DNA from: a virus
Virus record (IMG/VR): IMGVR_UViG_2643221642_000002
Location: 1-64,000 of that record
Length of the DNA: 64,000 nt
Reading direction: 5' to 3' (one strand)
Shown: piece by piece, positions 1-64,000 of the stretch
How positions within the stretch are numbered: the stretch's first letter is position 1
Layout: each line of letters starts with the position of its first letter
Notes under the pieces: generated by a model
Seen by the model: the letters and a program-made list of their open reading frames with translations, nothing else
Databases searched by the model: none
Told to the model about the DNA's origin: nothing
Made by a program: the position numbers and the translations under genes

Positions 1-1164
1 TCAATCATTCACCGCTTTTTGGGGACAATTCGGGGACTTTTCGGGCTGATGTAGAGCCGCCATTTTGGCGGCCTCGCGACCGCCGTCGGCCGAGTCGATC
101 CACTTCGAATAGACGTTGAAAAGCATCGCCGTCGTCGCGTGGCCCATCTGCCGAGCGATGTAGGCAGGGTTGACCCCGCCCATCAGCGCGGTCGTCGCAT
201 AGGTATGGCGAGTTTGCACCGCGCCCCGGTGGCGGATGCCCAGGCGCTTCAAGGTCGGCGTGAAATAGGTGGTCCGCTGGTACTCGTCCGTGGCCCAGGG
301 CTGGCCGGTGGCCGGATTGCGGAAGATCGGCCCGTCGACACCCTTCATGAAGCTGATCGGCTTCATGGCGACCAGCGCGGCGACCGCCCGCGGGGTCAGG
401 TCGACGTCCCGGATCGTGCTGGTCTTGGTGCCCTTCTCGCGGCTGTAGGTTCTGGCGGCGTCGATCCTGATCTGAGACCGGCCCCAGTCCACCTTGCCCC
501 ACTTCACCACGATGAGTTCGCTCGGGCGCAGGCCGGTGCAGAAGGCGAATTCGAAATAGGCCCAGACCTCGACGGGCTCTCGTTCCTTCAGCGCCGCCAG
601 GATCGCTTCCATCTCCTCGACCGTGAAGGGATCGGGCACAGGCTTCTGATGCTTCTGGTTCTTGATCCGGACGGCCGGGCTGGCGGGGATCAGGCCATCG
701 TCGACGGCTGAATCCAGGACCCCTCGGAGCGGGATCAGGTCGTTGTTGACGGTCTTGCCCGAGACTTCCTGGACGCGGGCGGCCACGACCTTCTTGATGT
801 CCGACGGCAGCAGCCGCGTGAGCACCTTGGCGCCGAGCGCGGGCGTCCAGACGTTGTTGATGGCGCCTTTGTAGTGCTTGAACGTGCCGAAATCGACGGT
901 CAGGGTTTCCAGCCACTGCTCGGCATAGACACCGAAGGTCAGCTCGGCCGCCGGCGCGCCGGGCGTTTCGAAGAAGTCTTCTCGGCGGTATACACCGGCG
1001 GTGATCGCCGCCTGGATTCGGGCTAGGAGCGTCCCGGCCGCCTTGATGTTGGCGGGCGTGGGCTTCAGGTCCAGCGTCTCGACCAGGCGCTCCCCGTGGT
1101 GCGTGAACTTCAGGCGGATGCAGTTCTGGCGCGGCTCGACGGTCCCCGTTGCCCTTCGACCCAT
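1..1164 (-). CDS. int: Phage tyrosine integrase (site-specific recombinase)
   Basis: 387-aa ORF; C-terminal catalytic domain with conserved R...HxxR...Y arrangement (…RHTYATTALMGGVNPAYIARQMGH…VYSKW); sits at the prophage edge downstream of an excisionase-like gene. Confidence 0.9.
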   Translation of the reverse strand: MGRRATGTVEPRQNCIRLKFTHHGERLVETLDLKPTPANIKAAGTLLARIQAAITAGVYRREDFFETPGAPAAELTFGVYAEQWLETLTVDFGTFKHYKGAINNVWTPALGAKVLTRLLPSDIKKVVAARVQEVSGKTVNNDLIPLRGVLDSAVDDGLIPASPAVRIKNQKHQKPVPDPFTVEEMEAILAALKEREPVEVWAYFEFAFCTGLRPSELIVVKWGKVDWGRSQIRIDAARTYSREKGTKTSTIRDVDLTPRAVAALVAMKPISFMKGVDGPIFRNPATGQPWATDEYQRTTYFTPTLKRLGIRHRGAVQTRHTYATTALMGGVNPAYIARQMGHATTAMLFNVYSKWIDSADGGREAAKMAALHQPEKSPNCPQKAVND

Positions 1165-1337
1165 TGTTCATACCCTTGCGTGTCGATGAGGATTCGGCCG
1201 TCGGGCGCCTTACGCCACTGCTTGTTTTCCAGCCAGACGCCCCGGTGGATCTTGGTCTCGATCGCGCGCTCCGTATAGCCGGTCTCGTCCGAGAACTTTT
1301 CGATGGTCACGTATCGGAGGCTCACGGGGCGCTCCAT
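1110..1337 (-). CDS. Excisionase / AlpA-like HTH DNA-binding protein
   Basis: 75 aa from the internal ATG (MERPVSLRYVTIEKFSDETGYTERAIETKIHRGVW…), a typical phage Xis/AlpA motif. Lies immediately upstream of int and overlaps it by ~55 nt. Confidence 0.6.
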   Translation of the reverse strand: MERPVSLRYVTIEKFSDETGYTERAIETKIHRGVWLENKQWRKAPDGRILIDTQGYEQWVEGQRGPSSRARTASA

Positions 1338-1843
1338 GGCTGGAATTTTGCGGAATAGGGCAGGTAGAGGGGATGGCCAGGCTGACCGCCAGGCAGCACC
1401 TTGAGACAGTGCAACTGGACGCCCAGTTCGGCCGCCAGGGCGGAGATCGTGCGGTCCTGGCCGACGATACCGCCGTCGACGCCCCAGCCCACGTAGACCA
1501 GGCCGCCGGCGTCGCGGATCATGCCCAGGCCGAGGCGCAGGTACGCCATGGTGTCGGGTCCGACGATGTCGAAACCTTGCTTCAGCCGCTTCTTCATCTC
1601 GGCCGGATAGGTCTCGACGTAGCCGTGGGCGTTGAACACCCACAGGCTGCCGTAACCGCCCTGGTGGGCGCGGGTCAGCTGCCGCGTGACCGTCGGATCG
1701 CTCTCGACCGCGCCGGCCTTGGACGGGTTCAGCATTACGGCGGCCAACGGCGGCCGGCTGCTATCCCAGATTCGCCACAGGGCCACGCGCCATGTCCCGC
1801 AGTCCGAGAAGAGGGCGCCGGTCTCGGTCAAGAGATCGCTCAT
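1322..1843 (-). CDS. DUF1643 family protein
   Basis: Contains the VMLNPSKAG…DPT motif characteristic of DUF1643. ATG at 1841-1843 overlaps the upstream stop (ATGA). Confidence 0.65.
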   Translation of the reverse strand: MSDLLTETGALFSDCGTWRVALWRIWDSSRPPLAAVMLNPSKAGAVESDPTVTRQLTRAHQGGYGSLWVFNAHGYVETYPAEMKKRLKQGFDIVGPDTMAYLRLGLGMIRDAGGLVYVGWGVDGGIVGQDRTISALAAELGVQLHCLKVLPGGQPGHPLYLPYSAKFQPWSAP

Positions 1844-2118
1844 CGCCACACGCTGACGCTGGGCCCGAGGAAGCCGCCGACGCAGACCTTGCCGCGCGCC
1901 TGGCGCGAGCGCCAGATGTAGGCGGTGCGGTTCTTGCCGCAGAAGCCGAAGGGGGCTTCCTGGAACTGCTGGACGACGTAGCCGCGTTGGGCGACGGCCG
2001 ACCGCGCTTCCTCCATCCTGGAGGGGACGACGAGCGTGAAATAGCCGACAACGGCGACAGCGCCAAAGCAGCCGAACAGCACCATCTTTGCGGCCGTGTC
2101 GATGTCGTAGTCACGCAT
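1840..2118 (-). CDS. Hypothetical small membrane protein
   Basis: 92 aa with a hydrophobic segment (VLFGCFGAVAVVGYFTLVV); GGAGAAGG Shine-Dalgarno upstream; translationally coupled to its neighbours. Confidence 0.5.
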   Translation of the reverse strand: MRDYDIDTAAKMVLFGCFGAVAVVGYFTLVVPSRMEEARSAVAQRGYVVQQFQEAPFGFCGKNRTAYIWRSRQARGKVCVGGFLGPSVSVWR

Positions 2119-2722
2119 CGGCCTTCTCCGCCGCGGCCTGGATCGCGTAGAGGGGTGTCGATCCGGTCGCGACTAGGGTCCACTCCCGATCGTTCACGCC
2201 GCCGTTGACGCGGTGGACGCGCCAGGACCCCTCATCTTCGGGGTCGTCGTAGCCGTGGCTGAGCTCGTAGATCGGCCGCGCCGCCAGCCACCCCATGGCT
2301 TCGTCGGCAGTCAGGGTTCCTGGGCGATTTGCGGCCGTGAACCACCCAGCGGCGTCGCCGACGTCACAGAAGACCGTGATCGTCTCGACCAAGGCGTCGG
2401 CGTTGCGAAAGTCGTCATGACCCGCGTTGACGTGCCGCGCCATCAGCACCGCTATCGCCCATTCGCAGGTCCGCAGGAGCCGGTGCGCCTCGAGGCCGAA
2501 TTGCACTGGGGACGCGGCCCAGGCCTTCCGCAATGCGGGGAGGGGGCGGCCGAGCCCACCTTGTGCGCCCCTCAGGTGCGAGAAATCCGGCCGGGCCGGG
2601 CGCGCGGTCAAGGTGTAGCCGGCCTCGCCGGCGAGTCGGACGGCGAGGTCCAGGACTTCCGGCGGCGACAGTCTCCGGATCAGTGCGTCGATCTCGGCGG
2701 CGCGTTCGGACGTGACGCTCAT
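2111..2722 (-). CDS. Hypothetical phage protein
   Basis: 203-aa ORF with normal amino-acid composition; ATGA overlap with the upstream small ORF. Confidence 0.55.
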   Translation of the reverse strand: MSVTSERAAEIDALIRRLSPPEVLDLAVRLAGEAGYTLTARPARPDFSHLRGAQGGLGRPLPALRKAWAASPVQFGLEAHRLLRTCEWAIAVLMARHVNAGHDDFRNADALVETITVFCDVGDAAGWFTAANRPGTLTADEAMGWLAARPIYELSHGYDDPEDEGSWRVHRVNGGVNDREWTLVATGSTPLYAIQAAAEKADA

Positions 2723-2892
2723 AGCTCGCCCTTCTCAAACTTGACCAGGCGCTGGGCGATAGCGGCAGGGCGCCGGTCGGGGAGCGTTTGGCACAGGCGG
2801 TCCCACTGCTCCTCGAGCACCCGTTGCTCCTCGGCGGACCAGTGGTTCCTGCCGCCGGTACGGGCGCTGTTGGCAATATCGGCGTCTCTCAT
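2719..2892 (-). CDS. Hypothetical small protein (57 aa, not in the ORF track)
   Basis: My translation of the minus strand gives MRDADIANSARTGGRNHWSAEEQRVLEEQWDRLCQTLPDRRPAAIAQRLVKFEKGEL; its stop overlaps the next start as ATGA. Confidence 0.4.
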   Translation of the reverse strand: MRDADIANSARTGGRNHWSAEEQRVLEEQWDRLCQTLPDRRPAAIAQRLVKFEKGEL

Positions 2893-3401
2893 CCGACGCC
2901 CCCGTCATCCGACGGCGCGAGCGCGCGGTATCGCTCGGCGTGTTCAGGTGAGTAGAAGCCGGCGCCGACCACCTCTTCGTAGAGCTTGCGCATATCGCCG
3001 ATAGCGGAACGCATCCTGGCCTCGTGCCCGATGTTCTCGCCCCCGAAGATCGGCTGGTCGTAGTAGCCAGGCACGCCCAGGCCGTGGTCCTGCCGGATCG
3101 CCATCGACACCAGAAGTTCGACGGGAGGCTCCACCGGAACCAGCACCTGGGCCGGAGTGGTTACCGGGTCCTGCTTGGGTTGGATGTAGTAGGCGACGTG
3201 CTTCTCAGGGCCGCAGTGGCCCGTCGCCTCGTAGGCGTCGGCGCCGCTGTAGATCGCGGCGTTGGCTTGATCGGTGTACCCGGCCCTATCGGACCTCCAC
3301 CAGCCGTTGTCCGAGTGAATCTTGACCCGCTCAGCTCCCAGAAGACGCATCTTGTCGTCGAGCGATATGCCCGTCAGACGGATGATGGTTTCAGCGTTCA
3401 T
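2889..3401 (-). CDS. Hypothetical phage protein
   Basis: 170 aa from the internal ATG at 3399-3401, preceded by GGAGAA (MNAETIIRLTG…); ATGA coupling with the upstream gene. Confidence 0.55.
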   Translation of the reverse strand: MNAETIIRLTGISLDDKMRLLGAERVKIHSDNGWWRSDRAGYTDQANAAIYSGADAYEATGHCGPEKHVAYYIQPKQDPVTTPAQVLVPVEPPVELLVSMAIRQDHGLGVPGYYDQPIFGGENIGHEARMRSAIGDMRKLYEEVVGAGFYSPEHAERYRALAPSDDGGVG

Positions 3402-3910
3402 CGCTGTTCTCCGAAGACATAGGCTCGCCAATGGACGAGCACGAAATCGATGGTGGTGGCCTCCCCAAGGGCCTTCAGACGGCGCTCGGCGGCGCTGATG
3501 CGCGTGATCCAGAAGCCCCACGGCGTGTCGTTGTGCGCGCCGCGCCAGACCAGGGTGATGATCTTGCCCGGCCGGACGGTGGGGATCTCGAAGCGGCGGC
3601 CTTCGACTTCCAGCATCTGGCCCAGGGCATAGCGGCCCAGGACCCGGTGAGCGTATTCCGCCGGCCGGAAGTGCGGCCGCCAGGCCCGGACCACGTTCAG
3701 GTACTTGAGGCCCGAGGTCGGGTCGAAGACCTCCTCAAGGTATGAGGTCAGCGGAAAGGTCCAGAACGACCACGGGTGCGTGTGGGGGTCGGGATCCTGG
3801 TCGCCTCGGTGGAAGACGTGAAGGCGGAAGCGGCCGAGCAGCAGGGCTGTCCGGTAGGGCTTGCCAAAACCGATCGTCTCGACGCGAAGAAAGCGGCGGA
3901 GCAGTTTCAC
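3398..3910 (-). CDS. Hypothetical protein with conserved DPHTHPW motif
   Basis: 170 aa from the GTG at 3908-3910 (GTGA overlap with the upstream stop); contains …RFRLHVFHRGDQDPDPHTHPWSFW…. I do not recognise a named family. Confidence 0.5.
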   Translation of the reverse strand: MKLLRRFLRVETIGFGKPYRTALLLGRFRLHVFHRGDQDPDPHTHPWSFWTFPLTSYLEEVFDPTSGLKYLNVVRAWRPHFRPAEYAHRVLGRYALGQMLEVEGRRFEIPTVRPGKIITLVWRGAHNDTPWGFWITRISAAERRLKALGEATTIDFVLVHWRAYVFGEQR

Positions 3911-4599
3911 GGCTGCACCCGCTTGAACTCGACCACCCAGACCCACGGATTGGCGTCCCAGGACTCGTCGCCGTTGATCGACCGCCAGAGGAATTCCCAC
4001 AGCACCAGGGCCGGGGCAGTGACGCGGGGCAGGGGGCCGACATAGTCCGGGCTGATGACGTGGGGATCGCCCAGGCTGGCCTCACGGACGCCTTCGGCCT
4101 CGGCGTCGGCCTCGGTGATCGCGCGCAGGCGCTCGACCCGCAGGCCGGTGATCTCCAGCGTCAGGCGGCTGGCCCAGTGCGGCATGTGCATGGGCGGGCA
4201 GCGGTTGCCCTCCTTGTGATGCGCCCAGGCGACCATTTCCTTCGCGCGCGGGTCGGTGTGGCGCATTGAGATCGCCTGCTCGTCGGCGCCGTAGACCCAG
4301 TGGCCGATGGTGCTGCGCCGCAGCTCCTCGCGCACCCAGAGACGGTCGCCGACGTTGCCGTACGGGCACTTGACCCAGGTCAGCGGCCCGCCCTTCGGGT
4401 GCTCGAGCTGCGCGCCGACCCGGCTGTCGGCCGGGTTGACGGCCATGGTCGCCGTAGGCGCCCTCTGCAGCTTCTCCGGGGTCAGCCAAGCGGACTGCTT
4501 GCCGGGAGCCGGCTTCATGACCCGGCGGGTCTGGCCCTTGATGTCGGACTGGATGGCGCGGACCATCGGGCCCGAGAACAGGATCGGGCGGTCAACCAT
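3907..4599 (-). CDS. Conserved phage protein (ASCH-like N-terminus)
   Basis: N-terminus ILFSGPMVRAIQSDIKGQTRRV is a widely conserved phage motif; 230 aa. Confidence 0.55.
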   Translation of the reverse strand: MVDRPILFSGPMVRAIQSDIKGQTRRVMKPAPGKQSAWLTPEKLQRAPTATMAVNPADSRVGAQLEHPKGGPLTWVKCPYGNVGDRLWVREELRRSTIGHWVYGADEQAISMRHTDPRAKEMVAWAHHKEGNRCPPMHMPHWASRLTLEITGLRVERLRAITEADAEAEGVREASLGDPHVISPDYVGPLPRVTAPALVLWEFLWRSINGDESWDANPWVWVVEFKRVQP

Positions 4600-5719
4600 G
4601 GGCCATCTCCGGCATATCGTTGTGCTCGCGGCCGTCCAGGAGACGCCCGTTGCCGCCCTTCGACGCCTTGACCATCAGGCGCCAGGCGACGCCCTCCGGC
4701 AGGTTCAGGTGGTGCCCTCGAAAGGTGCGCCCGTCGGCGCTGACGAAGGCGGTCTCCCGACCGGCGAAGAGCGACATGATGCTGTCGGCTGCGTCGTCGT
4801 CAGCGTCGACGATGTCGACCTTGGGGCCGTCCTCGTCGTGGAAGGCTTCCTTGAAGGAGCCCCACTGTTTGAAGAAAAAGGCGACGCTGGCTCGCTCGCA
4901 GTCGGAGCGGATCTTGCGCGGCCAGTCGGGGTGCATCGGTCGGGAGTCAGCACCGCTTTCGCCGCCGACGATCACCTGGTCGAGCGGCGGCAGCCGTGTG
5001 GGACAGTAGTCGCCAAACATACCGCTCAGCTCGCCGGTCAGCGCGTTCAAAACCTCCGCGCCTCGGAAGCGCAGCGTCGAGATCCTGGTGAAATCCAGCC
5101 CCTCCAGCAGGGGTTCAGCCGACACGATACGCTTGGCTGCCGGCGTTTGGAGAAGGTCGACGACGCGGACGATCCGAGCCTGGTCTTCGACGGAGACTCC
5201 CAGCCAGACGTTCGGGAGCGGGCTGGCCAGCAGCCCGGCGTCGACCAGGTCGATCAGCTGGCGACGGCCGGTGGGATGATCGACCCAGGTAAAAAGCAAG
5301 CGGTCCAGGCCGACGGGCGTGAACAGGCCGGCGACGTACTCGCGCATGGCGTCCGCGCGCTTAGTCAGGATCTGATAGGTATGGTGCGGCGTCGCGGCCA
5401 TGACCGCCCAGACCTTGTCGATCAGCGCGATCGGCACGCCTTCGGCGAACAGGTCGCTCATGCTGTTGACGAAGATCCTGCGCGGCCGGCGCCAGCGAAG
5501 CGGCTTGAAGACGACCTCGTCGGGCGCGGCGGCCATCTTGCCGGTCCAGACGAACCCGGCCTTGGTCTTCATGGTCGTGCCCGCGTAGTGCGGGACGCCG
5601 ATCGCCTCGAGGCGGCCGGCCATCTTCATAGCGTAGCAGTGCTTGCAGCCCGGGCTGACGACCTGGCAGCCCACGACGGGGTTCCAGGTCTCGTCCGTCC
5701 ATTCGATCTTGCTGGCCAT
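4592..5719 (-). CDS. Phage Gp37/Gp68 family protein (DUF5131)
   Basis: From the internal ATG at 5717-5719 (GGAG SD 7 nt upstream): MASKIEWTDETWNPVVGCQVVSPGCKHCYAM…, the hallmark N-terminus of the Gp37/Gp68 family. Confidence 0.75.
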   Translation of the reverse strand: MASKIEWTDETWNPVVGCQVVSPGCKHCYAMKMAGRLEAIGVPHYAGTTMKTKAGFVWTGKMAAAPDEVVFKPLRWRRPRRIFVNSMSDLFAEGVPIALIDKVWAVMAATPHHTYQILTKRADAMREYVAGLFTPVGLDRLLFTWVDHPTGRRQLIDLVDAGLLASPLPNVWLGVSVEDQARIVRVVDLLQTPAAKRIVSAEPLLEGLDFTRISTLRFRGAEVLNALTGELSGMFGDYCPTRLPPLDQVIVGGESGADSRPMHPDWPRKIRSDCERASVAFFFKQWGSFKEAFHDEDGPKVDIVDADDDAADSIMSLFAGRETAFVSADGRTFRGHHLNLPEGVAWRLMVKASKGGNGRLLDGREHNDMPEMAHG

Positions 5720-5774
5720 CGGCGCAGGACTCCGGGGCGGCCGGCGTCTAGCGCCGGCCGCGGGGAAGGGGAGA

Positions 5775-6623
5775 TCAGTCGATCTTGATGAAGGGCACGG
5801 CGCCCGAGGTGACGCGCGGCAACACACCGTCCCACTTGGCGATGGCCTGCTGCTGCATGATCTGCGGATTGGCGCGCAGGGCCTGGCCGCGGATGGTCAG
5901 CGCCTGGGCGTCACCCTCGGCCTCGGCGACCTTGCGGCGCTTCTCCGCCTCGGCCACAGCGGCCTCGGCGTTGGCCTTCTGAACGTCCTGGTCCGCCCGG
6001 GCCCGCGCCAGGATCGACGTCGTCACGACCTCGGGGAAACGCGGCGCGCCCGACCATTCCAGCCGGGTGATCTCGATGCCGTCGCCGCGCCAGCGGTTCG
6101 AGACCTCGCTGAAGGCGTCGCGGGCGATCTTCTGGTAGCCGCCGCCCAGCATCGACTCGACGGGCATGGTGGCCGCCGACCGCGCCACGGCCGTGCGGAC
6201 CGCGTTGCGGATCTGGTTCTCCAGCAGGTAGTCCAGGTTGGCCCGGTACTTGGTGTAGACGCTGGGCGCGGCCGTCGGCAGGACGCGGACGCCGATATTG
6301 ATGTCGCCCTTGATCTCCAGGCCGTTCTTGTCGACGAAGACCAGCTCCTCGTTTTCGCCGCCATCACCGTTGGTCTCGCGGGTGTAGCTGTATTGGCGTT
6401 CGATCACCGGATACTGGAAGATGCGCTCACCGGGCATGCGCAGGTGCCAGCCGGTGGCAAGGGCGTCGGCGGCCACGCCGGGCGCGCCGCCGGTCGGGAA
6501 GGCGCGGAACTTCACGCCGACACTGCCCGGCTCGACGGTCGTCGAGTGACATCCGACGAAGCCCAGCAGGGCCACGGCGCTGACGCCGATCAAGATGAAG
6601 CGCACCGCGCTGTTCGTGCTCAT
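5775..6623 (-). CDS. SPFH/band-7 (prohibitin/HflC-like) domain lipoprotein
   Basis: 282 aa from the ATG at 6621-6623 (GGAGAG SD). Signal peptide with lipobox LLGFVGC, then an SPFH-domain body and a coiled-coil C-terminus (…AEAAVAEAEKRRKVAEAEGDAQA…). Confidence 0.7.
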   Translation of the reverse strand: MSTNSAVRFILIGVSAVALLGFVGCHSTTVEPGSVGVKFRAFPTGGAPGVAADALATGWHLRMPGERIFQYPVIERQYSYTRETNGDGGENEELVFVDKNGLEIKGDINIGVRVLPTAAPSVYTKYRANLDYLLENQIRNAVRTAVARSAATMPVESMLGGGYQKIARDAFSEVSNRWRGDGIEITRLEWSGAPRFPEVVTTSILARARADQDVQKANAEAAVAEAEKRRKVAEAEGDAQALTIRGQALRANPQIMQQQAIAKWDGVLPRVTSGAVPFIKID

Positions 6624-6673
6624 AGTGGTCTCTCCTGCGCCCGCCATCCCCCGGGCGCGTGGGGATGGGTGGG

Positions 6674-6940
6674 TCAGGCGGCCGGCGACTGCGCCAGGAT
6701 CTCGGCGGCGCAGGCGTGATACTCGGTCAGGAAGACCTGGGCGGCTTTCGCCAGGCGCACCTTCACCTTGAATTGCGGGTCACGCTGAATGGCTAGGAAC
6801 GTGCTGGGGTTCAGGACCGCACCCGCGCCTTCGGCGAAGTTCACCTGGTCCAGGAAGGCCTGCCAGTCGGTGACCCCCAACAGCATCGCGCTGGTCTTGA
6901 TCGACGACATGCCCAGGGCAAAGTCGTGTTGGATCTTCAT
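6674..6940 (-). CDS. Hypothetical protein
   Basis: 88-aa ORF; ATGA overlap with the upstream gene. Confidence 0.5.
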   Translation of the reverse strand: MKIQHDFALGMSSIKTSAMLLGVTDWQAFLDQVNFAEGAGAVLNPSTFLAIQRDPQFKVKVRLAKAAQVFLTEYHACAAEILAQSPAA

Positions 6941-7209
6941 GACTTCATGTCTCCCCAGATGGCGTCGCTGGCCTGCTCGGCCGTGGCGTCGTCGTGCATT
7001 TCGATGATCAGGGCGGCGGACTGGTCGCCGTCGCGCAGGCGGACGGTCCAGGAGCCGGCGAGACCCAGGGCGCGGAGATCCTTCACCGCCCAGGCGAAGC
7101 GGTTGATGGCCGGCGTGGCGTTGGCCTCGCGGCGCTCGTCCGAGCCGGCGCCGATGCGGTCGCCGGCCTGGACGTCGGCCAGGGTGGTGTAGGCGGGCGC
7201 GGGTTTCAT
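6937..7209 (-). CDS. Hypothetical protein
   Basis: 90 aa from the internal ATG 7207-7209 (MKPAPAYTTLADVQ…); ATGA overlaps on both sides. Confidence 0.5.
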   Translation of the reverse strand: MKPAPAYTTLADVQAGDRIGAGSDERREANATPAINRFAWAVKDLRALGLAGSWTVRLRDGDQSAALIIEMHDDATAEQASDAIWGDMKS

Positions 7210-7439
7210 GCGCGGAACGCCTGCAGGGCGGTGACCTTCAGGCCCTTGCGGCCGTAGCGATCGGCGTGGGCGCGCCAGCTCTCCCACTCCTCGGGCGAGA
7301 TCTTGTGCGCCCTGGTGATCTGGTCGGCCGACAGCTCGCCCCGGCGCTCGGCCAGCAGCAGCTCGTCCTTGCGCGCCGGCGTCCAGCGCGCGACCGGCAG
7401 CAGGCGCGGGTCAGGGTAGACGAGGCGGCGCTTGGCCAT
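7206..7439 (-). CDS. DUF1153 domain protein (small HTH-like)
   Basis: …ARWTPARKDELLLAERRGELSADQITRAHKISPEEWESWRAHADRYGRKGLKVTALQAFRA matches the DUF1153 pattern (RWT..RK…LS.EE…W….G..GL..T..Q). Confidence 0.65.
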   Translation of the reverse strand: MAKRRLVYPDPRLLPVARWTPARKDELLLAERRGELSADQITRAHKISPEEWESWRAHADRYGRKGLKVTALQAFRA

Positions 7440-7714
7440 CACAGGTCCCCCAACAGCTCGGTGTTGGCGTTGCGGCAGCCGTACTCGACGCCGACCTCGA
7501 CCAGCGGACCGTAGCCCTCGACGAAGGGGTTCGGCCCCATATCGATCAGCCCGCGCGCCGCCAGCTGAGCGATATGCTCCGCGTGCTGCTCGACGGTATC
7601 GAACTGGTAGTGGCTGGCCCTGAACTCGGCCATGAAGGCTTCGTCCAGCTTGCTGTCGTCGATCGTCACCTCGACGACCTGCGACACCAGCACCGAGAAC
7701 TTGCGGACGGCCAT
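7439..7714 (-). CDS. Hypothetical protein
   Basis: 91-aa ORF with normal composition; TGATG coupling downstream. Confidence 0.5.
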   Translation of the reverse strand: MAVRKFSVLVSQVVEVTIDDSKLDEAFMAEFRASHYQFDTVEQHAEHIAQLAARGLIDMGPNPFVEGYGPLVEVGVEYGCRNANTELLGDL

Positions 7715-7716
7715 GG

Positions 7717-8151
7717 TCAGGCCGCCTGCAGGGCGCTGCCCGAGGCGTCGCCCGAGAGGGCGCGGGCCAGGCCGATCAGGTGCTGGCGCGCGTGGCTGGG
7801 CGCGGCGACGAAGGCCTTGGCCATCTCGACTCCGCCGGCGACCGAGACCAGCTGCTGGGCGGGGTTGTCGATCGTCGCCGATTGCGCCGTCGACGCAGCG
7901 TCGTCCAGGCCTTCGAAGAAGTAGGAGATCGGGACCTGCAGGGTGCGGGCGATGTCCCAGAGCTTGGAGGCGCTGACGCGGTTGGCGCCGTTCTCGTACT
8001 TCTGGACCTGCTGGAAGGTCAGGCCGAGCGGCGCGGCTAGCGCGTCCTGGCCGAGACCCAGCAGGCGGCGCTGCATGCGGATGCGACCCCCGACGTGGAT
8101 GTCGACCGGGTTTGGCTTGCGGGTTTCGTTGTTGGCGGTGTCGGTGGCCAT
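7717..8151 (-). CDS. XRE-family HTH transcriptional regulator
   Basis: 144 aa from the ATG 8149-8151. Cro/CI-type HTH: RMQRRLLGLGQDALAAPLGLTFQQVQKYENGANRVSASKLWDIARTLQVPISYFF. Confidence 0.75.
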   Translation of the reverse strand: MATDTANNETRKPNPVDIHVGGRIRMQRRLLGLGQDALAAPLGLTFQQVQKYENGANRVSASKLWDIARTLQVPISYFFEGLDDAASTAQSATIDNPAQQLVSVAGGVEMAKAFVAAPSHARQHLIGLARALSGDASGSALQAA

Positions 8152-8261
8152 AGGGGGCGTCCTTGTGGCGGTTGCGGAAAGAAAGGGCCCAGGCCGACAG
8201 GGTGCCGCCGTATCGGCCTGGGCAGGTGCGGCGCCGGCGGTGGGAGCCGGGCCGGGTGGGG

Positions 8262-8534
8262 CTAGCGCGCCGGCGGGTCGGCCTGGCGGCGAGGCGTTGC
8301 GCCGAAGCCAGCGGCGCTGTTGTCCAGGACGACCTTGTCCTTGTCCGCGATCACATCGAGGCGCTGTTCGTCGAACCAAGCGTCTTCGCGGGTCTTGCCA
8401 TCGGCATCGACGGTCGGCGTCACGCCGACGCGGTTACAGCCGGTCAGGTAGGTGGTGTAGCTGGTGGCTACGCCCGAGAAGCCGGTGATCCGGTCCTTCA
8501 CGGTGCTGCCAAGGATAGATTCAGCACGTTGCAT
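8262..8534 (-). CDS. Hypothetical protein
   Basis: 90-aa ORF preceded by a strong AAGGAG SD at 8-nt spacing. Confidence 0.55.
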   Translation of the reverse strand: MQRAESILGSTVKDRITGFSGVATSYTTYLTGCNRVGVTPTVDADGKTREDAWFDEQRLDVIADKDKVVLDNSAAGFGATPRRQADPPAR

Positions 8535-8588
8535 CGGTACTTCTCCTTTGGTGGTGGATGTCAGGCGGCGGTGTCGCCGCGCTGGTGA

Positions 8589-9194
8589 CTAGGCCGTCGG
8601 CTGAAGGCCCTGCAGGTGGCAGACGTCGGCCGGACGGAACACGCCGACCCTGTTCAGGCGGCGATAGCCCTCCTGGATCAGCAGAGCCTGCTCGCGGGCG
8701 TCGTCGAGCGCGTGGTGGAACACGCCTTCGCTGTGTTCGAGCTTCAGGCCGAAGAGGTCGTAGATCGTCCGGCAGTCGCGGCCGGCGTTGTAGCGCCAGG
8801 GCGGCTTGATGCCGGCGGCGCGGTAGGCCGCGCCCAGAAGGGTCTCGTCGTAGCTGGGCCCGTTGGACCAGAGGCGATCCGTCTCGTCAGCGACCGGCGC
8901 GTTGACGATGTAGAAGGCGCTGAACTCGGCCAGCACCTCCATGATGGGCCTGGTATCGACGTCGAGGGCCGCCCGGGCGACGGCGCGCTTGGGCGCATCC
9001 CACCACTCGACCGTGCCGGGATCTTCGATCAGGCCGATGGCCTTGGCGGATTCGCGGTCGATGGTCCGGTAGAACGTCCTGTCGGTCAGACCCGCGCCGG
9101 CGGGATCGAAGGCGACCGCGCCGATGGAGGCGATCGACGCCCCAGGGAAGTTCCCCCAGGTCTCCAGGTCGTGGCAGATGTGCAGCTTGATCAC
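8589..9194 (-). CDS. DEDD-type 3'-5' exonuclease (DnaQ/Rv2179c-like)
   Basis: GTG start at 9192-9194 with AAGGAG SD and a GTGA overlap with the upstream stop. Motifs: IKLHICHDLETWG (Exo I) and GVFHHALDDAREQ (H-x4-D, Exo III). Confidence 0.7.
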   Translation of the reverse strand: MIKLHICHDLETWGNFPGASIASIGAVAFDPAGAGLTDRTFYRTIDRESAKAIGLIEDPGTVEWWDAPKRAVARAALDVDTRPIMEVLAEFSAFYIVNAPVADETDRLWSNGPSYDETLLGAAYRAAGIKPPWRYNAGRDCRTIYDLFGLKLEHSEGVFHHALDDAREQALLIQEGYRRLNRVGVFRPADVCHLQGLQPTA

Positions 9195-9880
9195 GCGGCG
9201 CTCCTTTGGGCGTGGATGTGGGCCAGCAGCTGGTGGCCCAGGTGTTCGGTGAAGGCGGGCGGGATCGCCTCGGACAGCTCGTCGAGCGTCATCCAGTCGA
9301 TGCCCATGGCCTCGCTGGCGGCGGCGTTGTGGCCGCCCTCCCAGACGTCGCGCGTGCCCCGGCCGCCGCGCTTGGCGGCGCGGTTGCGGGCATGGCCGCC
9401 ATAGACGCCGATGACCGGCTTGCGGTGGACGCACGGGCCTGGCGCGCTGATCGCGATGTTGCTCTCGAACAGGCGGTGACGCTCGAGGTGGTGGCCCTGG
9501 GCCCCGAGGCCGAACATCGAGCCGCACAGCTTGATCGGTTCGATCATGTCGAACGCGGCCATCTCGACGTTCTCGATGACGTAGGGCAGGCCCAGGCCCT
9601 GCAGGATCTTGCGGATGCGGCCGATTTCCTGGGGCCGACCCTTCGCGCCCTTGGCGTGGCGCAGGGAGCTGTACCCCTGGCACTCAGGGCTGGCGTGCAC
9701 GGCGTCGGCCGCGGCGTAGAAGCCGGGCGCCAGGCCCCAGACGTCGGCCTGCATGAACTGGAACGGGTAGTTGGGCTGCGGGTCCCAATCGACGCCGATG
9801 ACGTCGAACCCGGCCTGGTGGTAGCCCATGGCCACCCCGCCGGCTTTGCAGAAGAGGTCGATCAAGACGGGCCGGGTCAT
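9191..9880 (-). CDS. Short DNA cytosine-5 methyltransferase-like protein
   Basis: 229 aa with C5-MTase motifs: I (LFCKAGGVAMG), IV (HASPECQGYS, the catalytic PC motif), VI (YVIENVE). Unusually short, with no obvious target-recognition domain. Confidence 0.7.
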   Translation of the reverse strand: MTRPVLIDLFCKAGGVAMGYHQAGFDVIGVDWDPQPNYPFQFMQADVWGLAPGFYAAADAVHASPECQGYSSLRHAKGAKGRPQEIGRIRKILQGLGLPYVIENVEMAAFDMIEPIKLCGSMFGLGAQGHHLERHRLFESNIAISAPGPCVHRKPVIGVYGGHARNRAAKRGGRGTRDVWEGGHNAAASEAMGIDWMTLDELSEAIPPAFTEHLGHQLLAHIHAQRSAA

Positions 9881-12249
9881 TGCACCAGCTCGAAATCAGG
9901 GGCCTCGAGGTAGGGCTGGTCCTCGGTGCGGACGGCCAGGGCCAGGGCCAGCGGCTGAACCCATATCGGCTCGTTCGACAGGATGAAGCTCGTCCCCGTC
10001 ATCGCCATCAGCAGGGTCTTGCCCATGACGGAAGCGATCGCCGTCGCCGAGTCCGAGGGCACGGCGTTGCCGATGCGCTCGCGCTTGTCGGCGTCGCTCT
10101 TGCCCTCCAGCTGGAAGAACCAGGCGTCCTCGAGGTTGAAGAGAGACTGGAGCGCGGCCAGCTCGAGGGTGGTGAACGGGCGGTGCCAAGTGCCATCCAG
10201 CGCGCGGATCACCGCGACCAGGCGGTCCTTGGCGTCCGGCAGCGCCAGGGCGCGCATCACCTGGGCGTCGGGCAGCACGACCCTGGGGTCGCCGACGGAC
10301 CAGAAGCCGTTGTTGTTCTTGGCGTAGGCCGGAACCGCGTTCGAGGCGTTGCGCCACGGCACGACCCCATAGTGGCCCTGGTTGGCGTAGGTATCGCGGT
10401 CCTTGTGCGCTAGGCCGATCGGCCGCGGGTCCGCGACTGACCAGCGGCCGTTGTCCCACGGGTGGGCGTTGGCCAGGACCGCGCCGGTGGTGTCGGTGTA
10501 CTTGACCACGCCGTAGTGGTCGCAGCGCACGGTCTTGTAGGCGGTCAGCCCGATCGGGCGGGGATCGGCGACGCTCAACGCGCCCGAGCCGACTCGGTCG
10601 GAGCCCGTCACCGTCCCGGCCGATCCACGGTAGCCCACGACCCGCAGCTTGTTGCGGTGGCTGTTCTCGCCGAAGCCCGTGCGCGGGTCGGCGACCGAGA
10701 ACATGCCCTGCAGTGGCGAACGGGCGGTCGTCAGGACGCCGGCGGTGTCGCGCCAGCGCATGACACCGGCCTGGCCGGTGGCCCACAGCTCAACGCGAGG
10801 GTCAGCGACCGCATAGGCGCCGTCGCCCGTGGTGCTGGCGCCGATCACCGTCCTGGACGCGCCCCTGTAGGGCGTGACGAGGTACTTGGTGTGGACGTAG
10901 TCGCTGCCGGGGTGTCGCGGGTCGGCGACGGCGGCGAGAGCCCCGCGCGCAGAGGTCACGACCGGGCCGGTGTTCTCCCAGGGCACGATCCGATAGACGT
11001 TGCTGAAGCGCGGTCCCGTGTCCTTGAAGCGAGGATCACTGATCGCGTAGGGACCCGTCCCGACCGAGACGTCGCCCTTGATGCAGGGCGCTGAACAGCT
11101 CCAGCGGCGCACGCCCAATTGAACGGACTTGTGGTGGCCGTCGACGCGGGGATCCGCGACCGAAAACACGCCCTGGCCTGGCCGCCCCTCGCGCACGACA
11201 CCGGCCGTCGCGTTGAAGGCCTGAACGCCGTAGGCGCCGGGATGCCACTGGGCCGTCTCGCGCGGGTCCGCCACCGAATAGCGGCCGGTGGTCGCCTCGG
11301 CGTTGGCAGAGATCACGCCGGCGCTGGCGCCGTAGTGCAGGACGCCGAGCGTGCCGTCGCGCCAGGGGCGTTCGGGCATGATGCCGTAGTCGCGCAGGAC
11401 GCCGTCCTCGACCACGAGATCCTTCAGTGACCGCCAGTCCTTGCCGGCCTCGACGAAAGCCAGGCGCACCCAGGTCTGCCATTGCAGCTTGGGCATGCGG
11501 TGCATGTCCGGGGCCCGGGGATCATCGGGCAGCGGCAGCTTGTCCAGGACTTCGCCGACGCCACGCAGGCGCTGCTTCGGCGGCTCGTACAGGAAGGGTT
11601 GCACCTTCGCGGCGTGGCGGGCCACCAGCAGGAACCGCTTGCGGCTCTGGGCCAGGCCGCCCAGCTCGCCGCAGTCATGGGTCGTCTCGGCCACGGCGTA
11701 GCCGTAGTAGCGAAGCATCGAGATGATCTGGTCGAGCAGGTGGCGGCCGCGCGTCGCGATCCGGGGCACGTTCTCGAAAATGATCAGTTCGATCGGGTCG
11801 TCCTGATAGGCCTCCAGGGCGAGCCATAGGCAGCGCAGCGTCAGCTCGTTCAGCGCCTGGTACTTGACCGTCTTACTGACTTCCTCGGCCAGCAGGCCCG
11901 AGAAGCCCTTGCACGGCGCCGAGATGAACAGGATGTGCGGGTGCTTGTGCTGGAAGGCGGCGTGCAGATCCTGGGGCGTCGCCTCGACGAAGTCGGCTGG
12001 CGGGGCCTTGTCGTGGAAGCGGCGATACTGGTCGACCGTGAACAGGTCGCGGACCGTACCGGGTGTCCCGGTCATGCGTCCGAAGTCACGGATCGCTGCC
12101 GGATCGACGTCGATCCCACCGATGCAGTTGAAGCGCGCGCGCAGGTTGCCGACGCGGGCTTGGCCGTTGTTGAAGCCCCGGGCCCCCGCGCCCAGGCCGC
12201 AGGCCAGGTGGGCGTGGTTGATGTCGACGTCGACGACGAGGGAGCTCAA
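9877..12249 (-). CDS. DNA cytosine-5 methyltransferase with nine tandem ~40-aa SVADPR repeats in the target-recognition domain region
   Basis: Motifs I (LACGLGAGARGF), IV (FISAPCKGFSG), VI (IIFENVPRI) and X (RERIGNAVP) are present. Between motifs VIII and IX sit nine repeats (…SVADPRE…, …SVADPRV…, …ISDPRF…, …AVADPRH…, …AVADPRV…, …SVADPRT…, …SVADPRP… ×2, …SVGDPRV…). Start uncertain: TTG 12247-12249 (GGAGGG SD, TTGA overlap) or GTG 12304-12306. Confidence 0.75.
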   Translation of the reverse strand: MSSLVVDVDINHAHLACGLGAGARGFNNGQARVGNLRARFNCIGGIDVDPAAIRDFGRMTGTPGTVRDLFTVDQYRRFHDKAPPADFVEATPQDLHAAFQHKHPHILFISAPCKGFSGLLAEEVSKTVKYQALNELTLRCLWLALEAYQDDPIELIIFENVPRIATRGRHLLDQIISMLRYYGYAVAETTHDCGELGGLAQSRKRFLLVARHAAKVQPFLYEPPKQRLRGVGEVLDKLPLPDDPRAPDMHRMPKLQWQTWVRLAFVEAGKDWRSLKDLVVEDGVLRDYGIMPERPWRDGTLGVLHYGASAGVISANAEATTGRYSVADPRETAQWHPGAYGVQAFNATAGVVREGRPGQGVFSVADPRVDGHHKSVQLGVRRWSCSAPCIKGDVSVGTGPYAISDPRFKDTGPRFSNVYRIVPWENTGPVVTSARGALAAVADPRHPGSDYVHTKYLVTPYRGASRTVIGASTTGDGAYAVADPRVELWATGQAGVMRWRDTAGVLTTARSPLQGMFSVADPRTGFGENSHRNKLRVVGYRGSAGTVTGSDRVGSGALSVADPRPIGLTAYKTVRCDHYGVVKYTDTTGAVLANAHPWDNGRWSVADPRPIGLAHKDRDTYANQGHYGVVPWRNASNAVPAYAKNNNGFWSVGDPRVVLPDAQVMRALALPDAKDRLVAVIRALDGTWHRPFTTLELAALQSLFNLEDAWFFQLEGKSDADKRERIGNAVPSDSATAIASVMGKTLLMAMTGTSFILSNEPIWVQPLALALAVRTEDQPYLEAPDFELVQ

Positions 12250-12566
12250 TGTGCGCCCTCCGACAGGGCGACGACGCCAGCGACCCTCACGCGCAGTTCC
12301 CTGCACATGGCAGGTCCAGTGTCGGGCTTGCCGGAGGCGTGGCCCAACGAAAAGGCGTCGGCGTCGAAGTGGCCGATCACCGCCTGCTGGCAGGCCAACG
12401 AGATCAGGTAGTCGGCGTGGACAACACCTGCTTCCGGGATCGTGAGCAGGTCGACGACCGGCGGCGCGTCGCCTTCGTCAGCGCGGATCCGCCGTTCGGC
12501 TTCCGCAAAGAGGTCCGCCAGCTGCGCGCGGGTGATCGTGAGCGTGGTGATGCTAAGGAGGGCCAC
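12246..12566 (-). CDS. Hypothetical protein
   Basis: 106-aa ORF with a GTG start; coupled to flanking genes. Confidence 0.45.
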   Translation of the reverse strand: MALLSITTLTITRAQLADLFAEAERRIRADEGDAPPVVDLLTIPEAGVVHADYLISLACQQAVIGHFDADAFSLGHASGKPDTGPAMCRELRVRVAGVVALSEGAH

Positions 12567-12676
12567 TAGAGGAACGGTCCTTGAAGCCAGAGGGCGATGT
12601 GCAGGACGCCGGCGACGATCGCGGCGACCACGACGGGGATGGCCAGGGGGTGACCCCAGCGGAGCAGGGGCTTCAC
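12566..12676 (-). CDS. Possible small hydrophobic peptide (36 aa)
   Basis: GTG at 12674-12676 overlaps the upstream stop as GTGA; encodes VKPLLRWGHPLAIPVVVAAIVAGVLHIALWLQGPFL (one TM segment). Confidence 0.25.
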   Translation of the reverse strand: MKPLLRWGHPLAIPVVVAAIVAGVLHIALWLQGPFL

Positions 12677-13182
12677 GAGCCGGCGGCGTGGTAGAGGTCG
12701 AAGACGGTCTTCCCGAAGAAGAAGGCTCCGATGACCCCGGTGGCAGCCAGGATGATCAGATCCTCGCCGAACCTCTGGACCAGGCCTTCGAAGACGCGGG
12801 CCCACCACGGCCGGCTAGGCTCGACCAGCTTCTGGCGCTCGAGGCGGCGCAGCAGCTCGGTCAGGCTGGGCTCGCGGGCGCTGATGCTGGTCGAGATGGA
12901 ACGGGCTTCGACGTGGCCGACGTAGGGGTAGGGCTGGGGCCGCGCATCCGCTTCGCGGATCGCCGCCAGCTGCTCGCTGGTCAGGGCCCGGCCGCACAGA
13001 TCCTCGGTGATGTCGGGATTGACGCCCCAGTAGACGAAGATCGATGCGGCCTCGGCGGGCGTCAGCTCGGTGATGACCTTCGCGCCGCTCTGGGTCGCCC
13101 AGACGATGCGGGTCGCGGGAGTCGGCGCGCGCGCGGCGCGCAACGGCACAGGATTGCCCAGCAGGGGCTGCTTGCGGGCCAT
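12673..13182 (-). CDS. Hypothetical protein with C-terminal membrane anchor
   Basis: 169 aa from the ATG 13180-13182; C-terminal hydrophobic stretch LIILAATGVIGAFFFG. Confidence 0.5.
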   Translation of the reverse strand: MARKQPLLGNPVPLRAARAPTPATRIVWATQSGAKVITELTPAEAASIFVYWGVNPDITEDLCGRALTSEQLAAIREADARPQPYPYVGHVEARSISTSISAREPSLTELLRRLERQKLVEPSRPWWARVFEGLVQRFGEDLIILAATGVIGAFFFGKTVFDLYHAAGS

Positions 13183-13184
13183 GG

Positions 13185-13712
13185 TCACGCCCCCGTCCAG
13201 CGGTAGACGCGCACCATGTGGCGCTGCAGGCGGGCGAGCTGCGTGTGGATCTTGGGCGGTTCGGGCGCCCAGCACCCGGCGAGCAGGGCGCCGCGATCGT
13301 CGTTCGGTGGACTCACCAGAACCTCGGCCGTCGGGCCGACGCCGACGTGGACGATGACGTCGCCGCGCCGGAACTCGCGGTAGTCATAGCGGCCGACCTG
13401 GGTCAGCCCCCACTCCTCGAGCATGTTGGCGACGCGCTCGTTCCACGGCTCTTCGTCGGGCCAACCCTGGTAGCCGTAGAGGTCGTTCAGCGCGCTGTGG
13501 GTGGCGTGCTCGGCGCAGAGGCGGATGAAGCCGAAGCCGTCGACGCCGTCGGCGCCGCGCCCGCCCGGCTTGTAGCCGATGCCGGCCTTCACGACCGCCT
13601 CGGCGGCTTTGGCCATGATCGCGGCCCGCGATAGGCCGAGGCCGCCGAAGCTGGCCAGGTTCAGCGGTGTGAACTGGTCACGATCCGCACGCTCTTTGGT
13701 GGTGGCGTCCAC
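13185..13712 (-). CDS. Hypothetical protein, first gene of the leftward early operon
   Basis: 175 aa; GTG start preceded by GGGGGAG SD; lies directly downstream of the PL-like promoter and operators. Confidence 0.5.
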   Translation of the reverse strand: MDATTKERADRDQFTPLNLASFGGLGLSRAAIMAKAAEAVVKAGIGYKPGGRGADGVDGFGFIRLCAEHATHSALNDLYGYQGWPDEEPWNERVANMLEEWGLTQVGRYDYREFRRGDVIVHVGVGPTAEVLVSPPNDDRGALLAGCWAPEPPKIHTQLARLQRHMVRVYRWTGA

Positions 13713-13740
13713 GATGGTCTCCCCCGATGGTCGAGGAAGA

Positions 13741-13757
13741 TCGTGAGAAATTCACGA
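13741..13757. promoter_or_regulatory. Operator site OL-a (TCGTGAGAAATTCACGA)
   Basis: Perfect 6-bp inverted repeat with a 5-bp spacer, same consensus as the OR sites. Sits 5 nt downstream of a TTGACA -35 hexamer (minus strand, 13763-13768) and covers the -10 region of the leftward promoter. Confidence 0.65.
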
Positions 13758-13774
13758 CGCCATGTCAATGCTTA

Positions 13775-13791
13775 TCGTGAAAAAATCACGA
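13775..13791. promoter_or_regulatory. Operator site OL-b (TCGTGAAAAAATCACGA)
   Basis: Second palindromic site, 34 bp centre-to-centre from OL-a, immediately upstream of the -35. Confidence 0.6.
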
Positions 13792-13796
13792 CATCG

Positions 13797-14108
13797 CTAG
13801 TTGAGGGTTGCTGACCGCACGGTGTAGGACCCGTTGGAGGAGGTGCACGACGCTTCGCCAGAAAAGCGGCTCCGGATCGGTACGCCGTAAGAGTTTTGAG
13901 CATCGACCTGGCCGATGATCAGGTACTCGTGCACGCCGGTTGTGATCGTTGTGACTTCGATAAATTTAGCTGTGCTCGGCGCTTTCAGTTGGCCGCGGAT
14001 CGCGTCCTTGACCGCCTTTTCAGCGCCGATCGGCATGCATGCCAGGTCCGAGCAACCCGTCAGCATTGTCGCTCCCGCCAGTGCTGCGGCTAGAAAAACG
14101 GCGCGCAT
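13797..14108 (-). CDS. Small lipoprotein co-transcribed with the CI repressor
   Basis: 103 aa from the ATG 14106-14108 (TGATG coupling with cI); signal peptide MRAVFLAAALAGATMLTGC with lipobox LTGC. Confidence 0.6.
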   Translation of the reverse strand: MRAVFLAAALAGATMLTGCSDLACMPIGAEKAVKDAIRGQLKAPSTAKFIEVTTITTGVHEYLIIGQVDAQNSYGVPIRSRFSGEASCTSSNGSYTVRSATLN

Positions 14109-14770
14109 CAGGCGGCCGTATGGTCGAGGCGAATGATCTTCTCCGCCTGGTGTGGGGGCGCGATCCAAGCGATGTGTGCAACCCAGACTAGGCGCTGATC
14201 TTCGAGCGTCGGCGCCTGCAGCGATTGCAGGTCGTAGACGTCCTTGTTGCTGCCCTTCATCAGTCGCTTGAACACGATCTCGCCGCTCTCAAGCTGGCAG
14301 AATACCAGGCGATGAAGCATGTCCTTCGTCGGCTCAGGCAGGCGCTCGTCGTAGTAGATCAGCGATCCGTCATCGACGACGCTTCTATAGGCGTGGCCTT
14401 CGACCTTCAAGATCACGACGTCCTCGCTGGCCCCCGGCGGGATAGGGGCATACTCCCTGGCCTGGCCGGAGGTGAAAGCGACCGAGTCGTCCGGCATGGC
14501 GCCCAGCTTGCCGACGATGCGGCCCATGCGCTCGCTCGGCCCGAACATCAAAAACTCAGGCGTCGTGCGGAACTTCTTTGCGAAGACCTCGGCCTTCTTT
14601 CTAGAGAACGGACTCGTGCCGTTCTCATGCTGGATATAGGTGTTGCGGCTTAGCCCTAGGGCCTCGGCGGCGTCGGTCGCCGTCTCGTAACCGGCGCCCT
14701 CGCGGGAGGCCTTGAGCCTCGCTCCGGCCTCTCGGTTCTTCTGACGGGTTTTGGCGTCGGTCGTGGACAT
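14108..14770 (-). CDS. cI: CI-like repressor (XRE HTH + LexA-like S24 peptidase domain)
   Basis: N-terminal HTH (…ATDAAEALGLSRNTYIQHENGTS…) and C-terminal S24 autopeptidase region (…VVILKVEGHAYRSVVDDGSLIYYD…KRLMKG…). Divergent from cro with three operators in between. Confidence 0.85.
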   Translation of the reverse strand: MSTTDAKTRQKNREAGARLKASREGAGYETATDAAEALGLSRNTYIQHENGTSPFSRKKAEVFAKKFRTTPEFLMFGPSERMGRIVGKLGAMPDDSVAFTSGQAREYAPIPPGASEDVVILKVEGHAYRSVVDDGSLIYYDERLPEPTKDMLHRLVFCQLESGEIVFKRLMKGSNKDVYDLQSLQAPTLEDQRLVWVAHIAWIAPPHQAEKIIRLDHTAA

Positions 14771-14777
14771 TTCACGA
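14761..14777. promoter_or_regulatory. Operator OR3 (TCGTGGACATTTCACGA), overlapping the cI start codon
   Basis: Imperfect copy of the 17-bp operator; the spacer contains the cI ATG (14768-14770). Confidence 0.55.
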
Positions 14778-14792
14778 TTTTACCGGCGCTGA

Positions 14793-14809
14793 TCGTGAAT
14801 GGTTCACGA
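14793..14809. promoter_or_regulatory. Operator OR2 (TCGTGAATGGTTCACGA)
   Basis: Perfect half-sites; 32 bp from OR3 and 35 bp from OR1 (centre-to-centre). Confidence 0.6.
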
Positions 14810-14816
14810 TCTGGGC

Positions 14817-14844
14817 TTGACCTTTCATCGTGAAAATTTCACGA
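14817..14844 (+). promoter_or_regulatory. PR-like promoter (-35 TTGACC) with operator OR1 (TCGTGAAAATTTCACGA, 14828-14844) over the -10 region
   Basis: -35 hexamer at 14817-14822, 5 nt upstream of OR1. Same geometry as the leftward promoter (TTGACA-N5-operator). OR1 abuts the first ATG of the cro frame. Confidence 0.6.
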
Positions 14845-14852
14845 TGCTTGGC

Positions 14853-15137
14853 ATGAGCGAGCGATCTCACCGACAAATCCTGGAAGACGCGGGCGGCGTG
14901 ACGCCCGTTCGCAGGCAACTGGCGAGCGTCGGCATCGACCTGCCGGATCCGACGGTCCGTTCATGGCCGCTCGGCGGCGAAGGTGCAGGCTCGATCCCGC
15001 CCGAGTACTGGCCGTCCCTGGTCCAACTGAAGATCGCCACCCTCGAGGAGCTGGCGCGCGCCGCTGAGGCCCGCAAATTTCCCGAATTGGCCGCCGAGAG
15101 ACGCGCCGTGATTTCCGAAGAAGGCGCCGCCGCATGA
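14853..15137 (+). CDS. cro: Cro-like HTH regulator (YdaS/Cro family)
   Basis: …ILEDAGGVTPVRRQLASVGIDLPDPTVRSWPLGGEGAGSIPPEYWPSLVQL… resembles the Cro/YdaS HTH. Start ambiguous (ATG 14844 or 14853; possibly leaderless). Confidence 0.65.
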   Translation: MSERSHRQILEDAGGVTPVRRQLASVGIDLPDPTVRSWPLGGEGAGSIPPEYWPSLVQLKIATLEELARAAEARKFPELAAERRAVISEEGAAA

Positions 15138-15225
15138 GCGCGCGCCTCGTCCCTTTCCCCGGTGGTGTCGAGCCCTCCCGGGAAAACAGCGCGGTCGGCA
15201 TCCTCCCGCCGGCCGCGCGCCCACC

Positions 15226-15432
15226 TCAGAAGAGGTCGCAGGCCCGGCAATCGTCGCAGCGCCGGCGGATCCACATGCGTTCGATGGTGTCCGGGTGCAG
15301 CGCGAACCCGTCGCGGGCCTTGGGACCCTTGAGCGACTTTAGCCGCTTGCGGGTCTGCTTGCGGCACTTCTCCGGCTTGGCCGGAACGGACGCGGCCAAT
15401 GGGGCCGGGCCCCTGACGCTTAAACTGGACAC
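15226..15432 (-). CDS. Possible small Cys-rich (zinc-ribbon-like) protein
   Basis: 68 aa: …EKCRKQTRKRLKSLKGPKARDGFALHPDTIERMWIRRRCDDCRACDLF. Shares its wobble phase with a long + strand shadow ORF, so coding-strand assignment is uncertain. Confidence 0.35.
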   Translation of the reverse strand: MSSLSVRGPAPLAASVPAKPEKCRKQTRKRLKSLKGPKARDGFALHPDTIERMWIRRRCDDCRACDLF

Positions 15433-15495
15433 CTACGCGCTCCCCCGAACTCTGGTCGAGGGAATTCACGCACACAATCTTAAGGTACGCAAGTT

Positions 15496-15858
15496 CTACG
15501 TGTGCCGCTTTCGGGTATCGCGTTTTCGTTTGTGCCGCTCCTCGGCCCTGGCCCGCGCCCTCACGGACGCCTGGCGCAGCCATTTCACGGCGTCCTTGCG
15601 CGTTTCGCTGTCCTGTTCGGGCGCGGCGTTCGGTCGCAGCTCGGCCACGACCGAGGCGGCCTGGGCGAGCAGCTGGTCCATGACCTTCTGCACGTACCCC
15701 GGCTTGCGGATCTCGCCGACGGTCAGCATGGCCTCCAGGATCAGATCCTGGCGGGATGAGGGTAGCGAAAGCGGGGCTTTGGACTCGTGCGGCATGGGAC
15801 TGATCGGTAACCCGACATGGTCGGGTTGTGGTACAGCCACCGGTTTCACTGCGTCCAA
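15496..15858 (-). CDS. Hypothetical protein (start uncertain)
   Basis: Protein-like composition (…DLILEAMLTVGEIRKPGYVQKVMDQLLAQAASVVAELRPNAAPEQDSETRKDAVKWLRQASVRARARAEERHKRKRD…). The annotated start is TTG; internal ATGs are possible. Confidence 0.35.
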   Translation of the reverse strand: MDAVKPVAVPQPDHVGLPISPMPHESKAPLSLPSSRQDLILEAMLTVGEIRKPGYVQKVMDQLLAQAASVVAELRPNAAPEQDSETRKDAVKWLRQASVRARARAEERHKRKRDTRKRHT

Positions 15859-16149
15859 AAATCGCGATTTTCTCCCCGATATCAGTCATCTAGCCGTCAT
15901 TCTTCGCGTGCGGCGGGAAGGTCCGTGCTGGAGCACGCTTCGCGGGCGCTCATTCGACGACCGTCGGGCGAGGGGGCAAGGGCGCGGCGCGCGCCCCGTC
16001 AGCGCCTCGGCGCAGCAGGCCGACCGCCAGCGCCAAACCGGCCTTGCTGTAGAGCCGCACGCCCGCGGCCTTGGCCGCCTGACGCATGGTCTGGATCGTT
16101 GTGGTCTTGCGCGTGGCCATGGCCCCCTCGGCTTGATTGCGGGGTCACG

Positions 16150-16548
16150 ATGAGGCCCGCCGTCATCAAAGTCAGTCTCCTGGAAGGGAACGAAATCGGT
16201 CGCGATCCGGGCCTCGCCGGTCGCCTGCGCGACTTCCTCGTCCAGAAACACCCGCACCACACCGCCAAGTCGGTTCAACAGGCGCTTGCCGCCTTGGGCG
16301 TCGAGGTTGGGCTGGACGCGATCAAGAAATGGCTGACCGGCGCCTGGCCGTCCTGGCCCTCGCACGTCGAGGCCCTGCTGGGCGCCTACGGCCAGGATCT
16401 GGTCGAGGCCGTGTTCCTGCCGGCCGTGATGTCTGCCGAAGACCTGCAACTGGCGCGGATCGCCCGTGACGAAGCCGAACTGGCCATGCGGCGCGAGCGC
16501 CTGCTGGCCCACCAGCACCGGAGGCGGCTCCTTGCCCAAGCTCGCTAA
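16150..16548 (+). CDS. Hypothetical phage protein
   Basis: 132 aa from the ATG 16150 (MRPAVIKVSLLEGNEIGRDPGLAGRLRDFLVQKH…); first clear gene of the rightward operon. Confidence 0.55.
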   Translation: MRPAVIKVSLLEGNEIGRDPGLAGRLRDFLVQKHPHHTAKSVQQALAALGVEVGLDAIKKWLTGAWPSWPSHVEALLGAYGQDLVEAVFLPAVMSAEDLQLARIARDEAELAMRRERLLAHQHRRRLLAQAR

Positions 16549-16699
16549 GCGCATCGCCCTGACCGCCGTCCTGCTCGGCCTCGAGCTGGTCGACGGCGTC
16601 GCCCTCGTCCTGCGCTCGGTTCGCGCCAGCGACTGGGCCAACGACCGCTGGGAGCGGGCCTACCGACGTCTGGACGGGCTGGTGAACGGCCCCTCGTAG
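16532..16699 (+). CDS. Possible small membrane protein (55 aa, TTG start)
   Basis: GGAGG SD 7 nt upstream of the TTG; hydrophobic core IALTAVLLGLELVDGVALVL; overlaps the end of the preceding gene. Confidence 0.3.
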   Translation: MPKLAKRIALTAVLLGLELVDGVALVLRSVRASDWANDRWERAYRRLDGLVNGPS

Positions 16700-16724
16700 G
16701 CCGTCCGCCACCGTCAACGGGAAA

Positions 16725-16760
16725 GACCGCACCCAGAAACGCGGTCGGGGTTAGGTTTTA
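16725..16760 (+). terminator. Weak hairpin + T-rich tract (possible partial terminator)
   Basis: GACCGC-N10-GCGGTC followed by GGGGTTAGGTTTTA. Confidence 0.25.
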
Positions 16761-16773
16761 GGGGGATGGCGCG

Positions 16774-17415
16774 ATGGCCAACCGGAATCCGTTGCAGGTG
16801 TTCTACGACAAGGTCGTCGAACTCTTCGCTGAACGCGACGAGATCAATCAGCGGATCGCTGAGACGAAAGCCGCCGCTGCCAAGCGCGGGTTCTCGAAGA
16901 AGGTGCTCAACAACGTGCTGCGACGCGCGAAGTTGACGCCCGAACAGCGCGAGGAAGAAGACGCGCTGACCCAGATCTACGAAGGCGCCCTGGGAATGTT
17001 GGGCGGAACGCCTCTCGGCGAGGCCGCTCTGCGCCGACTTTCCGAGGAGCGCAAGCGCCGGCCGGAAGGCGGTGACGATGAAGACTCCGAGCTGCCGTTC
17101 AGCGACGACGACGAACAGGAGCCGCCCGGCGGCGCCAGCGGTGACGTCGTTGCGGACGATCCCGTCGTCGAGGACAGCCAGGATGAGGCCCGAGCGAAGG
17201 GCGCGGCCGCCGCTCAGTCCGGTCAGCCGGTCCTGGCCAACCCCTACAAGCCGCGCACCAAGCAGCGCGGGTGGTGGGACGAGGCGTGGTGCCAGGCCAG
17301 CGGCTCGGACGGCATGGACATCCCCGAGGCCTGGCGTCCGACGCCGAAGCCGAAGAAGGGCGGGCCGAAGCCCGAGGGCGAAGGTGGCGAGGGCTCGGAA
17401 GGCGGTGACGCGTGA
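16774..17415 (+). CDS. GapR-like (DUF2312) DNA-binding protein fused to an acidic linker and a C-terminal RMF-like motif
   Basis: N-terminus: LQVFYDKVVELFAERDEINQRIAETKAAAAKRGFSKKVLNNVLRRAKLTPEQREEEDALTQIYEGALGM aligns to the GapR/DUF2312 core (…IKEVYAEAKGNGFDVKAMRTIIKLRK…EEEAVLETYMAALGM). C-terminus: NPYKPRTKQRGWWDEAWCQA resembles the ribosome modulation factor signature (CPYQTLNQRSQWLGGWREA). Confidence 0.7.
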   Translation: MANRNPLQVFYDKVVELFAERDEINQRIAETKAAAAKRGFSKKVLNNVLRRAKLTPEQREEEDALTQIYEGALGMLGGTPLGEAALRRLSEERKRRPEGGDDEDSELPFSDDDEQEPPGGASGDVVADDPVVEDSQDEARAKGAAAAQSGQPVLANPYKPRTKQRGWWDEAWCQASGSDGMDIPEAWRPTPKPKKGGPKPEGEGGEGSEGGDA

Positions 17416-18353
17416 GCCGCGAAAACCGCACCATGAAGCCGACGCCGTTGAGCGACCTGCTGAAGCCCCCGTCGCTGGACGCCAAGCTTGAAGCGCTGAA
17501 GCAGTACGGCGACCTGCGGATGCCCGACGAAAGCGAGCCACCGATCCTGAACCCGCCGGTCCGCGAAGCCCTGCACCAGTTGATGCTGGAGCTTTCGACC
17601 CCGCCCGAAGAACTGGCGTTGGTTGGAGTGAAGGCACGCCTGCGCGGGATCTTCGACGGCCCGCCGGGCACCGGTAAGACGACGTTGATGCACCACATCG
17701 CCGCCCGCTTGGGTCTGCCGATGCTGGTCGTTGAGGCGGCCAATGTGGCGTCGAAATACGTCAACCAGTCGGCCGAACAGGTCGCGAAACTCTTCGCCTT
17801 GGCCCGTGAAGTCGACGTCGTGCTGTTCCTGGATGAGCTGGACGCCCTGGCGACCAATCGGTCCGACAACAGCGGCTCGGTCGGCCAAGAGGGCAACAAG
17901 GTCGTCATCGCCCTGCTGCAAATGCTGGACCGGCACGACGGGATGGTGTTCGCCGCGACCAATCGGCGCGATATCATCGACCCGGCCATTTGGCGGCGCT
18001 TCCAGGTCCAGATGACCGTGGACCTGCCTGAGCCCGAGCAGCGCTTCGCGATCGTGAAGCGCTACAGCAAGCCGCTCGACATCGACGACGAGACGATCGG
18101 CCGGATCTCGGCGGTGCTCGAGGGCGCGTCACCCGCGCTGATCAAGAACGTCATGGAGAGCGTCCGCCGCGACCAGATCATCGGTCCGAAGCTGAAGCAG
18201 GACATGTCGATCGTCGCGGTGTTTCGCCGGATTGCCGCCTCGTCGGCGCCGGCGGACGAGGGCGACCAGCCCCCGCTCTGGGCCCGGCCAGAGTCCGCTC
18301 TGGCTTATCTGGCCGACGCGCCCTGGCCGCCCGCTCTGCCGAAGGCCGCCTGA
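17412..18353 (+). CDS. AAA+ ATPase
   Basis: Walker A GPPGTGKTT, Walker B VVLFLDELDA, sensor-1 AATNR; GTGA overlap with the upstream stop. Confidence 0.75.
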   Translation: MSRENRTMKPTPLSDLLKPPSLDAKLEALKQYGDLRMPDESEPPILNPPVREALHQLMLELSTPPEELALVGVKARLRGIFDGPPGTGKTTLMHHIAARLGLPMLVVEAANVASKYVNQSAEQVAKLFALAREVDVVLFLDELDALATNRSDNSGSVGQEGNKVVIALLQMLDRHDGMVFAATNRRDIIDPAIWRRFQVQMTVDLPEPEQRFAIVKRYSKPLDIDDETIGRISAVLEGASPALIKNVMESVRRDQIIGPKLKQDMSIVAVFRRIAASSAPADEGDQPPLWARPESALAYLADAPWPPALPKAA

Positions 18354-18796
18354 TGCGCGTGCCGGCGTCCCATCCCCTGGCGCAGCAGGCGCTGGCTCAG
18401 CTGCGGGGCGGTCCCAAGGATCGCCGCGGCGACCGCGCGTTCGCGCTGATCGCGGGGGAGAAGACGCCGGCGCCCAAGCGCAAGAACAAGTACGGCGCGG
18501 TCCGGACCAAGTTCGACGGCATCTGGTTCGACTCCGCGCACGAGGCCCGGCGCTGGGGCGTCCTGAAGCTGATGGTGCGCGCCGGCGAGATCGACCAGCT
18601 GGAGCGCCAGGTGGTTTTCGAGCTGGGCGGTGACCCGCTGATCACCTATCGCGCCGACTTCCGCTACCGCGTGATCGCCACCGGCGCGGTGGTCGTCGAG
18701 GACGCCAAGTCCGAGGCCACGGCCCGCGAGAAATCCTACCGGCTGAAGAAGAGCCTGATGGCCAGCATCCACAACATCAAGATCAAGGAGGTCTGA
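18353..18796 (+). CDS. DUF1064 family phage protein
   Basis: …NKYGAVRTKFDGIWFDSAHEARRWGVLKLMVRAGEIDQLERQVVFEL…YRADFRYRV…VVEDAKS…YRLKKSLM matches the DUF1064 pattern. Confidence 0.65.
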   Translation: MRVPASHPLAQQALAQLRGGPKDRRGDRAFALIAGEKTPAPKRKNKYGAVRTKFDGIWFDSAHEARRWGVLKLMVRAGEIDQLERQVVFELGGDPLITYRADFRYRVIATGAVVVEDAKSEATAREKSYRLKKSLMASIHNIKIKEV

Positions 18797-18797
18797 C

Positions 18798-19493
18798 GTG
18801 GCCGGTTTCCCGTGGACCGACGAAAACAAGCTTCTGGCCGCCGACTGGTTCGTCAAGGATGAGCTGTCGTGCTCGCAGATCGCCAGGAAGCTGTCCGAAA
18901 AATACAAGCATTCTGTCACGCGCAACGCCGTGATCGGCATGCTGTCGCGTAGGGGCATCACGACCGATAGCCGCGCGGCCAAGCCCGAGAAGCCCCGGAC
19001 CTTCAGCCGATCGGTACCTGTCGCGCCTCGGCCGCCGCCGGCCCAGGCCAGTCTCGGCCCCAAGACCTATCCGGGCGGCCCCCGCGCGGTGCTGACGCCC
19101 GAAGCGGCGGCGCCTGACGTCGTTCCCATCGGCAAGCCACCCCTGCCCATGCCGCCGCCAGAACTGGTCGTGGTCGGCCAGGCGGTGCTGCTGGTGGACT
19201 TCGTGCGTGGCGATGACGGAGTCCTGGTCGATCGCGGCCTGAAGGCCTCGTGCTGCAAGTACCCGGTCGGCCCGACTCCGCCGATCGGCGAGATGCACCT
19301 GCAGCTTTTCTGCGCCGCGGGCACCGGCGACCCGATGCGGCCGTATTGCGACTGCCACGAGCGCGTCGCCTGGAAGCCGTCGAACCCCGCCAGCAAGGCC
19401 AAGGTCATCAAGGCGGCCATCGGCGCCGCACACCGCGACATGGTGGCCCGGAACCGCGTGCGCGGCCCGAACAGCTCGCGCGCCGTGATCTAG
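18798..19493 (+). CDS. GcrA-like cell-cycle regulator family protein
   Basis: N-terminus WTDENKLLAADWFVKDELSCSQIARKL…SVTRNAVIGMLSRRG, and C-terminal Cys/His module CCKYPVGPTPPIGEMHLQLFCAAGTGDPMRPYCDCHERVAWKP, as in GcrA (PF07750). Confidence 0.75.
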   Translation: MAGFPWTDENKLLAADWFVKDELSCSQIARKLSEKYKHSVTRNAVIGMLSRRGITTDSRAAKPEKPRTFSRSVPVAPRPPPAQASLGPKTYPGGPRAVLTPEAAAPDVVPIGKPPLPMPPPELVVVGQAVLLVDFVRGDDGVLVDRGLKASCCKYPVGPTPPIGEMHLQLFCAAGTGDPMRPYCDCHERVAWKPSNPASKAKVIKAAIGAAHRDMVARNRVRGPNSSRAVI

Positions 19494-19508
19494 GCGATGG
19501 AGGGGGCG

Positions 19509-19793
19509 ATGACCGAGACCACCAAGAAAATCTCCTGGTTGATCCCGACGGAAGCGGCTCGGGCCCTGGCCATGTCGCCGGGGATCGAAGCGATCGTCGC
19601 CCTCGAGCTGCGCCGCCGCGCGACCTTCCGTCCGCACGCCGAGCTGTCGCTGAACGAGACCGGGTTCTCGGCCGACCTCCAGTACGACGATCCGGCCTAT
19701 CCCGGCCAGGTGCTGCACCTGGCGGTCCAGCTGTCGGCCGTGCCGAAAGAGAACGCCTTCATGCAGCCCCGCATGGAAGGGGTGCGGACGTGA
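19509..19793 (+). CDS. Hypothetical protein
   Basis: 94 aa from the second ATG (GGAGG SD 5 nt upstream). Confidence 0.45.
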   Translation: MTETTKKISWLIPTEAARALAMSPGIEAIVALELRRRATFRPHAELSLNETGFSADLQYDDPAYPGQVLHLAVQLSAVPKENAFMQPRMEGVRT

Positions 19794-20005
19794 TCGGATC
19801 GACAGCAGAGCAAGCCGGCTACATCGCCGCCGCCGCCGTAGACAAGGCGTCTCAGAAGTTCGGGGTCGAGGTGGCGAAATCGCTCGCGATCGCGTTCTTG
19901 TGCGCCTGGGCGGTCGCATTGAAGCGCCTGCTCGGCCCGAAAGCCGCGAGCGAGATTGTCTACCAGGTCGCCGACCAGGTGGCGGCGCCGGAGGAAGACG
20001 TTTGA
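19790..20005 (+). CDS. Hypothetical small protein (GTG start)
   Basis: 71 aa; GTGA overlap upstream and TTGA overlap downstream. Confidence 0.35.
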   Translation: MIGSTAEQAGYIAAAAVDKASQKFGVEVAKSLAIAFLCAWAVALKRLLGPKAASEIVYQVADQVAAPEEDV

Positions 20006-21117
20006 CCGTCTCCATCCTCGTCGGCGACTGCCTGGCCCAGCTGCGCGCCCTACCCAGCAACAGCGTTCACACCTGCATCTGCAGCCCGCCGTATTTCCGG
20101 CTGCGCGACTACGACGTCAAAGGCCAGATCGGGCTGGAGAGGACGCCGGCCGCCTACATCAAGAAGCTGGTCGCGGTGTTCCGCGAAGTCCGCCGGGTCC
20201 TGCGCAAGGACGGCACGCTGTGGGTCAACATCGGCGACAGCTACGTCTCGGTCGGCGGAACAGCGGGCCGCCAAACCGGACAGAAGTTCGCCGATCGGCG
20301 TCGCGGCAAGGAAGACATCTGCAAGGGGGCGCGGATCAAGACTGCATCGCGGAAAGGCGCGGGGTTGAAGCCCAAGGATTTGATCGGCATCCCGTGGATG
20401 CTGGCTTTCGCACTGCGTGAGGATGGATGGTTCCTGCGCCAAGACATCATCTGGAACAAGCCGAACCCCATGCCCGAGAGCGTGGAGGATCGCTGCACCA
20501 AGTCGCACGAGTACATTTTCCTGCTGAGCAAGTCTCGCCGGTACTACTTCGACGCGGGTGCGATCGCTGAACCGATCACGACCGATCCGAAGGAGCGCTA
20601 CGAACAGCGCGCGAGGGTGACCGGTCGGGGAGAACAGGCAGCCGCGGCAGCCCGGGGTCAGGATCGGGACAAGTCAGGTGGCTTTCCGCCAAGGCGCCGC
20701 TCAGGAAACCTGGCAAGGAAACCCGGTGCCGCACGTGGTTGTCCGGACGGAACTGGGGCCAATGTCTGCGGCTCTATTCCTTGGGAGGGGTCTGAGCGGA
20801 ACAAGCGTTCGGTGTGGACCGTGGCTTCAAAGCCTCTGAAGGTCGCGCACTTCGCGGCCTATCCGCCTGAGTTGATCACCCCATGCGTGTTGGCGGGAAG
20901 TCCACGGGGGGGGGTAGTACTCGACCCGTTCGGCGGGGCCGGCACGACAGCGCTGGTCGCCGAACGGCTGGGGCGCGACTCCATCCTGATCGAACTCAAT
21001 CCCGACTACGCGGCCATGGCCCAGCGTCGTCTGAAGAACGAGCTGGCGATGGTGTCTGGGGCGGACGACCGGCGCGGCCTCGAGCCGCTGCCGTTGTTCG
21101 ACGGGGCTGCCGCATGA
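20002..21117 (+). CDS. Beta-class DNA methyltransferase (N6-adenine or N4-cytosine; SPPY motif)
   Basis: N-terminal motif IV …VHTCICSPPYF…; C-terminal motif I VLDPFGGAGTTALVA. This is the beta-class (CcrM/HinfI-type) motif order. S-P-P-Y is the variant usually seen in N4-cytosine enzymes. TTG start with a GGAGGA SD. Confidence 0.75.
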   Translation: MTVSILVGDCLAQLRALPSNSVHTCICSPPYFRLRDYDVKGQIGLERTPAAYIKKLVAVFREVRRVLRKDGTLWVNIGDSYVSVGGTAGRQTGQKFADRRRGKEDICKGARIKTASRKGAGLKPKDLIGIPWMLAFALREDGWFLRQDIIWNKPNPMPESVEDRCTKSHEYIFLLSKSRRYYFDAGAIAEPITTDPKERYEQRARVTGRGEQAAAAARGQDRDKSGGFPPRRRSGNLARKPGAARGCPDGTGANVCGSIPWEGSERNKRSVWTVASKPLKVAHFAAYPPELITPCVLAGSPRGGVVLDPFGGAGTTALVAERLGRDSILIELNPDYAAMAQRRLKNELAMVSGADDRRGLEPLPLFDGAAA

Positions 21118-21635
21118 CGGTCCAGCCCTTCCTGATCGGCGAAGGCTGGATGGAGATGAAAGATGGCGACGCATCGTGCCGCGCCATCTTCGACCGCCAC
21201 TACAGCCGCTACGTCTATGCAGACGGCCGCCGACCGAAGCTGATCGTTGGCCCTGGCGAGAAGCTGGTTCTGATGACCGCCGACGGTGGGGCTCTGTGTG
21301 CCTGGCGCAAGTTCATCAACGACGCCGGTCAGGAAGGGGTGAATTGCGCCATCTTCCGGCGAGAGGGCGGCGACGTCGCCTCCGCGATGCTGACCTCGGC
21401 GATGGACCTGGCCTGGGATCGCTGGCCGGGCGAGCGGTTCTACACCTATGTCGATCCACGCGGCGTCGCGCCTACGATCAGAGCCTCGCGCCCGACATGG
21501 GGCCACTGCTTCTACCAGGCAGGCTGGCGGTTTGCCGGCTTGACCAAAAAGCGCCTGCACATCCTGGAAGTCCCCACGGCCGAAACTCGCGCTGCCGAGG
21601 CCGCTGCAGAAAAAGCGCAGCGGGAGGCCGCATGA
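21114..21635 (+). CDS. Hypothetical protein co-transcribed with the methyltransferase
   Basis: 173-aa ORF; ATGA overlaps on both sides. Confidence 0.5.
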   Translation: MTVQPFLIGEGWMEMKDGDASCRAIFDRHYSRYVYADGRRPKLIVGPGEKLVLMTADGGALCAWRKFINDAGQEGVNCAIFRREGGDVASAMLTSAMDLAWDRWPGERFYTYVDPRGVAPTIRASRPTWGHCFYQAGWRFAGLTKKRLHILEVPTAETRAAEAAAEKAQREAA

Positions 21636-23236
21636 GCCGCTTCGACGACCACTTTATCGACGAGCTGAAGGCCCGGCTGCGGCCCTCGGACGTGATCGGC
21701 AAGACGGTGAAGCTGCGCCGCGCCGGGCGCGAGTATTCCGGTCTGTCGCCCTTCACCAAGGAGAAGAGCCCGTCGTTCTTCGTCAACGACGAGAAGGGCT
21801 TCTACCACTGCTTCTCCAGCGGCAAGCACGGCGACATCATCGAGTTTCTGGTCGAGACCGAGCGCCTGTCGTTCCCGGAGGCGGTCGAGCGCCTGGCCGC
21901 CGAGGCGGGCATGGCCTTGCCGGCGGCCGACCCGCAAGCGGCCGAGATGGACCGGCGCCGCGCGAGCCTGACCGACTGGCTGGATCTGGCCACCACCTGG
22001 TTCGAGGCGCAGTTGCGCCGGCCGGTGGGGCAGGGCGCCCGAGCCTATCTCGAGGGGCGCGGCCTGCCCGAGAGCGAGTGGTCGCGCTTCAAGATCGGCT
22101 ATGCCCCGGAAGGCCGCACGGCCCTGAAGGACTATCTGGTCGCCAAGGGCGCTCGCCCGGGCGAGCTGGTCGCCGCGGGGATCCTGGTCGACGAGGAGAA
22201 CGGCACGGCGCCGTTCGACCGCTTCCGCGACCGGATCATCTTCCCGATCACCGATGCGCGCGGGAAGATCATCTCGTTCGGCGGCCGGGCCCTGAACCCG
22301 TCGGCGAAGGCCAAGTACCTGAACGGGCCGGAGACGGTGCTGTTCGACAAGGGTCGCACGCTCTACGGCCTGTTCGAGGCCCGGCGGATTCAACACGCCG
22401 GCGGCGTCGACGCCGACCTAGCGGTGGTCGAGGGCTATATGGATGTGATCGCCTGCCAGCGGGCGGGGATCGCGGCCGTCGCGCCGATGGGCACGGCGCT
22501 GACCGAGGGCCAGATGCTGGCGCTGTGGCGCTTCCATCACGAGCCGACCCTGTGCTTCGACGGCGACGCCGCCGGCCAGCGCGCCGCCTGGCGCGCGATC
22601 GAACGGGCGCTGCCGCTCCTGGAGCCGCGGCGGACGTTCAAGTTCACCCTGCCCGTGGGCGGCAAGGACCCCGACGATGTGCTGCGCGAGCAGGGCGTGG
22701 CCGCGCTTGTCGCCCAACTTCGCCAGACGCGGCCGCTGGTCGAGCTGCTGTTCGAACACGAGCGCGCCGTCGACGCCTTGGCGACGCCGGAGCAGCGCGC
22801 CGGCCTGCGCGGGCGCCTTCGCCTCGCCGCGCGGACCATCCAGCACGCGGACCTCTCCAGCGCCTACATGCGCGACCTGATGGGCCGCTATGACGCCCAG
22901 TTCCAGGATCTGCGCCGGGGCCAAGGCCCGCGCGGGCGTTGGGCGGCGCCGAAGGCCGGCGCCACGCCCGAGCTGAAGGTCGCCGCGTCCACCCTGGCGA
23001 GCGGTCGGCCGACCATCGACACGATCCTGGCCAAGTCCGAGGTCTCGCCGGCGGAGTCGGCGCTGTTCGACCTGCTGACCGAGCAGGAAGACGTCGATCG
23101 CCGCATCGCTGACGCCCGCGCGCGCCTGGCCGAGCCCGGCGCGCTGGACGAGCTGGTGGCGCTGAAGGCCGAGCGCGGGCGCGTGGCCGAGGCCGTGAAG
23201 GCCGCGAGATTTCAAGATCAGGGAGCAGCCGCATGA
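21632..23236 (+). CDS. dnaG: DNA primase DnaG-like
   Basis: N-terminal CHC2-type zinc-finger region (…SPFTKEKSPSFFVNDEKGFYHCFSSGKHGDIIEF…) followed by a TOPRIM core (…VVEGYMDVIA…FDGDAAGQRAA…). The zinc-finger ligands look partly substituted. Confidence 0.8.
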   Translation: MSRFDDHFIDELKARLRPSDVIGKTVKLRRAGREYSGLSPFTKEKSPSFFVNDEKGFYHCFSSGKHGDIIEFLVETERLSFPEAVERLAAEAGMALPAADPQAAEMDRRRASLTDWLDLATTWFEAQLRRPVGQGARAYLEGRGLPESEWSRFKIGYAPEGRTALKDYLVAKGARPGELVAAGILVDEENGTAPFDRFRDRIIFPITDARGKIISFGGRALNPSAKAKYLNGPETVLFDKGRTLYGLFEARRIQHAGGVDADLAVVEGYMDVIACQRAGIAAVAPMGTALTEGQMLALWRFHHEPTLCFDGDAAGQRAAWRAIERALPLLEPRRTFKFTLPVGGKDPDDVLREQGVAALVAQLRQTRPLVELLFEHERAVDALATPEQRAGLRGRLRLAARTIQHADLSSAYMRDLMGRYDAQFQDLRRGQGPRGRWAAPKAGATPELKVAASTLASGRPTIDTILAKSEVSPAESALFDLLTEQEDVDRRIADARARLAEPGALDELVALKAERGRVAEAVKAARFQDQGAAA

Positions 23237-23901
23237 TCTTCTCGGATGCGGAAGAACGCGTGCGCGCCGCGACGGTAGCCATGCTGCGGGCCGAGTTCCC
23301 AGCCGCCAGGATCATTCACGAGCTGGAGATCGGCGGCGCCAGGCTGGATGTCGCCGCGATCGACCACGACCGGATCGTGGTCTGCGAGATCAAGTCCGAG
23401 AAGGACAGCCTGAAGCGGCTGGCGCATCAGTCAAAATTCGCGCTGTCGGTCAGCGACGACTACCGCGTGATCTGTACGTCGAAGCACGTCGACCAGATCC
23501 TGGGCTTCCGCGAAATCTACGTGACGGTCGATGGGCGCCAAGTCGTCAACAAGAACTTCAATGAGCACTTGCGCGCTGCGACGGTCTGGCTTGAGAGCGG
23601 CGGCCAGCTCCAGAAGGTGAGCAAACCGCTGAAGTGGTACGGCCGCCGCCGCATCCTGGCCGAGTCCGTCCTGAGCCTGATGCACGTCCATGAGGTGAAG
23701 GCGGCGTTGCGGCATCTGGGCGCCAAGTCGCGCTGGACCGGCTCCGACCTTTGCACCTTCGCGATGGAGCACATGTCGGGTGGCGATATTCGGCGCCTGG
23801 TCTGCGCCAGCCTCCGCGCCCGCCGGTTCGCGCGCGCTGACGACCCCTTCACCATCGGAGAAGTGTCGATGAGTTTCAGTACTGCCGTCGTCCATGGCTG
23901 A
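23233..23901 (+). CDS. MmcB-like PD-(D/E)XK nuclease family protein
   Basis: …RIIHELEIGGARLDVAAIDHDRIVVCEIKSEKDS… matches the E…D…E-I-K core of MmcB/DUF1052. Confidence 0.55.
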   Translation: MIFSDAEERVRAATVAMLRAEFPAARIIHELEIGGARLDVAAIDHDRIVVCEIKSEKDSLKRLAHQSKFALSVSDDYRVICTSKHVDQILGFREIYVTVDGRQVVNKNFNEHLRAATVWLESGGQLQKVSKPLKWYGRRRILAESVLSLMHVHEVKAALRHLGAKSRWTGSDLCTFAMEHMSGGDIRRLVCASLRARRFARADDPFTIGEVSMSFSTAVVHG

Positions 23902-25348
23902 CGGCTCGCAATCCTTCCCCGCGGCGGTCCTGCCGCACAACGTCCAGACCGAGATGGCCCTGGTGGGCATGCTGCTGGCCGACAACCAGGCGGTCGAGCG
24001 GATCGACTGGCTGACGCCCGCAGCATTCCACGACCCGTTCCTGGAGCGCCTGTTCACCCGCGTGGTCACGACGATCCGCAAGGGTGAACTGGTCGAGCCC
24101 CGCCTGGCCCACGACTGGCTGGTCGGCGATCCCGCGTACGAGGAGCTGGGCGGCCTGGCCTATCTGGCCCAGCTGGTCGAGTTCGCCCCGCCGGCGTCGA
24201 TGGTGGTCAGCTATGCCCGTCAGTTGCGCACCCTGCTGCGCCGCCGGGAGATGATCCGGATCGGCAACGAGATGGTGCTGGCCGCTGGCCAGGCGATCGA
24301 CGAGGACGAGGTCGACGGGGAGCTGGAGCGGGCCCAGCAGGGGCTCTACAACCTCGCCGAACACGGCGACGTGCGCGGCGGCTACGTGGCCTTTGGCGAC
24401 GCTCTGCGCGGCGCTGTCGAGATGGTGGCCAAGGCCTACGGCAGCGCCGGCGGGGTGGTGGGCGTTTCGACCGGGCTGTCGGACATCGACCAGAAGCTGG
24501 GCGGCATGCACCCGTCCGACCTGATCGTCCTGGCCGGCCGCCCGTCGATGGGCAAGACGGCCCTGGCCACCAACATCGCGTTCAACGTCGCCAAGCGCTA
24601 CGCCTACGAGGTGCAGCCGGACGGCTCGCGCAAGACTATCCAGGGCGGCGTGGTCGCCTTCTACTCCCTGGAAATGAGCGCCGAGCAGCTGGCCCTGCGG
24701 ATGCTGGCCGACGCGTCCGGCGTTTCGGGTGATCGCCTCCGGAAGGGTGAGATCAACGCCAGCGAGTTCGGGCGGGTCCGCGACGCGGCCATGGAGATCC
24801 AGGAAGCGCCGCTCTACATCGACGCGACCGGCGGCCTTTCCATCGCGAAGCTGTGCGCCCGGGCGCGCCGGCTCAAGCGCCAGGTCGGCCTGGACCTCGT
24901 CGTGGTCGACTACCTGCAGCTGGTCACGGGAACGGACCTGGGCCCCAACAGCAATCGGGTGCAGGAAGTCAGCCAGATCACCATGGCCTTGAAGGCGCTG
25001 GCCAAGGAACTTGGCTGCCCGGTGATCGCGCTTTCGCAACTGTCGCGGATGGTCGAGCAGCGCGCCGACAAGCGGCCGATGCTGTCGGACCTGCGGGAGT
25101 CGGGGTCGATCGAGCAGGACGCCGACATCGTCGCGTTCGTCTACCGCGAGGCCTACTACGCCGAACGCACCGAGCCGCGCGAGGGCACCCCTGAACACCT
25201 CGAGTGGCAGCGGCTGATGGAGGAGGTGATCGGCCTTGCCGAGGTGATCATCGCCAAGCAACGGCACGGTCCGATCGGCACCGTCAAGCTGGCCTTCGAC
25301 GCCGACACGACGAAGTTCTCAGACATTCAGAACAGACGCCACCAGTAG
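23894..25348 (+). CDS. dnaB: Replicative DNA helicase DnaB
   Basis: Walker A GRPSMGKTA, Walker B LDLVVVDYLQL, and a RecA-like C-terminal domain (…LSQLSR…SDLRESGSIEQDADIV…). Confidence 0.9.
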   Translation: MADGSQSFPAAVLPHNVQTEMALVGMLLADNQAVERIDWLTPAAFHDPFLERLFTRVVTTIRKGELVEPRLAHDWLVGDPAYEELGGLAYLAQLVEFAPPASMVVSYARQLRTLLRRREMIRIGNEMVLAAGQAIDEDEVDGELERAQQGLYNLAEHGDVRGGYVAFGDALRGAVEMVAKAYGSAGGVVGVSTGLSDIDQKLGGMHPSDLIVLAGRPSMGKTALATNIAFNVAKRYAYEVQPDGSRKTIQGGVVAFYSLEMSAEQLALRMLADASGVSGDRLRKGEINASEFGRVRDAAMEIQEAPLYIDATGGLSIAKLCARARRLKRQVGLDLVVVDYLQLVTGTDLGPNSNRVQEVSQITMALKALAKELGCPVIALSQLSRMVEQRADKRPMLSDLRESGSIEQDADIVAFVYREAYYAERTEPREGTPEHLEWQRLMEEVIGLAEVIIAKQRHGPIGTVKLAFDADTTKFSDIQNRRHQ

Positions 25349-25358
25349 CGGGATCACG

Positions 25359-26549
25359 ATGACGCACGCCCAATTGCCCGACCCGCTTACCTCGACCGAC
25401 TGCGATCTGCGCGGCCTGCCGTACATGCCGTTTGAGGTGCAGAACATCCTGATCTCCGACCTGGTCCTGCTCTCGACCGGAGACGAGTTCAAGGCCGCCA
25501 TGCTGCTGCGCGCGGCCTCGTGGAGCCGGATCCCGGCCGCATCCCTTCCGGACGAGCCGCGCGCCTTGGCCAAGCTGGCCGGCGTCGACTTCTGCGATTG
25601 GGAGAAGGTCAAGGATCGCGCCCTTCATGGCTGGGTCAAATGCTCGGACGGGTTCCTCTACCACCCGGACGTCGCGGATCGGGCGATGAACGCCCTGCCG
25701 GATCATCAGGTCTTCCAGGAAAAGCGGTCGGGCGACGCGGCCCGCAAACGGCGCGAGCGCGACGATCGCCGGCGCCTGTTCGAAGAAGCTTCGGGTCTGA
25801 ACCTGTCGGTCGCCTTCAACACCAAGACGAGCGACCTGCGCCGGTTGGTGGCGGACGCCATGGTCACGCGTGACCAGCGTGACAAGTCACGCGTGACAAG
25901 TCACGGCGAACAACGTGACCAAGACCGTGACCGTCCCCATGACATGTCACGATCTGAAGCTGTGACGGGTCACGAAAAAGTCACGGCTAGAAAGGGAAAG
26001 GGAAAAGAAGATTCCCCCCAACCCCCCACGGGGGGCGATCGTGACAGGTTCGACGAGGCATGGTCGGTCTTGCACGACAAATCCCGTGGTCCGGCGGACA
26101 TGGGCATGGCGCGGACCTTGTGGCGGGAGTTCATCGCTAGCGGCGAGATCGACGCCGACGGGCTGTTCGCGGCGACGAAAGCGGTCTCCGACGTCGTCTT
26201 CGCCTCGGGCGGTAAGCAGCCGATGAAGGCCTTCCACCGTTGGCTCAAGCTGCGCGAATGGCAGAACTGGGCGCCGACGGGCGGGCAGCCGAAGAGCCAC
26301 TGGACGGGGCCGGATCACATCCGTGACGCGATCATCGCCCAGGTCGCCAAGACCCGCTGCAGCCGCAAGGAAGGCGAGGCCTTCGCCGCCAGCTGGCTCG
26401 ACAGCGTGACGACGTGGAGCGACGTGCCTGCGGCGATCGTCTGCCTGGCCACAACGGTCGAGAAGAAGCTGCGGACCACGGTCGGCAAGATGCTGGTCGA
26501 CGAGTTCGGCGTGCAGGTGATCGTCAAGGCCGCCGGGGAGGCCGCCTGA
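25359..26549 (+). CDS. DUF1376-domain replication initiation protein (lambda-O-like role)
   Basis: N-terminal DUF1376 signature (LPYMPFEVQNILISDLVLLSTGDEFKAAMLLRAASWSR…). The central low-complexity linker is encoded by iteron-like DNA. Confidence 0.65.
   Translation: MTHAQLPDPLTSTDCDLRGLPYMPFEVQNILISDLVLLSTGDEFKAAMLLRAASWSRIPAASLPDEPRALAKLAGVDFCDWEKVKDRALHGWVKCSDGFLYHPDVADRAMNALPDHQVFQEKRSGDAARKRRERDDRRRLFEEASGLNLSVAFNTKTSDLRRLVADAMVTRDQRDKSRVTSHGEQRDQDRDRPHDMSRSEAVTGHEKVTARKGKGKEDSPQPPTGGDRDRFDEAWSVLHDKSRGPADMGMARTLWREFIASGEIDADGLFAATKAVSDVVFASGGKQPMKAFHRWLKLREWQNWAPTGGQPKSHWTGPDHIRDAIIAQVAKTRCSRKEGEAFAASWLDSVTTWSDVPAAIVCLATTVEKKLRTTVGKMLVDEFGVQVIVKAAGEAA
25862..26050. repeat. Iteron-like palindromic repeats + A-rich/C-rich tract (candidate origin of replication)
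   Basis: GGTCACGCGTGACC (25862-25875); tandem GCGTGACAAGTCAC ×2 (25877-25904); further GTGAC/GTCAC half-sites to ~25990; then aaagggaaagggaaaagaag and ccccccaaccccccacgggggg. Confidence 0.55.
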
Positions 26550-26734
26550 TGGGTTGGTTCGAGTTGATCATCGGCCTCCACGTCATCGTGCTTGCTGTTG
26601 GCGCTGCGTTTTTGGCGCGTCGAATGCGGCGAGCGAAGCGTCTTGATCGTGCCCTTTTCGAGATTCGGCGCGACGAGATGAAGCGTCGGAACGCTGAGCT
26701 GTTCGCGCGCTACGACCGGAAGGTGGGCCGCTGA
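26549..26734 (+). CDS. Small membrane protein
   Basis: 61 aa with an N-terminal TM segment (WFELIIGLHVIVLAVGAAFLA); TGATG coupling. Confidence 0.45.
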   Translation: MGWFELIIGLHVIVLAVGAAFLARRMRRAKRLDRALFEIRRDEMKRRNAELFARYDRKVGR

Positions 26735-26991
26735 TGGCCACGATCACATGGAGCGTCGAGGACTTCCGGACCGGCAAGCGCTGGGACGGCGCTGCCGAGA
26801 ACGTCATCACGGCCAAGTACGAAGCGCAGATGGCCATAGACGCCACTGGCCGGAAGGCTCTGGCCGGCATCAAGGCGACGGTCGTTCGGTCGCCCAGAAC
26901 TGGGGCGCCGACCCTGTGGCACGCCCGGTCGATCGCGCAGCGGTTCGGCCCCGACAAGCTGACATGGGATGAGGTAAAGGCCGATGCGTGA
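26734..26991 (+). CDS. Hypothetical protein
   Basis: 85-aa ORF; coupled to its neighbours. Confidence 0.45.
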   Translation: MATITWSVEDFRTGKRWDGAAENVITAKYEAQMAIDATGRKALAGIKATVVRSPRTGAPTLWHARSIAQRFGPDKLTWDEVKADA

Positions 26992-27298
26992 ACCGACGAT
27001 CACCTGCGGGGTCCTGGACTGCCGGATCACCGGCCGGCCGACCTTCGGGCGCAAGGCCTTCTTCTGCACCAAGCACGTCGGCCTGGCCTGCGATGACAGG
27101 TCCCTGAACGAGTACACCGGCCTGGCCGGAGAGCGGCGGCGCCTCGAGGCCCGCTGTACGGCCAAGCCGCACCTGGGCGCGGCCTCGTCCAGCCGGGGTC
27201 TCGGCCGCGCGACCTTCCTGGAGACCAACAGCTGGTCCCGCCTGGTCGACCAGATCAAGGCGAAGTTCGAATTGAAGCCGGGCGTGGAGTTGGGGTGA
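26984..27298 (+). CDS. Cys-rich zinc-finger-like protein (candidate transcription factor)
   Basis: C-x4-C…C-x2-H arrangement (ITCGVLDCRITGRPTFGRKAFFCTKH) in a ~100-aa protein. Confidence 0.5.
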   Translation: MREPTITCGVLDCRITGRPTFGRKAFFCTKHVGLACDDRSLNEYTGLAGERRRLEARCTAKPHLGAASSSRGLGRATFLETNSWSRLVDQIKAKFELKPGVELG

Positions 27299-28206
27299 TG
27301 GCGAAGTCGGGGGCGAGACGAGGCATTTTCAAGCCGGGCTTTGACGGGCCAAGGGACGAGACCCTGGGCCTGCCGGGCCGCGGCCAATCCGTGCCGGACG
27401 AGGGGGCGATCGACGCGCTGGAGGCGCGACTCCACCGGGCCATGCTGACCCTGACCACGCTGAGCGGCGACGGGCCGTCGGCGGTGCGCAGCGGCTGGCC
27501 GGACCATGTGATCGAACTGGCCGACCGGATCGAACGCGAGAAGGACGGCGACAAGCCGAAGCGGAAGTTCCGGCCCACCGGCGCCGACGTCGACGACCTG
27601 CTCGGCGCCCTGGCGCTGTTGGAGGGGCTGCGGACCGAGATCTACCAGCTGGTGCGCTACAAGGCGCTCGACGACTTCTACCTCGAGGACGGCGCGTCCT
27701 GGACCGACCTGGGCGACCAGTTCGGGCGCAGCGACAACTGGGCCCGCGAAACCTATCGCCGGGCCATGCTGCAGGCCGCCAAGCGGACCGGGATCGTGTT
27801 CTCGGCGCCGGAGGGTTACGCGGTCGTGGCGATCTGCACGATGGTCGAGGGCACGCTGTTCACGCACCTGTCGATCAGCGCCGACCCGCGCCAGGCCCTC
27901 TACGACATGAAGGCCCGGAACCCGACCGACATCGTCGACAGCTTCGCCGTCTGGACCAACGATCGGGCCACGGCGAAGGTCGTGCTGGACCAGGTGAAGG
28001 CCCACCACCTGGCGCAGCGCAAGCATGGCGGCTGGCACTACCTGAACCCGTTCGACGCCGAGTTCACGATCCTGGAGAAGGCCGAGGCCCTGGGGGCGTC
28101 GGTCCGCCAGCAGTACTTGGCCGGCGAGCCGCTGGAGGCGCCGGTGCGCCAGGTGGTCGTCGATCCCGTCGAAGAGATGCTGATCGCCATGGAGGTCGAG
28201 GCATGA
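27298..28206 (+). CDS. Putative DNA-binding protein (sigma-70 region-4-like HTH) with a C-terminal T5orf172/GIY-YIG-like segment
   Basis: Central segment LRTEIYQLVRYKALDDFYLEDGASWTDLGDQFGRSDNWARETYRRAMLQAAKR resembles a region-4 HTH. The C-terminal half (GYAVVAICTMVEG…HHLAQRKHGGWHYLN) is T5orf172-like. Confidence 0.4.
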   Translation: MAKSGARRGIFKPGFDGPRDETLGLPGRGQSVPDEGAIDALEARLHRAMLTLTTLSGDGPSAVRSGWPDHVIELADRIEREKDGDKPKRKFRPTGADVDDLLGALALLEGLRTEIYQLVRYKALDDFYLEDGASWTDLGDQFGRSDNWARETYRRAMLQAAKRTGIVFSAPEGYAVVAICTMVEGTLFTHLSISADPRQALYDMKARNPTDIVDSFAVWTNDRATAKVVLDQVKAHHLAQRKHGGWHYLNPFDAEFTILEKAEALGASVRQQYLAGEPLEAPVRQVVVDPVEEMLIAMEVEA

Positions 28207-28874
28207 CGGCGCGCGGGGTCACGGTGGCGGAGTTCGCGGACCGCTGTCGCGTCGTGCACCCCTCCCAGCAGCTGGGCAAGACCGAGTTGGCCCGCTGGGA
28301 GGCGCGGGCCGCGCCTTGGGCGCGGGACATCCTGGCGACGGTAATGGCTCCCGATGTCACGCACCTTCGGACCAAGCGTCTCGGGGACGGCGACGATCGC
28401 CGAGGATGGTACCAACGGGCCTTCGGAGAGCCGTTCAGCGACGAGGACATCACCATCGTCAAGCCGTCCTGCTGTGGCTTGACCGAGATCATGATGAGCC
28501 GAGCGCTGGAGGCCTACGACAGGCTCAACAGGTTCAGGGCGGCCAAGCACTGGTGGCGCATTGACGATCACGCGCTCGACGCCGGCCCGATGGTGATCGG
28601 CGTCGACTGGGCTGCCGACCGTGTCGAGTGGGACGTCGCGGACTGGGGAAGCGACAGCTGGCGGACATGCAATCCCGCGCCGACGATCGACCTGACACCG
28701 CCAGCCCGCATGACGAGGCGAGACCTTCTCGCCACTTCGGCGAACGTCGATATCAACAAAGTCAAATCTGTTAGATCGACAAAACCCGTGAATCAGGTGA
28801 TTCGGTCACTAGTGGTGCAGAAACGCGCGCCGCTCCCAAACATCGTCCGGAAGCGAGGCCATGGCCCCGCGTAA
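28203..28874 (+). CDS. Hypothetical protein
   Basis: 223-aa ORF with GGAGG SD and ATGA coupling. Its last ~45 codons run through an atypically AT-rich stretch and overlap terS by 14 nt. Confidence 0.45.
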   Translation: MTARGVTVAEFADRCRVVHPSQQLGKTELARWEARAAPWARDILATVMAPDVTHLRTKRLGDGDDRRGWYQRAFGEPFSDEDITIVKPSCCGLTEIMMSRALEAYDRLNRFRAAKHWWRIDDHALDAGPMVIGVDWAADRVEWDVADWGSDSWRTCNPAPTIDLTPPARMTRRDLLATSANVDINKVKSVRSTKPVNQVIRSLVVQKRAPLPNIVRKRGHGPA

Positions 28875-29658
28875 GACGACGAAGTCTTCTCGTAAATCCA
28901 GGGCCACACCGCTTCGGCGCGCCGACGACGTCACGTGGGTGACGGCCGCCGAGTACGCGCGCCGCGTCGGCATCACCAAGCCTCGGATGAGCGAATTCTT
29001 CAACAAGGGCATGCCGTTCGAGAACGGCAAGGATCCCGAGGGGCGCCGCGACTCCAAACTGGTGAACATCCACGAGGCTGATGCCTGGCGGATGGCCAAC
29101 ACCGAGGTGCGGGTTGCATCTGACGGAAGTCTACGCGGGCTGAACATGGCGGGAGGCGCGGAGCCGCCCGCCGGTTTGTCCCACGCTGGGAACGATCGGG
29201 GCGAGGGCGTCACTCCGGTCGATCCCAAGGCGGCGGTTCCCGACCCTCCCCCGGGGCCGCCGCCAACCCCATCGACATCGGCCCCGCCCGCGGCTTCCAC
29301 GCCGCCGGACTTGAGCCCCCAGCAGTTGGCCATGGCGCGGATCGCCGAGGCCAAGGCCGCGGGGGTCGAGGCGGACACCCGATGGAAGCAACAGCGCCTG
29401 GCCGCCGCCCAAGGCCTTCTGGTCGACCGCGAGGCCGCCGTCGGCGCCCATCGTGCCTTTGTCCAGAAGGTCGGCTCGTCGATCGACCGCATGCCCGCCA
29501 ACTTCGCCGGCGTCGTCGCCGCACGCCTGGGGGTCGCGGAGCACGAGGTGTTCCTGGCCCTGGATGAAATCGTCGCCGTGCAGATGAGAGAAGACCTTGC
29601 CAGCGACGCCCGCAGCCACGCCGCCGCCGCTGCCCAGCGGCGAGGGGGAAAACGATAA
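28861..29658 (+). CDS. terS: Terminase small subunit
   Basis: N-terminal HTH (VTAAEYARRVGITKPRMSEFFNKGMP) and position immediately upstream of the large terminase. Confidence 0.65.
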   Translation: MAPRKTTKSSRKSRATPLRRADDVTWVTAAEYARRVGITKPRMSEFFNKGMPFENGKDPEGRRDSKLVNIHEADAWRMANTEVRVASDGSLRGLNMAGGAEPPAGLSHAGNDRGEGVTPVDPKAAVPDPPPGPPPTPSTSAPPAASTPPDLSPQQLAMARIAEAKAAGVEADTRWKQQRLAAAQGLLVDREAAVGAHRAFVQKVGSSIDRMPANFAGVVAARLGVAEHEVFLALDEIVAVQMREDLASDARSHAAAAAQRRGGKR

Positions 29659-31576
29659 CTGGCCCGAGCTGCTGGGCGCGGCCGCTCTGCTCGACGCCGA
29701 AGCTGACGAGATCTCGCCCAAGGAGCGGCTGACGCCGCTGAAGTTCGGCGAAGAGCACCGGACGTACACCAAGGAAGGCAAGGACTCGCGCTGGCGGTCC
29801 AGAGCCACCCCCTGGGCCCGCGAGATCCTGGAGACCCTGGATCAGAAGAGCCCGTTTCAGCGGGTGGTGGCGCCCAAGGGCACCCAGCTCGGGTTCACGG
29901 AACTTGGCCTGATCTGGGCCGGGCAGGGGGTCACGCAGGGCCAGTCCCTGTTGATGATCCTGCCCAGCGAGGCGGTCGCCAAGCGGATCGTCAAGACCAA
30001 GTTCAAGCCGATGCTCAAGACCACGTCGGTCTTGAAGCAGTGCTTCCCCGGCCGGTCGATCGACACCGCCGGGCTGCACTTCAGCAACGACAACGTCGAC
30101 CTGATGTTCGGGGGCTCCAACAGCCCCAACAACTTCGCCTCGCTGACCGTCCAGCGCTTCATGGGCGACGAGGTCGATCGCTGGTCGCCGGAGCTGCTGA
30201 AGGAAGGCGACCCGGTCGACCTGGCCGCCAACCGCATCGCCGAGTACGGCGTGCTGGGGAAGATGTTCCTGCCGTCGTCGCCGACGGTCGAGGGCGCGTC
30301 GATCGTCTGGCGCGAATGGCTGCAGTCTGACCAGCGGGTGTTCGAGTGCCCCTGCCCAGGGTGCGGGACCAAGCAGCAGTGGCTGTGGGAAAACATCAAG
30401 TGGGACAACGGCGAGCCTGACACCGTCAAGCTCCAATGCGTGGCCTGCGAGGAGCAGTTCACGGAAGGATCCTGGAAAGGGATCTGGAACGACGGGGTCT
30501 GGCGGGCGACCGAACTGAACCCGATCCGAAAGGACACGGCGGGCTTCCACCTGTCGACCCTGTACGCCCGCCTCGGACAGCGCACCTGGGCCCAGCTGGT
30601 GCAGACCTGGGAGGCGGTGGTCGCCTCCGGCCTGTCGTCGCGGATGCAGGTGTTCCAGAACACCATCCTGGGCCTGCCCTGGAAGATCAGCGAAGACGCC
30701 ATGCAGGCGAGCGAGCTGCGCCAGCGGCTGGACGACACCATGGAGAAGGGCGTCGTCCCGGCCGGCGGACTGCTGCTGACGGCGGGTGTCGACTACCAGA
30801 AGAACCGGATCGAAGTGTTCGTCTGGGCTTGGGCCCGGGATCGCGAGCGCTGGCTGGTCGACAAGGTGGTCGTCGAGCGCCTGGACGCGGATCGCAAGCT
30901 GCGGCCGGCGAAGGACATCGCCGCCGACTTGGACGCGATGGCGCTCGACAAGGACTGGCGTCACGAGCTGGGCGGATGCCTGCGGGTCGAGATGGCCTTG
31001 CATGACGCCGGCGACCGGCCCTCGGATGTCTATGACGTCCTCGAGCACCTGGCCAAGTCCCGCAACGTCGGCTCCAAGGGGGCCGAGGGCTGGGGCAAGA
31101 TCGTCCACTTCTCGGCGCCGAAGGTCATCGACGTGACCCGCGACGGTAAGGTCGTGATGGCCGGCCGCCGGCAGATGTGGGTTTACACCGCCGAGGCGAA
31201 GCGGGCCTGGTACGACGACCTGCGTCGCGGCCCGTCCGCCGAAGGCCCCTCCGAGCGTTTCGTGCACCTGCCGTCGTGGATCGACGAGGAGAAAGACCTC
31301 CTGGAGGGCTTCGTCTCCGAGGAGCTGCGCAAGAGCAGCCGCGGCAAGCTGAAGTGGGAAAAGCTGATCGAGCGAAACGAGCCGCTGGACTGCGCGATTC
31401 TGGCGGAGGGCGCGCGCTGGCAGCTGAAGTCGCACCGCTGGAAGGAAGACGACTGGAGGCGTCGCGAGGCGCGGGTCACCAGCGAGGCCGAACCGCCCAA
31501 GGAACAACCCAGTCCGCCCCCAACCCCACAGGGTGGCGATGGCGACTGGATCAAATCACAGAAGGACTGGCTTTGA
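29597..31576 (+). CDS. terL: Terminase large subunit, lambda GpA family
   Basis: GpA-family organisation, including the conserved Cys cluster (ECPCPGCGTKQQW…KLQCVACEEQF). The only in-frame start is the TTG at 29597, which overlaps terS by 62 nt. Confidence 0.85.
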   Translation: MPATPAATPPPLPSGEGENDNWPELLGAAALLDAEADEISPKERLTPLKFGEEHRTYTKEGKDSRWRSRATPWAREILETLDQKSPFQRVVAPKGTQLGFTELGLIWAGQGVTQGQSLLMILPSEAVAKRIVKTKFKPMLKTTSVLKQCFPGRSIDTAGLHFSNDNVDLMFGGSNSPNNFASLTVQRFMGDEVDRWSPELLKEGDPVDLAANRIAEYGVLGKMFLPSSPTVEGASIVWREWLQSDQRVFECPCPGCGTKQQWLWENIKWDNGEPDTVKLQCVACEEQFTEGSWKGIWNDGVWRATELNPIRKDTAGFHLSTLYARLGQRTWAQLVQTWEAVVASGLSSRMQVFQNTILGLPWKISEDAMQASELRQRLDDTMEKGVVPAGGLLLTAGVDYQKNRIEVFVWAWARDRERWLVDKVVVERLDADRKLRPAKDIAADLDAMALDKDWRHELGGCLRVEMALHDAGDRPSDVYDVLEHLAKSRNVGSKGAEGWGKIVHFSAPKVIDVTRDGKVVMAGRRQMWVYTAEAKRAWYDDLRRGPSAEGPSERFVHLPSWIDEEKDLLEGFVSEELRKSSRGKLKWEKLIERNEPLDCAILAEGARWQLKSHRWKEDDWRRREARVTSEAEPPKEQPSPPPTPQGGDGDWIKSQKDWL

Positions 31577-31791
31577 TGACGGACGAGACCGACGCGGCCG
31601 CCGGCCTGGCGCGCCTGCGCAAGATCCGCGACTCCGGCGTCGTCCGCCAGCGCCAGTCCGACGGCAAGGAGACCTTGTTCGCTGAAGGCGCGGATCTGCA
31701 GACGCGCATCGATTCAGCCAAGGCCGACGTGAAGGAAGCGAGCGGTAAGACAACGGCCCGTACCGGCTACGCCGGTTTCGATCGGAACTGA
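31576..31791 (+). CDS. gpW-like head-tail joining protein
   Basis: 71 aa between terL and the portal gene, as in lambda; TGATG coupling. Confidence 0.55.
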   Translation: MTDETDAAAGLARLRKIRDSGVVRQRQSDGKETLFAEGADLQTRIDSAKADVKEASGKTTARTGYAGFDRN

Positions 31792-31792
31792 C

Positions 31793-33301
31793 ATGGCGCT
31801 CTCGCTCAGCTGGATGATCGACCGCACCGTCGAATGGTTTTCGCCGTCCTCGGCGCTCCAGCGCACACGTTCGCGGCTGGCCCTGGATGAGATGAAAGCG
31901 GGCGCCCAGGAGCTTGAACGGCGCCGATACGAGGCGGCCCAGCGTAGCCGTACCTCCGGTGACTGGCGCGGCAACGGCCTGTCGGGCAACGCCAACCTAT
32001 CGCCCGACCTGTCGTGGATCCGAGCCCGTGTCAGGCACATGGAGCAGAACCAAACCGAAGTGGCGACGGCGGTTCGAAACCTTACCGTCGACCTGACCGG
32101 GCTGGACATTCGCGCCGCGCACCCGACGAAGCAGGTCGTGGCAAAGGCCCAGAAGGCCTGGTCCGCGTTCCATGAACTCCTCGACTATGTGGTCAAGGAG
32201 AAGGTGATCGTCCGAGAGGTGATCCTGGGCGGCGAGGTGCTGATCGTCCTGCGCCCGCGCGGCAAGAAGCCCAGCCAGCGCATTCAGATTCTTCCGGGCG
32301 AGCAACTGGACCAGTCGAAGACTGAGATCCTGGCCAACGGCAACACCGTGGTCATGGGCGTGGAGCGCGATGCCGAGAGCGACGTCGTCGCCTACTGGAT
32401 CTTCCCGAACCACCCCGGCGACATGATCGGGACGATGGCATGGGCCTCGGAGCGTATCGAGGCCCGCTATGTTCTGCATGTCTTCGAAGAGCTGTGGCCC
32501 GACCAGGCGCGGGGCGTTCCCTGGTTCTATGCCAGCGTTCTGACCGACGATGAAATCGAACAGCTGCGCACGGCCCTGCGGGTGAAGCGCCGCGTCGAAG
32601 CTTGCCTTTCTATTCACGTCACGCCGGGCGAAGGCGGCCGCGAGGGCGACCTCTTGGGTAGCACTTCGAAGGATGATCGCGGACGGCAAATCGACAAGCT
32701 GGCGCCGGGCATGGTGCTCTATGGCAAGGCTGGGGACAAAGTCGAGGTCATCAACCCCTCGGCGTCAGGCGGGGCGGACGCCTTCGTGAAGTCCGAGGTG
32801 ATGCGGGCGTCGGCGGCCAAAGGTGTGCCGCACCACATCGTCAGCGGCGACGTCAGCAACGCCAACTATTCGTCGCTGCGCGCCGATATCGTGCCTTACC
32901 ACAGACGGCTGGACGACTGGATCTACACGGTCTTCGGCCCGAAGCTCCTGAAGCGCCTGTTCAAGGTCTGCATGGAGCTGGCGGTCCTGGAGACCGGCGA
33001 CAAACGGCTTCTGGATGTTCGGGGCGAGATCGCTGTTCCCGAGCGTGCCTGGGTGGATCCCTACAAGGACATCATGGCGCTTAAGGAACGGCTGCGACTG
33101 TTCCCCGGCCAGTTGCCAGAAGTCATGGCCCGCATGGGGATCGACTGGCGCGAGGCGTTCGCCCTGCAGGCCGAGGTCAACGAGGTGGCGGACGCCGACA
33201 AGCTCATCTACGACGCCGATCCCCGCCTGACGGCTGGTTCCGGCGCGATCCAGGCGGGGCTGATGCCCGCCGACGGACAGGACAAGTCCAAGGCCGCCTA
33301 G
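31793..33301 (+). CDS. Portal protein (lambda gpB family)
   Basis: 502 aa, position and size typical of a lambda-family portal (Phage_portal_2-like). Confidence 0.8.
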   Translation: MALSLSWMIDRTVEWFSPSSALQRTRSRLALDEMKAGAQELERRRYEAAQRSRTSGDWRGNGLSGNANLSPDLSWIRARVRHMEQNQTEVATAVRNLTVDLTGLDIRAAHPTKQVVAKAQKAWSAFHELLDYVVKEKVIVREVILGGEVLIVLRPRGKKPSQRIQILPGEQLDQSKTEILANGNTVVMGVERDAESDVVAYWIFPNHPGDMIGTMAWASERIEARYVLHVFEELWPDQARGVPWFYASVLTDDEIEQLRTALRVKRRVEACLSIHVTPGEGGREGDLLGSTSKDDRGRQIDKLAPGMVLYGKAGDKVEVINPSASGGADAFVKSEVMRASAAKGVPHHIVSGDVSNANYSSLRADIVPYHRRLDDWIYTVFGPKLLKRLFKVCMELAVLETGDKRLLDVRGEIAVPERAWVDPYKDIMALKERLRLFPGQLPEVMARMGIDWREAFALQAEVNEVADADKLIYDADPRLTAGSGAIQAGLMPADGQDKSKAA

Positions 33302-33330
33302 TGGCTGGCCGCTAACCCGAGAGGTTCCAC

Positions 33331-35529
33331 ATGAGGAAGGCCCTTATGGCCGGCGCCGCGCTCGCGGCGGCGGTCACGATGACGCGCGCCGATGCGCCGG
33401 CGACCGGTGATCAGGTGCGTGGCGCGCCGCCGCCATCGCGCGGCGTGCGCTATGTGTCGTTCACCGGCTCGTCTTACGACGCGGCCACGCGTGAGTTTGA
33501 CGCCACGTTCGCGACGGGTTCCACGGTCAACCGCCGCTGGTACACCGAGACGCTGCAGATCGACGACGCATCGGTCGATCTCGCCCGCGTCGCCCTGAAC
33601 CAGGTCTGCCTGCTGTTCGGGCACAACATGGACGAGCCGATCGGCAAGGTGCTGTCGGCCGAGATCCGCAATGGCCAACTGGTAGGCCGGGTCAAGGTCG
33701 CCGAGACGGCCGAGGGCGACCAGTACGCGGGGATGATCCAGCGCGGCGAGCTGACCGGCATCTCGGTCGGCTACAACGTCAGCCAGTGGACCCGCATCAT
33801 CGACGACACCAAGGAGAAGGACGACTGGGTCGCCACTCGTTGGGAGCTGATGGAAGTCAGCCTCGTCCCCGTTCCCGCTGACCCGCTAGCCGGGGTCAGG
33901 TCGGCGGAAGAATCCCCCGGTTCACAGACCGTCGTCGACCCCGGCGCCGGCCAACTCTCCCAAGAGGAAGAAGACATGCAGACTCGTTCCGCCACCGGCG
34001 CCACGCCGGGCGGCGCTTCGGCCGTGGCCGTGCTGGCCGCTCTGGGCGCCACCGACGTCCTGGCCTTGCGCTCCCAAGCCCTGACGCTCGGCCTCACCGG
34101 CGATGCCGCTGACGCCATCCTGTCCCGTACGGGCATCACCAAGGAGACCGCGCAATCGGAGATCCTGGCCGCGGCCACCCAGGCTCGGGCCTCGATCACC
34201 GCCGCCGGTACGACGGCCGCCGCTACCCAGGAAATCGAGCCGGGGTCGACGGGCGGTCTGACCGCCGGCCAGGTGATCACTCTGCGCTCGCAAGGCGTCG
34301 GCCAGGGTATTCCGGAAGCCGATGTCGACGCGATCCTCTCGCGGCCGAGCATCAGCCGCGCCGCTGCTTCCGAAGCGATCCTGGAAGCCGCCGCGACCCG
34401 GCAGGCCGAGCAGACCCGACCCGCGGCTGGCGGCGCGATGCGGGTGGGCGTCGAGGCCCAGGACAAGCAGCGTACCTGCATGATCGACGCGTTGTCGGCG
34501 CGCATGTCGAGCACCACGCCGACCGAGGCCGGTCGCGAATTCATGGGCTGGCGGATGCTGGACATGTGGGGTCACCGCATGGGCATCAACGAGCGGGATC
34601 CGGTCCGCATCTATGATGCCGTGACGGCGCGCATGAGCGGCATGGAACTCTCGACCCGCGCCGGCGGCATGATGTCCACGTCGGATTTCCCGCTCCTCCT
34701 GGAAGCGGCCGCCAACAAGAATCTGCTGGCGGCGTACAAGCTGCAGGAACCGACCTATCGGGAGATGTGCACCCGCAAGTCGTACAACGACTTTAAGCCG
34801 CAGAAATTCCTGCGCGTCGGCGACTTCCCCGAGCTGCTGCCGCTGGGCGAGGGCGGCGAGATCAAGGCCGGCAAGTTCAACGAGAGCCGCGAAGAGTCGC
34901 AACTGGCCACCTCGGCCCGTCTGGTCAACATGACGCGCCAGATGCTGATCAACGACGACATGGGCGCCTTCGGCGACTTCGCCGCCGGGGCCGGCCGTTC
35001 GGCGGCTCGCCGCGAGAACCTGATGTTCTATCAGCTTCTCCTGGCGAACGCTGTCCTGTCGGACAACGTGGCCATGTTCCACGGCACGCACGGCAACCTC
35101 AACAACGCCGCCGCCGTGATCAACAAGGACAGCCTGGCCATCGCGCGCAAGGCCACGCGTAAGCAGAAGGACATCGACGGTCACCCGTTGAACGCCAATC
35201 TGCCCATCCTGCTGGTCGGCCCCGACAAGGAAACCGAAGCCGAGGTCGCGCTGGTCGAGGTCACCGCGACGAAGGTCGAAGACAAGAACATCTTCGCCGG
35301 CAAGCGTCGCATCATCAGCGACGCGCTGATCGCCGACGACAGCTGGTATAACCTCGGCGACGCGACGTCGGGCACCAACTTCGTCTACGGCTACCTGCGC
35401 GATCAGGAAGCGCCGCAGATCAAGCAGGACAAGCCGTTCAACTACGACGGCATGGCCTTCGCCACGATCCACGATTTCGGCGTGGGCGTGATCGACTACC
35501 GCTTCGGCTACAAGTTCCCGAAGACCTAA
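33331..35529 (+). CDS. Prohead protease / scaffold-linker / HK97-fold major capsid protein fusion
   Basis: N-terminal prohead protease region (…LLFGHNMDEPIGKV…). Central Ala/Thr-rich linker with an internal ~35-aa duplication. C-terminal ~300 aa capsid-like. Confidence 0.7.
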   Translation: MRKALMAGAALAAAVTMTRADAPATGDQVRGAPPPSRGVRYVSFTGSSYDAATREFDATFATGSTVNRRWYTETLQIDDASVDLARVALNQVCLLFGHNMDEPIGKVLSAEIRNGQLVGRVKVAETAEGDQYAGMIQRGELTGISVGYNVSQWTRIIDDTKEKDDWVATRWELMEVSLVPVPADPLAGVRSAEESPGSQTVVDPGAGQLSQEEEDMQTRSATGATPGGASAVAVLAALGATDVLALRSQALTLGLTGDAADAILSRTGITKETAQSEILAAATQARASITAAGTTAAATQEIEPGSTGGLTAGQVITLRSQGVGQGIPEADVDAILSRPSISRAAASEAILEAAATRQAEQTRPAAGGAMRVGVEAQDKQRTCMIDALSARMSSTTPTEAGREFMGWRMLDMWGHRMGINERDPVRIYDAVTARMSGMELSTRAGGMMSTSDFPLLLEAAANKNLLAAYKLQEPTYREMCTRKSYNDFKPQKFLRVGDFPELLPLGEGGEIKAGKFNESREESQLATSARLVNMTRQMLINDDMGAFGDFAAGAGRSAARRENLMFYQLLLANAVLSDNVAMFHGTHGNLNNAAAVINKDSLAIARKATRKQKDIDGHPLNANLPILLVGPDKETEAEVALVEVTATKVEDKNIFAGKRRIISDALIADDSWYNLGDATSGTNFVYGYLRDQEAPQIKQDKPFNYDGMAFATIHDFGVGVIDYRFGYKFPKT

Positions 35530-35556
35530 CCGGCGTCACCGCCTCCCACTGAGCCT

Positions 35557-35600
35557 GCGAAGGCCGCCCTGGTTTCGACCCGGGCGGCCTTCGCCGTTTC
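35557..35600 (+). terminator. Strong hairpin after the capsid gene (possible partial terminator/attenuator)
   Basis: GCGAAGGCCGCCC-N11-GGGCGGCCTTCGC (13-bp stem) followed by CGTTTCG. Confidence 0.45.
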
Positions 35601-35633
35601 GAGGGCCGCGCTGGCCCGACCAAGGATTTTTCC

Positions 35634-36137
35634 ATGGCTAAGAACTACATCAACAGCGGCTCGGTCCTCGACGACCTGGTCGCCCCTTCCGGCGGCGTCA
35701 CGTCGGGCAAGGGCTATCTGATCGGCGGCATGTTCGTGGTCGCCCTGACCTCGGCCGCCGCCGCTGAGCTTTTCACCGGCCAGAACGATGGCAACTGGGA
35801 ACTGGACGCGGCGACCCACGCCTCGAACCAGGGCATCGCCCAATGCGGACCGGTGTACTGGGACGTCGCCAATGCTCGATGCACGAACGTGGCTACGGGT
35901 AATCTGCTCATCGGTTCGGCCACGGCCGCGAAGGTTTCGACCGACGCCACCGTGAGCGTGAAGCTGTGGCCGCGCGCGGCGGCTCCCGTTGCCGCGATCA
36001 CGAAACCGGCGGCCACGGGCGCGTCCAACAGCACCCCCTATGGGTTCACGACGGCCCAGCAGGCGAACGACTTGATCGCCGCCGTTCGTGCTCTGGTGGA
36101 CTCCGCGGGCCTGACTGGCGTCGCGGTCCCGAACTGA
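35634..36137 (+). CDS. DUF2190 family protein (likely head decoration/cement protein)
   Basis: MAKNYINSGSVLDDLVAPSGGVTSGKGYLIGGMFVVALTSAAA… matches the DUF2190 N-terminal consensus. Confidence 0.65.
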   Translation: MAKNYINSGSVLDDLVAPSGGVTSGKGYLIGGMFVVALTSAAAAELFTGQNDGNWELDAATHASNQGIAQCGPVYWDVANARCTNVATGNLLIGSATAAKVSTDATVSVKLWPRAAAPVAAITKPAATGASNSTPYGFTTAQQANDLIAAVRALVDSAGLTGVAVPN

Positions 36138-36165
36138 TCCGCGTGATCTTCTAGGAGCCGGCACG

Positions 36166-36525
36166 GTGGACCCCGACGACATGGACGACCTGGTCGTCGA
36201 CGTAGCCTATGAGACCCATGGGCTGCGCGCGACCTATCAACCGTCGTCGGGCGACGCCGTGCCGGACATCCTGCTGGTCATGCACCAGCCGCCCGCCGAC
36301 CAGGTGCGGACGGCGGGCTTCGACCTGTCGCAGGGCCTGAGCGTCGCCGAGAACTACCTGACCATGCTGGTGCGCTCGTCCCAGGTGGAAGCACCTGCGG
36401 AAGACGAGACGATCACGTTCGTCGGCGGTCGCCTGGGCGGCAAGGTCTTCCGGATCGGCGAGGCGCCGACCGACCACGACATGCAGGGCCGCGAGTGGCG
36501 GCTGAAGCTGCAGAAGCTGAGCTGA
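36166..36525 (+). CDS. Hypothetical head-tail connector/adaptor candidate
   Basis: 119 aa, GTG start; position between the decoration and tail genes. Confidence 0.4.
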   Translation: MDPDDMDDLVVDVAYETHGLRATYQPSSGDAVPDILLVMHQPPADQVRTAGFDLSQGLSVAENYLTMLVRSSQVEAPAEDETITFVGGRLGGKVFRIGEAPTDHDMQGREWRLKLQKLS

Positions 36526-36983
36526 TGGCCGACCCCAACCCCAACCGCCTGCGGGCCGCGCACGACGCGCTGTGGGCCCTGGTCGGCACGCTCTTCGCCG
36601 GTGACACGCTGCACCGGAACCCCTCCGGTCTGAAAGCGCCGGCCGCCAAGACGGACGGCCTGGCTGGGTACGTGGCCCAGCACGACGACAATCTTCCCGA
36701 GACCGTGGGCGTGGTCTGCGGTCCGATCTACGACCTCAAGGCCACGGCCGAGGTGACGATCGCGTTCAGCGGCAAGACCAAGGACGATCGCCAGGCGGCG
36801 GCCTACGTCAAACTCGAGATGCTGAAGACGGCCATCGCCGCCGACCGCCAGCTCGGCGGCGCGGTCGACTATGCCGACATCGCCGGCGCCCAGCCCACCG
36901 ACGTTCCCGACAGCGACTGGATGGCCGGCGGACTCTACGTCCAGATCGGCCTGCTGTTCGGCGCCCCGACCCCCGCCGGCTGA
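36525..36983 (+). CDS. Hypothetical head-tail joining candidate
   Basis: 153 aa, TGATG coupling; position only. Confidence 0.4.
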   Translation: MADPNPNRLRAAHDALWALVGTLFAGDTLHRNPSGLKAPAAKTDGLAGYVAQHDDNLPETVGVVCGPIYDLKATAEVTIAFSGKTKDDRQAAAYVKLEMLKTAIAADRQLGGAVDYADIAGAQPTDVPDSDWMAGGLYVQIGLLFGAPTPAG

Positions 36984-37004
36984 GCCGGCCAACCTCCCGA
37001 GGAC

Positions 37005-37289
37005 ATGATGACCAAGACCACCCCGACCCGCGTCCCCTCGGACGCGGGCGCCGCCGTCGGTGCGCCGATCTCGCAGGATCCGGCCGTCCAGAACCAGGAC
37101 TCGGCGCCGACCCATCAGGATCCGGCCGTCACCCATGGCGAGAAGAAGCCGTACCTGTCGACGCGCGACCACGCCGAGTTCGGCGGCGCTGGCCTGTTTC
37201 GCGACCTGACCGACGCCGAACTCGCCGCCACCCCGGAAGGCCTGTTCGCCACGCCGACCGCCGACCAGCTGGCCCTGCGTCGCTACTGA
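37005..37289 (+). CDS. Hypothetical protein
   Basis: 94-aa ORF within the structural operon. Confidence 0.4.
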   Translation: MMTKTTPTRVPSDAGAAVGAPISQDPAVQNQDSAPTHQDPAVTHGEKKPYLSTRDHAEFGGAGLFRDLTDAELAATPEGLFATPTADQLALRRY

Positions 37290-37336
37290 CGCGCGGCCCG
37301 CTATCCCGTTTCAGCCCCTAAGATCAGGAGAGCCGC

Positions 37337-38293
37337 ATGCTCGGCCTTGAAACTACCGTGTCGATCGGCCAGCAGGCCTCGGCCGCCGATCCGACCACGC
37401 TGGCCCGCCAGTCGCTGAACGTCTATTCGATCACCGGCGGCCAGGGCGAGAACTTCGTCGACGACGAGATCCTGGGCGGTGGTCTCAACAACGCCTCCGA
37501 CCCGACCGCGCCGGCGCCGGGCCTCGACGATCACAAGATCACGATCAAGTTCCCACTCTGCATCGCCCAGGCCCCATGGTGGATGGCCGCCTTCTTCGGC
37601 GCCGAAGTCGCCTCGGGCACGACCCCCGACTACGAGCACCTGTGGGCCTCGGGCCAGGCGCTCCCCTACATCTTCCTCGAGCACAAGATGCAGACCGGGC
37701 GGTATCGCCGTCACTTCGGTCTGGTCGGCGAGAGCCTGACGATCGACCTGGATTCGGAGCGCGAGGGCTTCGCCCAGTGCGAGGCGACCTTTGTCGGTCT
37801 GAAGGAGGTCAAGAACTCGGCCGCCCTGACCGGCGTGGTCACGGCCGCGCCGACCCTGGACCGGCCCGCCGCCAAGCTGTGCAGCGTGATCTACAACAGC
37901 GTGGCCGGCGGTGATCTGATCGGCGGCAAGTTCACCTTCGCGCGCAAGCTGAAGCGCTACCGCGCCGCCGACGGCACGGGCACGCCCTACAGCGTCGAGC
38001 AGAGCGGCAAGAGCACGCTCACCGGCACGCTGCGCACCCGCTGCCGGGCCGACACCTTCTATGACGACGGCGTGGGCCAGGTGGAGCGGGCCCTGCAGCT
38101 GAAGCTGCTGAAGTCGTCGGTGCGCGGGATGAAGTTCGACCTGCCGCACATGCGGATCAACCGGACGCCGATCGACATCAACGGCGCCGACGAGATCGAA
38201 CAGAACTACGAGTTCCGCGCATGGCAGACCACGGCCGACGCGGTGCTGTCGGCGACCGCCCTGAGCGGTTCGGCCACGATCGCCTTCAGCTAA
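37337..38293 (+). CDS. Putative major tail (tube) protein
   Basis: 318 aa, located immediately upstream of the frameshifted chaperone pair and the tape measure gene, as in lambda (gene V). Confidence 0.45.
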   Translation: MLGLETTVSIGQQASAADPTTLARQSLNVYSITGGQGENFVDDEILGGGLNNASDPTAPAPGLDDHKITIKFPLCIAQAPWWMAAFFGAEVASGTTPDYEHLWASGQALPYIFLEHKMQTGRYRRHFGLVGESLTIDLDSEREGFAQCEATFVGLKEVKNSAALTGVVTAAPTLDRPAAKLCSVIYNSVAGGDLIGGKFTFARKLKRYRAADGTGTPYSVEQSGKSTLTGTLRTRCRADTFYDDGVGQVERALQLKLLKSSVRGMKFDLPHMRINRTPIDINGADEIEQNYEFRAWQTTADAVLSATALSGSATIAFS

Positions 38294-38871
38294 TGGAAGG
38301 CTTCGCGCCCGCGGTGTTCACCCCCCGAAAGGCGGGCGAACACCGCATCGCCGTCCTGCAGCAGGGCGACGACAAAAAGCCGGTCCTGGCCGTCGAGTTC
38401 ATCACGCCCGACTTCCTGGAGCTGTCGAAGGCCGAGGCGGCCGGCGCCCGCGCCATCCAGGCCGTGCGTGAGAACAGCGAGGTGGTCGAGGCCTATGGCT
38501 TCCCCGCCCGCCGGTTCGAGAACGACGAGCTGCCCGGCCTGTCGCGCCTGATCATCAGCGTTGAGACCGCCTTCCACCTGTGGCGGGACTGGAACTTCGC
38601 CGAGGTCGACCCTGCCACCAAGCAGCCGGTGGTCCTGGAGTTGAACCGCACCAACATCGCCCGCCTGCTGGAGGACCAGCAGGTGAGGGCGGTGTGGGGC
38701 GCGCACCTCGAGGCCGCCTCGCCGCTGGAGCGCGACGAGGGAAACGGCTCAGCCGCCTCGCCGACTGGAACCACGGCGAAGGCGGCGACTTCTGCGCCCA
38801 ATGTCGAAAGCTCGACCGACCCTGCGCCAGCGGGGGGCGAAACCACGCCGGAAACCTCTGCCCCCGGCTGA
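38293..38871 (+). CDS. Tail assembly chaperone (gpG-like), 0-frame product
   Basis: 192 aa; TAATG coupling; contains the slippery heptamer GGGGGGC near its 3' end. Confidence 0.55.
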   Translation: MEGFAPAVFTPRKAGEHRIAVLQQGDDKKPVLAVEFITPDFLELSKAEAAGARAIQAVRENSEVVEAYGFPARRFENDELPGLSRLIISVETAFHLWRDWNFAEVDPATKQPVVLELNRTNIARLLEDQQVRAVWGAHLEAASPLERDEGNGSAASPTGTTAKAATSAPNVESSTDPAPAGGETTPETSAPG

Positions 38872-39116
38872 AGCATGCGCCGCTGACGGCGGAGGGCCTG
38901 CTGGCGGTGGATATCGCCAATCGCCCCGGCATGTGGATCCGGGCCGGCCAGATCGCCTTGATCACCGGCCTGGACTGGGCCGCGATCATGGCCGTGATCC
39001 CGGACACGGCCGATCGCGAAAAGGTCGAGCACCTGGTCAAGGCCTATGAGCGGGGCCTGGTGTCCGGTTCGTCCAAGCTGGCCGCCAAGGCGGCGTCCAA
39101 GGCGCCGAAGGAATAG
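38832..39116 (+). other. Programmed -1 ribosomal frameshift site (G GGG GGC at 38832-38838) and the -1 frame extension giving a G-T-like fusion
   Basis: The heptamer is in X XXY YYZ phase of the 38293 frame. The -1 frame continues …RNHAGNLCPRLKHAPLTAEGLLAVDIANRPGMWIRAGQIALITGLDWAAIMAVIPDTADREKVEHLVKAYERGLVSGSSKLAAKAASKAPKE to the TAG at 39114-39116. This matches the conserved G/GT arrangement just upstream of the tape measure gene. Confidence 0.6.
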
Positions 39117-39119
39117 CCG

Positions 39120-39755
39120 ATGTACGGGATGAGCGTGCGGGGCGACGACCTGGCGTCGTTCGTTCGCGGCACGATGGAAGACAGCGCGGCGGCCGCCGAG
39201 GCTGTTCCGCGCATCTCCGCCTTCCGCTCGGCGCGCGACTGGCGCGGCCAGATCCGCCGGGGGTTCAAGTCCGGCCGGTTGTTCCAGAACCGCGGCTGGA
39301 TGAAGGGCGTCGTCGTCCGGAAGATCGGGCGGGGCACGTACGAGGTCTCGGACAAGGCCCGCTACAGCAAGGGCCGCACGGCCCGGGTGGCGCTGTCCTG
39401 GGTGTTCGACAACGCGCCGACCATCCGGGGCCGCAAGGGCTGGGTGGCCGTGCCGATCGAAGGCCGCGCGCCGGTCGCCCCCAGCGGGCGCCGGTACATG
39501 TGGCCCAGCGAGGCGGCCGCCGCCGGGTGGGAGCTGGAAATCGCTCCGGTCATGGGCAAGCGCTACAAGCTGATTCTGGGTCGCCGGGGTCCGCGCGATC
39601 CCTGGACCCCGCTCTGGTACTACATCCCGCCCTATCGGGCCCGGAAGGGCCTGGACCTGGACGCGATCCATCGCCGCCACGGCGACGTCCAGGACGAGGT
39701 GTGGGGCGAGGAATTCGACAAGCGGTCGGCCAAGCGCGCCCGCCGCCGTCTCTAA
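39120..39755 (+). CDS. Hypothetical tail-associated protein
   Basis: 211 aa between the chaperone pair and the tape measure gene. Confidence 0.45.
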   Translation: MYGMSVRGDDLASFVRGTMEDSAAAAEAVPRISAFRSARDWRGQIRRGFKSGRLFQNRGWMKGVVVRKIGRGTYEVSDKARYSKGRTARVALSWVFDNAPTIRGRKGWVAVPIEGRAPVAPSGRRYMWPSEAAAAGWELEIAPVMGKRYKLILGRRGPRDPWTPLWYYIPPYRARKGLDLDAIHRRHGDVQDEVWGEEFDKRSAKRARRRL

Positions 39756-39790
39756 CGATCACAACACTCTAGCTGAGGAACTTCACGGTC

Positions 39791-42700
39791 ATGGCGACGC
39801 GTGAGAGCAAGATCGTCTATTCCGAATCCGGAACCCAACAGACGACCGCGCGCGTCATCAGCCTGACCCAGGCGCTGGACACCCAGACCCGCAAGCAGCG
39901 CGAACTGGTGGCGCTTATGCCGAAGTCCACGGCCGGGATCGGCCTGGTCGGTTCGGTGTCGCAGAGCGCCAGCGCCAAGATCACCAGCCTGACCAACACC
40001 ATCGGCCCGTTGGGCGCGGGCCTGGGCGCCATCGCACGTTCGGCCAACCCCGCCGCTCAGGGCCTGCTGGCCTGGGCCTCGGCCGCCGAGAAGGCCAGCA
40101 CGGTCTCGCGGATCATGAACGCGACCCTCAACGCCGGCGTCATCGGGTCGATCGCGGCCGGCGCGGTGCTGACGGCCTATGCCGACGACGTCCTGCGGGC
40201 GGCCGACAGCTATTCGACCCTGCACGCCAGGATCCGCACTTTCTCGGACGGCCAGATCGCCGCCGCCCAGAACGAACGCGCCATCTATCAGGCGTCCAAG
40301 GACAGCCGCGTCGCGGTCGCCGACCTGACGACCCTCTACACGCGTCTCGCGCCGGCGGTGAAGGACTATGGCCGCAGCCAGCAAGACGCCCTGACGATCA
40401 CCCAGCTGACCAGCAAAGCGCTGGCCATCCAAGGCGCCGACGTCCGCGAGCAGGCCGCCGCCACGGTACAGTTCAGCCAGGCCATCGCCTCCGGCGTGTT
40501 GCGCGGCGACGAACTGCGCAGCTTGCTCGAAAGCTCGCCCCAGCTGCTGCGCTATGTCGCCCAGAACCTGGAGGTGAACGGCAAGGTCGGCGTCGCCTTC
40601 TCGTCGCTGCGAAAGCTGGGCGAGGCTGGCGCGCTGACGACCGACAAGCTGATCTCGGCCCTTCTCAAGGCGCAACCGGCTATCGAACGCGACTTCATCA
40701 ACGCCCCCAAGACCGCCCAGCAGGGCTGGATCGTGATGAAGGACGAGATCACGCGGGTGATCGGCACGCTCGACAAGACGGTCGGCGGCCAAAAGGCGGT
40801 GGTCGACTGGCTGGGCCGGATGTCGAGCGAGGCCGAGGCCTGGCGCCAGAAGATGCTGCTCGACCCCCACGCCCTCGACGGCCTGAAGCAGGCCGGCGAC
40901 TTCGTCGGCGGCGCCGTCGGGTCGATCGCCACGTTGGGCAAGGTGGCAGCCGAGAACTTCGACATGATCGTCTCGGCCGGCGAGGCGGTGCTGGCCCTGA
41001 AGCTGGGCTCGGTGATCTCCACATGGTTCGTGGCGGCCGCCCAGGCCTCGCGCGGCGCCATCGCTGACCTGCAAGAGTTCCAGAAGACGGCCCGCTTCCA
41101 GGCCGGCGCCGTGCAGCAACCGGTTCTGGCCCAAGCGGCCGTCGCCGCGCGGTCGGGAGCCGTGGCCGCCGATATCACCGCCACCGACCGAGCGGCGGCC
41201 GCCGACCTGGCCAAGGCGCGCGCGACCGGCGTCCGCAGCGCCGCCGACAAGGCGGCCGCTGTGGCCGAGGCCGCGCGCCGCACCGAAGCCGAGGCGCAGA
41301 CCCGCGCCCAGGCGGCGCTAGCGAAGGTTGAGACGGACGTTGGCCGTGACGTCGCTGCCGCGCAGCGCCTGAAGGGCGAGGCCGCCGAGATCCGCGCCCG
41401 CCTCGAGGAAGACGCAGCCCGGCGCAGCGCCGCCGCGGCGAAGTCCGCGAACGCCGCCGCCGCGTCGGGCGACCTGTCGAAGGCCGGTATCGGCACCGCG
41501 GGCACGTACTATGCTCGCCTGGCGCAGCAAGACGCCAAACAGGCGATGCTGCTGACCGACGAGCAGCGCGCCCAGCAACTGGCGCGGTTGCGCGAAATCG
41601 AGGTCGCCGAAGGCCGCGCGGCCGCCACGGTTGCCGCCGCCGAGGAGCGCAAGGCTGTGGCCGTCACGGTCGCCGAGGCAGAAATCGCGTCGGCCCGAAC
41701 CGCCACCGTCGCGCGGGCGACCGCCGAGGCCGAAGCGTCGGCCCTGGTGGCGGCCGCCGAGCGCGCGGAGACCCAGGCCAAAGGGGCCAACGTCGCCGCC
41801 ACGAACGCCGCCGCCGCCGCCGCAACGCGCAACGCCGTGGCTCAGGAAGCCGAAGCCCTCGTCAGCGCCAACGTCACGCGGAGCATGGTCTTCCAACAGG
41901 TCGCGATGAAGACCTTGACGGGCCTCTACAACCTGCTGGGCGGCGGCATTGGGATCGCGACCTTGGCGATCGGTGGTCTGATCTGGGCCTTCATCGAAGC
42001 CGACAAGGCGGTCAAGGCCCATTACAGCGCGCTGCGCGACACGGTCGACATCACCGATCGGCTTCGGGCAGCCACGGATTCGATGGCCGCTGCTACTTGG
42101 GCGGAGATCCCAGGCATCCTCGCCAAGACCAAGGCGCTTCGGGATCAGGCGGCGGCGCAGGAGAAGGTCATCGCGACCCAACTTCGCACCAAGGAAGCCG
42201 AGCTTGCGGCGGTCAAGGAACAGTTGAAATCGCCTGGCACGGGCGAGGCCGCGCAGGGATTGCTGAACGCGGCGGCCCGGCTTGAGCGCGAAGTGACGGC
42301 GCTCAGCGGAATCGCCGGCGGGGCCAAGGTGCGCGCTTCGGCGGCCCAGGACTCGGCCTACCGCGACGGCATCATCGCCGCCGCCAAGGAAAAGGCGGAC
42401 GCCCAGTCGCAGATCACGCGGGGCACGGACGCTGCCGGACGGCCCCTGACCGCTGACCGCAAAGACCAGCTGCAATCGGTCGTCGACGCCAAGACCAAAT
42501 ATCTGCAGGCGCAGGTCGACAAGGTTACGGCGGACATCGCCATCGTCGACGCCAAGATCAAGACCGCCAACGCCCAGGACCGGGTAGGGCTTGGGTCGCT
42601 CCGGACGCAGCTGGGCAAGACCTTGGCCGACGCTTCAGAGGGGCTGCTGTCCGGCGCGCCCGGCACGCCGACAACGGTGACGCCGAAGGCGAAAAAGGTA

Positions 42701-44311
42701 GCGGTGCCGGGCGGCGTGTCGGCCGCCTATGAAGACCTGCTGAAGTCGGGCTTCCTCAACCTGACCGGCGGGAAAGGCTTCGCGGCCTCGGACGGCAAGG
42801 TGACGCTGAATGGCCAGCAGGTGTCGGCGCGGTCGGAGGACGAGGCCACGGCGCTCGCCAAATACGTTCGGGTCGTGGAGAGCCTGAACGACGCGACCGA
42901 CGCGCAGCTGAAGAAGAAGGCTGACCAGCTTGGCGTATCGGTCAAGTCCCGCGAGGAGCTGAAGCTGGCGGCCGGCGCCATGCTGGCGCAGGAACTAGCG
43001 ACCAGCACGGCCGCGCGCGCTGGCGAACGCTGGAGCGACATACAGGACGAGATCGAGGGCAAGTCCCGCGCGGTGACGAAGGCCGAGAAGGACTTGGCCG
43101 ACATGATCCGGGACGGTCTCCAGCCCAAACAGGCTGACGTCGATAAGTACAAGGCCTGGATCGCCGCCAAGGAAAAGGCCGCGAAGCTGGCCGAGCAGCT
43201 GCAGCTGGCCCAGCCGGTGGTGCAGCGCGGGTTCGAGAACGCGCTGGCCGGCACGGTGAAGCCGACGGACTCGCGCGGCGTCGTCGATCAGGTGGCCGCC
43301 GTGCGCCAGGTGGAGGACGCGAAGGCTGCCGTCCTGCTGGACGCGCAGCGCGCTGTCGACGAGGAGATCGAACGTCGGCGCAAGACCGGGCAGGTCAACG
43401 AAGTCGAGCTGCAGCGCCAGCGGGCCGACATGCTGGCCGGCTACCAGGTGGCCGCGGAGATCGAAGCCCAGGACAAGATCGTCGAGATCAAGCGCCAGGC
43501 GCTCCAGGAAAGCGCTCAGGCGGCGGAGCAGCAGGCCCAGGAATCGGCCGACGCGATCGTCGGCGCGCTGAAGGATGTCACCTTTGGTGGTGATCTCGCC
43601 GATGTCGGCAAGCGGCTAGGGATGGACCTGCTGTCGGCGATCTATGACGAGCTGCTGGGAAATCCGCTCCGCTTGCTGATCAAGAACGCGATCCACGACC
43701 TCATGTCCTCCCCCGCCGCCGGGAGCGGTGGTGGGCTCTGGAAGCGGCTGCTGAACGTGGGGATCTCGGCGGCGAAGAGCTTCGGCCCCGCCGGAGCGAC
43801 GCCGGGGGTCAGCATCGGCCCGGGGACTTCGCTAGCCGCCGACGGCCGCATCCCTGGCTTCGCGGACGGCCGCATGGACGGGCCGATCTTCCGGGGGCGC
43901 GGTGGTCCGCGGGGCGACGACAACGTGGTGCGGATCAGCGATGAGGAGGCGATCATCAACGCCAAGTCGACGCGGATCTATTCGCGGATCCTGCGCGAGA
44001 TCAACGAGGGGACCTATAACCCCTATCCGAACATGCGCTACCTGGACGCGCCGGGCCACGCCAGCGGCTACATGCCGACCTCGGCGCCGATGTCGCACAT
44101 GCCGGCCACGTCGGTCACGCGGCGCGAAGGCGACGTGATCCTGAACAACAACACCGGCCAGGCCATGACGGCGACCCGGAACACCGACCGGGACGGCAAC
44201 ACCCACATCGACCTGCGACCGCTGGCCGACCAGATGGCCGGCAGCGCCGGGCGCTCTGGCGCCCTGCGGCGCGGTCTCGACCAGTCTCCACGTCCGACGA
44301 AGAGGGCCTGA
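39791..44311 (+). CDS. Tail tape measure protein
   Basis: 1506 aa, Ala/coiled-coil rich; conserved lambda-family TMP segment ATVQFSQAIASGVLRGDELRSLLESSPQLLRYVAQNL. Confidence 0.85.
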   Translation: MATRESKIVYSESGTQQTTARVISLTQALDTQTRKQRELVALMPKSTAGIGLVGSVSQSASAKITSLTNTIGPLGAGLGAIARSANPAAQGLLAWASAAEKASTVSRIMNATLNAGVIGSIAAGAVLTAYADDVLRAADSYSTLHARIRTFSDGQIAAAQNERAIYQASKDSRVAVADLTTLYTRLAPAVKDYGRSQQDALTITQLTSKALAIQGADVREQAAATVQFSQAIASGVLRGDELRSLLESSPQLLRYVAQNLEVNGKVGVAFSSLRKLGEAGALTTDKLISALLKAQPAIERDFINAPKTAQQGWIVMKDEITRVIGTLDKTVGGQKAVVDWLGRMSSEAEAWRQKMLLDPHALDGLKQAGDFVGGAVGSIATLGKVAAENFDMIVSAGEAVLALKLGSVISTWFVAAAQASRGAIADLQEFQKTARFQAGAVQQPVLAQAAVAARSGAVAADITATDRAAAADLAKARATGVRSAADKAAAVAEAARRTEAEAQTRAQAALAKVETDVGRDVAAAQRLKGEAAEIRARLEEDAARRSAAAAKSANAAAASGDLSKAGIGTAGTYYARLAQQDAKQAMLLTDEQRAQQLARLREIEVAEGRAAATVAAAEERKAVAVTVAEAEIASARTATVARATAEAEASALVAAAERAETQAKGANVAATNAAAAAATRNAVAQEAEALVSANVTRSMVFQQVAMKTLTGLYNLLGGGIGIATLAIGGLIWAFIEADKAVKAHYSALRDTVDITDRLRAATDSMAAATWAEIPGILAKTKALRDQAAAQEKVIATQLRTKEAELAAVKEQLKSPGTGEAAQGLLNAAARLEREVTALSGIAGGAKVRASAAQDSAYRDGIIAAAKEKADAQSQITRGTDAAGRPLTADRKDQLQSVVDAKTKYLQAQVDKVTADIAIVDAKIKTANAQDRVGLGSLRTQLGKTLADASEGLLSGAPGTPTTVTPKAKKVAVPGGVSAAYEDLLKSGFLNLTGGKGFAASDGKVTLNGQQVSARSEDEATALAKYVRVVESLNDATDAQLKKKADQLGVSVKSREELKLAAGAMLAQELATSTAARAGERWSDIQDEIEGKSRAVTKAEKDLADMIRDGLQPKQADVDKYKAWIAAKEKAAKLAEQLQLAQPVVQRGFENALAGTVKPTDSRGVVDQVAAVRQVEDAKAAVLLDAQRAVDEEIERRRKTGQVNEVELQRQRADMLAGYQVAAEIEAQDKIVEIKRQALQESAQAAEQQAQESADAIVGALKDVTFGGDLADVGKRLGMDLLSAIYDELLGNPLRLLIKNAIHDLMSSPAAGSGGGLWKRLLNVGISAAKSFGPAGATPGVSIGPGTSLAADGRIPGFADGRMDGPIFRGRGGPRGDDNVVRISDEEAIINAKSTRIYSRILREINEGTYNPYPNMRYLDAPGHASGYMPTSAPMSHMPATSVTRREGDVILNNNTGQAMTATRNTDRDGNTHIDLRPLADQMAGSAGRSGALRRGLDQSPRPTKRA

Positions 44312-45198
44312 TGGCCGGCAACGACCTGACGAACGCCAGTTTCCTCGACGGGACCGGCGGCTGGACCGCCGTGGGCGGCACGCTGAGCGTGGACGAGGGC
44401 CAGGCAGGCCGGGGCGGCAAGGGCCGCGCGGTCCTGGTCGCCTCGCGCGTCGCCACGAGCGGCGGCCAGACGGCCGGCGCTCGTAGCACCGGAGTCGCCG
44501 TGACCGCCGGCCAAACGCTGGAAGTGGCGGGCCTCTACGGCTCGACCGGCGCCAGCGTCGAGCTGGCCCTGGCCATCTACTCCGGCGTGACCCTGATCTC
44601 GCGGACTGTCCTGCCCAAGATCCGCAGCGCCGCCGGCGTCTGCCGCCAGGGCGCGCCCGAGCTGCTGAACGCGGCCTATGCCCTGATGGCCGCCCCCCAG
44701 ACCGGCCTGGCCAGCGTCGAGGTGGTGGCGACGTCGGGAGGCGCCGGCGCGTTCGAAGCTTGGCTGAGCAAGCCGTACCTGGACGCCGTCTGGGAAGACC
44801 GGAAGGCCTATGTCTGGGATCCGGGCCTGTTCGCCAATCCAGACCTGTCGGCCATGCGCCGCTGGCCCGCGCACTTCCCGCCGATCCTCCTGGAGGGTTA
44901 CGGCAACCAGAAGACCAAGATCCGCGAGGCATTCAGCGGCGACAGCGACCGCGAGGGCACCCTGCGCAAGGCTGGCCTGCCGGCGATCAACGTCACGGGC
45001 CGCATGCACATGACGTTGGCCCAATACGCCGACCTCGAGGACTTCCACACGGCTTCGGACGACCCGTTCCTGTTCGTGCGTCCGGAGACCGCCCAGCTCT
45101 GCCGGGCAACGTGGCGCGCTGACGGCAACCCCGACGACGAGCCGACGGGCGTGGGCACGGTCTACGGCATGATCGGCCTGCAGCTGGTGGTGCTGTAG
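44311..45198 (+). CDS. Minor tail protein (distal tail candidate)
   Basis: 295 aa directly after the TMP; TGATG coupling. Confidence 0.45.
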   Translation: MAGNDLTNASFLDGTGGWTAVGGTLSVDEGQAGRGGKGRAVLVASRVATSGGQTAGARSTGVAVTAGQTLEVAGLYGSTGASVELALAIYSGVTLISRTVLPKIRSAAGVCRQGAPELLNAAYALMAAPQTGLASVEVVATSGGAGAFEAWLSKPYLDAVWEDRKAYVWDPGLFANPDLSAMRRWPAHFPPILLEGYGNQKTKIREAFSGDSDREGTLRKAGLPAINVTGRMHMTLAQYADLEDFHTASDDPFLFVRPETAQLCRATWRADGNPDDEPTGVGTVYGMIGLQLVVL

Positions 45199-45666
45199 AT
45201 GGCGCTGACCGGAGACATGATCCGGGACCTCTATGCCGAGCAGGCCAAGCCCGGCGCGGTCCTGGTGCGCATCGAAGCCGAGGGGCTGCCCGAGCCGTTC
45301 CTGGCCACCAACTGGCCTGACGGTCTGCAGGCGGGCGACGACTTCTACCCTTACGTGCCGTTCAAGATGGACTGGCCGGGGAGCGGAGAGGGCGAGCCCA
45401 GCCGCGAGGCGAAGCTGGAGATCCACGCCAGCGGCGAGGCCGTCGAGCAGATCCGCCTGGCGACGGGCGGCCAGCCGATGGCGCAGATCGCCCGCGTCCG
45501 GACGGCGGCGCCCGACCATATCGAACGCGCCCTGAAGAACGCGATCATCAAGAGCGCCGAGGTGTCGGGCGGGACGATCAAGATCCCGATCACCGGCCGG
45601 GACTACGAGACCGAGCCGGCCGTGGCCGCCCGCTACACCATCAGCCGCACGCCAGGACTGTTCTGA
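45199..45666 (+). CDS. Minor tail protein (DUF1833-like)
   Basis: 155 aa; position and composition consistent with DUF1833 tail proteins. Confidence 0.4.
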   Translation: MALTGDMIRDLYAEQAKPGAVLVRIEAEGLPEPFLATNWPDGLQAGDDFYPYVPFKMDWPGSGEGEPSREAKLEIHASGEAVEQIRLATGGQPMAQIARVRTAAPDHIERALKNAIIKSAEVSGGTIKIPITGRDYETEPAVAARYTISRTPGLF

Positions 45667-45670
45667 TCTC

Positions 45671-46090
45671 ATGACCGAGGAAGACCGCGCCCTGCTGGCC
45701 AAGGCCGCGGGATACCTGGTCGTGCCCTATCGGCTGCACGGGGCGGGCGTAGGGGGCTGGGACTGCCTCGGCATGGTGCGGACCCTACGCCACGAGCTTT
45801 TCGGCCTCTCCACGCCCTACGGCGTCGGCTTCTACAGCCGCCAGGACGCCGACGACTACGAGCGCCGCGGGGCGCTGTTCGACGACGGCGTGAAGGCCTG
45901 GGCCCGGTGCGAGCCCGTACCCGGCGCGGTGGCGCTGTTCAACATTCTGGGCCGACCGGCCCACGTGGGTCTGCTGCTGACGCGGCGGATCTTCATCCAC
46001 GCCCGGGACGAGTCGACCGGGACGGTTATCGAAGACATGGCCGGGTCATGGGCCCGGCGGCTTGTGGGGTATTTCGATGCGGGTCGTTGA
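45671..46090 (+). CDS. Phage NlpC/P60-family cell-wall peptidase (gpK-like tail protein)
   Basis: Cys in GGWDCLGMV and His in RPAHVGLLL; 139 aa, just upstream of the host-specificity gene, as in lambda K/J and GTA g13. Confidence 0.7.
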   Translation: MTEEDRALLAKAAGYLVVPYRLHGAGVGGWDCLGMVRTLRHELFGLSTPYGVGFYSRQDADDYERRGALFDDGVKAWARCEPVPGAVALFNILGRPAHVGLLLTRRIFIHARDESTGTVIEDMAGSWARRLVGYFDAGR

Positions 46091-49000
46091 GCGGTGCGAC
46101 ACGGCGGTCGGGCTGTTCATCGCCCGAGATCCGTCCGCGCCAGACCTGCGCTCGGTCGAGATCAAAGCCGGCGCCGATATCGCCGAGCTGATCGCCCATG
46201 CGGTGAACATCGGCGCGCTCGAGGCCGACGACCTGCCGGATCTGCGCGTCTATGTCGACGGCGAGGCGATCTCGTTCTCGAACTACGAGGAGCGGGCGGA
46301 GTCGCTGGACCTGGTCCCGCCGGCCGGCTCGCTGGTCAACCTGCAGGTCGAGCCCACGGGCGGGTCCAACAGCAGCGCCCGCCTGGCGCTGACCATCGTC
46401 CTGAGCGCGGTGGCGATCGTCTCGGCCTTCACCGTCGGCGCGTTCACCGCGGCGCTGTGGCAGCTGGGCGCGGCGATCGTCCCGCAGCTGATCTTCCCGA
46501 TCCAGACGCCGGACCGCCTGGCAGGGCCGAACGACCAGGGCGGGCTCAACAGCGCCAGCAACACGATCCGCCGGCGCGGGCAGATGCCACTGATGCTGGG
46601 CGAGGGCCGCGTGACGCTGGACGTCGCGGCCCAGGCCTACAGCGTCAACCTCAACGGCGAGACCTGGCTGCACGTGATCATGGCGGGCCACTACGGCGCC
46701 TGCGACATGGCCGACGTGAAGATCGGCGAAACGCTGCTCGCCGACTATCCGGCCTCGGACATCCAGGTCGAGTACAAGCTGACCCCGGGCCCGCGCGAGT
46801 TCTCCTTCTACAACCAGTCGGTCAACCAGGAGAACCTGCAGGACGAGCTGGACCTGGGCGGTCCGGCCGAGGTCCACACCACGGCCGAACAGTGTGAGCG
46901 GGTCGAGATCGACCTGACCTGGCCGCAAGGCCTGCAGTTTCGCAAGGCCAACGGGTCCATCGTCCAGCAAGAGACGCGGGTCCTCGTCGAGTGGGCCCCG
47001 GTAGGGTCGGAGAGCTACACGCCCGCTCCCCTCGAGGGCGGCCCTTACTATGCTCGCTTGGGCGGCGTCCTGCCGGCGGGCACGATCGACGTCATAGCGC
47101 GGACCCAGGACCCGGTCCGCCGGACCCTGGCCTGGAACAAGGCCAACGCCGACCAGATCAAGATCCGGATCAGCGCCTGGGACCCGGACGGTGACGACGC
47201 CACCATGGCGACCCAGGCCACCTATTGGACGGCGTTGCGGTCGATCGTGAAGAAACCGCCGATCGTCGACCAGAACCTGGCCTGCATCGCGCTGCGCATC
47301 AAATCCTCGGACGACCTGGGCGGCACCCTGCCGACCGTGACCGCCAAGATCACGCCGCACGCGCCGGTCTACGACGCTGACACCCAGACCTGGGACGACG
47401 CGGTGGAGAACTGGGCGCCGACCGGCAACCCGGTCGCCCATGTCCGCATGCTGCTGCTCGGGCCCGGCGCCGCTAAGGCGGCCGATCCGGACGAGTGGGG
47501 CCCCGACTTCGGCGAGATGTACGAGTTGGTCGAGGAGCGCGGCTGGAAGGGCGGCTACATCCTGGCCACCGAGGCCTCGCAGAAGGACGCGCTGAAGATC
47601 CTGGGCGCCATAGGCCGGTTCTCGGCCTACGACGCGGGCGAGGGCCTGGTGCTGGTCCCCGACTGGGAAAAGCCGGTCGCACGTCAGCTGTTTGTCGGCC
47701 GCAACGTCCAGGACTTCACCTATACGCGGGACTTCAAGCAGGCCTGCCATGCGGTGGTCGTCGAATTCCAGAACATCGACGAGGGCGGCAAGCAGGACGA
47801 GGTCACGGTCTACAACACCGGCTTCACCGCCGAGACGGCGACCCTGCTGGAGACGATCCGGTTCGACTGGCAGATGACCGGCGAACGCGCCATCAAGGAA
47901 GGCTTCGTCTTCCTGGCCAAGCGTAACGTGCAGGTCGAAGCGTTCGAGTGGACCGCCGGCCCCAGCGCCATCGCCTCGTCCTACGGCGCGCGTGTTCACG
48001 TCCGCCACTACACCAGCCTGTACGGCGCGGGCGAGGGCAGGGTGCTGTTCTGCCATCGCGCCGGCGGCCTGGTCACGGGCGTGCGCCTCGACGACGAAGT
48101 CGAGATGGAAGAGGGGCTGAACTACGCCCTCGACGTCCAGCGCTACGACAAGCTGCTGAGCGGGATCATTCTGATCACAGCCCCCGGCCGCACGCGCGAC
48201 CTTATGTTCCCGTCGCCCTTGCCGGTCGAGGACGCGCCGATGGCCGGCGACCTCGTCGCTTTCGGCAAGGTCGACGTAGTCACCGAGGACGTCGAGATCA
48301 TCGACTTCGCCCCGTCGGGCGACCAGGTGCGAATCTCCGCCCGCAAGTACATCGGCCCGCTGTTGGTGGCGGCCGAGACTGGCGAGATCCCGGAGTTCAC
48401 GACCAAGCTGACGCCGTCGGTCAAGGCGCCGAAGCCTCGGCTGATCGCGATCAACCAGGCCAACCCGGACGGGGTGAAGATCGCCTTCGACGTCGACGAG
48501 GTGCGCGGCGGCCTGATCGAAAGCTTCCCGATCCGCTGGCGGCGGTCGTCGACCAGCTCGGACGAAAATCCGTGGCAGGTGACGACGCCGGCGGCCGCCA
48601 ACGCCCGCTTGGCTGTCACGCCGCCGTTCCCGGAAGCGGTGTCGGCCGGCCAGGACCCTGAAGCGGCCTACAAGGTCGACGTCGAGATCCGCACCAAGCT
48701 GCGCAACGGTGACGTCTCAAAGCCGTTGATCGTAGCCAACATCCAGGTCTCGCGCCTGGTGAACGCGCCCGGGCACTTCACCGCCAACGGCGTCAAGCGC
48801 ACCGGCGCGGACGGCACCTCCTATCCGGCCCTAGCCGTCGCGGCGGACGCCATCGCCTCGGGCCTCGAGCAGGATTTGGTCGTCGAAATTCGTCCAGCCG
48901 GAGGGACTGACGCCGACTGGAAGAGCGCCGGTCAACCGCTGGCCGCGACCAATCCGAAGGGCGACTACGCGGCCGTGACCGGCGGAGCGCACCTGGACGT

Positions 49001-50291
49001 GCGCGCCCAGTGGCGGACCTCGGACAACTGGACCTCCGAGTGGGTCGTCCGGACCAACGTCGAGATCCCTTCTGGCGCCCTGACCGCGACGAATACTCTG
49101 AACATCGGCGAGTTCACGGCCGCTCAGATCAAATTCTACACCGAGCTGACCAATCTGGCCGACGGCAACGCCCGTGACGCCCTGCTGCGCGTCGCCGCGG
49201 CGATGGCCTCGGCGGCGACGCTCTACAACAATCTGCTCGAGCAGATCATGCCCGCCAGCGGCCGCCCGATCGGCGCGACGCTGGACGACCAGGTGCGCAT
49301 CGTCGAGGACAACACCCAGACGATCATCGAACACCACATCGAGATGGTCGCTGGCTTCGATGCGCAGACGGCCGCGCTGCAGATTGAAATGCTGGTTCGC
49401 GCGGCCGCGGATAGCGCGCTGTCGGTCTATCAGATCGACCTCGCGGCGATGGTGGCGGCCAACTACGCCACCCTCACCAGCCAGCTCTCGACCCTGACCA
49501 CCAATCTCAGCTCCACGGCCTCGGCGCTGACGATCTTGACCACCAACTTCAACAACAACGTCACGACCGTCAGCGCCCAACTGACCGCGCTGTCGAACGC
49601 CGACTACACCATGGGGATCAGCATCTCGACGCTGACCTCGACGACCGGCAGCCTGACGTCGTCGGTGAGCATCATCAGCACCACCTTGTCCACGCTCGGC
49701 GGGCAAGTGGGCGCGGCCTTCGGCGTACGGCTGTCCGCCGGCAACAAGATCACGGGCTTCAGGGGGATCAACAACGGGATCGAAGGTGGTTTCATCTTCG
49801 ATGTCGACTACTTCGGGATCGCGACCGGTCTGAGCACGACGTACCCGTTCTTCGTCTCGGGCTCGACCGTCTACATGACCAACGTGGTGATCAGCGGCTC
49901 GCTGCTGGTCCTGGGCTCGGTCGACTTCGCTCAGCTGGCGACGCGAGCCGCGACGCAGACGTCGCGCTCAGAGGCGTCCAGCACGCTAAATGGCACAGGC
50001 AGCCTCCAGACGGTCTTCTCGCACTACGTCCAGATGGACAAGCCCGGAACCGTCGCGGTCGCGGGCGCCATCTCGCAGCACTTTCCCAGCGGCAACCAGA
50101 ACTGGGAATTCCAGCTCTACATCGACGGGGAGCTGAAATACCGAACGTACGGCGCTAACGGCCAGGACTCGATCCCCATCCTCGGGTCCAAGGAGTGCTC
50201 TGACGGCTACCGGTTGGTCGAGCTGCTTTGGAACGCGCACACCAGCGTCAACATCGACTACCGCAACATGACATCGACGGGGACGTGGTGA
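46077..50291 (+). CDS. Host-specificity / central tail fibre protein (gpJ-like)
   Basis: ~1405 aa; position after K-like peptidase; the C-terminal third is Ser/Thr-rich and repetitive (fibre-like). Confidence 0.75.
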   Translation: MRVVERCDTAVGLFIARDPSAPDLRSVEIKAGADIAELIAHAVNIGALEADDLPDLRVYVDGEAISFSNYEERAESLDLVPPAGSLVNLQVEPTGGSNSSARLALTIVLSAVAIVSAFTVGAFTAALWQLGAAIVPQLIFPIQTPDRLAGPNDQGGLNSASNTIRRRGQMPLMLGEGRVTLDVAAQAYSVNLNGETWLHVIMAGHYGACDMADVKIGETLLADYPASDIQVEYKLTPGPREFSFYNQSVNQENLQDELDLGGPAEVHTTAEQCERVEIDLTWPQGLQFRKANGSIVQQETRVLVEWAPVGSESYTPAPLEGGPYYARLGGVLPAGTIDVIARTQDPVRRTLAWNKANADQIKIRISAWDPDGDDATMATQATYWTALRSIVKKPPIVDQNLACIALRIKSSDDLGGTLPTVTAKITPHAPVYDADTQTWDDAVENWAPTGNPVAHVRMLLLGPGAAKAADPDEWGPDFGEMYELVEERGWKGGYILATEASQKDALKILGAIGRFSAYDAGEGLVLVPDWEKPVARQLFVGRNVQDFTYTRDFKQACHAVVVEFQNIDEGGKQDEVTVYNTGFTAETATLLETIRFDWQMTGERAIKEGFVFLAKRNVQVEAFEWTAGPSAIASSYGARVHVRHYTSLYGAGEGRVLFCHRAGGLVTGVRLDDEVEMEEGLNYALDVQRYDKLLSGIILITAPGRTRDLMFPSPLPVEDAPMAGDLVAFGKVDVVTEDVEIIDFAPSGDQVRISARKYIGPLLVAAETGEIPEFTTKLTPSVKAPKPRLIAINQANPDGVKIAFDVDEVRGGLIESFPIRWRRSSTSSDENPWQVTTPAAANARLAVTPPFPEAVSAGQDPEAAYKVDVEIRTKLRNGDVSKPLIVANIQVSRLVNAPGHFTANGVKRTGADGTSYPALAVAADAIASGLEQDLVVEIRPAGGTDADWKSAGQPLAATNPKGDYAAVTGGAHLDVRAQWRTSDNWTSEWVVRTNVEIPSGALTATNTLNIGEFTAAQIKFYTELTNLADGNARDALLRVAAAMASAATLYNNLLEQIMPASGRPIGATLDDQVRIVEDNTQTIIEHHIEMVAGFDAQTAALQIEMLVRAAADSALSVYQIDLAAMVAANYATLTSQLSTLTTNLSSTASALTILTTNFNNNVTTVSAQLTALSNADYTMGISISTLTSTTGSLTSSVSIISTTLSTLGGQVGAAFGVRLSAGNKITGFRGINNGIEGGFIFDVDYFGIATGLSTTYPFFVSGSTVYMTNVVISGSLLVLGSVDFAQLATRAATQTSRSEASSTLNGTGSLQTVFSHYVQMDKPGTVAVAGAISQHFPSGNQNWEFQLYIDGELKYRTYGANGQDSIPILGSKECSDGYRLVELLWNAHTSVNIDYRNMTSTGTW

Positions 50292-50542
50292 TGAAGGAGC
50301 CGATCCCCGCGGTGATCTATGAAGCGCTTCCGAACGATCCGACCAGCGGCCGCATCCTGTGGGCCACCCAGGCCCCGCCGGGAGCGCTGATGCTGGAAAC
50401 GCGGCCATGGATCGCGACCGACCTCTACGACGCGCAGGTCGACCAGACGCACAAGGTTGAGGCCGGCCGTCTCGTCCAGACCCACCAGTGGGTCTTGGAT
50501 GAACAGGGGCGGCGCCTGCGCGTCGAACCTCTCGAACCCTAG
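50291..50542 (+). CDS. Hypothetical protein
   Basis: 83-aa ORF with TGATG coupling. Confidence 0.4.
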   Translation: MKEPIPAVIYEALPNDPTSGRILWATQAPPGALMLETRPWIATDLYDAQVDQTHKVEAGRLVQTHQWVLDEQGRRLRVEPLEP

Positions 50543-50560
50543 TCTTCAAAGGACATCGCT

Positions 50561-50842
50561 ATGACCAAGACCACGACGGCCGCTCCGGCCGGCGATCCCC
50601 TTGACGTGCTCGCCGCGGCCCGGAAGGCCATGGCCCAGGCCGCCTTTCCGACCCTGAAGGCGGTGCTCGAGAAGGCCGAGGACATCCCGGTCGGCAAACT
50701 CACCGACGTATTGGGCATGTTGCTCCCGGCCATGCCGGAGGGGCAGGTGAAGATGGCGCTCACCCTGATGTCGCATCAGATGCCGAGCCTGCCGCAACTG
50801 CTGAAGCAGGGCCTTGCCGAAGCTGAAAAGGCGGACGCTTAA
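50561..50842 (+). CDS. Hypothetical protein
   Basis: 93-aa ORF. Confidence 0.4.
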   Translation: MTKTTTAAPAGDPLDVLAAARKAMAQAAFPTLKAVLEKAEDIPVGKLTDVLGMLLPAMPEGQVKMALTLMSHQMPSLPQLLKQGLAEAEKADA

Positions 50843-50845
50843 GCC

Positions 50846-53737
50846 ATGGCCCTGGGGATCGCGGACTTCACGGCGCAACTGGCCGCTCTCCAGGCCCAGT
50901 TCAAGGCCGGCACGATCGACGAAGACGGTCTGAGCGACGGCCTGCGCGATCTGTGGACGGCGTCGGAGAACATTCCGGCGCTGTTCGACCAGATGCAGCA
51001 GGTCATCGCGATCAGGGCGACGATCCTGACGTCGCTCCAAGCGGCTCTGAACTTGAAGGGTGAAGTCGCGAGCGTAAGCGCCCTGCCGGCGGTAGCGCCC
51101 GACGGCGACACGTATCAATTGGTGAACGCCGCTGATCCGCAGGACGGCTTTCTCTATCGACGGGTGGCCGGCGCATGGACAAACATTGGCCGTCTCCGTG
51201 GTGCGCGGGGAGCCAGCGCTTTCGACGTCGCGGTCGAGGTGGCTGAAGAGGCCGGGGAAGTGCCTCCAGCCGACGAAGAGGCCTGGATCGCATCACTGAA
51301 GCAGCCTGCGCTGGACGCCGCTGCGACAGCAGACGCAGCGGCGGAGAACGCCGACGCAAAGGCAGCCCTGGCCAATACGAAGGCTGGCCTCGCTAACGAC
51401 GCGGCGACGACCGCCGACGAAGCGGCCGCCCTCGCCAACACTAAGGCCGGTTTGGCGAACGACAAAGCCGCCCTCGCGCAAGGGGTTGTCGATGCAGCGG
51501 CTACGCTCCTGGCAGCTAAGGACACTGCTGTGGTGGCCGCCGGCACCGCGACTGACAAGGCTGGCCAAGCCGCTGACGCTCGCGATGCAGCTCTCGCGGC
51601 GCAGAGCAACGGCACTGAAGCACTTGCCTCGCTGAACTTCCTCCTGCGGGGGATCGCTGGGCCCAACATCAGGATGGGCGACCCGGTCGGGAACTATATA
51701 TTTGATCTGTCCCCGGACGGTCTCTTCGCGCGGCTGGTCGGCGGGTCTGTCACGGACGCGGCGTTCGACAGTGCGCTACTTGAAGACGTGCTGGCGCTGC
51801 GGACGCTCCGCCGCCTGATACGATACATTCCTGGGGCTGGCCTGGAGATCGGCGACCCGGTTGGGGCGTTCACCTTCCAGCTCGGTGCGGACGGCTCTCT
51901 GGTCCTGCCCGGCGCGTCGGTTGGCGCTGCAAATCTTCAGCTTGGGGCCGTGGGCGACGCCGCTCTGAACCCGGCACTGCTCGACGATATCCTGGCGATC
52001 CGCGCGCTGCGGACGTTGATCAAGGTGGTTCCTGGGGGGGGGCTCAAGATCGGCGATCCAGCCGGCGCCTTCACGTTCCAAATCGCCGCTGACGGAAGTC
52101 CGACCGCGTCGATCAGTGCGGGCGCTGTCGGCGATAGCGCGCTTTCGGCCGCGCTGTTTGAAGACATGTTGGCGCTGCGGGCGCTGCGCCAGATTGTGCG
52201 CTTCTCACCCTCGGATGGCCTGCAAATCGGGTCTCCCTCTGGTGACTTCACGATCAAGGCCGGGGCGGACGGGAAGCTCGTTTTCACGTTCGCGAACGGG
52301 ACCGTTACGCGGTCGACCTTGGCGACGGATGTCGCGCCGTTCGTTCGCGAAAAGATCGCCAGTTCCGTGCCCGGCCTGGTCTACGCAAAGACCATCAGCA
52401 CTAAGCGCCAGGTCGTCCGGGTGACCGGAGCTGGCGAGGCGACGATCTCCGACGGGACGGCGAACGACGACTATCCCCAAATGGTCGGCGAGGCCGTGCG
52501 TCTCACCTCCGACCGTGACGGCGGCACGGTTCGCGCAATGCGGATGAGCGTCGACGGCAAGAACCTGATCACTGAGCTTGGGTCGACCAAGGTCTACATC
52601 ATCGTGGGTTATGGTCAGAGCCTGTCGATCGGCACGTCGAACTCCGCCCGTTTCGCGCTGACCACGGCCAACGCGGCATCGGGTGTGCTGATGTTCAACC
52701 GAGGTGTCCGGATCATTCCAGGCACGCCGGCCGTCACCGACGTCGTCAACGCGACAGACATCGACCACCTCGTGCCGCTGGCGGCGGGTCTGGACGGGTC
52801 CGCTTATGGGCAGACCCACGTCGAGAGCCTGGCCTACAAACTGTTCGCCGCCTCTAGCCTTCGGTGCATCGGCTTGGCGGCTGGCGTTGGCGGGCAGAGC
52901 TACACCTCCCTGAAGAAGGGAACGGTTCCGTACGCCAACATGATCGCCGCCGTTCAGCGCGCGCGAGACGTGTTGGCGGGCCTTGGCTACGACTGCGAAG
53001 TTGTCGTGACCTGGCAGCACGGGGAGGCGAATACCGGTACCTCGCGAGCCGTCTACAAGGGCTATCTCGCCGAGCTTTCGTCCGACTTGAACGCCGACAT
53101 CAAGCCCATCACAGGTCAAGCCGCGGTTCACCTGTTCGGCGGCCAATCGCCTTCGCTCAGCCAATCCCAGGTCCCGTTGGCGCTGTGGGAGGCGGGGAAG
53201 GAAAATCCGCTCATCCATTGCGTCGGGCCGCTCTACCAATTTCCGCTATCCGACAGCCAGCACCCGACCTCGGTTGGCTACTATCACCTCGGTGAAGAGT
53301 ACTGGAGGCCCTTCAAAGCCGTCGTCGTGGACGGCGGGACCTGGAAGCCGCTGCAACCGGTGTCGGCGACGCTCAGTGGATCTGACATCGACCTGCTGTT
53401 CGAGGGGCAAGTCGGCAACGTCGTGTTCGAGACGACTGACGTCGCGGCCATCACGAATTACGGCCTCGAATACTTCGACGCCTCGGGTTCGCCGCCGGCC
53501 ATCTCTTCGGTCACCACGATCGCGGGCGGCGTGCGGGTCACGCTGTCCACCGCGCCCACGGGCTCGGGCAAGGTCTTGCGCGGGGCGTGGACAGCGCCAG
53601 GCGCGACCACGTCGCCTCAGAACTCCATCCCTGGGGCGAGAACGAACCTCGCTGACCAGGACACGCTCGTCTCTGGCTATACCGGTAGCAAGGCGCTGCC
53701 GAAGCGGTCGGTCATTTTTGAAATCCCCGTCACCTAG
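50846..53737 (+). CDS. Tail fibre protein with internal repeats and a C-terminal SASA/SGNH-type esterase-like domain
   Basis: N-terminal Ala-rich coiled region; three ~60-aa repeats (…LRTLRRLIRYIPGAGLEIGDPVGAFTFQLGADGS… ×3). C-terminal domain has YIIVGYGQSLSIGTSN (GQSN-like) and VVTWQHGEANTG (W-Q-G-E-S-D-like), as in sialate O-acetylesterase-type domains. Confidence 0.65.
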   Translation: MALGIADFTAQLAALQAQFKAGTIDEDGLSDGLRDLWTASENIPALFDQMQQVIAIRATILTSLQAALNLKGEVASVSALPAVAPDGDTYQLVNAADPQDGFLYRRVAGAWTNIGRLRGARGASAFDVAVEVAEEAGEVPPADEEAWIASLKQPALDAAATADAAAENADAKAALANTKAGLANDAATTADEAAALANTKAGLANDKAALAQGVVDAAATLLAAKDTAVVAAGTATDKAGQAADARDAALAAQSNGTEALASLNFLLRGIAGPNIRMGDPVGNYIFDLSPDGLFARLVGGSVTDAAFDSALLEDVLALRTLRRLIRYIPGAGLEIGDPVGAFTFQLGADGSLVLPGASVGAANLQLGAVGDAALNPALLDDILAIRALRTLIKVVPGGGLKIGDPAGAFTFQIAADGSPTASISAGAVGDSALSAALFEDMLALRALRQIVRFSPSDGLQIGSPSGDFTIKAGADGKLVFTFANGTVTRSTLATDVAPFVREKIASSVPGLVYAKTISTKRQVVRVTGAGEATISDGTANDDYPQMVGEAVRLTSDRDGGTVRAMRMSVDGKNLITELGSTKVYIIVGYGQSLSIGTSNSARFALTTANAASGVLMFNRGVRIIPGTPAVTDVVNATDIDHLVPLAAGLDGSAYGQTHVESLAYKLFAASSLRCIGLAAGVGGQSYTSLKKGTVPYANMIAAVQRARDVLAGLGYDCEVVVTWQHGEANTGTSRAVYKGYLAELSSDLNADIKPITGQAAVHLFGGQSPSLSQSQVPLALWEAGKENPLIHCVGPLYQFPLSDSQHPTSVGYYHLGEEYWRPFKAVVVDGGTWKPLQPVSATLSGSDIDLLFEGQVGNVVFETTDVAAITNYGLEYFDASGSPPAISSVTTIAGGVRVTLSTAPTGSGKVLRGAWTAPGATTSPQNSIPGARTNLADQDTLVSGYTGSKALPKRSVIFEIPVT

Positions 53738-53748
53738 GAGCTGCTGAC

Positions 53749-54522
53749 ATGGGCCTTTATGTTGGAATTCCGGGCAGCGACTACGCTACCTCCCCGGCCA
53801 AGCAAGGTACGCAAACCTTTCCGAGCGACGATCCGCTGCCGTTCCTGGCGTTGCCGGGTCTGGTGAATTGGTGGCGTGGGGATGACGCGGTCCAGTTGTC
53901 TAGCGTCACCTCGGTCAAGGATAGGATCGCGGGCGTTTCCCTGGCCAGCATCAACTCGGCTCAGAGCCCGTCGCTGTCGACGGTGGGCGGGAAGCAAGGT
54001 CTGCTTTTCGCGGGCGCGCAGACGATGTCGGCCGCCGCTTCGGTCGTGAAGAACAGTGCCTATACCTGGGTGATCGTGCAGAAGGCGGCGGCGAGCCTCA
54101 CCACGGGGGCCTATATCTTGACGGCCGGCACCGCTCCGACCGCCAATTGGTATCAGTGGGCCGACGGCCACACCTCGGCCCGAACCGCGTCGGGCACGCC
54201 CGGACAGCCCGCCAGCGACGCCGGCAAGGTCATTGCGAACGCGACCCAGATCATCGGCTTGAGTTTCGATTCCACGGGCGTGAAATACGGGTTCTCTTTC
54301 GATGGCGTGTTCAACAAGTCTGTCCCGATCACCTCGGGCCAGGCGGGGGCCGAGAGCGTAGCGACCTCGTTCAACTTCGGCGCCAGCAACCTGCTGGGCA
54401 ATCCGTTCTCCGGGACAATCTTCGACATCTTCCAGTTCGATCGCGACTACCACGCCGCCGCGAGCGCGGCGTATTGGGCTTGGCTCGTGAGCAAGCTGAA
54501 GATCCGTTATGGGATCAGCTAG
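53749..54522 (+). CDS. Tail fibre-associated hypothetical protein
   Basis: 257 aa; RBS context CACCTAGGAGCTG is shared with the next small ORF. Confidence 0.5.
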   Translation: MGLYVGIPGSDYATSPAKQGTQTFPSDDPLPFLALPGLVNWWRGDDAVQLSSVTSVKDRIAGVSLASINSAQSPSLSTVGGKQGLLFAGAQTMSAAASVVKNSAYTWVIVQKAAASLTTGAYILTAGTAPTANWYQWADGHTSARTASGTPGQPASDAGKVIANATQIIGLSFDSTGVKYGFSFDGVFNKSVPITSGQAGAESVATSFNFGASNLLGNPFSGTIFDIFQFDRDYHAAASAAYWAWLVSKLKIRYGIS

Positions 54523-54582
54523 GGCGTCGCACGAGCCTGATGTTCACCCGCCCCTAAAGCGTCAACACTAGGAGCTAATACC

Positions 54583-54759
54583 GTGAAGACCGCCGACACT
54601 CCCGGACCTGCCGCGCAGCGTCATCCTGATGCCCATCGTGAGCGGGTTGACGTCATGGACTGCCTGCAAATCGGCGATGCAAAGGGCAATGTGACCATGC
54701 GCATCTGCGACTACCCGACCGCTAGCCTCCCGAGCAGCGCTCCCTTGGGCCGAATGTAA
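54583..54759 (+). CDS. Possible small protein (58 aa, GTG start)
   Basis: AGGAGC SD 7 nt upstream; GC3 is lower than in neighbouring genes. Confidence 0.25.
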   Translation: MKTADTPGPAAQRHPDAHRERVDVMDCLQIGDAKGNVTMRICDYPTASLPSSAPLGRM

Positions 54760-54770
54760 CCTGACGCTAG

Positions 54771-54941
54771 GTCCAGGTTATCGTCGCGTCTTTTTCCTCA
54801 TCCGTCAGCGGTGTGGAGACGGCGCGGAAGTACCAGCGAACGGCCTTGCCTATCGCGCCCAGAACCTTGCCGAGCGCGCCGGTGGCGCCCTGTTCGGGCG
54901 TCAAACCGCCGACGTCTTCGGTCGTAACTTCGCTCATAGCT
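54771..54941 (-). CDS. Possible small protein (56 aa)
   Basis: Translation MSEVTTEDVGGLTPEQGATGALGKVLGAIGKAVRWYFRAVSTPLTDEEKDATITWT; G-rich SD. Confidence 0.3.
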
Positions 54942-55049
54942 CGCCCCCCGGGTTGCTAAGGCTCAGCTAACGCCTGGCGCGCAACTAAGGCAAGGCTTCA
55001 TCTGAAGTACCATCCATCAAGTTTACATTCATTTGAGGAGGGGCGGCCG

Positions 55050-55427
55050 ATGGCCGACAATACCGGGGACCCGCACCTGCTGGCGGTCCTGAGCAAGCTC
55101 GCGCCCATGACGCCGGGGGTCGCGGGCGCCGTCCTGTCCCTCGCGTTTGGCGAAAAGCTGACCGTCAGGGGCAAGACGATCAGCGTCGTCATAGGCCTGG
55201 CCAGCGCGCTGTGGATCGCGCCGGCCGTGATCGCCGTGCTCGCCGTACTGTGGCCGTGGGGCAAGTTTCCCGTCGAGCTGGGAAACGCGATCACGTTCCT
55301 GACCGGCCTGCTGGGCATGATCGCCCTGGCCGGTTTCGCCCAGGCCGTCGGCAAGTACGCCGGCGACCCCCTGAAGCTGATCAAGTTCGAGGTCGGCGGC
55401 CTGCGTATCGGCGGCGGGGAGGCGTGA
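55050..55427 (+). CDS. Holin-like membrane protein
   Basis: 125 aa with 3 predicted TM segments; GAGGAGGGG SD; first gene of the lysis cassette. Confidence 0.6.
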   Translation: MADNTGDPHLLAVLSKLAPMTPGVAGAVLSLAFGEKLTVRGKTISVVIGLASALWIAPAVIAVLAVLWPWGKFPVELGNAITFLTGLLGMIALAGFAQAVGKYAGDPLKLIKFEVGGLRIGGGEA

Positions 55428-55430
55428 GCC

Positions 55431-55742
55431 ATGCTGGCCCAAATGATCTCCATACTGGCCGCGGCGATCCTGCTGCTGGCCATCGCCCTGCTGCTCCTCG
55501 GTTGGGGCGGTCTCCTGACCCTCTGCCAGCGGATCGGACTGGCCATGTTCGGCGCCGGCCTGGTCCTAGCGGCCATCCCGCGCTTCCAGGGCAGGCCGCC
55601 CGGCTGGGGTGATGTCCTCATGCTGAGCGGCCTGGTGCTCTACCTGGGCGCCACGTACGCCCCCAAGATCATCCAGCACGTCGACGGTCTCGACGGTAAG
55701 ATCGACGGCCGGTTCGGCCGCCCGCGTCAGCCCCGCGCTTAG
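55431..55742 (+). CDS. Second holin/antiholin-like membrane protein
   Basis: 103 aa with 2-3 TM segments. Confidence 0.55.
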   Translation: MLAQMISILAAAILLLAIALLLLGWGGLLTLCQRIGLAMFGAGLVLAAIPRFQGRPPGWGDVLMLSGLVLYLGATYAPKIIQHVDGLDGKIDGRFGRPRQPRA

Positions 55743-55779
55743 GGCCAACCCAACCCACATCGCTAGAAGGATCGAAGTC

Positions 55780-56274
55780 ATGGCCGAAGCGCCTTGGCTC
55801 GCGGTCGCGCGCGCCCTGATCGGCACGCGCGAAACCCCCGGGCCCGCCAACAACCCGAAGATCATGGACTGGGCCAACAAGCTCGGCGGGAAGAAGCTGG
55901 GCGTCGCGTACGCCGGCGACGCCGTCCCGTGGTGCGGCCTGTTCGCGGCCCACTGCGTCAACGCGGTCGGTCTGGCCTTGCCGCCGATCGCCGTTCGGGC
56001 CTCGGCTTGGTCGAGCTGGGGCCTGCGCGTCACGCCCTGTGTCGGCGCGATCCTGGTCTTCACGCGCGAGGGCGGTGGTCACGTCGGCTTCTATGTCGGC
56101 GAGGACGAGACCCACTTCCTGGTCCTGGGCGGCAACCAGGGCGACCAGGTGTCGATCGTCAAGATCGCCAAGGATCGCCTGAGCGCCTGTCGCTGGCCCG
56201 GCGGCGTGCCGCTGACCGGCAAGCCCTTCCGGGTCACCGCCAGCGGCGCGGCTATCAGCGGGAACGAGGCCTGA
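55780..56274 (+). CDS. Endolysin, TIGR02594-family (CHAP-like peptidase)
   Basis: …DAVPWCGLFAAHCVN…GGGHVGFYVGED…LGGNQGDQVSIVKI… matches the TIGR02594 phage peptidase signature. Confidence 0.7.
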   Translation: MAEAPWLAVARALIGTRETPGPANNPKIMDWANKLGGKKLGVAYAGDAVPWCGLFAAHCVNAVGLALPPIAVRASAWSSWGLRVTPCVGAILVFTREGGGHVGFYVGEDETHFLVLGGNQGDQVSIVKIAKDRLSACRWPGGVPLTGKPFRVTASGAAISGNEA

Positions 56275-56278
56275 CGCC

Positions 56279-56920
56279 ATGACCAAGGTCTTCTTCTGCG
56301 AGCCGACCGACCAGGTCTTCACCAAGCTGCGGGTCTACGAGAGCTGCGACGGCGACATGCCGCCGTGTCCTCTGTTCCCCGGACAATACAGTCGCCACGA
56401 CGCCTCGAGCGATCGGGTGGCGGTGATCACCATCCCGGCCGAGGAGGTGATCCCGGCCAGTGGCTCCACAGGCGAGTATGCCGGCGACGAGCGCTGGCCG
56501 ACCGCCTGCGGATGCGGCCACGTGTTCGGGTCCGGTGCGAACCGCAGCGTGCACCATCAGCGGCTGGTCCGACGCACCGACACGGGCGAGGCGTTCGAAG
56601 GCTATCAGGCCCTCCCGGTGGGAGCGGTCTGGAACGCCTTCTGGATGGTCGAGGGTCGCCGCGGCGACTGGGTCGGCCCCGACGGCAGGTCGCTGGTCTG
56701 CAGGCTGCCCGACGGCTCGGTGTGGATGATCGACAGCCGAGCGTCGAACTGCACCATGCCGGACGACGACGTGCACAAGTGCTGGGTGCGGCACGGTCGG
56801 CCGGAAGACGGCGACCTGCACGTCGACAAGGCGGGTCACACCTGCGCGGCAGGCGCCGGGTCGATCGCCACCCCCACCTGGCACGGCTTCCTGCACCACG
56901 GTCAGCTCACCGTCTGCTGA
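56279..56920 (+). CDS. Cys/His-rich hypothetical protein inside the lysis cassette
   Basis: 213 aa with 12 Cys and many His (…CPLFPGQY…ACGCGHVFG…CRLPDGS…CTMPDDDVHKCW…HTCAAG…); no TM segment. Confidence 0.5.
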   Translation: MTKVFFCEPTDQVFTKLRVYESCDGDMPPCPLFPGQYSRHDASSDRVAVITIPAEEVIPASGSTGEYAGDERWPTACGCGHVFGSGANRSVHHQRLVRRTDTGEAFEGYQALPVGAVWNAFWMVEGRRGDWVGPDGRSLVCRLPDGSVWMIDSRASNCTMPDDDVHKCWVRHGRPEDGDLHVDKAGHTCAAGAGSIATPTWHGFLHHGQLTVC

Positions 56921-56958
56921 CCCGCGTCCCTTCCACGACAACCTGAGAGGACAGTCAC

Positions 56959-57126
56959 ATGAAAAGTGGAGAGAAGTCGGCCGTCGGCGTGCTCGCCGGC
57001 CTGGCCTGCGTCGTCCTGGCCGTGCTCGGCCTGACCGTGCTCGGCCTGACCGGCGCGCTCTATGGCAAGCCGGGGCCGGCCTACGCCACGCCCATCGGCT
57101 ACCAGGGCGAAGCGGGCCCGACATGA
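56959..57126 (+). CDS. Small single-TM protein (55 aa)
   Basis: GAGAGG SD; high GC3; hydrophobic core VLAGLACVVLAVLGLTVLGLTGAL (contains a 15-nt tandem duplication). Confidence 0.45.
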   Translation: MKSGEKSAVGVLAGLACVVLAVLGLTVLGLTGALYGKPGPAYATPIGYQGEAGPT

Positions 57127-57515
57127 GCGGCCCGACCGGCGCCGCGCTGAAGATCTGCACCGCCTTGGCGGTGGTCGCTCTGGTGCTGATCGGCGCCGGC
57201 GCGGCCATCGACTGGGTCAAGCACCCTTTCGGCCTGGGCAGGAACGCCCTGCCGGCCGCCCGCGCCGAGGCGAAGGTCAATGGCCAGCAGGCCCAGATCA
57301 ACGCCGACGGGGCAGCCATCAACGACTCGCGGGCAGGCAACATCGCCCGCATCCACCAAACCGCCCAGGAGGCCCGCCATGCGGTCCAGCAGACTGCTGA
57401 CTACGACGTTCGGCTGCGTCGCTATCTCGATGGCCTTGACGGCGTGCGAAACGACGGCGCCGCCCCGATCGCCGCAGATCCTGCTGACGGCGGGGGACAC
57501 GACCCGATCCGCTGA
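57123..57515 (+). CDS. i-spanin (Rz-like)
   Basis: N-terminal TM segment (LKICTALAVVALVLIGAGAAI) followed by a periplasmic coiled-coil region; ATGA coupling. Confidence 0.6.
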   Translation: MSGPTGAALKICTALAVVALVLIGAGAAIDWVKHPFGLGRNALPAARAEAKVNGQQAQINADGAAINDSRAGNIARIHQTAQEARHAVQQTADYDVRLRRYLDGLDGVRNDGAAPIAADPADGGGHDPIR

Positions 57516-57756
57516 CCCGGAGAAGCCCGCTTTCCCGCCGCTGGAGCCCGTGTTGGACGCCTCGGCGAAGGCGGAGCGCGACTATCTGTTCCGGGCCGTC
57601 ATCGGGCCGCTCCTGGACTTCAGCCTGGCCCAGGAAGCGGTCAAGCAGGCCGAAGGACAGCGAGCCGACGGTGTCGTCGCGAAGGTGTTGGCGTTCAACG
57701 CGGTCGTGGAGCGGAAGAGACGCCGCTGGTGGCCCTTCGCCCGCGACAAGCCGTAG
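57379..57756 (+). CDS. o-spanin (Rz1-like lipoprotein), starts within the i-spanin gene in the +1 frame
   Basis: GGAGG SD 6 nt upstream of the ATG 57379; lipoprotein signal MRSSRLLTTTFGCVAISMALTAC (lipobox LTAC); Pro-rich mature region. Confidence 0.6.
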   Translation: MRSSRLLTTTFGCVAISMALTACETTAPPRSPQILLTAGDTTRSADPEKPAFPPLEPVLDASAKAERDYLFRAVIGPLLDFSLAQEAVKQAEGQRADGVVAKVLAFNAVVERKRRRWWPFARDKP

Positions 57757-57813
57757 AGCGGCCTCCACGGCGATCTATTCTGCCCAGGCGGTGGTCTGGG
57801 ATCACAACGCACA

Positions 57814-57850
57814 GCGCCCCCGGCTTCGGCCGGGGGCGCTTTTGTCGTTT
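57814..57850 (+). terminator. Rho-independent terminator
   Basis: GCGCCCCCGGC-ttcg-GCCGGGGGCGC followed by TTTTGTCGTTT. Confidence 0.8.
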
Positions 57851-57896
57851 GTGGGCTACGGCCCTATATCCAAGATGAAAGGGAGGCCGACCACCA

Positions 57897-58087
57897 TGCG
57901 CGACAGTTGGAGCTACATCACCGAGGTGTCCGACAACTACATCCTCGACTGCTATCTGGCGATCCGGCGAGAGCTGGGCGTGGACCCCGCCAATGTTCGT
58001 GAACATCCGGACTTCAGGGAGTGGGCAAGCGCCCTCGAGGCGGAGATGGATAAGCGAGGCGTCGACTACGTCCGGGTCGTGTTCTAG
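57897..58087 (+). CDS. Hypothetical protein
   Basis: 63 aa from the ATG with AAGGGAGG SD (an alternative ATG lies at 57876). Confidence 0.45.
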
Positions 58088-58100
58088 CGGCCAAGCGGAG

Positions 58101-59291
58101 CTATCGCGTCGGCGTCGGCATGCCGATCTTGGAAAGGGCGACGATTGCGTTCAAGTCCGGCGGACCGTCGTCCTTCACTACGCCGTCGACAGAGGGCCGG
58201 AACAGCGCCTGCAGGATGATGGCCCGGTCGGTCGACTCCAGCGAGCCCTTCTGGATCAGCGCCAGGTAGGCGTTGGCCATGACGGCCCGTTCGTCGGCGT
58301 CCGTTCGCAGGTGGTGCTCGCTGAGATAGAGGCGCGTCAGGATGCGTGCGATCCACAGCAGCAGGGCGGCGAACAGCGTCAGCCCAGCACCCACCACGAT
58401 CAGAACCGGCGTCGGCACGGTGATCAGCTCGTGGAGCTTGTCGGCCGCCTGGTAGAAGACGAACAGGATCGCGACGGCCGCGCCGGCGAAGTAGAACCGC
58501 AGCATGCGTAGGTGCTGAGCCTCTTTCGCCTTGTGGATGCGAGACTTGCGTTTCCAGTACGTCACCGGAGCCTCGAGCCCGAGCTTTTCGGCATAGGCTA
58601 GCTCGGTGGTGTCGATGCGCAGGATGGCCTCGTCGACCCTGACCTTCATCTCGGTCCAGGCATCTTCCTTCGAAGCGATCGCCGCCTTGGCCTGGGAGAT
58701 CACTATGCGGATGGTTTCGTTGGCCAGCTTCTTCCTGGAATTCAGCACCTTGCCAAAATGCTCGACCAGGGCCTTCTCCGTGACCTCGAACCGGCGTGTC
58801 AGCTCGCCCATGGTTCGGCGCGACTGGGTTCTTTCGGCGGATAGATCCTTGATCAGCTGGTCGACGGGAACACGAGCAGGGTAGGCGAAGGCCATGATCC
58901 CCCGCAGCGCCGCCATGCCGCGTATCTCACCGAAGCTCACGAACTGACGGTAGTAGGCGTAGGCGGCGACGGCCGCCTCATCGCCTTCGCTACGGCGTAT
59001 TTCCAGGATCCGGCGCCCTTCGTCGCTACCGGAATAGACGAGCGGCCCGCTATGAAAGCGCGACTCCACCTGCGGCGTAATCACATGGAGCGGTTGTCCG
59101 TTCTGGGCGTTGCGCAACACCTCGTTGTTCAGCTCGTGGAACATCTGCGAGGCGGCGTTCCACGCGCTTTGCGTCAGGCCGCGACCGTTCATCCAGTCCC
59201 ATTGAGTCCGTTCCGCCTCGAGCCAGGCGCCCAGCTTCTGATGATCGTCGAACGGGATGCTGACGTCGCCGACAGTGAGTAGGGTGGACAT
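58101..59291 (-). CDS. Membrane protein: N-terminal cytoplasmic domain, two TM helices, short C-terminal domain
   Basis: 396 aa from the ATG 59289-59291. TM helices LRFYFAGAAVAILFVFYQAA and VLIVVGAGLTLFAALLLWIARIL. Distal gene of a three-gene coupled operon. Confidence 0.55.
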   Translation of the reverse strand: MSTLLTVGDVSIPFDDHQKLGAWLEAERTQWDWMNGRGLTQSAWNAASQMFHELNNEVLRNAQNGQPLHVITPQVESRFHSGPLVYSGSDEGRRILEIRRSEGDEAAVAAYAYYRQFVSFGEIRGMAALRGIMAFAYPARVPVDQLIKDLSAERTQSRRTMGELTRRFEVTEKALVEHFGKVLNSRKKLANETIRIVISQAKAAIASKEDAWTEMKVRVDEAILRIDTTELAYAEKLGLEAPVTYWKRKSRIHKAKEAQHLRMLRFYFAGAAVAILFVFYQAADKLHELITVPTPVLIVVGAGLTLFAALLLWIARILTRLYLSEHHLRTDADERAVMANAYLALIQKGSLESTDRAIILQALFRPSVDGVVKDDGPPDLNAIVALSKIGMPTPTR

Positions 59292-59293
59292 GC

Positions 59294-59752
59294 TCAAGCG
59301 CCCAGTTTGGGTAGGTTCACCGAAGCCCACGCGCCGACAATCGCGTCAAGCACCTGCTCGGCGCTGACCTCGACCACGACGTCGCCAGGCCAGGCGTCGG
59401 TCTTGCCGATCCACTCGCCGTCATCGGTGCTGTCGGCCCGGATCGGGTTGTGCGGCGTCGACTCGAACTCGGCGGTCCCGAACCCTTCCGGCGCCAATGG
59501 CAGCAGGTGGCGCTTCACCAGTTCCTGCAGGGTGGCGGTGCCCAGAAAGCGCCCGTCGTAGACCGTAGAGTTGGGGCCTGGCTGCACCTCGGCGAACTTG
59601 TCGATGTTCCAGCGGTCGAAGTAGTCGTCCAGGATCTCGCCGTCAGCGAACCCCCAGTTGGCGAACAGGCAGCTCGCATAGAGCCGCACCGGGCCCGGAC
59701 CGAGATCCTTGCTCGGATCGACGCTTCTCAGGTCTTGCGCGAAGGTGTTCAT
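59294..59752 (-). CDS. Hypothetical protein (middle gene of the operon)
   Basis: 152 aa from the ATG 59750-59752; separated by 2 nt from the downstream start. Confidence 0.5.
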   Translation of the reverse strand: MNTFAQDLRSVDPSKDLGPGPVRLYASCLFANWGFADGEILDDYFDRWNIDKFAEVQPGPNSTVYDGRFLGTATLQELVKRHLLPLAPEGFGTAEFESTPHNPIRADSTDDGEWIGKTDAWPGDVVVEVSAEQVLDAIVGAWASVNLPKLGA

Positions 59753-60267
59753 CAGACTGGCTCCTTGTCCATGACGACCGTGACCTCGTAGTCGTCGGCC
59801 GCCAGCCACTGCGCAGCCCGGCTGATGGCCGCGTCCACCATGGCGGTGAAGAAGTCGGCGCCCGAGGCGTCCAGGGCCTCCAGCTGCGCCTCGTCGAAGC
59901 GGAGATCGTGATCGGGCAGGCGCAGCAGGCGAAGCGCGTGGCGACCGCCCAGCGGCCGGCGCAAGAGGCCGCGCCCCGCATGCTCACCCCGTCCGCGCCG
60001 CGCATCCTCCTCGAGATCCTTAGCTAGGCCCTCCACAGCGCTCTCTACGCGCCATAGGGCGTCCCGCACCGGGTTCGGATAGCCCTCCCGGCTCGACCGC
60101 TCCCAGGAAACCACCTGGCTGTTGGTCACCTCGACGTCGCGGACGCGCAGGGCGTTGGCCAGGCCGACGATGTGGCGGCGCTCCATGCAGCAGGCGACGC
60201 GCAGGGCGCGGCTCTCGGGCCCGGTGAGCGGGCGGCCGCGCGAGCCGATCAGGGTGCGGAAGGTCAT
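59752..60267 (-). CDS. Hypothetical protein (first gene of the operon)
   Basis: 171 aa from the ATG 60265-60267; TGATG coupling with the next gene. Confidence 0.45.
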   Translation of the reverse strand: MTFRTLIGSRGRPLTGPESRALRVACCMERRHIVGLANALRVRDVEVTNSQVVSWERSSREGYPNPVRDALWRVESAVEGLAKDLEEDARRGRGEHAGRGLLRRPLGGRHALRLLRLPDHDLRFDEAQLEALDASGADFFTAMVDAAISRAAQWLAADDYEVTVVMDKEPV

Positions 60268-60313
60268 AGGCGGTGGTTCCTTGCTGAAGCCCCGCGCCTG
60301 CGGGGCAGATGGA

Positions 60314-60631
60314 TCAACGGACGGTGGAAAGGGGCGGCGGCGTGGGCAGCGGGTCTTTGCCGTCAGCCGCGCGCCGGCGGTTAACGGCGACCACCAGCTG
60401 GCTGACGGCCTCATCGGCGATGGCGTAACCCTGGCTGGCGTCTCGGAAGTCGCTCAGCTTGAAAAAGTGCGCGACGCTGTAGTCGCCATCCACGGCGATC
60501 AGCACGAAGAGGCGACCGTCGAGGTGGCCGCTCCATGTGAGGCCCGGATGCTTGATCCCAGCCGCGGTGACAAGCGCATCGCCTTCCTTGGTGAGTTCCT
60601 GCAGCGCGCGCTGTTCGGGAAGTAGGTACAC
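60314..60631 (-). CDS. Hypothetical protein
   Basis: 105-aa ORF with GGAGG SD; preceded by a partial copy of the repeated intercistronic element. Confidence 0.5.
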   Translation of the reverse strand: MYLLPEQRALQELTKEGDALVTAAGIKHPGLTWSGHLDGRLFVLIAVDGDYSVAHFFKLSDFRDASQGYAIADEAVSQLVVAVNRRRAADGKDPLPTPPPLSTVR

Positions 60632-60639
60632 GGCCGCCT

Positions 60640-60680
60640 CCGAGGCAGACTGGGTGATAGGGTAGGGGCGGATTAGGCCG
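60640..60680 (-). repeat. Partial copy D of the repeat element (GGCCTAATCCGCCCCTACCCTA box only)
   Basis: Shares the stop-codon box and ACCCTA with copies A-C but lacks the hairpin part. Confidence 0.5.
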
Positions 60681-61065
60681 AAGGGTCCCGCGGACGCTTG
60701 CCGAGGCTGGCCAGCATCTGACGATCACGAGCGAGCCGCCAACCATAGAGGTAGAAGGCGCCGCCCAGGGCGCGAGCGTCAGGATCCTGGCTGAGGTAGC
60801 CGTCCAGTTGGGCCATGGACTGCTCGATGTCGCTCGTCTGAATCCAGACGCCCCAGAACACATTCCAGCCCTCGCGCAGGGCCAGCTCGGCCTCGTTGAC
60901 GTTCCAGCTCACCCAGCCGTGGGAGGTCCGGCACCGGGTCGCGGCCACTACGGCCGAAACGACGTCGTCGTAGATGACCTGGGCGGCCGCCCGGCCGCCT
61001 TGCAGCGTCGCGCCCAGGGCCAGGGTGCGCTCGGTGGCCTCCGAATAGGTCTGCGGGATGTCCAT
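60673..61065 (-). CDS. Hypothetical protein
   Basis: 130 aa; the stop codon lies inside the GGCCTAATCCGCCCC box. Confidence 0.5.
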   Translation of the reverse strand: MDIPQTYSEATERTLALGATLQGGRAAAQVIYDDVVSAVVAATRCRTSHGWVSWNVNEAELALREGWNVFWGVWIQTSDIEQSMAQLDGYLSQDPDARALGGAFYLYGWRLARDRQMLASLGKRPRDPSA

Positions 61066-61357
61066 GGTCTGCTCTCGACTTTCACGGGCAATAGGGGCGG
61101 ATCAGGGCAGAGGGTCAAGGCTCCACCGTTCGGCAAAACGCGTCCACCGTTCGGCTTGGAACGGTCGCCCGAAACGGTCAGCTCTGGGCGGTGGTCGCAA
61201 AGCCTTGCGGGGCAAGGCCTAGGACCGTGCGAACGGTAGCCATTCCGGCGCCCGAATAGAGGGGTACGCCCGCCGCTTTCGCAGCGGCGCGGGCTTGGCG
61301 GATAACGGTCGACTTGGAAGGCATGGGCGTATGCTCCAGGTTGAGATGAGATAGCGC

Positions 61358-61798
61358 TCAGGCGAGCGGCGGATGAGACGGAAGAGGTAGACCCCGGCGG
61401 CAGGCTGTCGTGAACCTGAACCTCCCAGCCCACAGTACGTGCTCGGCGTCTCGACAGCTCCAGTCGCCTTCCAAATGCGGAAGGCAACGAGACCCGAAAG
61501 GCGGCTGTCTGAGGATAGGCGTCAGGGCTTCGATGGCCGTCCAGTAGCGCTGAACCGCGCGTTCCCGGAGCTGCTTGCCTTCCCTGCGCAGGCTCCAAGC
61601 GATGGAGGACCCGCCGCCGAGGCCCCGGGATGCCTCATAGGCGCTGCGCGAGTTTATCGAGTCTGACATGGCGATGGAGGCCAGCTGGGCGGCCTCGGGC
61701 GATCCATTTTGCGCGGCGAAGTCCATCAGCCGCTCACAAAGTTCGGTGATCGCGTCGGCAGCTTCTTTTCCGGGGGAGCGAACGTTACGCTTTCTCAT
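61358..61798 (-). CDS. Hypothetical protein
   Basis: 146-aa ORF. The N-terminal ~100 aa are protein-like; the C-terminal tail is low-complexity. Preceded by a full repeat element. Confidence 0.4.
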   Translation of the reverse strand: MRKRNVRSPGKEAADAITELCERLMDFAAQNGSPEAAQLASIAMSDSINSRSAYEASRGLGGGSSIAWSLRREGKQLRERAVQRYWTAIEALTPILRQPPFGSRCLPHLEGDWSCRDAEHVLWAGRFRFTTACRRGLPLPSHPPLA

Positions 61799-61872
61799 GG
61801 CGGTAGTTCCTTGATCTCCCGCGCCGCATGCGCGGGGCCGATTGGGCTGTAGGGTTGGGGCGGATTAGGCCT
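61799..61872 (-). repeat. Intercistronic repeat element, copy A (~70 bp)
   Basis: On the coding (minus) strand: GCC-TAA-TCCGCCCC…ACCCTACAGC-CAATC-GGCCCCGCGCATGCGGCGCGGGAGATCAAGGAACTACCGCC-ATG. Contains the upstream stop codon, a 7-bp GC hairpin (CCCGCGC-ATGCG-GCGCGGG) and an AAGGAAC RBS. Confidence 0.7.
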
Positions 61873-63136
61873 TGGGGTACGTCAGAGCGCCGGCCGGGAA
61901 GGTCAGCTCGACCTCGACCCGCTCGGCGTCCTGGATGACGGTGTGGACCTTGAAGCCGGCGTGGACCTTGAAGCCGGCGGCGCGGGCCGCCTTGCGCTCG
62001 GCCTGGGCCTTCTCGCGCGCTTCCTTCGCCGCCTTCTGGGCCAGCAGATCCTCGAAACGGGCGATGATGTCGCCGGCCGTCGGATAGATGTTCTCCAGGC
62101 TGTGGTGACCAAGGATGATCGCCCGCACCTCGGCAATGCGCTCAGCCTCGGCCTGCGTCGGCGCCCGGATGGGCCAGCCCTTCTCGTAGCGCAGGCCCTT
62201 GATGTTGATCTCAGCTTCCAGGCGCCGTCGCTCCTCGGCCTTGTCCTTGGCCCAGGTGACGCGCTCGACCAGGTCGGCGCCCAGCAAGCGCGGCGTGACG
62301 TCCGCCAGCCAACGCGTGGGCTGGAAGCTGAAGGTGCTCGACGCCTCCATCTCCACCAGGTGGCGATAGGTCCAGTGGTTGGACTCGACACGGTTCGAGG
62401 CGCGCTGATCTTCCTGACGCTGGAGGACGCAGAACGAGCAGCCCAAGCGGGAAGAGCCGGCGTCATATGCCAGGTGAAGCGGCAGATCGTGGCGGTGGTG
62501 GTAGGCGAACACCTCCTCGGTCTTCACCTCGACCGCCGGGTGCCAGGTCATCAGCGTGGTGCCGTCGTCCTTGCACCAGCGAGGCTCGGGCTTGGAGATG
62601 GGCGTGTTGGCGCGGCTGGCGCTCTCCTCGCGCCGGATCCCGACCACGGAAATGATCGTCTGCCCGGGGAATTCCTTTTGGAGGGCGGGACTGATTACCT
62701 GCTGCTTCATCTCGGCGGTGCAGAACCGCAACGACGCGCTCGACCAGGGGCCGATCAGGTTGAAGACCTCCAGATTGGCGTAGCGGCGCTTGCCCTCGGC
62801 GAAACGCGCCTCCCAGCGCGAGATCATGTCGTGCTTGTTGTGCCGGACCACCATCAACGGGACGTCGAGCGTGCTCGCGATCGACTGGACCATGTCCAAC
62901 GTCACGTCCCATTCGATCCGCCCCAGGTCAGCATGGATGGCCCGGCGCAGCGCCTTGGGGTGGCCGAGCATGTCGAGCAGTTGGTTGGCCTTGTGCGCGG
63001 CCACGGCCGAGTCCTTGCCGCCGCTCAGGCTGTAGACCACGACCGCGCCGGCGCAGATGGCGGCCAGGGTTTGATCGTCGATCGCGATGTCGAGGGTGGC
63101 GCAGGTCTCGACAGCCTGGGCGGTGGTCATACGCAT
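61865..63136 (-). CDS. PP-loop ATP pyrophosphatase, PAPS-reductase-like family protein
   Basis: N-terminal VVVYSLSGGKDSAVAAH (the SGGxDS PP-loop); ~250-aa PAPS-reductase-like core; coiled-coil C-terminus ending in a duplicated AGFKVH. Confidence 0.65.
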   Translation of the reverse strand: MRMTTAQAVETCATLDIAIDDQTLAAICAGAVVVYSLSGGKDSAVAAHKANQLLDMLGHPKALRRAIHADLGRIEWDVTLDMVQSIASTLDVPLMVVRHNKHDMISRWEARFAEGKRRYANLEVFNLIGPWSSASLRFCTAEMKQQVISPALQKEFPGQTIISVVGIRREESASRANTPISKPEPRWCKDDGTTLMTWHPAVEVKTEEVFAYHHRHDLPLHLAYDAGSSRLGCSFCVLQRQEDQRASNRVESNHWTYRHLVEMEASSTFSFQPTRWLADVTPRLLGADLVERVTWAKDKAEERRRLEAEINIKGLRYEKGWPIRAPTQAEAERIAEVRAIILGHHSLENIYPTAGDIIARFEDLLAQKAAKEAREKAQAERKAARAAGFKVHAGFKVHTVIQDAERVEVELTFPAGALTYPKA

Positions 63137-63205
63137 CTGGCGTTCCTTGGTCTCCCGCGCCGCATGCGCAGGGCTGATTGTGCTGTAGGGTCAGGGCGGA
63201 TTAGG
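63137..63205 (-). repeat. Intercistronic repeat element, copy B
   Basis: ~88% identical to copy A, in the same stop-hairpin-RBS-ATG arrangement. Confidence 0.7.
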
Positions 63206-63737
63206 CCGCCTGGTCCAAGTCGTAGGCGGGCAGCTCGTCGCGAGGATCGGCGTCGTTGTCGAACATCACGTAGTCGAAGCCCTGGGAGCGGGCCCAGGCC
63301 AGCGGGGCGTAGAGACCTTCGAAGGCGTCGATCTCGCGGTCGCTGTGCTCATGGGCGTAGATCACGGCGCCGCAGCCGGTCGGACCGCCCGAGACAGGCC
63401 AGTCCTTCAGCGGGAGAGCGAGCAGGGTTTCCCACGTCGCTTGCGGGATATGCGCCGTCGACAGGACGACGGTCCGCCTCGTCTCGAACTCCTGGGCGGT
63501 GGTCGTGACGGTGGTGCGCTCGAGCCCGGCCGCATCGAGGATCGCGTTCGCCACCTGAAGGGCCGCTTCGCGTGGAAGGTAGATCATGCAGCGGGTCAGC
63601 CACCCGGTCTTGTTGAGGGGCTGGAGGCGGATGTCATCGTCAGGCCCGAACGATTCGACGCTCAGGCCGCACGGGGTGCTGGAGCCGTTGCGGCCGAGGT
63701 TGAAATAGCCGGGGATGCGCGAGAACTTGATCAACAT
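63201..63737 (-). CDS. Hypothetical protein
   Basis: 178-aa ORF flanked on both sides by the repeat element. Confidence 0.5.
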   Translation of the reverse strand: MLIKFSRIPGYFNLGRNGSSTPCGLSVESFGPDDDIRLQPLNKTGWLTRCMIYLPREAALQVANAILDAAGLERTTVTTTAQEFETRRTVVLSTAHIPQATWETLLALPLKDWPVSGGPTGCGAVIYAHEHSDREIDAFEGLYAPLAWARSQGFDYVMFDNDADPRDELPAYDLDQAA

Positions 63738-63800
63738 GGCGGTGGTTCCTTGGTCTGCCCGCGCCGCATGCGCGGGGCTGATTGAGCTGTAGGGTCTAGG
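63738..63800 (-). repeat. Intercistronic repeat element, copy C (variant 5' box GCCGCCTAGACCC)
   Basis: Same hairpin and RBS core; here the upstream stop is TAG. Confidence 0.65.
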
Positions 63801-64000
63801 CGGCCAGATCGCGGCGAACGCCGATGAACGCGGCGCAGCGCGGGGCGCCGTCGCGGGTCATGCCGGCGTAGCGTACCGTGCCCAGCTGGCCGGGCAGATT
63901 GGCCCGGAGGGTCAGGAGGCGCGTCGCCAGGGTGCGCGACATCGCGACAGGGGCGGAGAACACCCGGCCGCCCATCTTGAGCGTGACGGACCCCGCCGCA
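63796..64000 (-). CDS. Partial CDS (C-terminal end only; continues beyond the window)
   Basis: In-frame C-terminus …TLKMGGRVFSAPVAMSRTLATRLLTLRANLPGQLGTVRYAGMTRDGAPRCAAFIGVRRDLAA ending at TAG 63796-63798. Followed by a variant copy of the repeat element. Confidence 0.4.
   Translation of the reverse strand, partial: AAGSVTLKMGGRVFSAPVAMSRTLATRLLTLRANLPGQLGTVRYAGMTRDGAPRCAAFIGVRRDLAA

Follow-up and report, generated by a model that had tools for sequence, protein, structure and literature searches.

Does the replication initiator gene of this Caulobacter prophage contain, within its own coding sequence, the origin from which the phage replicates? The precedent is phage lambda, whose origin (oriLambda) lies inside gene O and combines initiator-binding repeats with an adjacent meltable tract (PMC3349717). 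A sequence-only reading of the 64-kb window (i.e., the whole stretch of 64,000 nucleotides of viral DNA analyzed here) had proposed a lambda-like origin at the place where the initiator gene codes for its linker. All available computational tests agree with this proposal, from which we infer initiator binding and origin activity. The palindrome array and the tracts that follow it are probably an iteron-type vegetative replication origin of the prophage, located inside its own initiator gene.

The gene (positions 25359 to 26549, plus strand) encodes a DUF1376-family replication initiator of 396 amino acids. The protein matches Pfam PF07120 (DUF1376) at residues 21 to 106 (34.4 bits, against a cutoff of 30.1) and PHROG 22470, "replication protein" (E value, 1.9e-42); a Pfam search at an E value of ≤0.1 returned nothing besides DUF1376. 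A protein with the same sequence is on record under Caulobacter sp. Root343, and a protein search yielded 174 homologues, nearly all of which have a precomputed PF07120 match. Its N-terminal domain is of a DNA-binding type and is followed by a long helix, a disordered linker (residues 179 to 227), and a C-terminal domain. In the AlphaFold2 model (mean pLDDT, 86), the linker residues score <50 and lie between two confident domains. Directly upstream is an open reading frame for a phage DnaB-type replicative helicase (23894 to 25348, plus strand), assigned from the equivalent gene at homologous loci, which matches Pfam DnaB/DnaB_C. A gene for a phage DnaG-type primase (21626 to 23236, plus strand) matches PHROG 6444, "DNA primase" (E value, 1e-148), and the primase, DnaB, and initiator genes form one rightward operon. 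Searches of the 64-kb window for tRNAs and Rfam families gave no matches.

Three adjacent elements (i.e., an iteron array, a purine tract, and a C/G-run element) span approximately codons 168 to 229 of the initiator gene. The array (25862 to 25984) contains 12 perfect GTGAC/GTCAC half-sites and one degenerate half-site, arranged as six partly overlapping 12-bp palindromes with additional single half-sites. The palindromes are GTCACGCGTGAC (25863 to 25874 and 25886 to 25897), GTGACAAGTCAC (25879 to 25890 and 25893 to 25904), ATGACATGTCAC (25939 to 25950; one arm degenerate), and GTGACGGGTCAC (25962 to 25973), and the single perfect half-sites are at 25915, 25927, and 25980. The sequence-only reading had described GGTCACGCGTGACC in the initiator gene and two perfect tandem copies of GCGTGACAAGTCAC, and we found these at 25862 to 25875 and at 25877 to 25890 and 25891 to 25904, respectively. 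Its further count of four more half-site pairs was too high: the tandem copies are followed by two palindromic pairs (ATGACATGTCAC and GTGACGGGTCAC), the three single half-sites, and one half-site past the C/G-run element (26041). It had also placed the array in a linker-coding region, which is borne out by the predicted disorder of residues 179 to 227; the repeat-encoded segment is mostly disordered interdomain linker in the AlphaFold2 prediction.

This density of half-sites is exceptional in the window. The 130 bp from 25851 to 25980 contain 12 perfect GTSAC pentamers, compared with 0.26 expected from the window-wide density, and the runner-up among all 130-bp stretches of the 64 kb contains 2. 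The earlier reading had proposed a comparison with shuffled controls, and the observed count lies above all of them: 5,000 dinucleotide shuffles of positions 25851 to 25990 gave a mean of 1.8 GTSAC sites and a maximum of 7. When all 5-mers were considered together with their reverse complements, GTSAC formed the top cluster of the whole window (12 copies, versus 7 for the next unrelated word).

The last half-site of the array and the GGCTA that follows it make up the junction GTCACGGCTA (25980 to 25989, plus strand), which joins the iterons to the purine tract. All columns of GTCACGGCTA are invariant in an eight-sequence DNA alignment, and ACGGCTA is also found in phi297 and Burkholderia vB_E177. 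The purine tract GGCTAGAAAGGGAAAGGGAAAAGAAGATT (25985 to 26013, plus strand) consists of GGGA repeats with a 6-nt period and is a candidate DNA-unwinding or single-strand capture element. It includes an unbroken purine run from 25989 to 26011, in line with the A/G-rich tract reported earlier downstream of the repeats, and its region is the only tract of at least 22 purines or pyrimidines in 24 positions in the 64 kb. No other 31-bp duplex in the gene is as unstable as the tract (-38.8 versus a mean of -48.8 ± 3.1 kcal/mol), which also ranks among the seven least stable duplexes in the window. With a GC content of 40% in a genome of 67% GC, it is AT rich in relative but not in absolute terms, and its conserved feature is the GGGA hexamer period rather than its AT content. 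It is encoded with the rare codons GGA, AGA, and AAA.

The C/G-run element (C6-AA-C6-AC-G6; 26014 to 26035) is unique in the window. The C-rich tract of the earlier reading corresponds to CCCCCCAACCCCCC at 26014 to 26027, followed by AC and GGGGGG (26030 to 26035), and its pair of C-runs is the only instance in the 64 kb of two neighboring runs of five or more C residues. The element is invariant in eight homologues, yet it is read in two frames, as SPQPP or PPNPP, and counterparts in ydaU of the Rac prophage and in Synechococcus phage Ssp-JY42 are in further reading frames. A role as a hairpin, i-motif, or G-quadruplex was considered and rejected; as single-stranded DNA, the element folds no better than shuffled sequences (z scores, -0.7 to +0.3). 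Abutting the C-run is a GATTC (26010 to 26014), the sole GANTC site between 25700 and 26200, which is present at the same position in six of eight close homologues; GANTC is the motif methylated by Caulobacter CcrM. On the 3' side of the C/G-run element, a flanking GTGAC half-site (26041 to 26045) has a GTGAC or GTCAC counterpart in most of the alignment (six of eight sequences, i.e., the window and five of seven homologues), and some distant relatives have a full palindrome after the C-runs.

Relatives were gathered by protein search and exact-sequence look-ups. Single-protein pattern scans of genome and viral contigs returned no close relatives, and a pattern scan of IMG/VR gave at least 519 confirmed DUF1376 relatives. 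We surveyed 147 nonredundant DUF1376 loci of roughly 3.4 kb each, in which the linker makes up 15% of the sequence. The densest 5-mer cluster of the locus falls within the linker in 107 of the 147 (binomial P = 7e-55). The motifs are lineage specific (e.g., GTCAC, GTCCCnnGGGAC, ATGCCacGGCAT, TTCCGcCGGAA, TCTACatGTAGA, and GGGAT/ATCCC), they occur in both orientations in 86 of 88 strong clusters, and a repeated palindromic unit is present in 43% of linkers, compared with 4% of control windows. The strongest purine tract of the locus is likewise within the linker in 116 loci, on the coding strand in 115 of these, and the repeat cluster precedes its start by a median of 11 nt. Family members differ in the frame in which they translate the GGGA hexamer repeat; all three are used, and the peptides are KGKG, TGTG, RERE, or GQGQ. 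The full C-run/C-run/G-run element is present in 18 of the 147 loci, and an inverted repeat follows the purine tract in a minority (22%). Loci sharing the layout of array and tract include E. coli Rac ydaU, Pseudomonas phi297, Burkholderia phages, and a Synechococcus phage.

Repeats that keep their place while their sequence varies with lineage are the classic pattern of an initiator and its iterons. Covariation of the N-terminal domain and the repeat motif is clear only among close relatives: their concordance falls from 0.70 at ≥80% identity to about 0.15 below 65%. A mutual-information scan of N-terminal domain columns against motif class gave no clean recognition surface; its peaks, around residue 56 and residues 71 to 80, are not relied on because they are confounded by phylogeny. 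Literature searches on DUF1376, ydaU, and oriJ, which did not take in the oriJ plasmid paper of Potrykus et al. (2000), found no origin described inside these genes.

The repeats and the purine- and C-rich tracts could in principle be by-products of a charged or proline-rich linker peptide (RD, VT, KGKG, and PPxPP) and have no function as DNA, given that VTRD, VTSH, and PxPPxGG are recurrent peptides in the aligned proteins and that purine-rich codons naturally encode charged linkers. However, the half-sites occur in both orientations and in all three reading frames, and synonymous resampling of the linker peptide yields only a third of the observed count (4.2 ± 0.7 sites versus 12, and never more than 8 in 20,000 trials). 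The use of rare codons is systematic: CGT accounts for five of the eight Arg codons in the linker, compared with 6% elsewhere, and rare TCA, AGT, ACA, GGA, AGA, and AAA codons are also used in the array and tract region. The array is kept at the same place in seven homologues with 45 to 73% identity. Among eight homologues, synonymous-codon identity is 0.75 to 0.9 in residues 167 to 228 (approximate limits), compared with 0.4 to 0.6 elsewhere, whereas amino acid identity in the same residues is just 0.4 to 0.55, so that conservation is stronger at synonymous sites than in the protein sequence. CCCCCCAACCCCCC (C6AAC6) is preserved in two reading frames among the homologues, and across the family the same DNA hexamer or C-run gives different peptides in different frames. 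Because of these frames, orientations, rare codons, and conserved synonymous sites, the array is selected as DNA and not as peptide. All three elements are conserved as DNA against the coding constraint, and a peptide by-product is extremely unlikely, a reading that we regard as effectively refuted. Together with the layout that recurs across the DUF1376 family, this DNA-level conservation indicates that the region is very probably a phage replication origin.

Other functions at the DNA level were weighed against an origin. The array might be a platform for another DNA-binding protein (e.g., an operator or other regulatory site, a centromere-like site, or a site of incompatibility or exclusion) and not a replication start: operators and partition sites, too, typically have short palindromes in clusters, the binding of the array by the DUF1376 protein is itself just inferred, and the iterons of lambda serve in replication silencing and exclusion as well (PMC3349717). 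Such a platform is nevertheless improbable, as the array is always within the DUF1376 gene whatever its neighbors, and a purine tract of low stability invariably goes with it; the helicase-type neighbor varies among the inspected loci (Rac has the DnaC-like YdaV, phi297 has DnaB, and this prophage has DnaG plus DnaB). Moreover, no promoter-like site is nearby (a sigma-70-like promoter scan of 25300 to 26700 found none), the prophage is integrated, and the region examined shows no genes for partition. If a C/G-run hairpin and the T-rich complement of the purine tract formed an intrinsic terminator of leftward (antisense) transcription, the palindromes would be unrelated or accessory. A scan flags three overlapping minus-strand sites (26035 to 25999) and a total of six terminator-like sites in 25300 to 26700, compared with 0.9 ± 1.2 in shuffles, and the lambda inverted repeat with its T-rich complement can be read likewise. 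The terminator is very unlikely all the same: the (GGGACA)n or (GGGAGA)n tracts of most family members have a T-poor complement, the full C-run/C-run/G-run element is confined to the 18 loci noted above, no source of antisense transcription is evident, and the iteron array would be left unexplained. The purine tract and C-runs could instead act chiefly as a recombination "linker" through which phages exchange initiator halves, the N-terminal one being origin specific and the C-terminal one helicase specific, with the repeats still serving as iterons. N-terminal domains can be aligned between lineages in which the C-terminal halves cannot, the tract and C/G element are nearly identical between the Caulobacter prophage and the Synechococcus phage despite 30% protein identity and different iterons, and the lambda record annotates recombination points 39157 and 39165 within this part of ori. 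A linker of this kind is compatible with origin function and does not exclude it; as the chief role of these tracts it is unlikely, since the 6-nt period, the bias toward one strand (115/116), and the weak duplex are signs of a mechanistic role.

Two further candidates were rejected. For a DnaA-dependent origin, no TTATCCACA-like site (≤2 mismatches) was present within 23873 to 27868, and the count of such DnaA boxes over the whole window was at chance level (48 versus 46 expected). For a pac or cos site, 2.8 kb separate the region from the small terminase gene downstream, the DUF1376 gene of phi297 is in the early region beside the repressor with no terminase gene in the annotated stretch, and Rac ydaU is beside racR and ydaS/ydaT, again with no terminase gene in that stretch.

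The proposed origin is close to oriLambda in design. In both, the elements are in the middle of the initiator gene, here in the interdomain segment; several repeats with internal dyad symmetry are present, the GTSAC palindromes being the putative initiator-binding sites here; and the order (per the lambda record) is repeats, a purine-rich coding-strand tract of low stability, and then an inverted repeat. Lineage-specific repeats in a constant layout are also a feature of oriLambda and other lambdoid phages. The components are different: the initiator is DUF1376 (PF07120) and not Phage_rep_O (PF04492), with no detectable sequence relation in an hhalign comparison of the DUF1376 profile with lambda O (probability, 0.04); lambda has four spaced 18-bp iterons, whereas the array here has partly overlapping 12-bp palindromes and single 5-bp half-sites; lambda has a 38-bp AT-rich block in place of the GGGA-periodic purine tract of 40% GC; and lambda uses a P-type loader for host DnaB, whereas this phage has its own DnaB and DnaG. 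The locus thus follows lambda's logic and is not a member of lambda's initiator family.

Other systems show partial likenesses. The top Foldseek match of the initiator model in the PDB is a RepA_N N-terminal domain (4pta), a weak fold resemblance; a sequence search for PDB relatives found none, and the initiator has no RepA_N (PF06970) match in Pfam at an E value of ≤0.1. Many RepA_N origins are said to be within the rep coding sequence, a statement attributed to Weaver et al. in 2009. In RepA_N initiators (pSK41, pTZ2162, and PLE RepA), an N-terminal winged-helix domain binds semipalindromic iterons and the C-terminal domain is lineage specific (PMC7145576). The repABC plasmids of alphaproteobacteria also have the origin within the initiator coding sequence: oriV is inside repC, and replication is lost when an A+T-rich stretch is altered by silent mutations (PMC3155836). 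Unlike the locus described here, repC has no iterons (PMC3155836), belongs to another protein family, and is carried by plasmids and not phages. YdaU of the Rac prophage is itself a DUF1376 protein, and at the same relative place ydaU has TGTTCAAACA/TGTTTGAACA repeats, an A-rich tract, and then C7-TAAAT-C7-G5, with a different repeat sequence, an AT-rich context, and a DnaC-like YdaV partner instead of a phage DnaB. From the repeats to the C/G element, this part of ydaU covers MG1655 positions 1,421,471 to 1,421,654. An active origin, oriJ, has been reported for Rac in E. coli K-12 at the level of the prophage (PMC3945230).

In the proposed mechanism, dimers of the DUF1376 initiator would bind the GTGAC/GTCAC palindromes (25862 to 25984) through the N-terminal domain, and the resulting nucleoprotein complex would destabilize the adjoining purine-rich tract (25985 to 26013). 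The GGGA-periodic strand may then be held as single-stranded DNA, with the C/G-run element and the further half-site bounding the melted region. Early-operon transcription would run through the origin, as at oriLambda.

DUF1376, a Pfam "domain of unknown function" that is common in prophages, thus gains a candidate function and a testable DNA target, and coordinates follow for the predicted origins of many temperate phages, among them E. coli Rac, Pseudomonas phi297-like phages, and Burkholderia phages. The origin reading also accounts for the odd conserved peptides and rare codons in DUF1376 linkers, a point of use in annotation. The lineages provide a natural series of initiator and iteron specificities for the evolution of origin recognition under a simultaneous coding constraint, and the conserved GGGA-periodic element is a candidate for strand opening or helicase loading. 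More tentatively, DUF1376 may be a large unrecognized initiator family of Proteobacteria phages and prophages and of cyanophages, whose genes generally contain their own origin; this would include a (GGGANN)n element that has not been described before, has a 6-nt period, is specific to one strand, often precedes paired C-runs, and is conserved independently of iteron specificity and reading frame. If so, (GGGANN)n would be more than a mere AT-rich melting zone and could serve to capture single-stranded DNA or to load the helicase, like DnaA-trios or Rep-bound DUE repeats.

The DUF1376 gene (25359-26549, plus strand) encodes a 396-aa protein that matches Pfam DUF1376 at residues 21-106 (34.4 bits versus a cutoff of 30.1) and PHROG 22470, "replication protein" (E = 1.9e-42), and that is identical to a protein recorded from Caulobacter sp. 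Root343. It belongs to a rightward prophage operon. Beyond a divergent repressor gene (14108-14770, minus strand) lie, in order, genes for an AAA ATPase (17412-18353), a RusA-like resolvase, an N6/N4 DNA methyltransferase (19900-21117), a DnaG-type primase (21626-23236), a DnaB-type helicase (23894-25348), the DUF1376 initiator, a DUF6362 protein, and the small (28861-29658) and GpA-type large (29597-31576) terminases. The ~14-32 kb part of the window showed no DnaC/P-type helicase loader; in a relative, L006, a BCS1_N/AAA gene (L006 1766-3028) lies directly 3' of the initiator gene. An AlphaFold2 model of the initiator (118-sequence alignment; mean pLDDT, 86) confidently predicts an N-terminal helix/strand domain and a C-terminal domain (residues 230-396), and includes a long helix (103-146), another helix (157-174), and a disordered stretch (179-227) in which most of the putative origin-coding DNA falls.

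The sequence-only reading had proposed an oriLambda-like origin at 25862-26050 inside this gene, and its coordinates were correct on direct reading. The array begins with GGTCACGCGTGACC from 25862, followed by one A and, as had been described, two perfect tandem copies of GCGTGACAAGTCAC. At least four more pairs of GTGAC/GTCAC (GTSAC) half-sites had been claimed after these copies; the DNA contains two, ATGACATGTCAC (25939-25950) and GTGACGGGTCAC (25962-25973), plus single half-sites at 25915, 25927, and 25980. The A/G-rich and C-rich tracts reported downstream are both present: after the half-site at 25980 come GGCTA and 23 nt of unbroken purines (25989-26011), and the C/G element, CCCCCCAACCCCCC-AC-GGGGGG (26014-26035), is followed by one more GTGAC at 26041. 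A GTCAC-N4-GTGAC palindrome inside the small terminase gene (GTCACGTGGGTGAC, 28930-28943) may be a chance occurrence.

Twelve perfect GTSAC pentamers occupy 130 bp, versus 0.26 predicted from the window-wide density, and every other 130-bp stretch in the 64 kb holds at most two. Repeat density is also above that of shuffled controls (mean, 1.8; maximum, 7; 5,000 dinucleotide shuffles of 25851-25990), and GTSAC forms the densest cluster of any 5-mer (with its reverse complement) in the window. The only tract with at least 22 of 24 purines or pyrimidines adjoins the array, and the C-run pair has no second counterpart in the window; thus, three unique features adjoin one another. No other 31-bp duplex of the gene is as unstable as the purine tract (-38.8 kcal/mol versus a window mean of -48.8 ± 3.1), which is also one of the seven least stable across the 64 kb, and the 40-bp stretch at 25974 has 40% GC in a genome of 67% GC. 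The C/G element folded as a single strand no better than shuffles, and neither DnaA boxes nor promoter-like sites were found near the putative origin. The window's least stable duplex is in its lowest-GC 100 bp (28724-28823; GC, 0.47; 30-bp minimum of 0.30 at 28747), a candidate cos/pac site or late promoter at the end of an ORF (28203-28874), just 5' of the small terminase gene.

That the repeats are a coding by-product of the linker peptide (VTRD, RVTSH, RD, VT, and the like) is effectively refuted. The half-sites occupy both orientations and all three frames and are made up of codons that are rare in the phage: CGT encodes 5 of the linker's 8 Arg residues versus 6% of those elsewhere, and TCA, AGT, and ACA are further examples. 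The purine tract likewise uses the rare codons AGA, AAA, and GGA, the last of which encodes 6% of Gly residues elsewhere. When the same peptide was re-encoded according to the phage's own codon usage, 4.2 ± 0.7 sites were obtained, with none of the 20,000 draws exceeding 8, versus the 12 observed. In a codon alignment of the window gene with seven full-length homologues (45-73% identity), identical residues within ~167-228 share the identical codon in 75-90% of cases versus 40-60% elsewhere in the gene, amino acid identity in this stretch being only 0.4-0.55. Moreover, all eight genes keep CCCCCCAACCCCCC unchanged, encoding SPQPP in six and, shifted by one base, PPNPP in two. Together, these observations indicate that the constraint acts on nucleotides.

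Each of the seven homologues has 10-13 GTSAC half-sites at the equivalent place, and these lead 3' into an invariant GTCACGGCTA, a purine tract, C6AAC6, and a G-run. Beyond the gene itself, the density of the motif in these loci is only 0-1.8 per kb; the neighboring genes (DnaG, DnaB, DUF6362, and terminase) are the same. At 26010-26014, the C-run is adjoined by GANTC, the motif that Caulobacter CcrM methylates, and such a site abuts the C-run in six of eight close homologues (the window, L001, L004, L006, L007, and L009). The prophage also carries the N6/N4 DNA methyltransferase gene, and a tie between methylation state and use of the putative origin is conceivable.

The layout extends across the family. 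We surveyed 160 additional DUF1376 loci, drawn from genomes and IMG/VR and reduced to 147 nonredundant genes, taking as the linker stretch the region that starts 60 nt short of the N-domain end and runs to 450 nt past it (15% of the sequence). The densest 5-mer (with reverse complement) cluster of the ~3.4-kb locus sits in this stretch in 107 of the 147 (binomial P = 7e-55). The repeated word depends on lineage: GTCAC in many loci, and GTCCCnnGGGAC, ATGCCacGGCAT, TTCCGcCGGAA, TCTACatGTAGA, ATGGCggtGCCAT, GGGAT/ATCCC, or CGTCTaca in others. Among 88 strong clusters, it occurs in both orientations in 86 and in at least three orientation/frame combinations in 82, and 43% of linkers versus 4% of control windows contain a repeated palindromic unit. 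The strongest 24-nt purine/pyrimidine tract of the locus is within the linker in 116/147 genes (with the purines on the coding strand in 115) and begins a median of 11 nt past the repeat cluster. The tract is more than purine-rich: within it, GGGA recurs at 6-nt spacing (164/209 successive spacings) and is translated in all three frames, as KGKG, TGTG, RERE, GEGE, or GQGQ peptides. In 22% of genes, versus 4% of control windows, an inverted repeat of at least 7 bp comes within the next 50 nt; paired C-runs occur in 35/147 genes, 18 of them with a subsequent G-run.

Named examples include Burkholderia phages vB_E177 and Magia and Pseudomonas phage phi297, in which TGTGACAAGTCACG and TGTGACAGGTCACG precede ACGGCTAAGA(CAGGGA)5 and then AGTCCTACtgacGTAGGACT. 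Synechococcus phage Ssp-JY42 (L011 2989-3120), whose initiator is only 30% identical to that of Caulobacter, has three copies of a different iteron, GCAGTCCCGNCGGGA, and then a purine tract plus C7-AT-C6-TGCC-G6 that nearly match their Caulobacter counterparts but are read in another frame; its gene downstream of the initiator is annotated "DnaA, C-terminal." In ydaU of the Escherichia coli Rac prophage (L014 2472-2655; MG1655 1,421,471-1,421,654), TGTTCAAACA/TGTTTGAACA repeats lead to an A-rich tract and C7-TAAAT-C7-G5, using CCC proline codons, which are rare in E. coli. An active origin, oriJ, has been reported for Rac (PMC3945230), and this three-part layout is its likely location.

Origins within initiator genes are of a known kind: lambda O is the classical case, and many RepA_N plasmids are similarly organized. 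The origin of repABC likewise lies inside repC (PMC3155836). In the lambda record, gene O contains four annotated iterons (39034-39118; see also PMC3349717). Read directly, these are palindromes, ATCCCTCaaaacGAGGGA, followed on the coding strand by CACAAAAGACACTATTACAAAAGAAAAAAGAAAAGATTATTCG and the inverted repeat GTCAGAGAATTC...GAATCCTCTGAC. The element order is identical to that of the Caulobacter locus, which upholds the lambda-like layout first proposed. In contrast, lambda O belongs to the Phage_rep_O family and has no detectable relation to the DUF1376 profile (hhalign probability, 0.04).

The best explanation, which we consider probable, is that the initiator gene contains an iteron-type phage origin. 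The elements themselves, their conservation as DNA, and the recurrence of the layout across the family are established; in the proposed mechanism, the initiator would bind the palindromes, the adjacent purine tract would be melted open or captured, and the C-terminal domain would bring in the phage DnaB and DnaG for the origin to fire. The rivals are less likely or are compatible additions to this origin. The array might serve the binding of another protein. The C/G hairpin and T-rich tract of the minus strand score as terminator-like and might form an antisense terminator, but this fails in most relatives, in which the complementary tract is T-poor. Another reading is a recombination linker by which initiator halves are exchanged: the lambda record lists two recombination points (39157-39166; L175 558-567) inside the A-rich/inverted-repeat part of ori, which fits with the conserved stretch also being a crossover point between initiator halves. 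In the literature searched, a putative intragenic origin borne by the DUF1376 family as a whole appears to be undescribed, as does its frame-independent, GGGA-periodic purine element, accompanied in a subset by paired C-runs.

Follow-up and report, generated by a model that had tools for sequence, protein, structure and literature searches.

An AbiZ-related DUF6161 membrane protein as a probable stand-alone defence gene in an exchangeable cargo slot of a Caulobacter prophage

Accessory genes of temperate phages are found in hotspots, such as the defence loci flanked by conserved core genes in P2/P4-like elements and the morons that lie downstream of the lysis genes in lambdoid phages. Lysis of a Gram-negative host requires an endolysin and spanins in addition to a holin. 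AbiZ of Lactococcus lactis, encoded on plasmid pTR2030, is a single-gene abortive-infection protein which is reported to lyse infected cells prematurely, probably in concert with the holin of the phage (review PMC13064643), and plasmid genes identical to it have been re-validated (PMC11381338). Proteobacterial proteins with a DUF6161 domain were flagged as likely defence proteins by an independent language-model study (bioRxiv 10.1101/2025.01.08.631966). A second group that invites comparison consists of the SLATT effectors of CBASS and related systems, which have two closely spaced transmembrane (TM) helices with helical flanks and are presumed to damage membranes.

We analysed a window of 64,000 nucleotides (positions 1 to 64,000 of the IMG/VR record IMGVR_UViG_2643221642_000002) and, within it, three minus-strand genes, here called A, B, and C [Table 1], which a first-pass annotation had put forward as one prophage-encoded abortive-infection system. 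Our preferred reading, to which we assign a probability of roughly 60%, is that C by itself is an AbiZ-type membrane protein for defence or superinfection exclusion, residing in a swap-in slot of a Caulobacter prophage; it is plausibly a fairly ordinary phage-borne defence gene. The coordinates, lengths, and tight coupling reported for the three genes were confirmed. At the A/B junction the A stop codon TGA (59754-59752) and the B start codon ATG have one base in common, giving TGATG, and B and C are separated by two nucleotides (GC). All three products equal NCBI-annotated proteins of Caulobacter sp. Root343 in both length and sequence, and the GC3 values of the genes (0.82-0.85) are of the coding type; together with the homologues found elsewhere, this shows that A, B, and C are real genes and not chance open reading frames.

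C closes a long phage operon, and its transcription does converge on the lysis-cassette terminator as had been proposed, but the plus-strand gene F lies between the two, with 13 nucleotides between the stop codons of F and C. The placement at the prophage end is only approximate: the operon starts ∼9 kb upstream of C, the host genes tig-clpP-clpX lie only beyond that start, and the distance from the locus to the prophage end is about 9-10 kb. No sigma-70-type promoter was detected between 57500 and 61500 in a scan that leaves Caulobacter promoter types aside, and the same sigma-70-type scan detected none belonging to C itself. The Shine-Dalgarno (SD) sequence of C is weak; with no good one of its own, its translation probably depends on that of B. 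Searches of the region against 50,697 phage genomes by blastn and tblastn returned zero matches.

Table 1. Positions of genes, domains, and signals in the window.
Feature	Position	Strand	Description
Gene A	60267..59752	-	171 aa, ATG start; conserved phage gene, probably XRE-type HTH protein; constant left border of the slot
Gene B	59752..59294	-	152 aa; cargo gene in its own right; small cytoplasmic protein of an uncharacterised family
Gene C	59291..58101	-	396 aa; DUF6161/AbiZ-family membrane protein
Gene F	57896..58087	+	63 aa; small cargo ORF with GGGAGG SD, convergent on C
Lysis-cassette intrinsic terminator	57813..57850	+	12-bp stem and T-tract; conserved right border of the slot
Stem-loop GCCCCGC-AGGC-GCGGGGC	60289..60306	-	7-bp stem; alignment and RNAalifold
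Variable cargo slot	57851..59751		From A stop codon to lysis-cassette terminator; contents here B, C, and F
C N-terminal alpha/beta domain (residues 1-140)	58872..59291	-	AlphaFold; candidate sensor
C conserved DUF6161 core (residues 224-376)	58164..58622	-	Common to AbiZ; Pfam, BLASTP, hhalign
C TM helix 1 (∼residues 261-280)	58452..58511	-	Kyte-Doolittle 1.78 (19-residue window); within model helix H190-288
C TM helix 2 (∼residues 289-315)	58347..58427	-	Kyte-Doolittle up to 2.64; matches model helix H294-348

None of the three proteins had been recognised as a member of a named family, which is incorrect for C. The protein matches the Pfam family DUF6161 (PF19658) with 74.2 bits (cut-off 27) and an E value of 1.3e-20 over profile positions 62-214 of 216; the same domain is precomputed in all 11 C homologues inspected, and the Root343 copy is named “DUF6161 domain-containing protein.” C also matches the PADLOC model of AbiZ (PDLC02354) at E 4.8e-13 over model positions 183-385 of 398. 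For comparison, we used the lactococcal AbiZ which scores 552 bits over the full length of that PADLOC model and adjoins abiA. BLASTP aligns C with this protein at 25% identity (E 2e-14), and hhalign gave a probability of 97.6% in one comparison and, against AbiZ and its relatives, 99.5% (E 3.6e-23), with residues 218-392 of C on residues 258-431 of AbiZ. Judged by these profile alignments, C is homologous to a known abortive-infection protein over its C-terminal ∼175 residues, from the pre-TM helix through the TM hairpin to the tail. Sequence-profile searches of PDB with the A, B, and C families gave no significant match.

The likeness extends to size and architecture. Both are single-gene proteins of ∼400-430 residues (396 in C and 432 in AbiZ), both have a pre-TM helix with an (A)P..(Y/F)W motif followed by two TM helices, with the hydrophobic stretch of AbiZ aligning to the TM segments of C, and both share the helix S.(H)H...E(R/K)A...YL..(I/T)..G and the tail (I/L)L..(L/I)F....G..K.D; in C, these conserved elements read APVTYWKxK (pre-TM helix), LYLSEHHLRxDADERAVM..YLAL, and ILxALFRP..DGvVKDDGPPD. 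Both are carried by mobile elements, AbiZ by a plasmid and C by a prophage. Nevertheless, the N-terminal ∼215 residues of C show no relation to AbiZ that hhalign could detect beyond a weak match of 26 residues (C 8-33 with AbiZ 23-48; P 0.005, 7% probability) when the N-terminal halves were compared alone, so that a short N-terminal motif is at most possibly common to the two. C further differs from AbiZ in belonging to an alphaproteobacterial, Gram-negative host and in being expressed from the far end of a phage operon, whereas the mechanism of AbiZ, only partly established, comes from a Gram-positive host.

The large cytoplasmic N-terminal part, two close TM helices, and short C-terminal part ascribed to C are borne out by both the Kyte-Doolittle profile and the AlphaFold model, in which the two hydrophobic segments form a helical hairpin. 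A charge of +5 precedes TM helix 1 and the loop is short and acidic, which under the positive-inside rule would suit an N-in/C-in arrangement, in which ∼260 residues ahead of the predicted hairpin and ∼80 behind it are cytoplasmic. Residues 1-130 are modelled with a pLDDT of ∼90 and contain the motif F.D...L..WL..E...W.W; W33 and S89 of C are invariant across 12 homologues, and Y245/W246, H253, R316, E334, F364/R365, and G370 are further invariant positions of C. This N-terminal domain, which has no specific fold match in PDB or BFVD, is a candidate sensor.

The same topology had led the first-pass annotation to liken C to SLATT effectors, with which it shares the helical flanks and the presumed membrane-damaging action. 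That comparison was not sustained: there was no Pfam SLATT match to C at E<=1, Foldseek comparisons with SLATT-annotated viral proteins were non-significant (E 1.2-2.7), and the best E value of the C model against BFVD was not below 0.48. Unlike the SLATT effectors, C has no recurring partner of the nucleotide-signal-generating, SMODS, SLOG, or TIR kind, a ThsB TIR protein occurring once among 136 neighbours. No connection between C and SLATT emerged from the sequence or the fold searches.

The setting of C was resolved by comparison with related phages. Homology among six related phages stops exactly at the A stop codon (between TGA and TG) on one side and extends to just past ...GCGCTTTTGTCGTTT on the terminator side, and the sequence in between differs in each of the six; the lysis-cassette terminator itself is kept in 6/6. 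The interval from the A stop codon to the terminator serves a family of Caulobacter-type temperate phages as a swap-in slot for cargo. Like the known temperate-phage hotspots, it has conserved flanks, sharp breakpoints, and varied cargo that includes at least one defence-type gene. It differs from them in that the conserved upstream gene lends an SD and a stop/start overlap to the cargo, and in that most of the other cargo has no recognisable defence function: the remaining slot genes of the sister phages gave zero PADLOC matches, and their sole Pfam match is a marginal DUF551 just under the cut-off, for which reason the slot cannot be called a defence hotspot as such. The slot is sharply bounded and could yield more accessory genes on mining. 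F belongs to this cargo; a homologue with 81% identity occupies the same place in L009, and gene calling in L014 likewise yields F.

The last codons of A carry an SD (AAGGAG) along with the TGATG overlap, and the cargo ATG overlaps the A stop codon in 5/6 phages. Any gene inserted downstream would thereby obtain both its ribosome-binding site and a stop/start overlap from the 3′ end of A. The coupling of A and B is therefore a property of the slot, and, being so, provides no evidence of a functional trio. This observation emphasizes how poorly tight translational coupling serves as the sole criterion for proposing a multi-gene defence system.

It was this coupling, the TGATG overlap and the 2-nucleotide gap, together with the probable dependence of C translation on B, that made A, B, and C look like a single three-component abortive-infection system, for instance of regulator, sensor, and pore-forming effector. 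In the related phages, unrelated genes follow the A homologue (L008, L009, L010, and L011), and in L011 and L012 a B homologue follows A with other cargo and no C. We then examined 57 other loci of the C family, and a B-family profile search found a B relative in 0/57; A occurs in 1/57, leaving 56 loci with C and neither A nor B, including those of the nearest C relatives (68 and 52% identity). The full trio was found only in this prophage and in an identical copy (L014). The one adjacency of A and C elsewhere, in L001, where the A homologue abuts a C homologue, might be taken in favour of a joint system, but there the A proteins are 78% identical and the C proteins 39%, and B is missing, which fits repeated use of one slot rather than co-inheritance. 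The three genes thus recur separately, and the idea of a three-gene system, largely refuted by this distribution, appears highly improbable.

A pair of B and C is conceivable on similar grounds, with B as an immunity or antitoxin-like partner that spares the prophage’s own holin, or as the sensor of C. The 2-nucleotide gap, together with the weak SD of C, implies that B and C are translated in a coupled manner, and an AbiZ-type protein in a prophage plausibly needs self-immunity. However, not one of the other C-family loci has a B relative, B and C are adjacent nowhere else, and a close B homologue precedes different genes. B belongs to a family with the motifs WGFxDGD and HNPIRA, of which only three close homologues were found, with 177 remote relatives at E<=1e-3 in an hmmsearch of 1.84 billion representatives; it had no match in Pfam, PHROG, PADLOC, NCBIfam, or PDB. 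In L052 and L053, a phage C5 DNA methyltransferase carries a fused B-like domain, and this suggests a role in the context of DNA modification. A functional pair therefore seems very unlikely, and B and C appear, from their separate occurrence, to be unrelated cargo that happen to share the slot in this prophage.

By distribution only, C would be a stand-alone gene with no obligatory partner. Among 136 proteins flanking 35 genomic C-family loci, no Pfam family recurs in more than two. Comparison of the C-family neighbourhoods showed defence-type neighbours, namely PifA (twice), type IIG restriction-modification systems (twice), ThsB, a DRT reverse transcriptase, PDC candidates, Mrr with an SLFN helicase, and methylases, but the neighbours are heterogeneous, with prophage or housekeeping genes at other loci and no recurrent partner. 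Members of the family are carried by nine IMG/VR viral contigs, by several prophages, and by plasmids, and the GC3 of many copies is far below that of the flanking genes.

These data also bear on the possibility that the membrane function of C has nothing to do with phages, serving a stress response or another role of mobile elements, and that kinship with AbiZ is uninformative. Only one member of this DUF family has been characterised, its N-terminal domains differ from one another, and many neighbours are housekeeping genes. We consider this doubtful; the distribution is patchy and horizontally acquired, as the low GC3 indicates, the gene is found repeatedly on phages and plasmids, and known defence genes are commoner among its neighbours than expected of a housekeeping gene, an expectation that does not derive from a computed background rate.

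Conceivably, C could instead be the prophage’s own lysis-timing factor, modulating the holin or resembling an antiholin, rather than a means of defending against other phages. The prophage encodes a holin of its own at 55050..55742. C adjoins the lysis cassette here and in L001, its homologue lies near spanin genes in L033, a homologue on a Lactiplantibacillus plasmid adjoins a “holin-like toxin” gene, and AbiZ itself probably acts through holins. Most C homologues, however, are distant from lysis genes, in restriction-modification or defence islands or among housekeeping genes, most sister phages have the same lysis cassette but no C, and C is transcribed convergently to the lysis genes, all of which makes a lysis-timing role unlikely.

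We therefore favour single-gene defence by C, and the abortive-infection role suggested earlier survives for C, an AbiZ homologue and accessory prophage cargo, but not for the trio as a conserved module. By homology, the helical hairpin would hold C in the inner membrane of the lysogen, in which C would be expressed, with the N-terminal domain and the short tail in the cytoplasm. When a second phage infects the lysogen, the N-terminal domain may sense the infection, and C would permeabilise the membrane too early, probably with the holin of the invader; lysis or death of the cell would then precede the completion of progeny, amounting to abortive infection or superinfection exclusion. C could possibly be harmful to the lytic cycle of its own prophage. 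With explicit profile homology linking them to lactococcal AbiZ, the DUF6161 proteins of proteobacteria acquire a mechanism open to testing, in which the membrane would fail prematurely in a holin-linked manner, and the idea of premature lysis becomes testable in a Gram-negative host with a three-step lysis pathway.

As to the left border of the slot, A is probably an XRE-type HTH protein and a conserved gene of related temperate phages. It had no match in Pfam, PADLOC, PHROGs, or NCBIfam, and its structure model is of moderate confidence (pLDDT 74). JGI metagenome contigs contained no further phage with A, and IMG/VR only the contig already known. An assignment of A to Aca2/YdiL (DUF1870) was rejected at the sequence level, with no Pfam match at E<=1, an hhalign probability of 0.1%, and no BLASTP alignment; the gene order differs as well, aca2 following the acr gene in ZF40 and A preceding the cargo.

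A rather speculative elaboration, to which we give little credence, is that A, its stem-loop, and the built-in SD and TGATG form a dock for cargo expression, in which an Aca2-like DNA/RNA-binding HTH protein would autoregulate A and the coupled cargo, sister phages would plug in defence genes, of which the AbiZ-like C is one, or helpers of DNA modification, of which B is one, and B might in addition provide self-immunity against C. The stem-loop lies 6 nucleotides upstream of the A SD (60277-60282) and accompanies A in 6/6 related phages; across these six, RNAalifold recovers seven pairs, with one compensatory change and several G-U changes.

In our analysis of the three minus-strand genes singled out in the first-pass annotation (A, B and C), the C protein matched Pfam DUF6161 (PF19658) over residues 224-376 at 74.2 bits (gathering score, 27), and the PADLOC model of AbiZ, a lactococcal single-gene abortive-infection protein, with an E-value of 4.8e-13. 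Its two closely spaced TM helices were recovered as hydrophobic stretches (residues ~261-280 and ~289-315). In the AlphaFold model of C (mean pLDDT 75.6), these make up the turn in a very long helical hairpin, and the flanking charges are consistent with an N-in/C-in topology. The Abi-type membrane effector of a prophage envisaged in that annotation is partly borne out, but no support was obtained for its remark that none of the three proteins is of a named family, for the likeness to SLATT proteins (neither SLATT nor any further family matched C at E<=1) or for its three-gene architecture. By tblastn of plasmids, we found a 432-aa 'DUF6161 domain-containing protein' near abiA on a dairy Lactococcus plasmid, which, at 552 bits across the whole length of the PADLOC AbiZ model, was taken as AbiZ. 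Genes identical to that of AbiZ were reported on such plasmids in the UCC plasmidome study, where their activity was re-validated (PMC11381338). BLASTP aligned C residues 230-379 with the 432-aa protein at 25% identity (E 2e-14). In hhalign, a 12-member C-family profile matched AbiZ with a probability of 97.6%, and AbiZ together with three other plasmid DUF6161 proteins with 99.5% (E 3.6e-23; C 218-392 versus AbiZ 258-431). Common to both proteins are a juxtamembrane helix (APVTYWKxK), the TM hairpin, the helix LYLSEHHLRxDADERAVM..YLAL, and the tail ILxALFRP..DGvVKDDGPPD. This profile comparison supplies the missing link, and C is a new and divergent member of the AbiZ/DUF6161 family whose host group and type of carrier are both new. 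On the Lactiplantibacillus plantarum plasmid pAWA2013_2, a gene annotated 'putative holin-like toxin' (L067:4703-4819) immediately follows a DUF6161 gene, a neighbour of note given the proposed cooperation of AbiZ with holins.

The window is a temperate prophage of Caulobacter sp. Root343 with a GC content of 67%; its plus strand carries primase, DnaB, terminase, portal, and capsid genes, and no tRNA gene was found within it. A, B and C are coupled exactly as first described (Table), are each identical to an NCBI-annotated protein, and have coding-type codon composition with a GC3 of 0.82-0.85. Their placement beyond the lysis terminator and convergent to the lysis cassette was also borne out, except that a small plus-strand gene, F, intervenes between the terminator and C. 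F and C converge, their stop codons separated by 13 nt, and a copy of F 81% identical occupies the matching position beside the terminator in the related phage L009. The call of the spanin pair was made by eye, on the strength of a TM segment at the N-terminus and an LTAC lipobox. The location at a prophage end was not upheld: in an identical copy of the locus that extends beyond the right end of the window (L014, 1-6500), the start of the minus-strand operon lies some 3.5 kb outside the window and about 9 kb upstream of C. An SRAP-domain gene and the host genes tig, clpP, and clpX come after this start, so the right prophage junction lies there.

Table. Features of the prophage and of B-like fusion ORFs
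Feature	Position	Strand	Remarks
CI-like repressor	14108..14779
Lysis cassette	~55.0-57.8 kb		two small multi-TM proteins, CHAP/lysozyme-type endolysin, i-spanin/o-spanin pair
Lysis terminator	57813-57850
Gene F	57896..58087	plus	63 aa; good SD; between lysis terminator and C end
Gene C	59291..58101	minus	396 aa; 2-nt gap after B
Gene B	59752..59294	minus	152 aa; ATG overlaps A's TGA (TGATG)
A's last codons	59752..59775	minus	GAC AAG GAG CCn GTn TGA TG; conserved at DNA level
Gene A	60267..59752	minus	171 aa
SD of A	60277..60282	minus
Stem-loop	60289..60306	minus	7 bp, GC-rich; directly upstream of A's SD
Small operon ORF	60314..60631	minus	105 aa; no counterpart in L008-L011
Small operon ORF	61358..61798	minus	146 aa; no counterpart in L008-L011
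PAPS-reductase-like protein	61865..63136	minus	phrog_424, E 4e-29; conserved, upstream in A-B-C operon
DUF5983 protein	63201..63737	minus	conserved, upstream in A-B-C operon
B-like/C5 methyltransferase fusion	L052:3863-6820
B-like/C5 methyltransferase fusion	L053:3812-6478

All homologues of A were found in related phages of one gene order (DUF5983 protein, PAPS-reductase-like protein, 130-aa protein, A, cargo, then convergent spanins, endolysin, and holins). Across six phages, homology breaks exactly at A's stop codon and restarts at the terminator hairpin AGCGCCCCCGGCTTCGGCCGGGGGCGCTTTTGTCGTTT that follows the spanin gene, and the cargo in the slot between these borders differs in each: B, C, and F in the window; a C relative (39% identical, beside an A 78% identical) and others in L001; 158-aa and 165-aa proteins and more in L008; a GvpU-like protein and an F homologue in L009; 80-aa and 66-aa proteins in L010; and a B homologue followed by 170-aa and 115-aa proteins in L011. 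Five of the six phages have a first cargo ATG that overlaps A's TGA, and A's last codons supply both a Shine-Dalgarno sequence (AAGGAG) and the stop/start overlap for whichever cargo gene comes next. Coupled translation thus comes with the slot and is no evidence that the genes are functionally linked. The other cargo proteins of the related phages had no PADLOC match and one marginal Pfam match (DUF551), just under the cut-off. In L001, about 1.4 kb without a called gene (4694-6134) lies downstream of the C homologue that directly follows A.

A word-based search of 5.8 billion proteins returned 11 relatives of C (27-68% identity), 8 of A (61-88%), and 3 of B (~70%), and C-family loci amounted to 36 in alphaproteobacteria (scan of 185,579 species genomes) and 9 on viral contigs (IMG/VR). 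A search of every ORF in all 67 fetched loci with HMM profiles for A, B, and C placed C in 57 besides the window's own copy, A in one of these 57 (L001), and B in none. On these counts, it is highly improbable that A, B, and C form one three-gene system, as had been suggested. The nearest C relatives (68% and 52% identical) stand alone, one adjoining a DNA methylase/HATPase_c_3/Methyltransf_35 cluster; others adjoin a phage terminase, a CI-like S24 repressor, or an HTH gene with Mrr and an SLFN-type helicase, or lie near a prophage integrase. No Pfam family recurred more than twice among the 136 proteins within two genes of 35 genomic C copies. The expected defence-island context was partly found: PADLOC matches among C neighbours included PifA (twice), type IIG R-M (twice), ThsB, a DRT reverse transcriptase, several PDC candidates, and type II methylases; the remaining neighbours were phage, transposon, or plain housekeeping genes. 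We consider a function of C unrelated to phages unlikely. Many C copies have a GC3 far below that of their flanks (0.46-0.62 versus 0.8-0.95 in L029, L025, L039, and other genomic loci; in L029, 0.54 versus 0.93-0.95), which is indicative of recent single-gene horizontal insertion. Judged by neighbourhood and GC3, C behaves as a stand-alone mobile gene that is moderately associated with defence islands. Some of the low-GC3 homologues are single genes amid housekeeping genes.

AbiZ is described in a review as a single membrane protein that speeds the lysis clock, probably with the phage holin, so that infected cells lyse before virions are complete (PMC13064643). Building on AbiZ as reviewed there, we propose an antiphage phenotype for C: it would be an inner-membrane hairpin protein whose cytoplasmic N-terminal domain senses an infection cue, and its conserved juxtamembrane/TM/tail module would promote premature membrane permeabilisation, which would protect the lysogen population from other phages. 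That C is a lysis-timing factor of the prophage itself is, in our estimate, quite unlikely.

The stem-loop before A's SD is conserved in all six phages, with one compensatory change and several G-U changes, and even where an extra gene (D105) sits upstream, the conserved sequence begins right after the D105 stop; the stem-loop may act as a processing site or as a regulator-binding site. The 105-aa and 146-aa ORFs gave no family match, and their absence from L008-L011 indicates that the operon has more than one variable insertion point. Methylases (DUF4942, Dam, or MT-A70) occupy the PAPS-reductase/DUF5983 position in related phages, and the arm is possibly a module for DNA modification or anti-restriction.

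B had no match in Pfam, PHROGs, PADLOC, NCBIfam, or PDB. A B-family profile search of 1.84 billion representatives gave 177 remote relatives. Most have 110-140 aa and the motifs WGFxDGD and HNPIRA, and every one of the few with a name is called hypothetical; for those checked, Pfam and PDB gave no match and PHROGs only two marginal ones, both to unannotated families. On two IMG/VR contigs, a single stop-free ORF joins a B-like domain at its N-terminus (36% identical to B) to a cytosine-C5 DNA methyltransferase, which carries FxGxG, PC, and ENV motifs (its motif sequences being DNFAGGGG, SPDCKHFS, ENV, and GNSV.PP) and matches PDB 3g7u (E 4e-9). Given this fusion, the PAPS-reductase-like gene of the operon, and the methylases of related phages, B may belong to a DNA-modification theme, which we treat as a lead only. 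The fusion hints at a link of the B family to DNA modification and not to C; a functional pairing of the adjacent B and C is very unlikely. In P0030, a 4071-aa protein of the representative library, 17 separate stretches match region 91-143 of the B-family profile, which may resemble a repeat unit.

Follow-up and report, generated by a model that had tools for sequence, protein, structure and literature searches.

A hairpin and ribosome-binding-site joint recurs between the cargo genes of a Caulobacter prophage and may act as an RNA-level module and recombination linker

The window, that is the whole stretch of 64,000 nucleotides analyzed here, is a lambda-like prophage of Caulobacter sp. Root343 with terminase, portal, capsid, tape-measure and gpJ-like genes, and the assignment to Root343 is based on protein L, which is 100% identical to a protein of this strain. 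The host is an alphaproteobacterium with a GC content of 67% and the phage is a temperate siphophage. At its attachment-site end lies a hypervariable accessory operon of about 9.5 kb and about 15 genes, which runs convergent to the late and lysis genes. The conserved sigma-70-type promoter of the operon is located just past the right edge of the window, in the part covered by the longer locus L020 (window position = 73738 minus L020 coordinate). There, TTGACG-16-TATGTT at L020 6313-6340 is the sole promoter-like site within L020 5700-16000, and it is kept in the related loci L079 and L076. Only one strong terminator-like match was found (12 pairs), which is the convergent terminator downstream of the last operon gene. 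To the right, the array is followed by an SRAP gene, two small ORFs, a tRNA-like fragment (recognized by eye) and the host genes tig-clpP-clpX.

All features described in the following lie on the minus strand. The 3′ end of gene E (63796..64000), which encodes a small ATP-dependent DNA-ligase-like protein of 269 aa in full length ending in DLAA-stop, is followed by gene F (63201..63737, 178 aa, DUF5983 with 7.7e-16), gene G (61865..63136, 423 aa, PP-loop/PAPS-reductase family, BrxP/SspD/DndC-like), the orphan gene H (61358..61798, 146 aa), which is absent from all relatives, and gene i (61178-61324, 48 aa) just upstream of gene J (60673..61065, 130 aa, no family match). Gene L (59752..60267, 171 aa) is the sole operon gene present in all seven genomes compared; its N-terminal half looks Xre-type helix-turn-helix-like by eye, but a profile search gave no HTH match. 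The distal genes M (59294-59752, 152 aa) and N (58101-59291, 396 aa, DUF6161, AbiZ-like) carry no joint, and stops and starts in this part (58101..59752) overlap or abut. An all-against-all BLASTP revealed no intragenomic paralogues among the flanking genes, in agreement with the earlier note, which had called these genes unrelated, and a tandem duplication including the flanking coding sequence is thereby ruled out as the origin of the copies.

Three complete copies of the element were located at gene junctions. At the E/F junction (63735..63798) the TAG stop (63796-63798) is followed by the box ACCCTACAGCTCAATCAGC (63777-63795), a hairpin with a 7-bp stem and an AUGCG loop (63758-63776, -15.1 kcal/mol), AAGGAAC (63745-63751) and the ATG (63735-63737), with a covariance-model match at 63737-63791 (65.7 bits). 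The F to G junction (63134..63207) starts with a degenerate first box, GGCC-TAA-TCCGCCC, which supplies the stop (63201-63203), then ACCCTACAGCACAATCAGCC, a hairpin with one U·G pair (63154-63172, -13.2 kcal/mol), AAGGAAC (63142-63148) and ATG (63134-63136; match 63134-63187, 59.9 bits). The copy between G and H (61796..61871) has the same first box with the stop at 61865-61867, a second box, the hairpin (61818-61836, -15.4 kcal/mol), AAGGAAC (61806-61812) and ATG (61796-61798; match 61798-61851, 66.3 bits). It had been claimed that the upstream gene ends with GCC TAA inside a box at each junction; this is not the case at 63796, where GCC-TAG is immediately followed by ACCCTACAG and the GGCCTAATCCGCCC box is missing. 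In the i to J intergenic region a degenerate box, GCCCTGATCCGCCC (61095..61108, 2 mismatches), is not followed by a hairpin and therefore looks like a decayed joint.

The presence of the element at these junctions is far beyond chance. The 19-nt hairpin sequence CCCGCGCATGCGGCGCGGG has three matches in the window with up to 3 mismatches, all on the minus strand, compared with a mean of 0.65 in shuffled sequences (0 of 100 shuffles reach 3), and GGCCTAATCCGCCC with up to 2 mismatches has four matches as against 0.85 expected (0 of 100 reach 4). A repeat search returned a 66-nt family with ungapped identities of 100, 91 and 70%, the last value being due to a 1-nt indel. Furthermore, AAGGAAC-N7-ATG occurs twice in the window with 0.06 expected, and AAGGAAC directly precedes a start codon in the window only at the four element sites.

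The count of three full copies stood, but what had been read as a partial copy belongs to a fourth element, of which it forms the left half; this element is interrupted by an ORF, and its right half had been missed. The left half (GGCC-TAA-TCCGCCCCTACCCTATCACCCAGTCTGCC, 60644..60679) comprises two boxes, includes the gene J stop codon (60673-60675) and ends precisely at the boundary between box and hairpin. Inserted at this position is ORF K (60314..60631, 105 aa, GTG start) with its own Shine-Dalgarno (SD) sequence GGAGG at 60637-60641; it has no homologue and no family match and is absent from the relatives. The right half (60265..60312) begins with the box remnant CCATCTGCC and continues with a variant hairpin, GCCCCGC-AGGC-GCGGGGC (60289-60306, -16.2 kcal/mol), AAGGAAC (60276-60282) and the ATG of gene L (60265-60267), and is matched by the covariance model at 60268-60319 (29.6 bits, E=8.6e-6). 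The same junction is unbroken in three relatives (L079 9920-10000, L077 and L078), and the variant hairpin precedes gene L in all seven genomes.

A joint is about 55-75 nt long and consists of a stop codon, C-rich boxes, a GC hairpin and a fixed ribosome-binding site (RBS). Its 5′ part is a C-rich, G-poor unit of about 27 nt (ACCCTNCAG-N-CCAATCAGCC) that is present once or in duplicate, and the GGCCTAATCCGCCC box is a degenerate first copy of the CCAATCAGCCC box preceding the hairpin. As a rule, the upstream ORF terminates within the C-rich unit or next to it, typically with GCC-stop (a GCC ending was found in 20 of 36 upstream ORFs). The hairpin has a 7-bp GC stem and an AUGYG loop, the sequence of which differs in the gene L copy and in the distant relative L082. 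The spacer between the stem and A(A/C)GGAAC, the SD sequence, is exactly 5 nt long in 34 of 40 copies while its sequence is variable, and the distance from there to the ATG is 4 to 8 nt. In contrast, anything between 7 and 60 nt separates the upstream stop from the stem; it is the downstream RBS to which the hairpin is coupled and not the upstream stop, a point that had gone unnoticed in the earlier note. In its 3′ part the element follows the downstream gene (0.70-0.74 vs 0.63-0.64), whereas the 5′ box does not.

The 7-bp stem covaries. Stem positions are paired in 95.5% compared with 85.8% in shuffles, and the covariation score is 0.236 as against 0.072, a value reached by none of 500 shuffles, with the reservation that the copies are not independent samples. 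Slid stem registers gave a pairing of at most 62%, and an independent ungapped alignment left the result unchanged. The fourth stem pair, for example, is GC in 20, AU in 7, CG in 5 and GU in 3 copies. In the stem, G·U or U·G occurs 9 times and A·C or C·A twice, and this excess indicates that the sense strand is the folding strand. Concerted changes of both arms can also be generated by template-switch mutation in inverted repeats, without selection on RNA. The predicted accessibility of the SD sequence was 0.59 as against 0.56 and 0.59 with the hairpin removed or disrupted (p=0.07 and 0.85); removal is thus without effect on the prediction, and a simple role in keeping the RBS open is unsupported.

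With the covariance model, six related loci yielded 42 copies, each of them on the sense strand of the operon, and a seventh, more distant genome (L082) carries a diverged version. In the window all four copies are inside the operon and none was found elsewhere; in L020, five further hairpins are located to the right of the window, four of them preceding genes and one in the operon leader without an RBS downstream. As suggested by the earlier note, related phages were searched for different genes between the copies, and such cases were found: in seven related phage or prophage contigs the same element borders different genes, and order and content between the copies differ, which supports the idea of a modular joint or cassette border. 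The order of genes D and E is reversed between L020 and L021, and the presence of genes G, F, H and others varies by genome. The BLASTN breakpoints between L020 and L079 at 8182, 13097 (the split site of the fourth element) and 13428 coincide with element edges. Moreover, in G>H (L020) and G>H2 (L079) the 5′ boxes are common and the sequences diverge from the hairpin onward, so that together with the ORF K insertion two independent swap or insertion points lie at the box/hairpin boundary. Only a handful of exchange events were mapped, and in phage mosaics breakpoints are to be expected at gene boundaries anyway. Homologues of gene G in other phages are located in overlapping gene strings without any joint.

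Among the functions that had been offered for the element, a role at the RNA level is favoured. We assume, with about an even chance of being right, that the element is an RBS-coupled, cis-acting intercistronic module of the polycistronic mRNA and in addition a linker for homologous recombination. Since different genes are framed by this joint in related phages, it resembles a plug-and-play module for expression and gene swapping. Hairpin and SD sequence would act as a single unit on the RNA, the hairpin, some 27 to 45 nt ahead of the AUG, would border on the 30S footprint, and each captured ORF would receive an identical, autonomous translation start. It is possible that the hairpin serves as operator for a trans-acting RNA-binding factor, that it caps the 5′ end once an endonuclease has cut within the single-stranded CAAUCAG box, or that it blocks and uncouples the cistron from upstream ribosomes. 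None of the phage genes conserved in all seven genomes resembles an RNA-binding or processing protein. The 55-75 nt recurring at every joint and in related phages would also provide portable homology for recombination. The effective cassette may then be hairpin-SD-ORF-stop-box, and exchange at the box/hairpin boundary would explain the mosaic cargo.

Another explanation would be that the repeats only promote or record homologous cassette exchange and that the hairpin has no role in expression. The cargo mosaic with swap points at the elements, the tandem duplicated boxes resembling recombination scars and the RBS accessibility prediction, which is unaffected by hairpin removal, are all in line with this, but homology alone predicts neither compensatory stem changes and a sense-strand G·U excess nor a hairpin-SD spacer of fixed length and free sequence. 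In addition, hairpin identity is 85-91% both within a genome and between lineages, where the neighbouring proteins are merely 37-68% identical; copies within one genome are no more alike, so there is no sign of homogenization by frequent exchange, and we consider a linker without expression role unlikely. Similarly improbable are DNA-level regulator sites, at which a phage repressor would bind the palindrome or the CCAATCAGCC box and block cargo transcription in the lysogen. The copies are asymmetric, oriented, intergenic and numerous, with one or two boxes at each junction; the 19-bp near-palindrome would make a plausible operator for a dimer, and gene L, found in all seven genomes and Xre-like by eye in its N-terminus, would be a candidate repressor. 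However, arm covariation at positions that vary between sites is unexpected for a protein operator, and together with the ratio of 9 G·U to 2 A·C it disfavours the regulator-binding site proposed earlier, taken as a site on double-stranded DNA; the SD spacing is fixed, the copies are limited to one operon instead of being genome-wide, and gene L lacks an HTH profile match.

The suggestion of a recombination site for cargo shuffling, taken as a dedicated site in an integron-like cassette array, can draw on the same-orientation promoterless ORFs behind one promoter, on a repeat that spans stop to start and often supplies the stop codon, and on two independent events at one boundary. It seems very unlikely to us, as the recombinase sought beyond the right edge of the window was not found and no integrase or recombinase adjoins the array, the 7-bp stem without GTTRRRY core differs from the 57-141-nt fold of attC, and the hairpin position is set by the downstream RBS and not by the 3′ end of the cassette. 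An equally poor candidate is transcriptional punctuation, in which each joint would be a promoter and/or attenuating terminator. The order of stop, conserved stem-loop block, SD and ATG is indeed that of promoter early stem-loop (PeSL) cassettes (PMC2839356), but no joint contains a -35/-10-like pair, the leader promoter is alone in the operon region, no hairpin is followed by a T-run, terminator-like matches never fall at joints and no conserved ECF-type -10 was seen after GGAAC by inspection. A selfish REP- or MITE-like palindrome spreading into intergenic gaps is extremely unlikely. It would account for a short GC-rich palindrome repeated between genes and for CTAC (GTAG on the other strand) near some copies, but this motif is not conserved in the L021/L076 lineage, and the 42 copies are all oriented alike, 5 nt from the SD sequence, and restricted to a single operon type. 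Outside the operon, the 64 kb of prophage and some 4 kb of host DNA contain none, no Caulobacter species representative has the exact 20-mer and metagenome matches are single chance ones; the genome-wide repeat considered in the earlier note is thus not what we see in the DNA searched.

Several known systems share single features with the joint. Integron attC sites and Vibrio cholerae repeats also combine same-orientation promoterless ORFs, one promoter and variable cargo with ORF borders formed by related imperfect palindromes, whereas the joint has no IntI, attI, R''-L''/L'-R' architecture or GTTRRRY core, and its palindrome is much shorter and bound to the downstream RBS. The RNase III sites of T7 early genes and synthetic Csy4/RiboJ insulators are likewise repeated intercistronic hairpins of polycistronic mRNAs, and such hairpins in a phage mRNA could provide every cistron with a defined 5′ end that does not depend on context; RNase III, however, needs a helix of about 20 bp and the joint stems have 7 bp. 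Stoperators of mycobacteriophage L5 and Cluster A phages are 13-bp double-stranded DNA repressor sites distributed genome-wide. They resemble the joint as many short asymmetric copies in short intergenic gaps oriented with transcription, but have no hairpin and no fixed RBS spacing, in contrast to a covarying stem in one operon.

The closest analogues are the PeSLs of T4-type phages (Arbiol et al., 2010, PMC2839356; Comeau et al., 2014, PMC4122927) and the start-associated sequences (SAS) and extended SAS (ESAS) of Cluster K mycobacteriophages (Pope et al., 2011, PMC3203893). Like the joint, PeSLs have a GC stem-loop with SD and start codon at the end, are concentrated in hyperplastic regions next to orphan genes and border the insertions, deletions and replacements by which related phages differ, and their exchange was shown to work via homologous recombination (PMC2839356, PMC4122927). 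Unlike the joint, a PeSL has a strong sigma-70 promoter, an AT-rich UP region and a terminating stem-loop, so that each ORF is its own transcription unit, whereas the joints lie within one polycistronic unit, have no promoter and no T-run, keep the hairpin locked 5 nt from the SD sequence, show no sequence similarity to PeSLs and belong to a temperate lambda-like phage of a 67%-GC alphaproteobacterium. According to Pope et al. (PMC3203893), SAS is GGGATAGGAGCCC and ESAS has 17-bp arms with a 4-13-bp spacer, and the sites are spread over the whole right arm; the joint differs by its SD motif A(A/C)GGAAC, the 7-bp stem with 5-nt loop, the extra CCAATCAGCC boxes, the upstream stop embedded in the repeat and its restriction to one operon, and stem covariation and cassette exchange are not reported in the SAS/ESAS passages considered here. 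SAS/ESAS share with the joint a conserved asymmetric SD-containing motif directly before the starts of some non-structural genes, nearly all copies in one orientation, conservation across the phage cluster and, at roughly half of the sites or more, an imperfect inverted repeat immediately upstream, and they are thought to involve translation initiation.

The same element of 64-76 nt, which we refer to as the joint, occupies three gene junctions on the minus strand of the window, namely at 63735-63798 between the 3' end of the ligase-like gene E and the DUF5983 gene F, at 63134-63207 between F and the PAPS-reductase-family gene G, and at 61796-61871 between G and the orphan ORF H. Read 5' to 3' on this strand, each copy consists of the upstream stop codon, ACCCTACAGCNCAATCAGCC, a hairpin, 5 variable bases, the Shine-Dalgarno (SD) motif AAGGAAC, 5-7 bases and the ATG of the following gene. 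The hairpin CCCGCGC-AUGCG-GCGCGGG has a folding energy of about -13 to -15 kcal/mol as RNA. The repetition clearly exceeds chance, with 3 occurrences of the hairpin 19-mer in the window (0.65 expected; 0 of 100 shuffles reach 3), 4 of the GGCCTAATCCGCCC box (0.85 expected; 0 of 100 shuffles reach 4), and one 66-nt family returned by a repeat search of the window. No AAGGAAC directly 5' of a start codon was found in the 64 kb apart from the element sites, and no antisense partner of the CCAATCAGCC box was detected elsewhere in the window.

An earlier note on this DNA had described the same element at every junction. This holds for the junctions at 63201 and 61865, but the one at 63796 has a TAG stop codon and lacks the GGCCTAATCCGCCC box. 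The latter is a degenerate copy of the hairpin-adjacent CCAATCAGCCC box, and a unit of ~27 nt (ACCCTNCAG-N-CCAATCAGCC) is present once or twice per junction, with the first copy often providing the stop codon. Element sequence is also found at 60673, where a partial copy had been proposed, but it turned out to be half of a split element, whose right half lies at 60265-60312 (minus strand; 29.6 bits by covariance model). The J-L junction of three relatives is a single intact element (GGCC-TAG-TCCGCCC..ACCCTA..CCAATCAGCC-hairpin-AAGGAACCACCGCCTATG), and with this junction as reference the left half at 60644-60679 (minus strand) represents the box. ORF K (60314-60631, minus strand, 105 aa), which has its own GGAGG-GTG start, is placed between box and hairpin. 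A degenerate box without hairpin (GCCCTGATCCGCCC; 61095-61108, minus strand) in the 112-nt gap 5' of gene J looks like the remains of a joint that has decayed.

The window is a lambda-like siphovirus prophage. Its plus-strand genes encode a gpA-type terminase, a lambda-type portal, a protease-capsid fusion, tape-measure and gpJ-like proteins, the left part contains early genes, HTH regulators, primase and DnaB, and protein L is 100% identical to a Caulobacter sp. Root343 protein. A contig that encodes the same proteins (L020; window position = 73738 minus L020 position) reaches 10 kb beyond the right edge and carries there host clpX, clpP and tig, two small ORFs, an SRAP gene, a 430-nt non-coding region and the operon start. 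The earlier note had suggested looking for a site-specific recombinase to the right of the window; none is present in the 6 kb that separate host tig from the operon promoter. One sequence in this flank resembles a tRNA 3' fragment by eye, and ARAGORN found no tRNA at this position. Five further hairpins are located at the operon start, four of them 5' of genes and one in the leader without RBS. The operon is directed inward from the prophage end, convergent with the lysis and tail genes. TTGACG-16-TATGTT at L020 6313-6340, a leader promoter kept in two relatives, is the sole promoter-like site in L020 5700-16000. The nine terminator-like matches listed for the same region include none at a joint; just one of them is strong (12 pairs), and it corresponds to the convergent terminator 3' of the last operon gene. 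As the promoter-like site is restricted to the leader and the joints have no terminator-like match, the joints lie inside a single transcription unit of ~9.5 kb and 15 genes.

Recognisable cargo of this operon comprises a small DNA-ligase-like protein, a DUF5983 protein, a PP-loop/PAPS-reductase-family protein with similarity to BrxP/SspD/DndC (gene G, 61865-63136, minus strand) and an AbiZ-like DUF6161 protein (gene N, 58101-59291, minus strand); the remaining cargo proteins gave no family match. The related locus L078 contains an MT-A70 methylase gene adjoining that of a BglII-type endonuclease near the operon, on the other strand or past the last gene. Due to the AbiZ-like and BrxP/SspD/DndC-like cargo and this methylase/endonuclease pair, the prophage end looks like a defence or anti-defence island.

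Further observations concern the operon start and more distant parts of the prophage. About 100 nt 5' of the operon promoter, an AT-rich block of ~110 nt (…CGTACAGTACCGCATCGTTTTCAGTATTTTTTCAGATAGAAGCGGCGGGTCACTTCCCCGCATATCTATTACTGCCAGGAAGGACCCG; L020 6130-6240, equivalent to about 67500-67600 of the window) is nearly invariant in the related loci L079 and L076 and recognisable in the distant relative L082. The block, which includes a terminator-like hairpin, may represent an operator, att-arm or small-RNA region. The leader hairpin without RBS (GC-AUGCG-GC, L020 6395-6446) sits atop a longer stem (GGUCCUGG...CCAGGAC), 44 nt 5' of the joint of the first gene, and is found in L020 and L079 and not in L076. 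The SRAP (SOS-response-associated peptidase) gene and a divergent ORF of 85 aa (L020 4903-6136) are located between the attachment-site end and the operon, and this module is absent from L079, a prophage otherwise collinear. Three diverged direct repeats of ~67 nt (51828-52272, plus strand; 177-201 nt apart, 64-75% identity) lie within a 963-aa ORF 3' of the gpJ-like gene. This ORF has a weak SASA/esterase-like match and probably encodes a tail-fibre protein in which one domain is repeated. The early-left region encodes an 809-aa ORF (9877-12306, minus strand), the N-terminal part of which matches C-5 cytosine DNA methylase, with a DUF5131 protein, an SPFH/Band-7 protein and a Rv2179c-like protein with 3'-5' exoribonuclease domain nearby.

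Related prophages were searched as the earlier note had proposed, and the element indeed bounds differing genes across them. A degenerate pattern search led to two IMG/VR contigs with 9-11 copies each, and homologues of protein L to three more contigs, among them L079, a prophage that is likewise located at tig-clpP. L082, a more distant prophage adjoining tRNA-Thr, was reached through a homologue of the PAPS-reductase gene. Its joint is diverged: the CCAATCAGCC box is unchanged and is combined with a CCCCGC-AAUGG/AAUCG-GCGGGG hairpin, an SD that reads ACGGAG, and CCACCGCC-ATG. Using a covariance model built from 24 copies, we scanned both strands of six loci (100 kb) and obtained 42 copies, all 42 on the operon sense strand; outside the operon the window gave a single match (12 bits, E=0.61). 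The element family is rare in the collections searched. The exact hairpin 20-mer, searched in one genome per species, yielded 19 matches, all in unrelated contexts of high-GC genomes such as those of Streptomyces, with no match in Caulobacter, two long exact patterns found nothing in viral contigs, and a protein-based search for further relatives in viral contigs returned just the two contigs found before. A loop-degenerate pattern hit 52 metagenome loci with one match each (at most 31 bits by covariance model), which on inspection are coincidences in coding sequence. All 24 matches of the box plus a generic hairpin in viral contigs are ordinary single intrinsic terminators with T-runs in lower-GC phages. 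A comparison of L020 4000-16000 with Rfam (cmscan, E<=1) revealed two irrelevant weak matches and no family.

The stem of the hairpin covaries. An ungapped alignment of 25 hairpins has 86.9% of the stem cells paired versus 77.7% in shuffles and a covariation score of 0.243 versus 0.083, and the 42-copy alignment 95.5% versus 85.8% (slid registers all <=62%) and 0.236 versus 0.072, neither score being reached in 500 shuffles; these values are to be read with copies that are related to each other, one of the two alignments being model-fitted, and with template-switch mutation being able to mimic compensatory stem changes. The fourth pair counted from the loop is GC in 20, AU in 7, CG in 5 and GU in 3 copies, and in one copy the stem extends to 8 bp and contains a flipped pair. 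Non-Watson-Crick stem cells are G·U or U·G in 9 cases versus A·C or C·A in 2, an excess that is expected if the sense strand, and hence the mRNA, does the folding.

The hairpin belongs to the downstream RBS. Stem and SD are separated by 5 nt in 34 of 40 copies and by 6, 7 or 8 nt in the others, and the sequence of the 5-nt spacer varies (CCAGC, AGACC, AGATC, ACAGC, TCACC and others). This fixed length with free sequence argues that selection acts on the spacing and thus that hairpin and ribosome binding are functionally coupled. The SD-ATG distance is 4-8 nt and the stop-stem distance 7-60 nt across copies, and GGAAC is invariant in 41 of 42. Internal copies from one genome have a hairpin identity of 0.87. 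Across lineages the value is 0.91 for copies that precede the same gene and 0.85 for those preceding different genes, compared to 37-68% identity of the neighbouring proteins between lineages; therefore, the element is kept near one consensus. Concerted evolution or homogenisation within a genome is not indicated, as copies within a genome are no closer than those between lineages (0.73, 0.72 and 0.70). The hairpin as a simple opener of the RBS is likewise unsupported, since the predicted accessibility of the SD was unchanged by in-silico deletion of the hairpin or complementation of its arms.

The cargo is mosaic, with swap points inside the element. A simple tandem duplication including flanking genes, which the earlier note had named as a possible origin of the copies, is excluded because no two genes of any one operon are paralogous. 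Gene D lies 5' of E in the phage of the window and 3' of E in L021, G is found in five genomes and missing from L021, F is missing from L076, H, K and M are found in the window only, and a DUF4942 gene is common to L078 and L021 only. A BLASTN comparison of L020 with its closest full relative, L079, has internal breakpoints at 8182, 9156, 11736, 12393, 13097 and 13428, of which 8182, 13097 and 13428 are element edges in L020, and 9156 is located 24 nt inside gene E, directly 5' of which L079 has a joint. Two independent events map to the boundary of box and hairpin: the insertion of ORF K and the divergence of the junctions after G, where L020 and L079 have both 5' boxes in common and differ from the hairpin on, along with the downstream gene. 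Consistent with this position, copies that share the downstream gene resemble each other more closely in the 3' part of the element (0.70-0.74 versus 0.63-0.64), but not in the 5' box. The 5' part after gene E is the same across four genomes regardless of the next gene, which gives hairpin-SD-ORF-stop-box as the working cassette. In two other phages, the genes homologous to G (61-62% identity) are part of overlapping gene strings without joint, so that the joint is a property of this operon type and not of the cargo. The upstream ORF ends in GCC (Ala) before the stop codon at 20 of 36 junctions (L020, L021, L076, L077, L078 and L079), which would fit ORF ends running into the ...GCC of the box. 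Several upstream ORFs end in Ala-Ala, such as the ligase-like protein (DLAA) and the DUF5983 protein (QAA); either the ORF runs into the box or the ends represent a C-terminal Ala-Ala signal.

Several known types of element were considered. The joints are no promoters, as a -35/-10 pair is missing at every joint, and no intrinsic (Rho-independent) terminators, as the bases 3' of the hairpins read AGACC, CCAGC or similar instead of forming a T-run, and no terminator-like match coincides with them. By inspection, the element sequences have no conserved -10 for an ECF-type promoter with GGAAC as -35, a hexamer spacing much too short for a Caulobacter sigma-73 promoter, no GANTC for CcrM and no GGA in the loop for CsrA. 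An RNase III site was set aside, because we take the helix to be too short. REP/BIME palindromes are numerous genome-wide, occur in both orientations and are not tied to start codons. The possibility of such a repeat, raised in advance as an objection, does not hold for the DNA scanned, which for Root343 comprises the window and its flanks: all 42 copies of the six loci have one orientation, are confined to one operon type and mostly lie 5 nt from an SD, at a fixed distance to starts. Integron attC sites are imperfect palindromes of 57-141 nt with R''/L''-L'/R' boxes and a GTTRRRY core, used by the tyrosine recombinase IntI with attI and Pc adjacent; the joint has a 7-bp helix, no GTTRRRY (GTTCCTT is what the SD gives as its reverse complement) and no integrase near it. 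A lambdoid nut site occurs once per early operon; its boxB, a 5-bp stem closed by a GNRA-like pentaloop, is the target of an N protein, and boxA lies upstream. This identity was rejected due to 8-11 copies per operon, a 7-bp stem, an AUGYG loop and a first operon gene that is not conserved between lineages. L5-type stoperators, 13-bp asymmetric repressor sites in dsDNA spread over the genome, share the orientation bias of the joints, but the confinement to one operon and the covarying stem argue against membership.

We assume that hairpin and SD would jointly set the translation or stability of each cistron on the mRNA, and that the repeated homology of the joints may be the substrate of cassette exchange. 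The hairpin could serve a trans factor as operator, cap the 5' end following processing in the single-stranded CAAUCAG box, or form a block that uncouples the cistron from upstream ribosomes. Searches in Pfam, PHROGs, NCBIfam, PADLOC and PDB sequences gave no RNA-binding or nuclease signature in the operon proteins A, B, C, L and others, and the lineages have no N-like first-gene protein in common. The main rival is a site acting at the DNA level and bound by protein L (59752-60267, minus strand), the gene of which is always behind a variant hairpin with a different loop. L is the sole operon protein in all seven genomes and its N-terminal half reads like an Xre-type helix-turn-helix, but this reading has no profile or PDB match, and stem covariation, the G·U excess and the fixed spacing disfavour a DNA-level site. 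Extending the mRNA-level reading by analogy to Csy4 insulators, the joints might be the cis half of a dedicated plug-and-play system, although we regard this as rather unlikely: a trans factor of phage or host would read the hairpin and the 5-nt-spaced GGAAC and process or gate each cistron, the boundary of box and hairpin would be a preferred and possibly enzyme-assisted exchange point, and the whole would let temperate phages capture and express defence and anti-defence cargo in the manner of an integron, but without an integrase.

The joint finding is solid, comparative and experimentally tractable. If the mRNA-level reading with cassette exchange is right, this phage clade would own a standard part that lets any captured gene be translated within an existing operon, and the same part would supply the homology for gene swaps between relatives. 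This would support conserved intergenic linkers, and not random illegitimate recombination, as organisers of accessory-gene turnover. The covariance model would be a practical handle, as any gene between two joints is candidate cargo, like the DNA-ligase-like protein, the BrxP/SspD/DndC-like PP-loop enzyme, the AbiZ-like protein and many orphans. Furthermore, the 31-nt unit of hairpin, spacer and SD is a candidate context-insulating translation part for Caulobacter, and the compact covarying hairpin with its fixed spacer would make the role of start-associated repeats testable with few reporter constructs.

A description of this element was not found in the literature searched, and the closest systems are the PeSL cassettes and the SAS/ESAS motifs. 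PeSLs of T4-type phages extend from stop to ATG, contain a stem-loop, SD, promoter and terminator, are associated with orphan genes and recombine with each other (PMC2839356). The joint is likewise a repeated intergenic stop-to-ATG motif beside variable or orphan genes, but PeSLs contain a sigma-70-like early promoter with an AT-rich upstream region, whereas joints are C-rich and promoter-less. The PeSL stem-loop terminates or attenuates transcription; the joint hairpin is predicted to be stable (-13 to -16 kcal/mol), with no T-run behind it and no terminator-like match at a joint. PeSL recombination leads to insertions, deletions, replacements and mini-circles; for the joint, the breakpoints between relatives and the K insertion would be compatible with such recombination. 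SAS/ESAS of Cluster K mycobacteriophages are described as motifs that include the SD, are preceded by an inverted repeat, share one orientation, lie 5' of non-structural genes and are of unknown function, SAS being a 13-bp motif (GGGATAGGAGCCC) overlapping the SD and ESAS imperfect 17-bp inverted repeats with a 4-13-bp spacer (PMC3203893). Compared with the motif given there, the SD motif of the joint, A(A/C)GGAAC, has no sequence similarity and the arrangement is analogous only, and unlike the ESAS repeats described there the joint has an inverted repeat of 7 bp (8 at most) that encloses a 5-nt loop and lies 5 nt 5' of the SD. We rate the joint not as a new category but as a probable promoter-less, RBS-locked intercistronic cassette joint of a temperate alphaproteobacterial phage, which would thus be a high-GC, temperate-phage and promoter-less counterpart to the T4-type PeSLs and the unexplained SAS/ESAS motifs.
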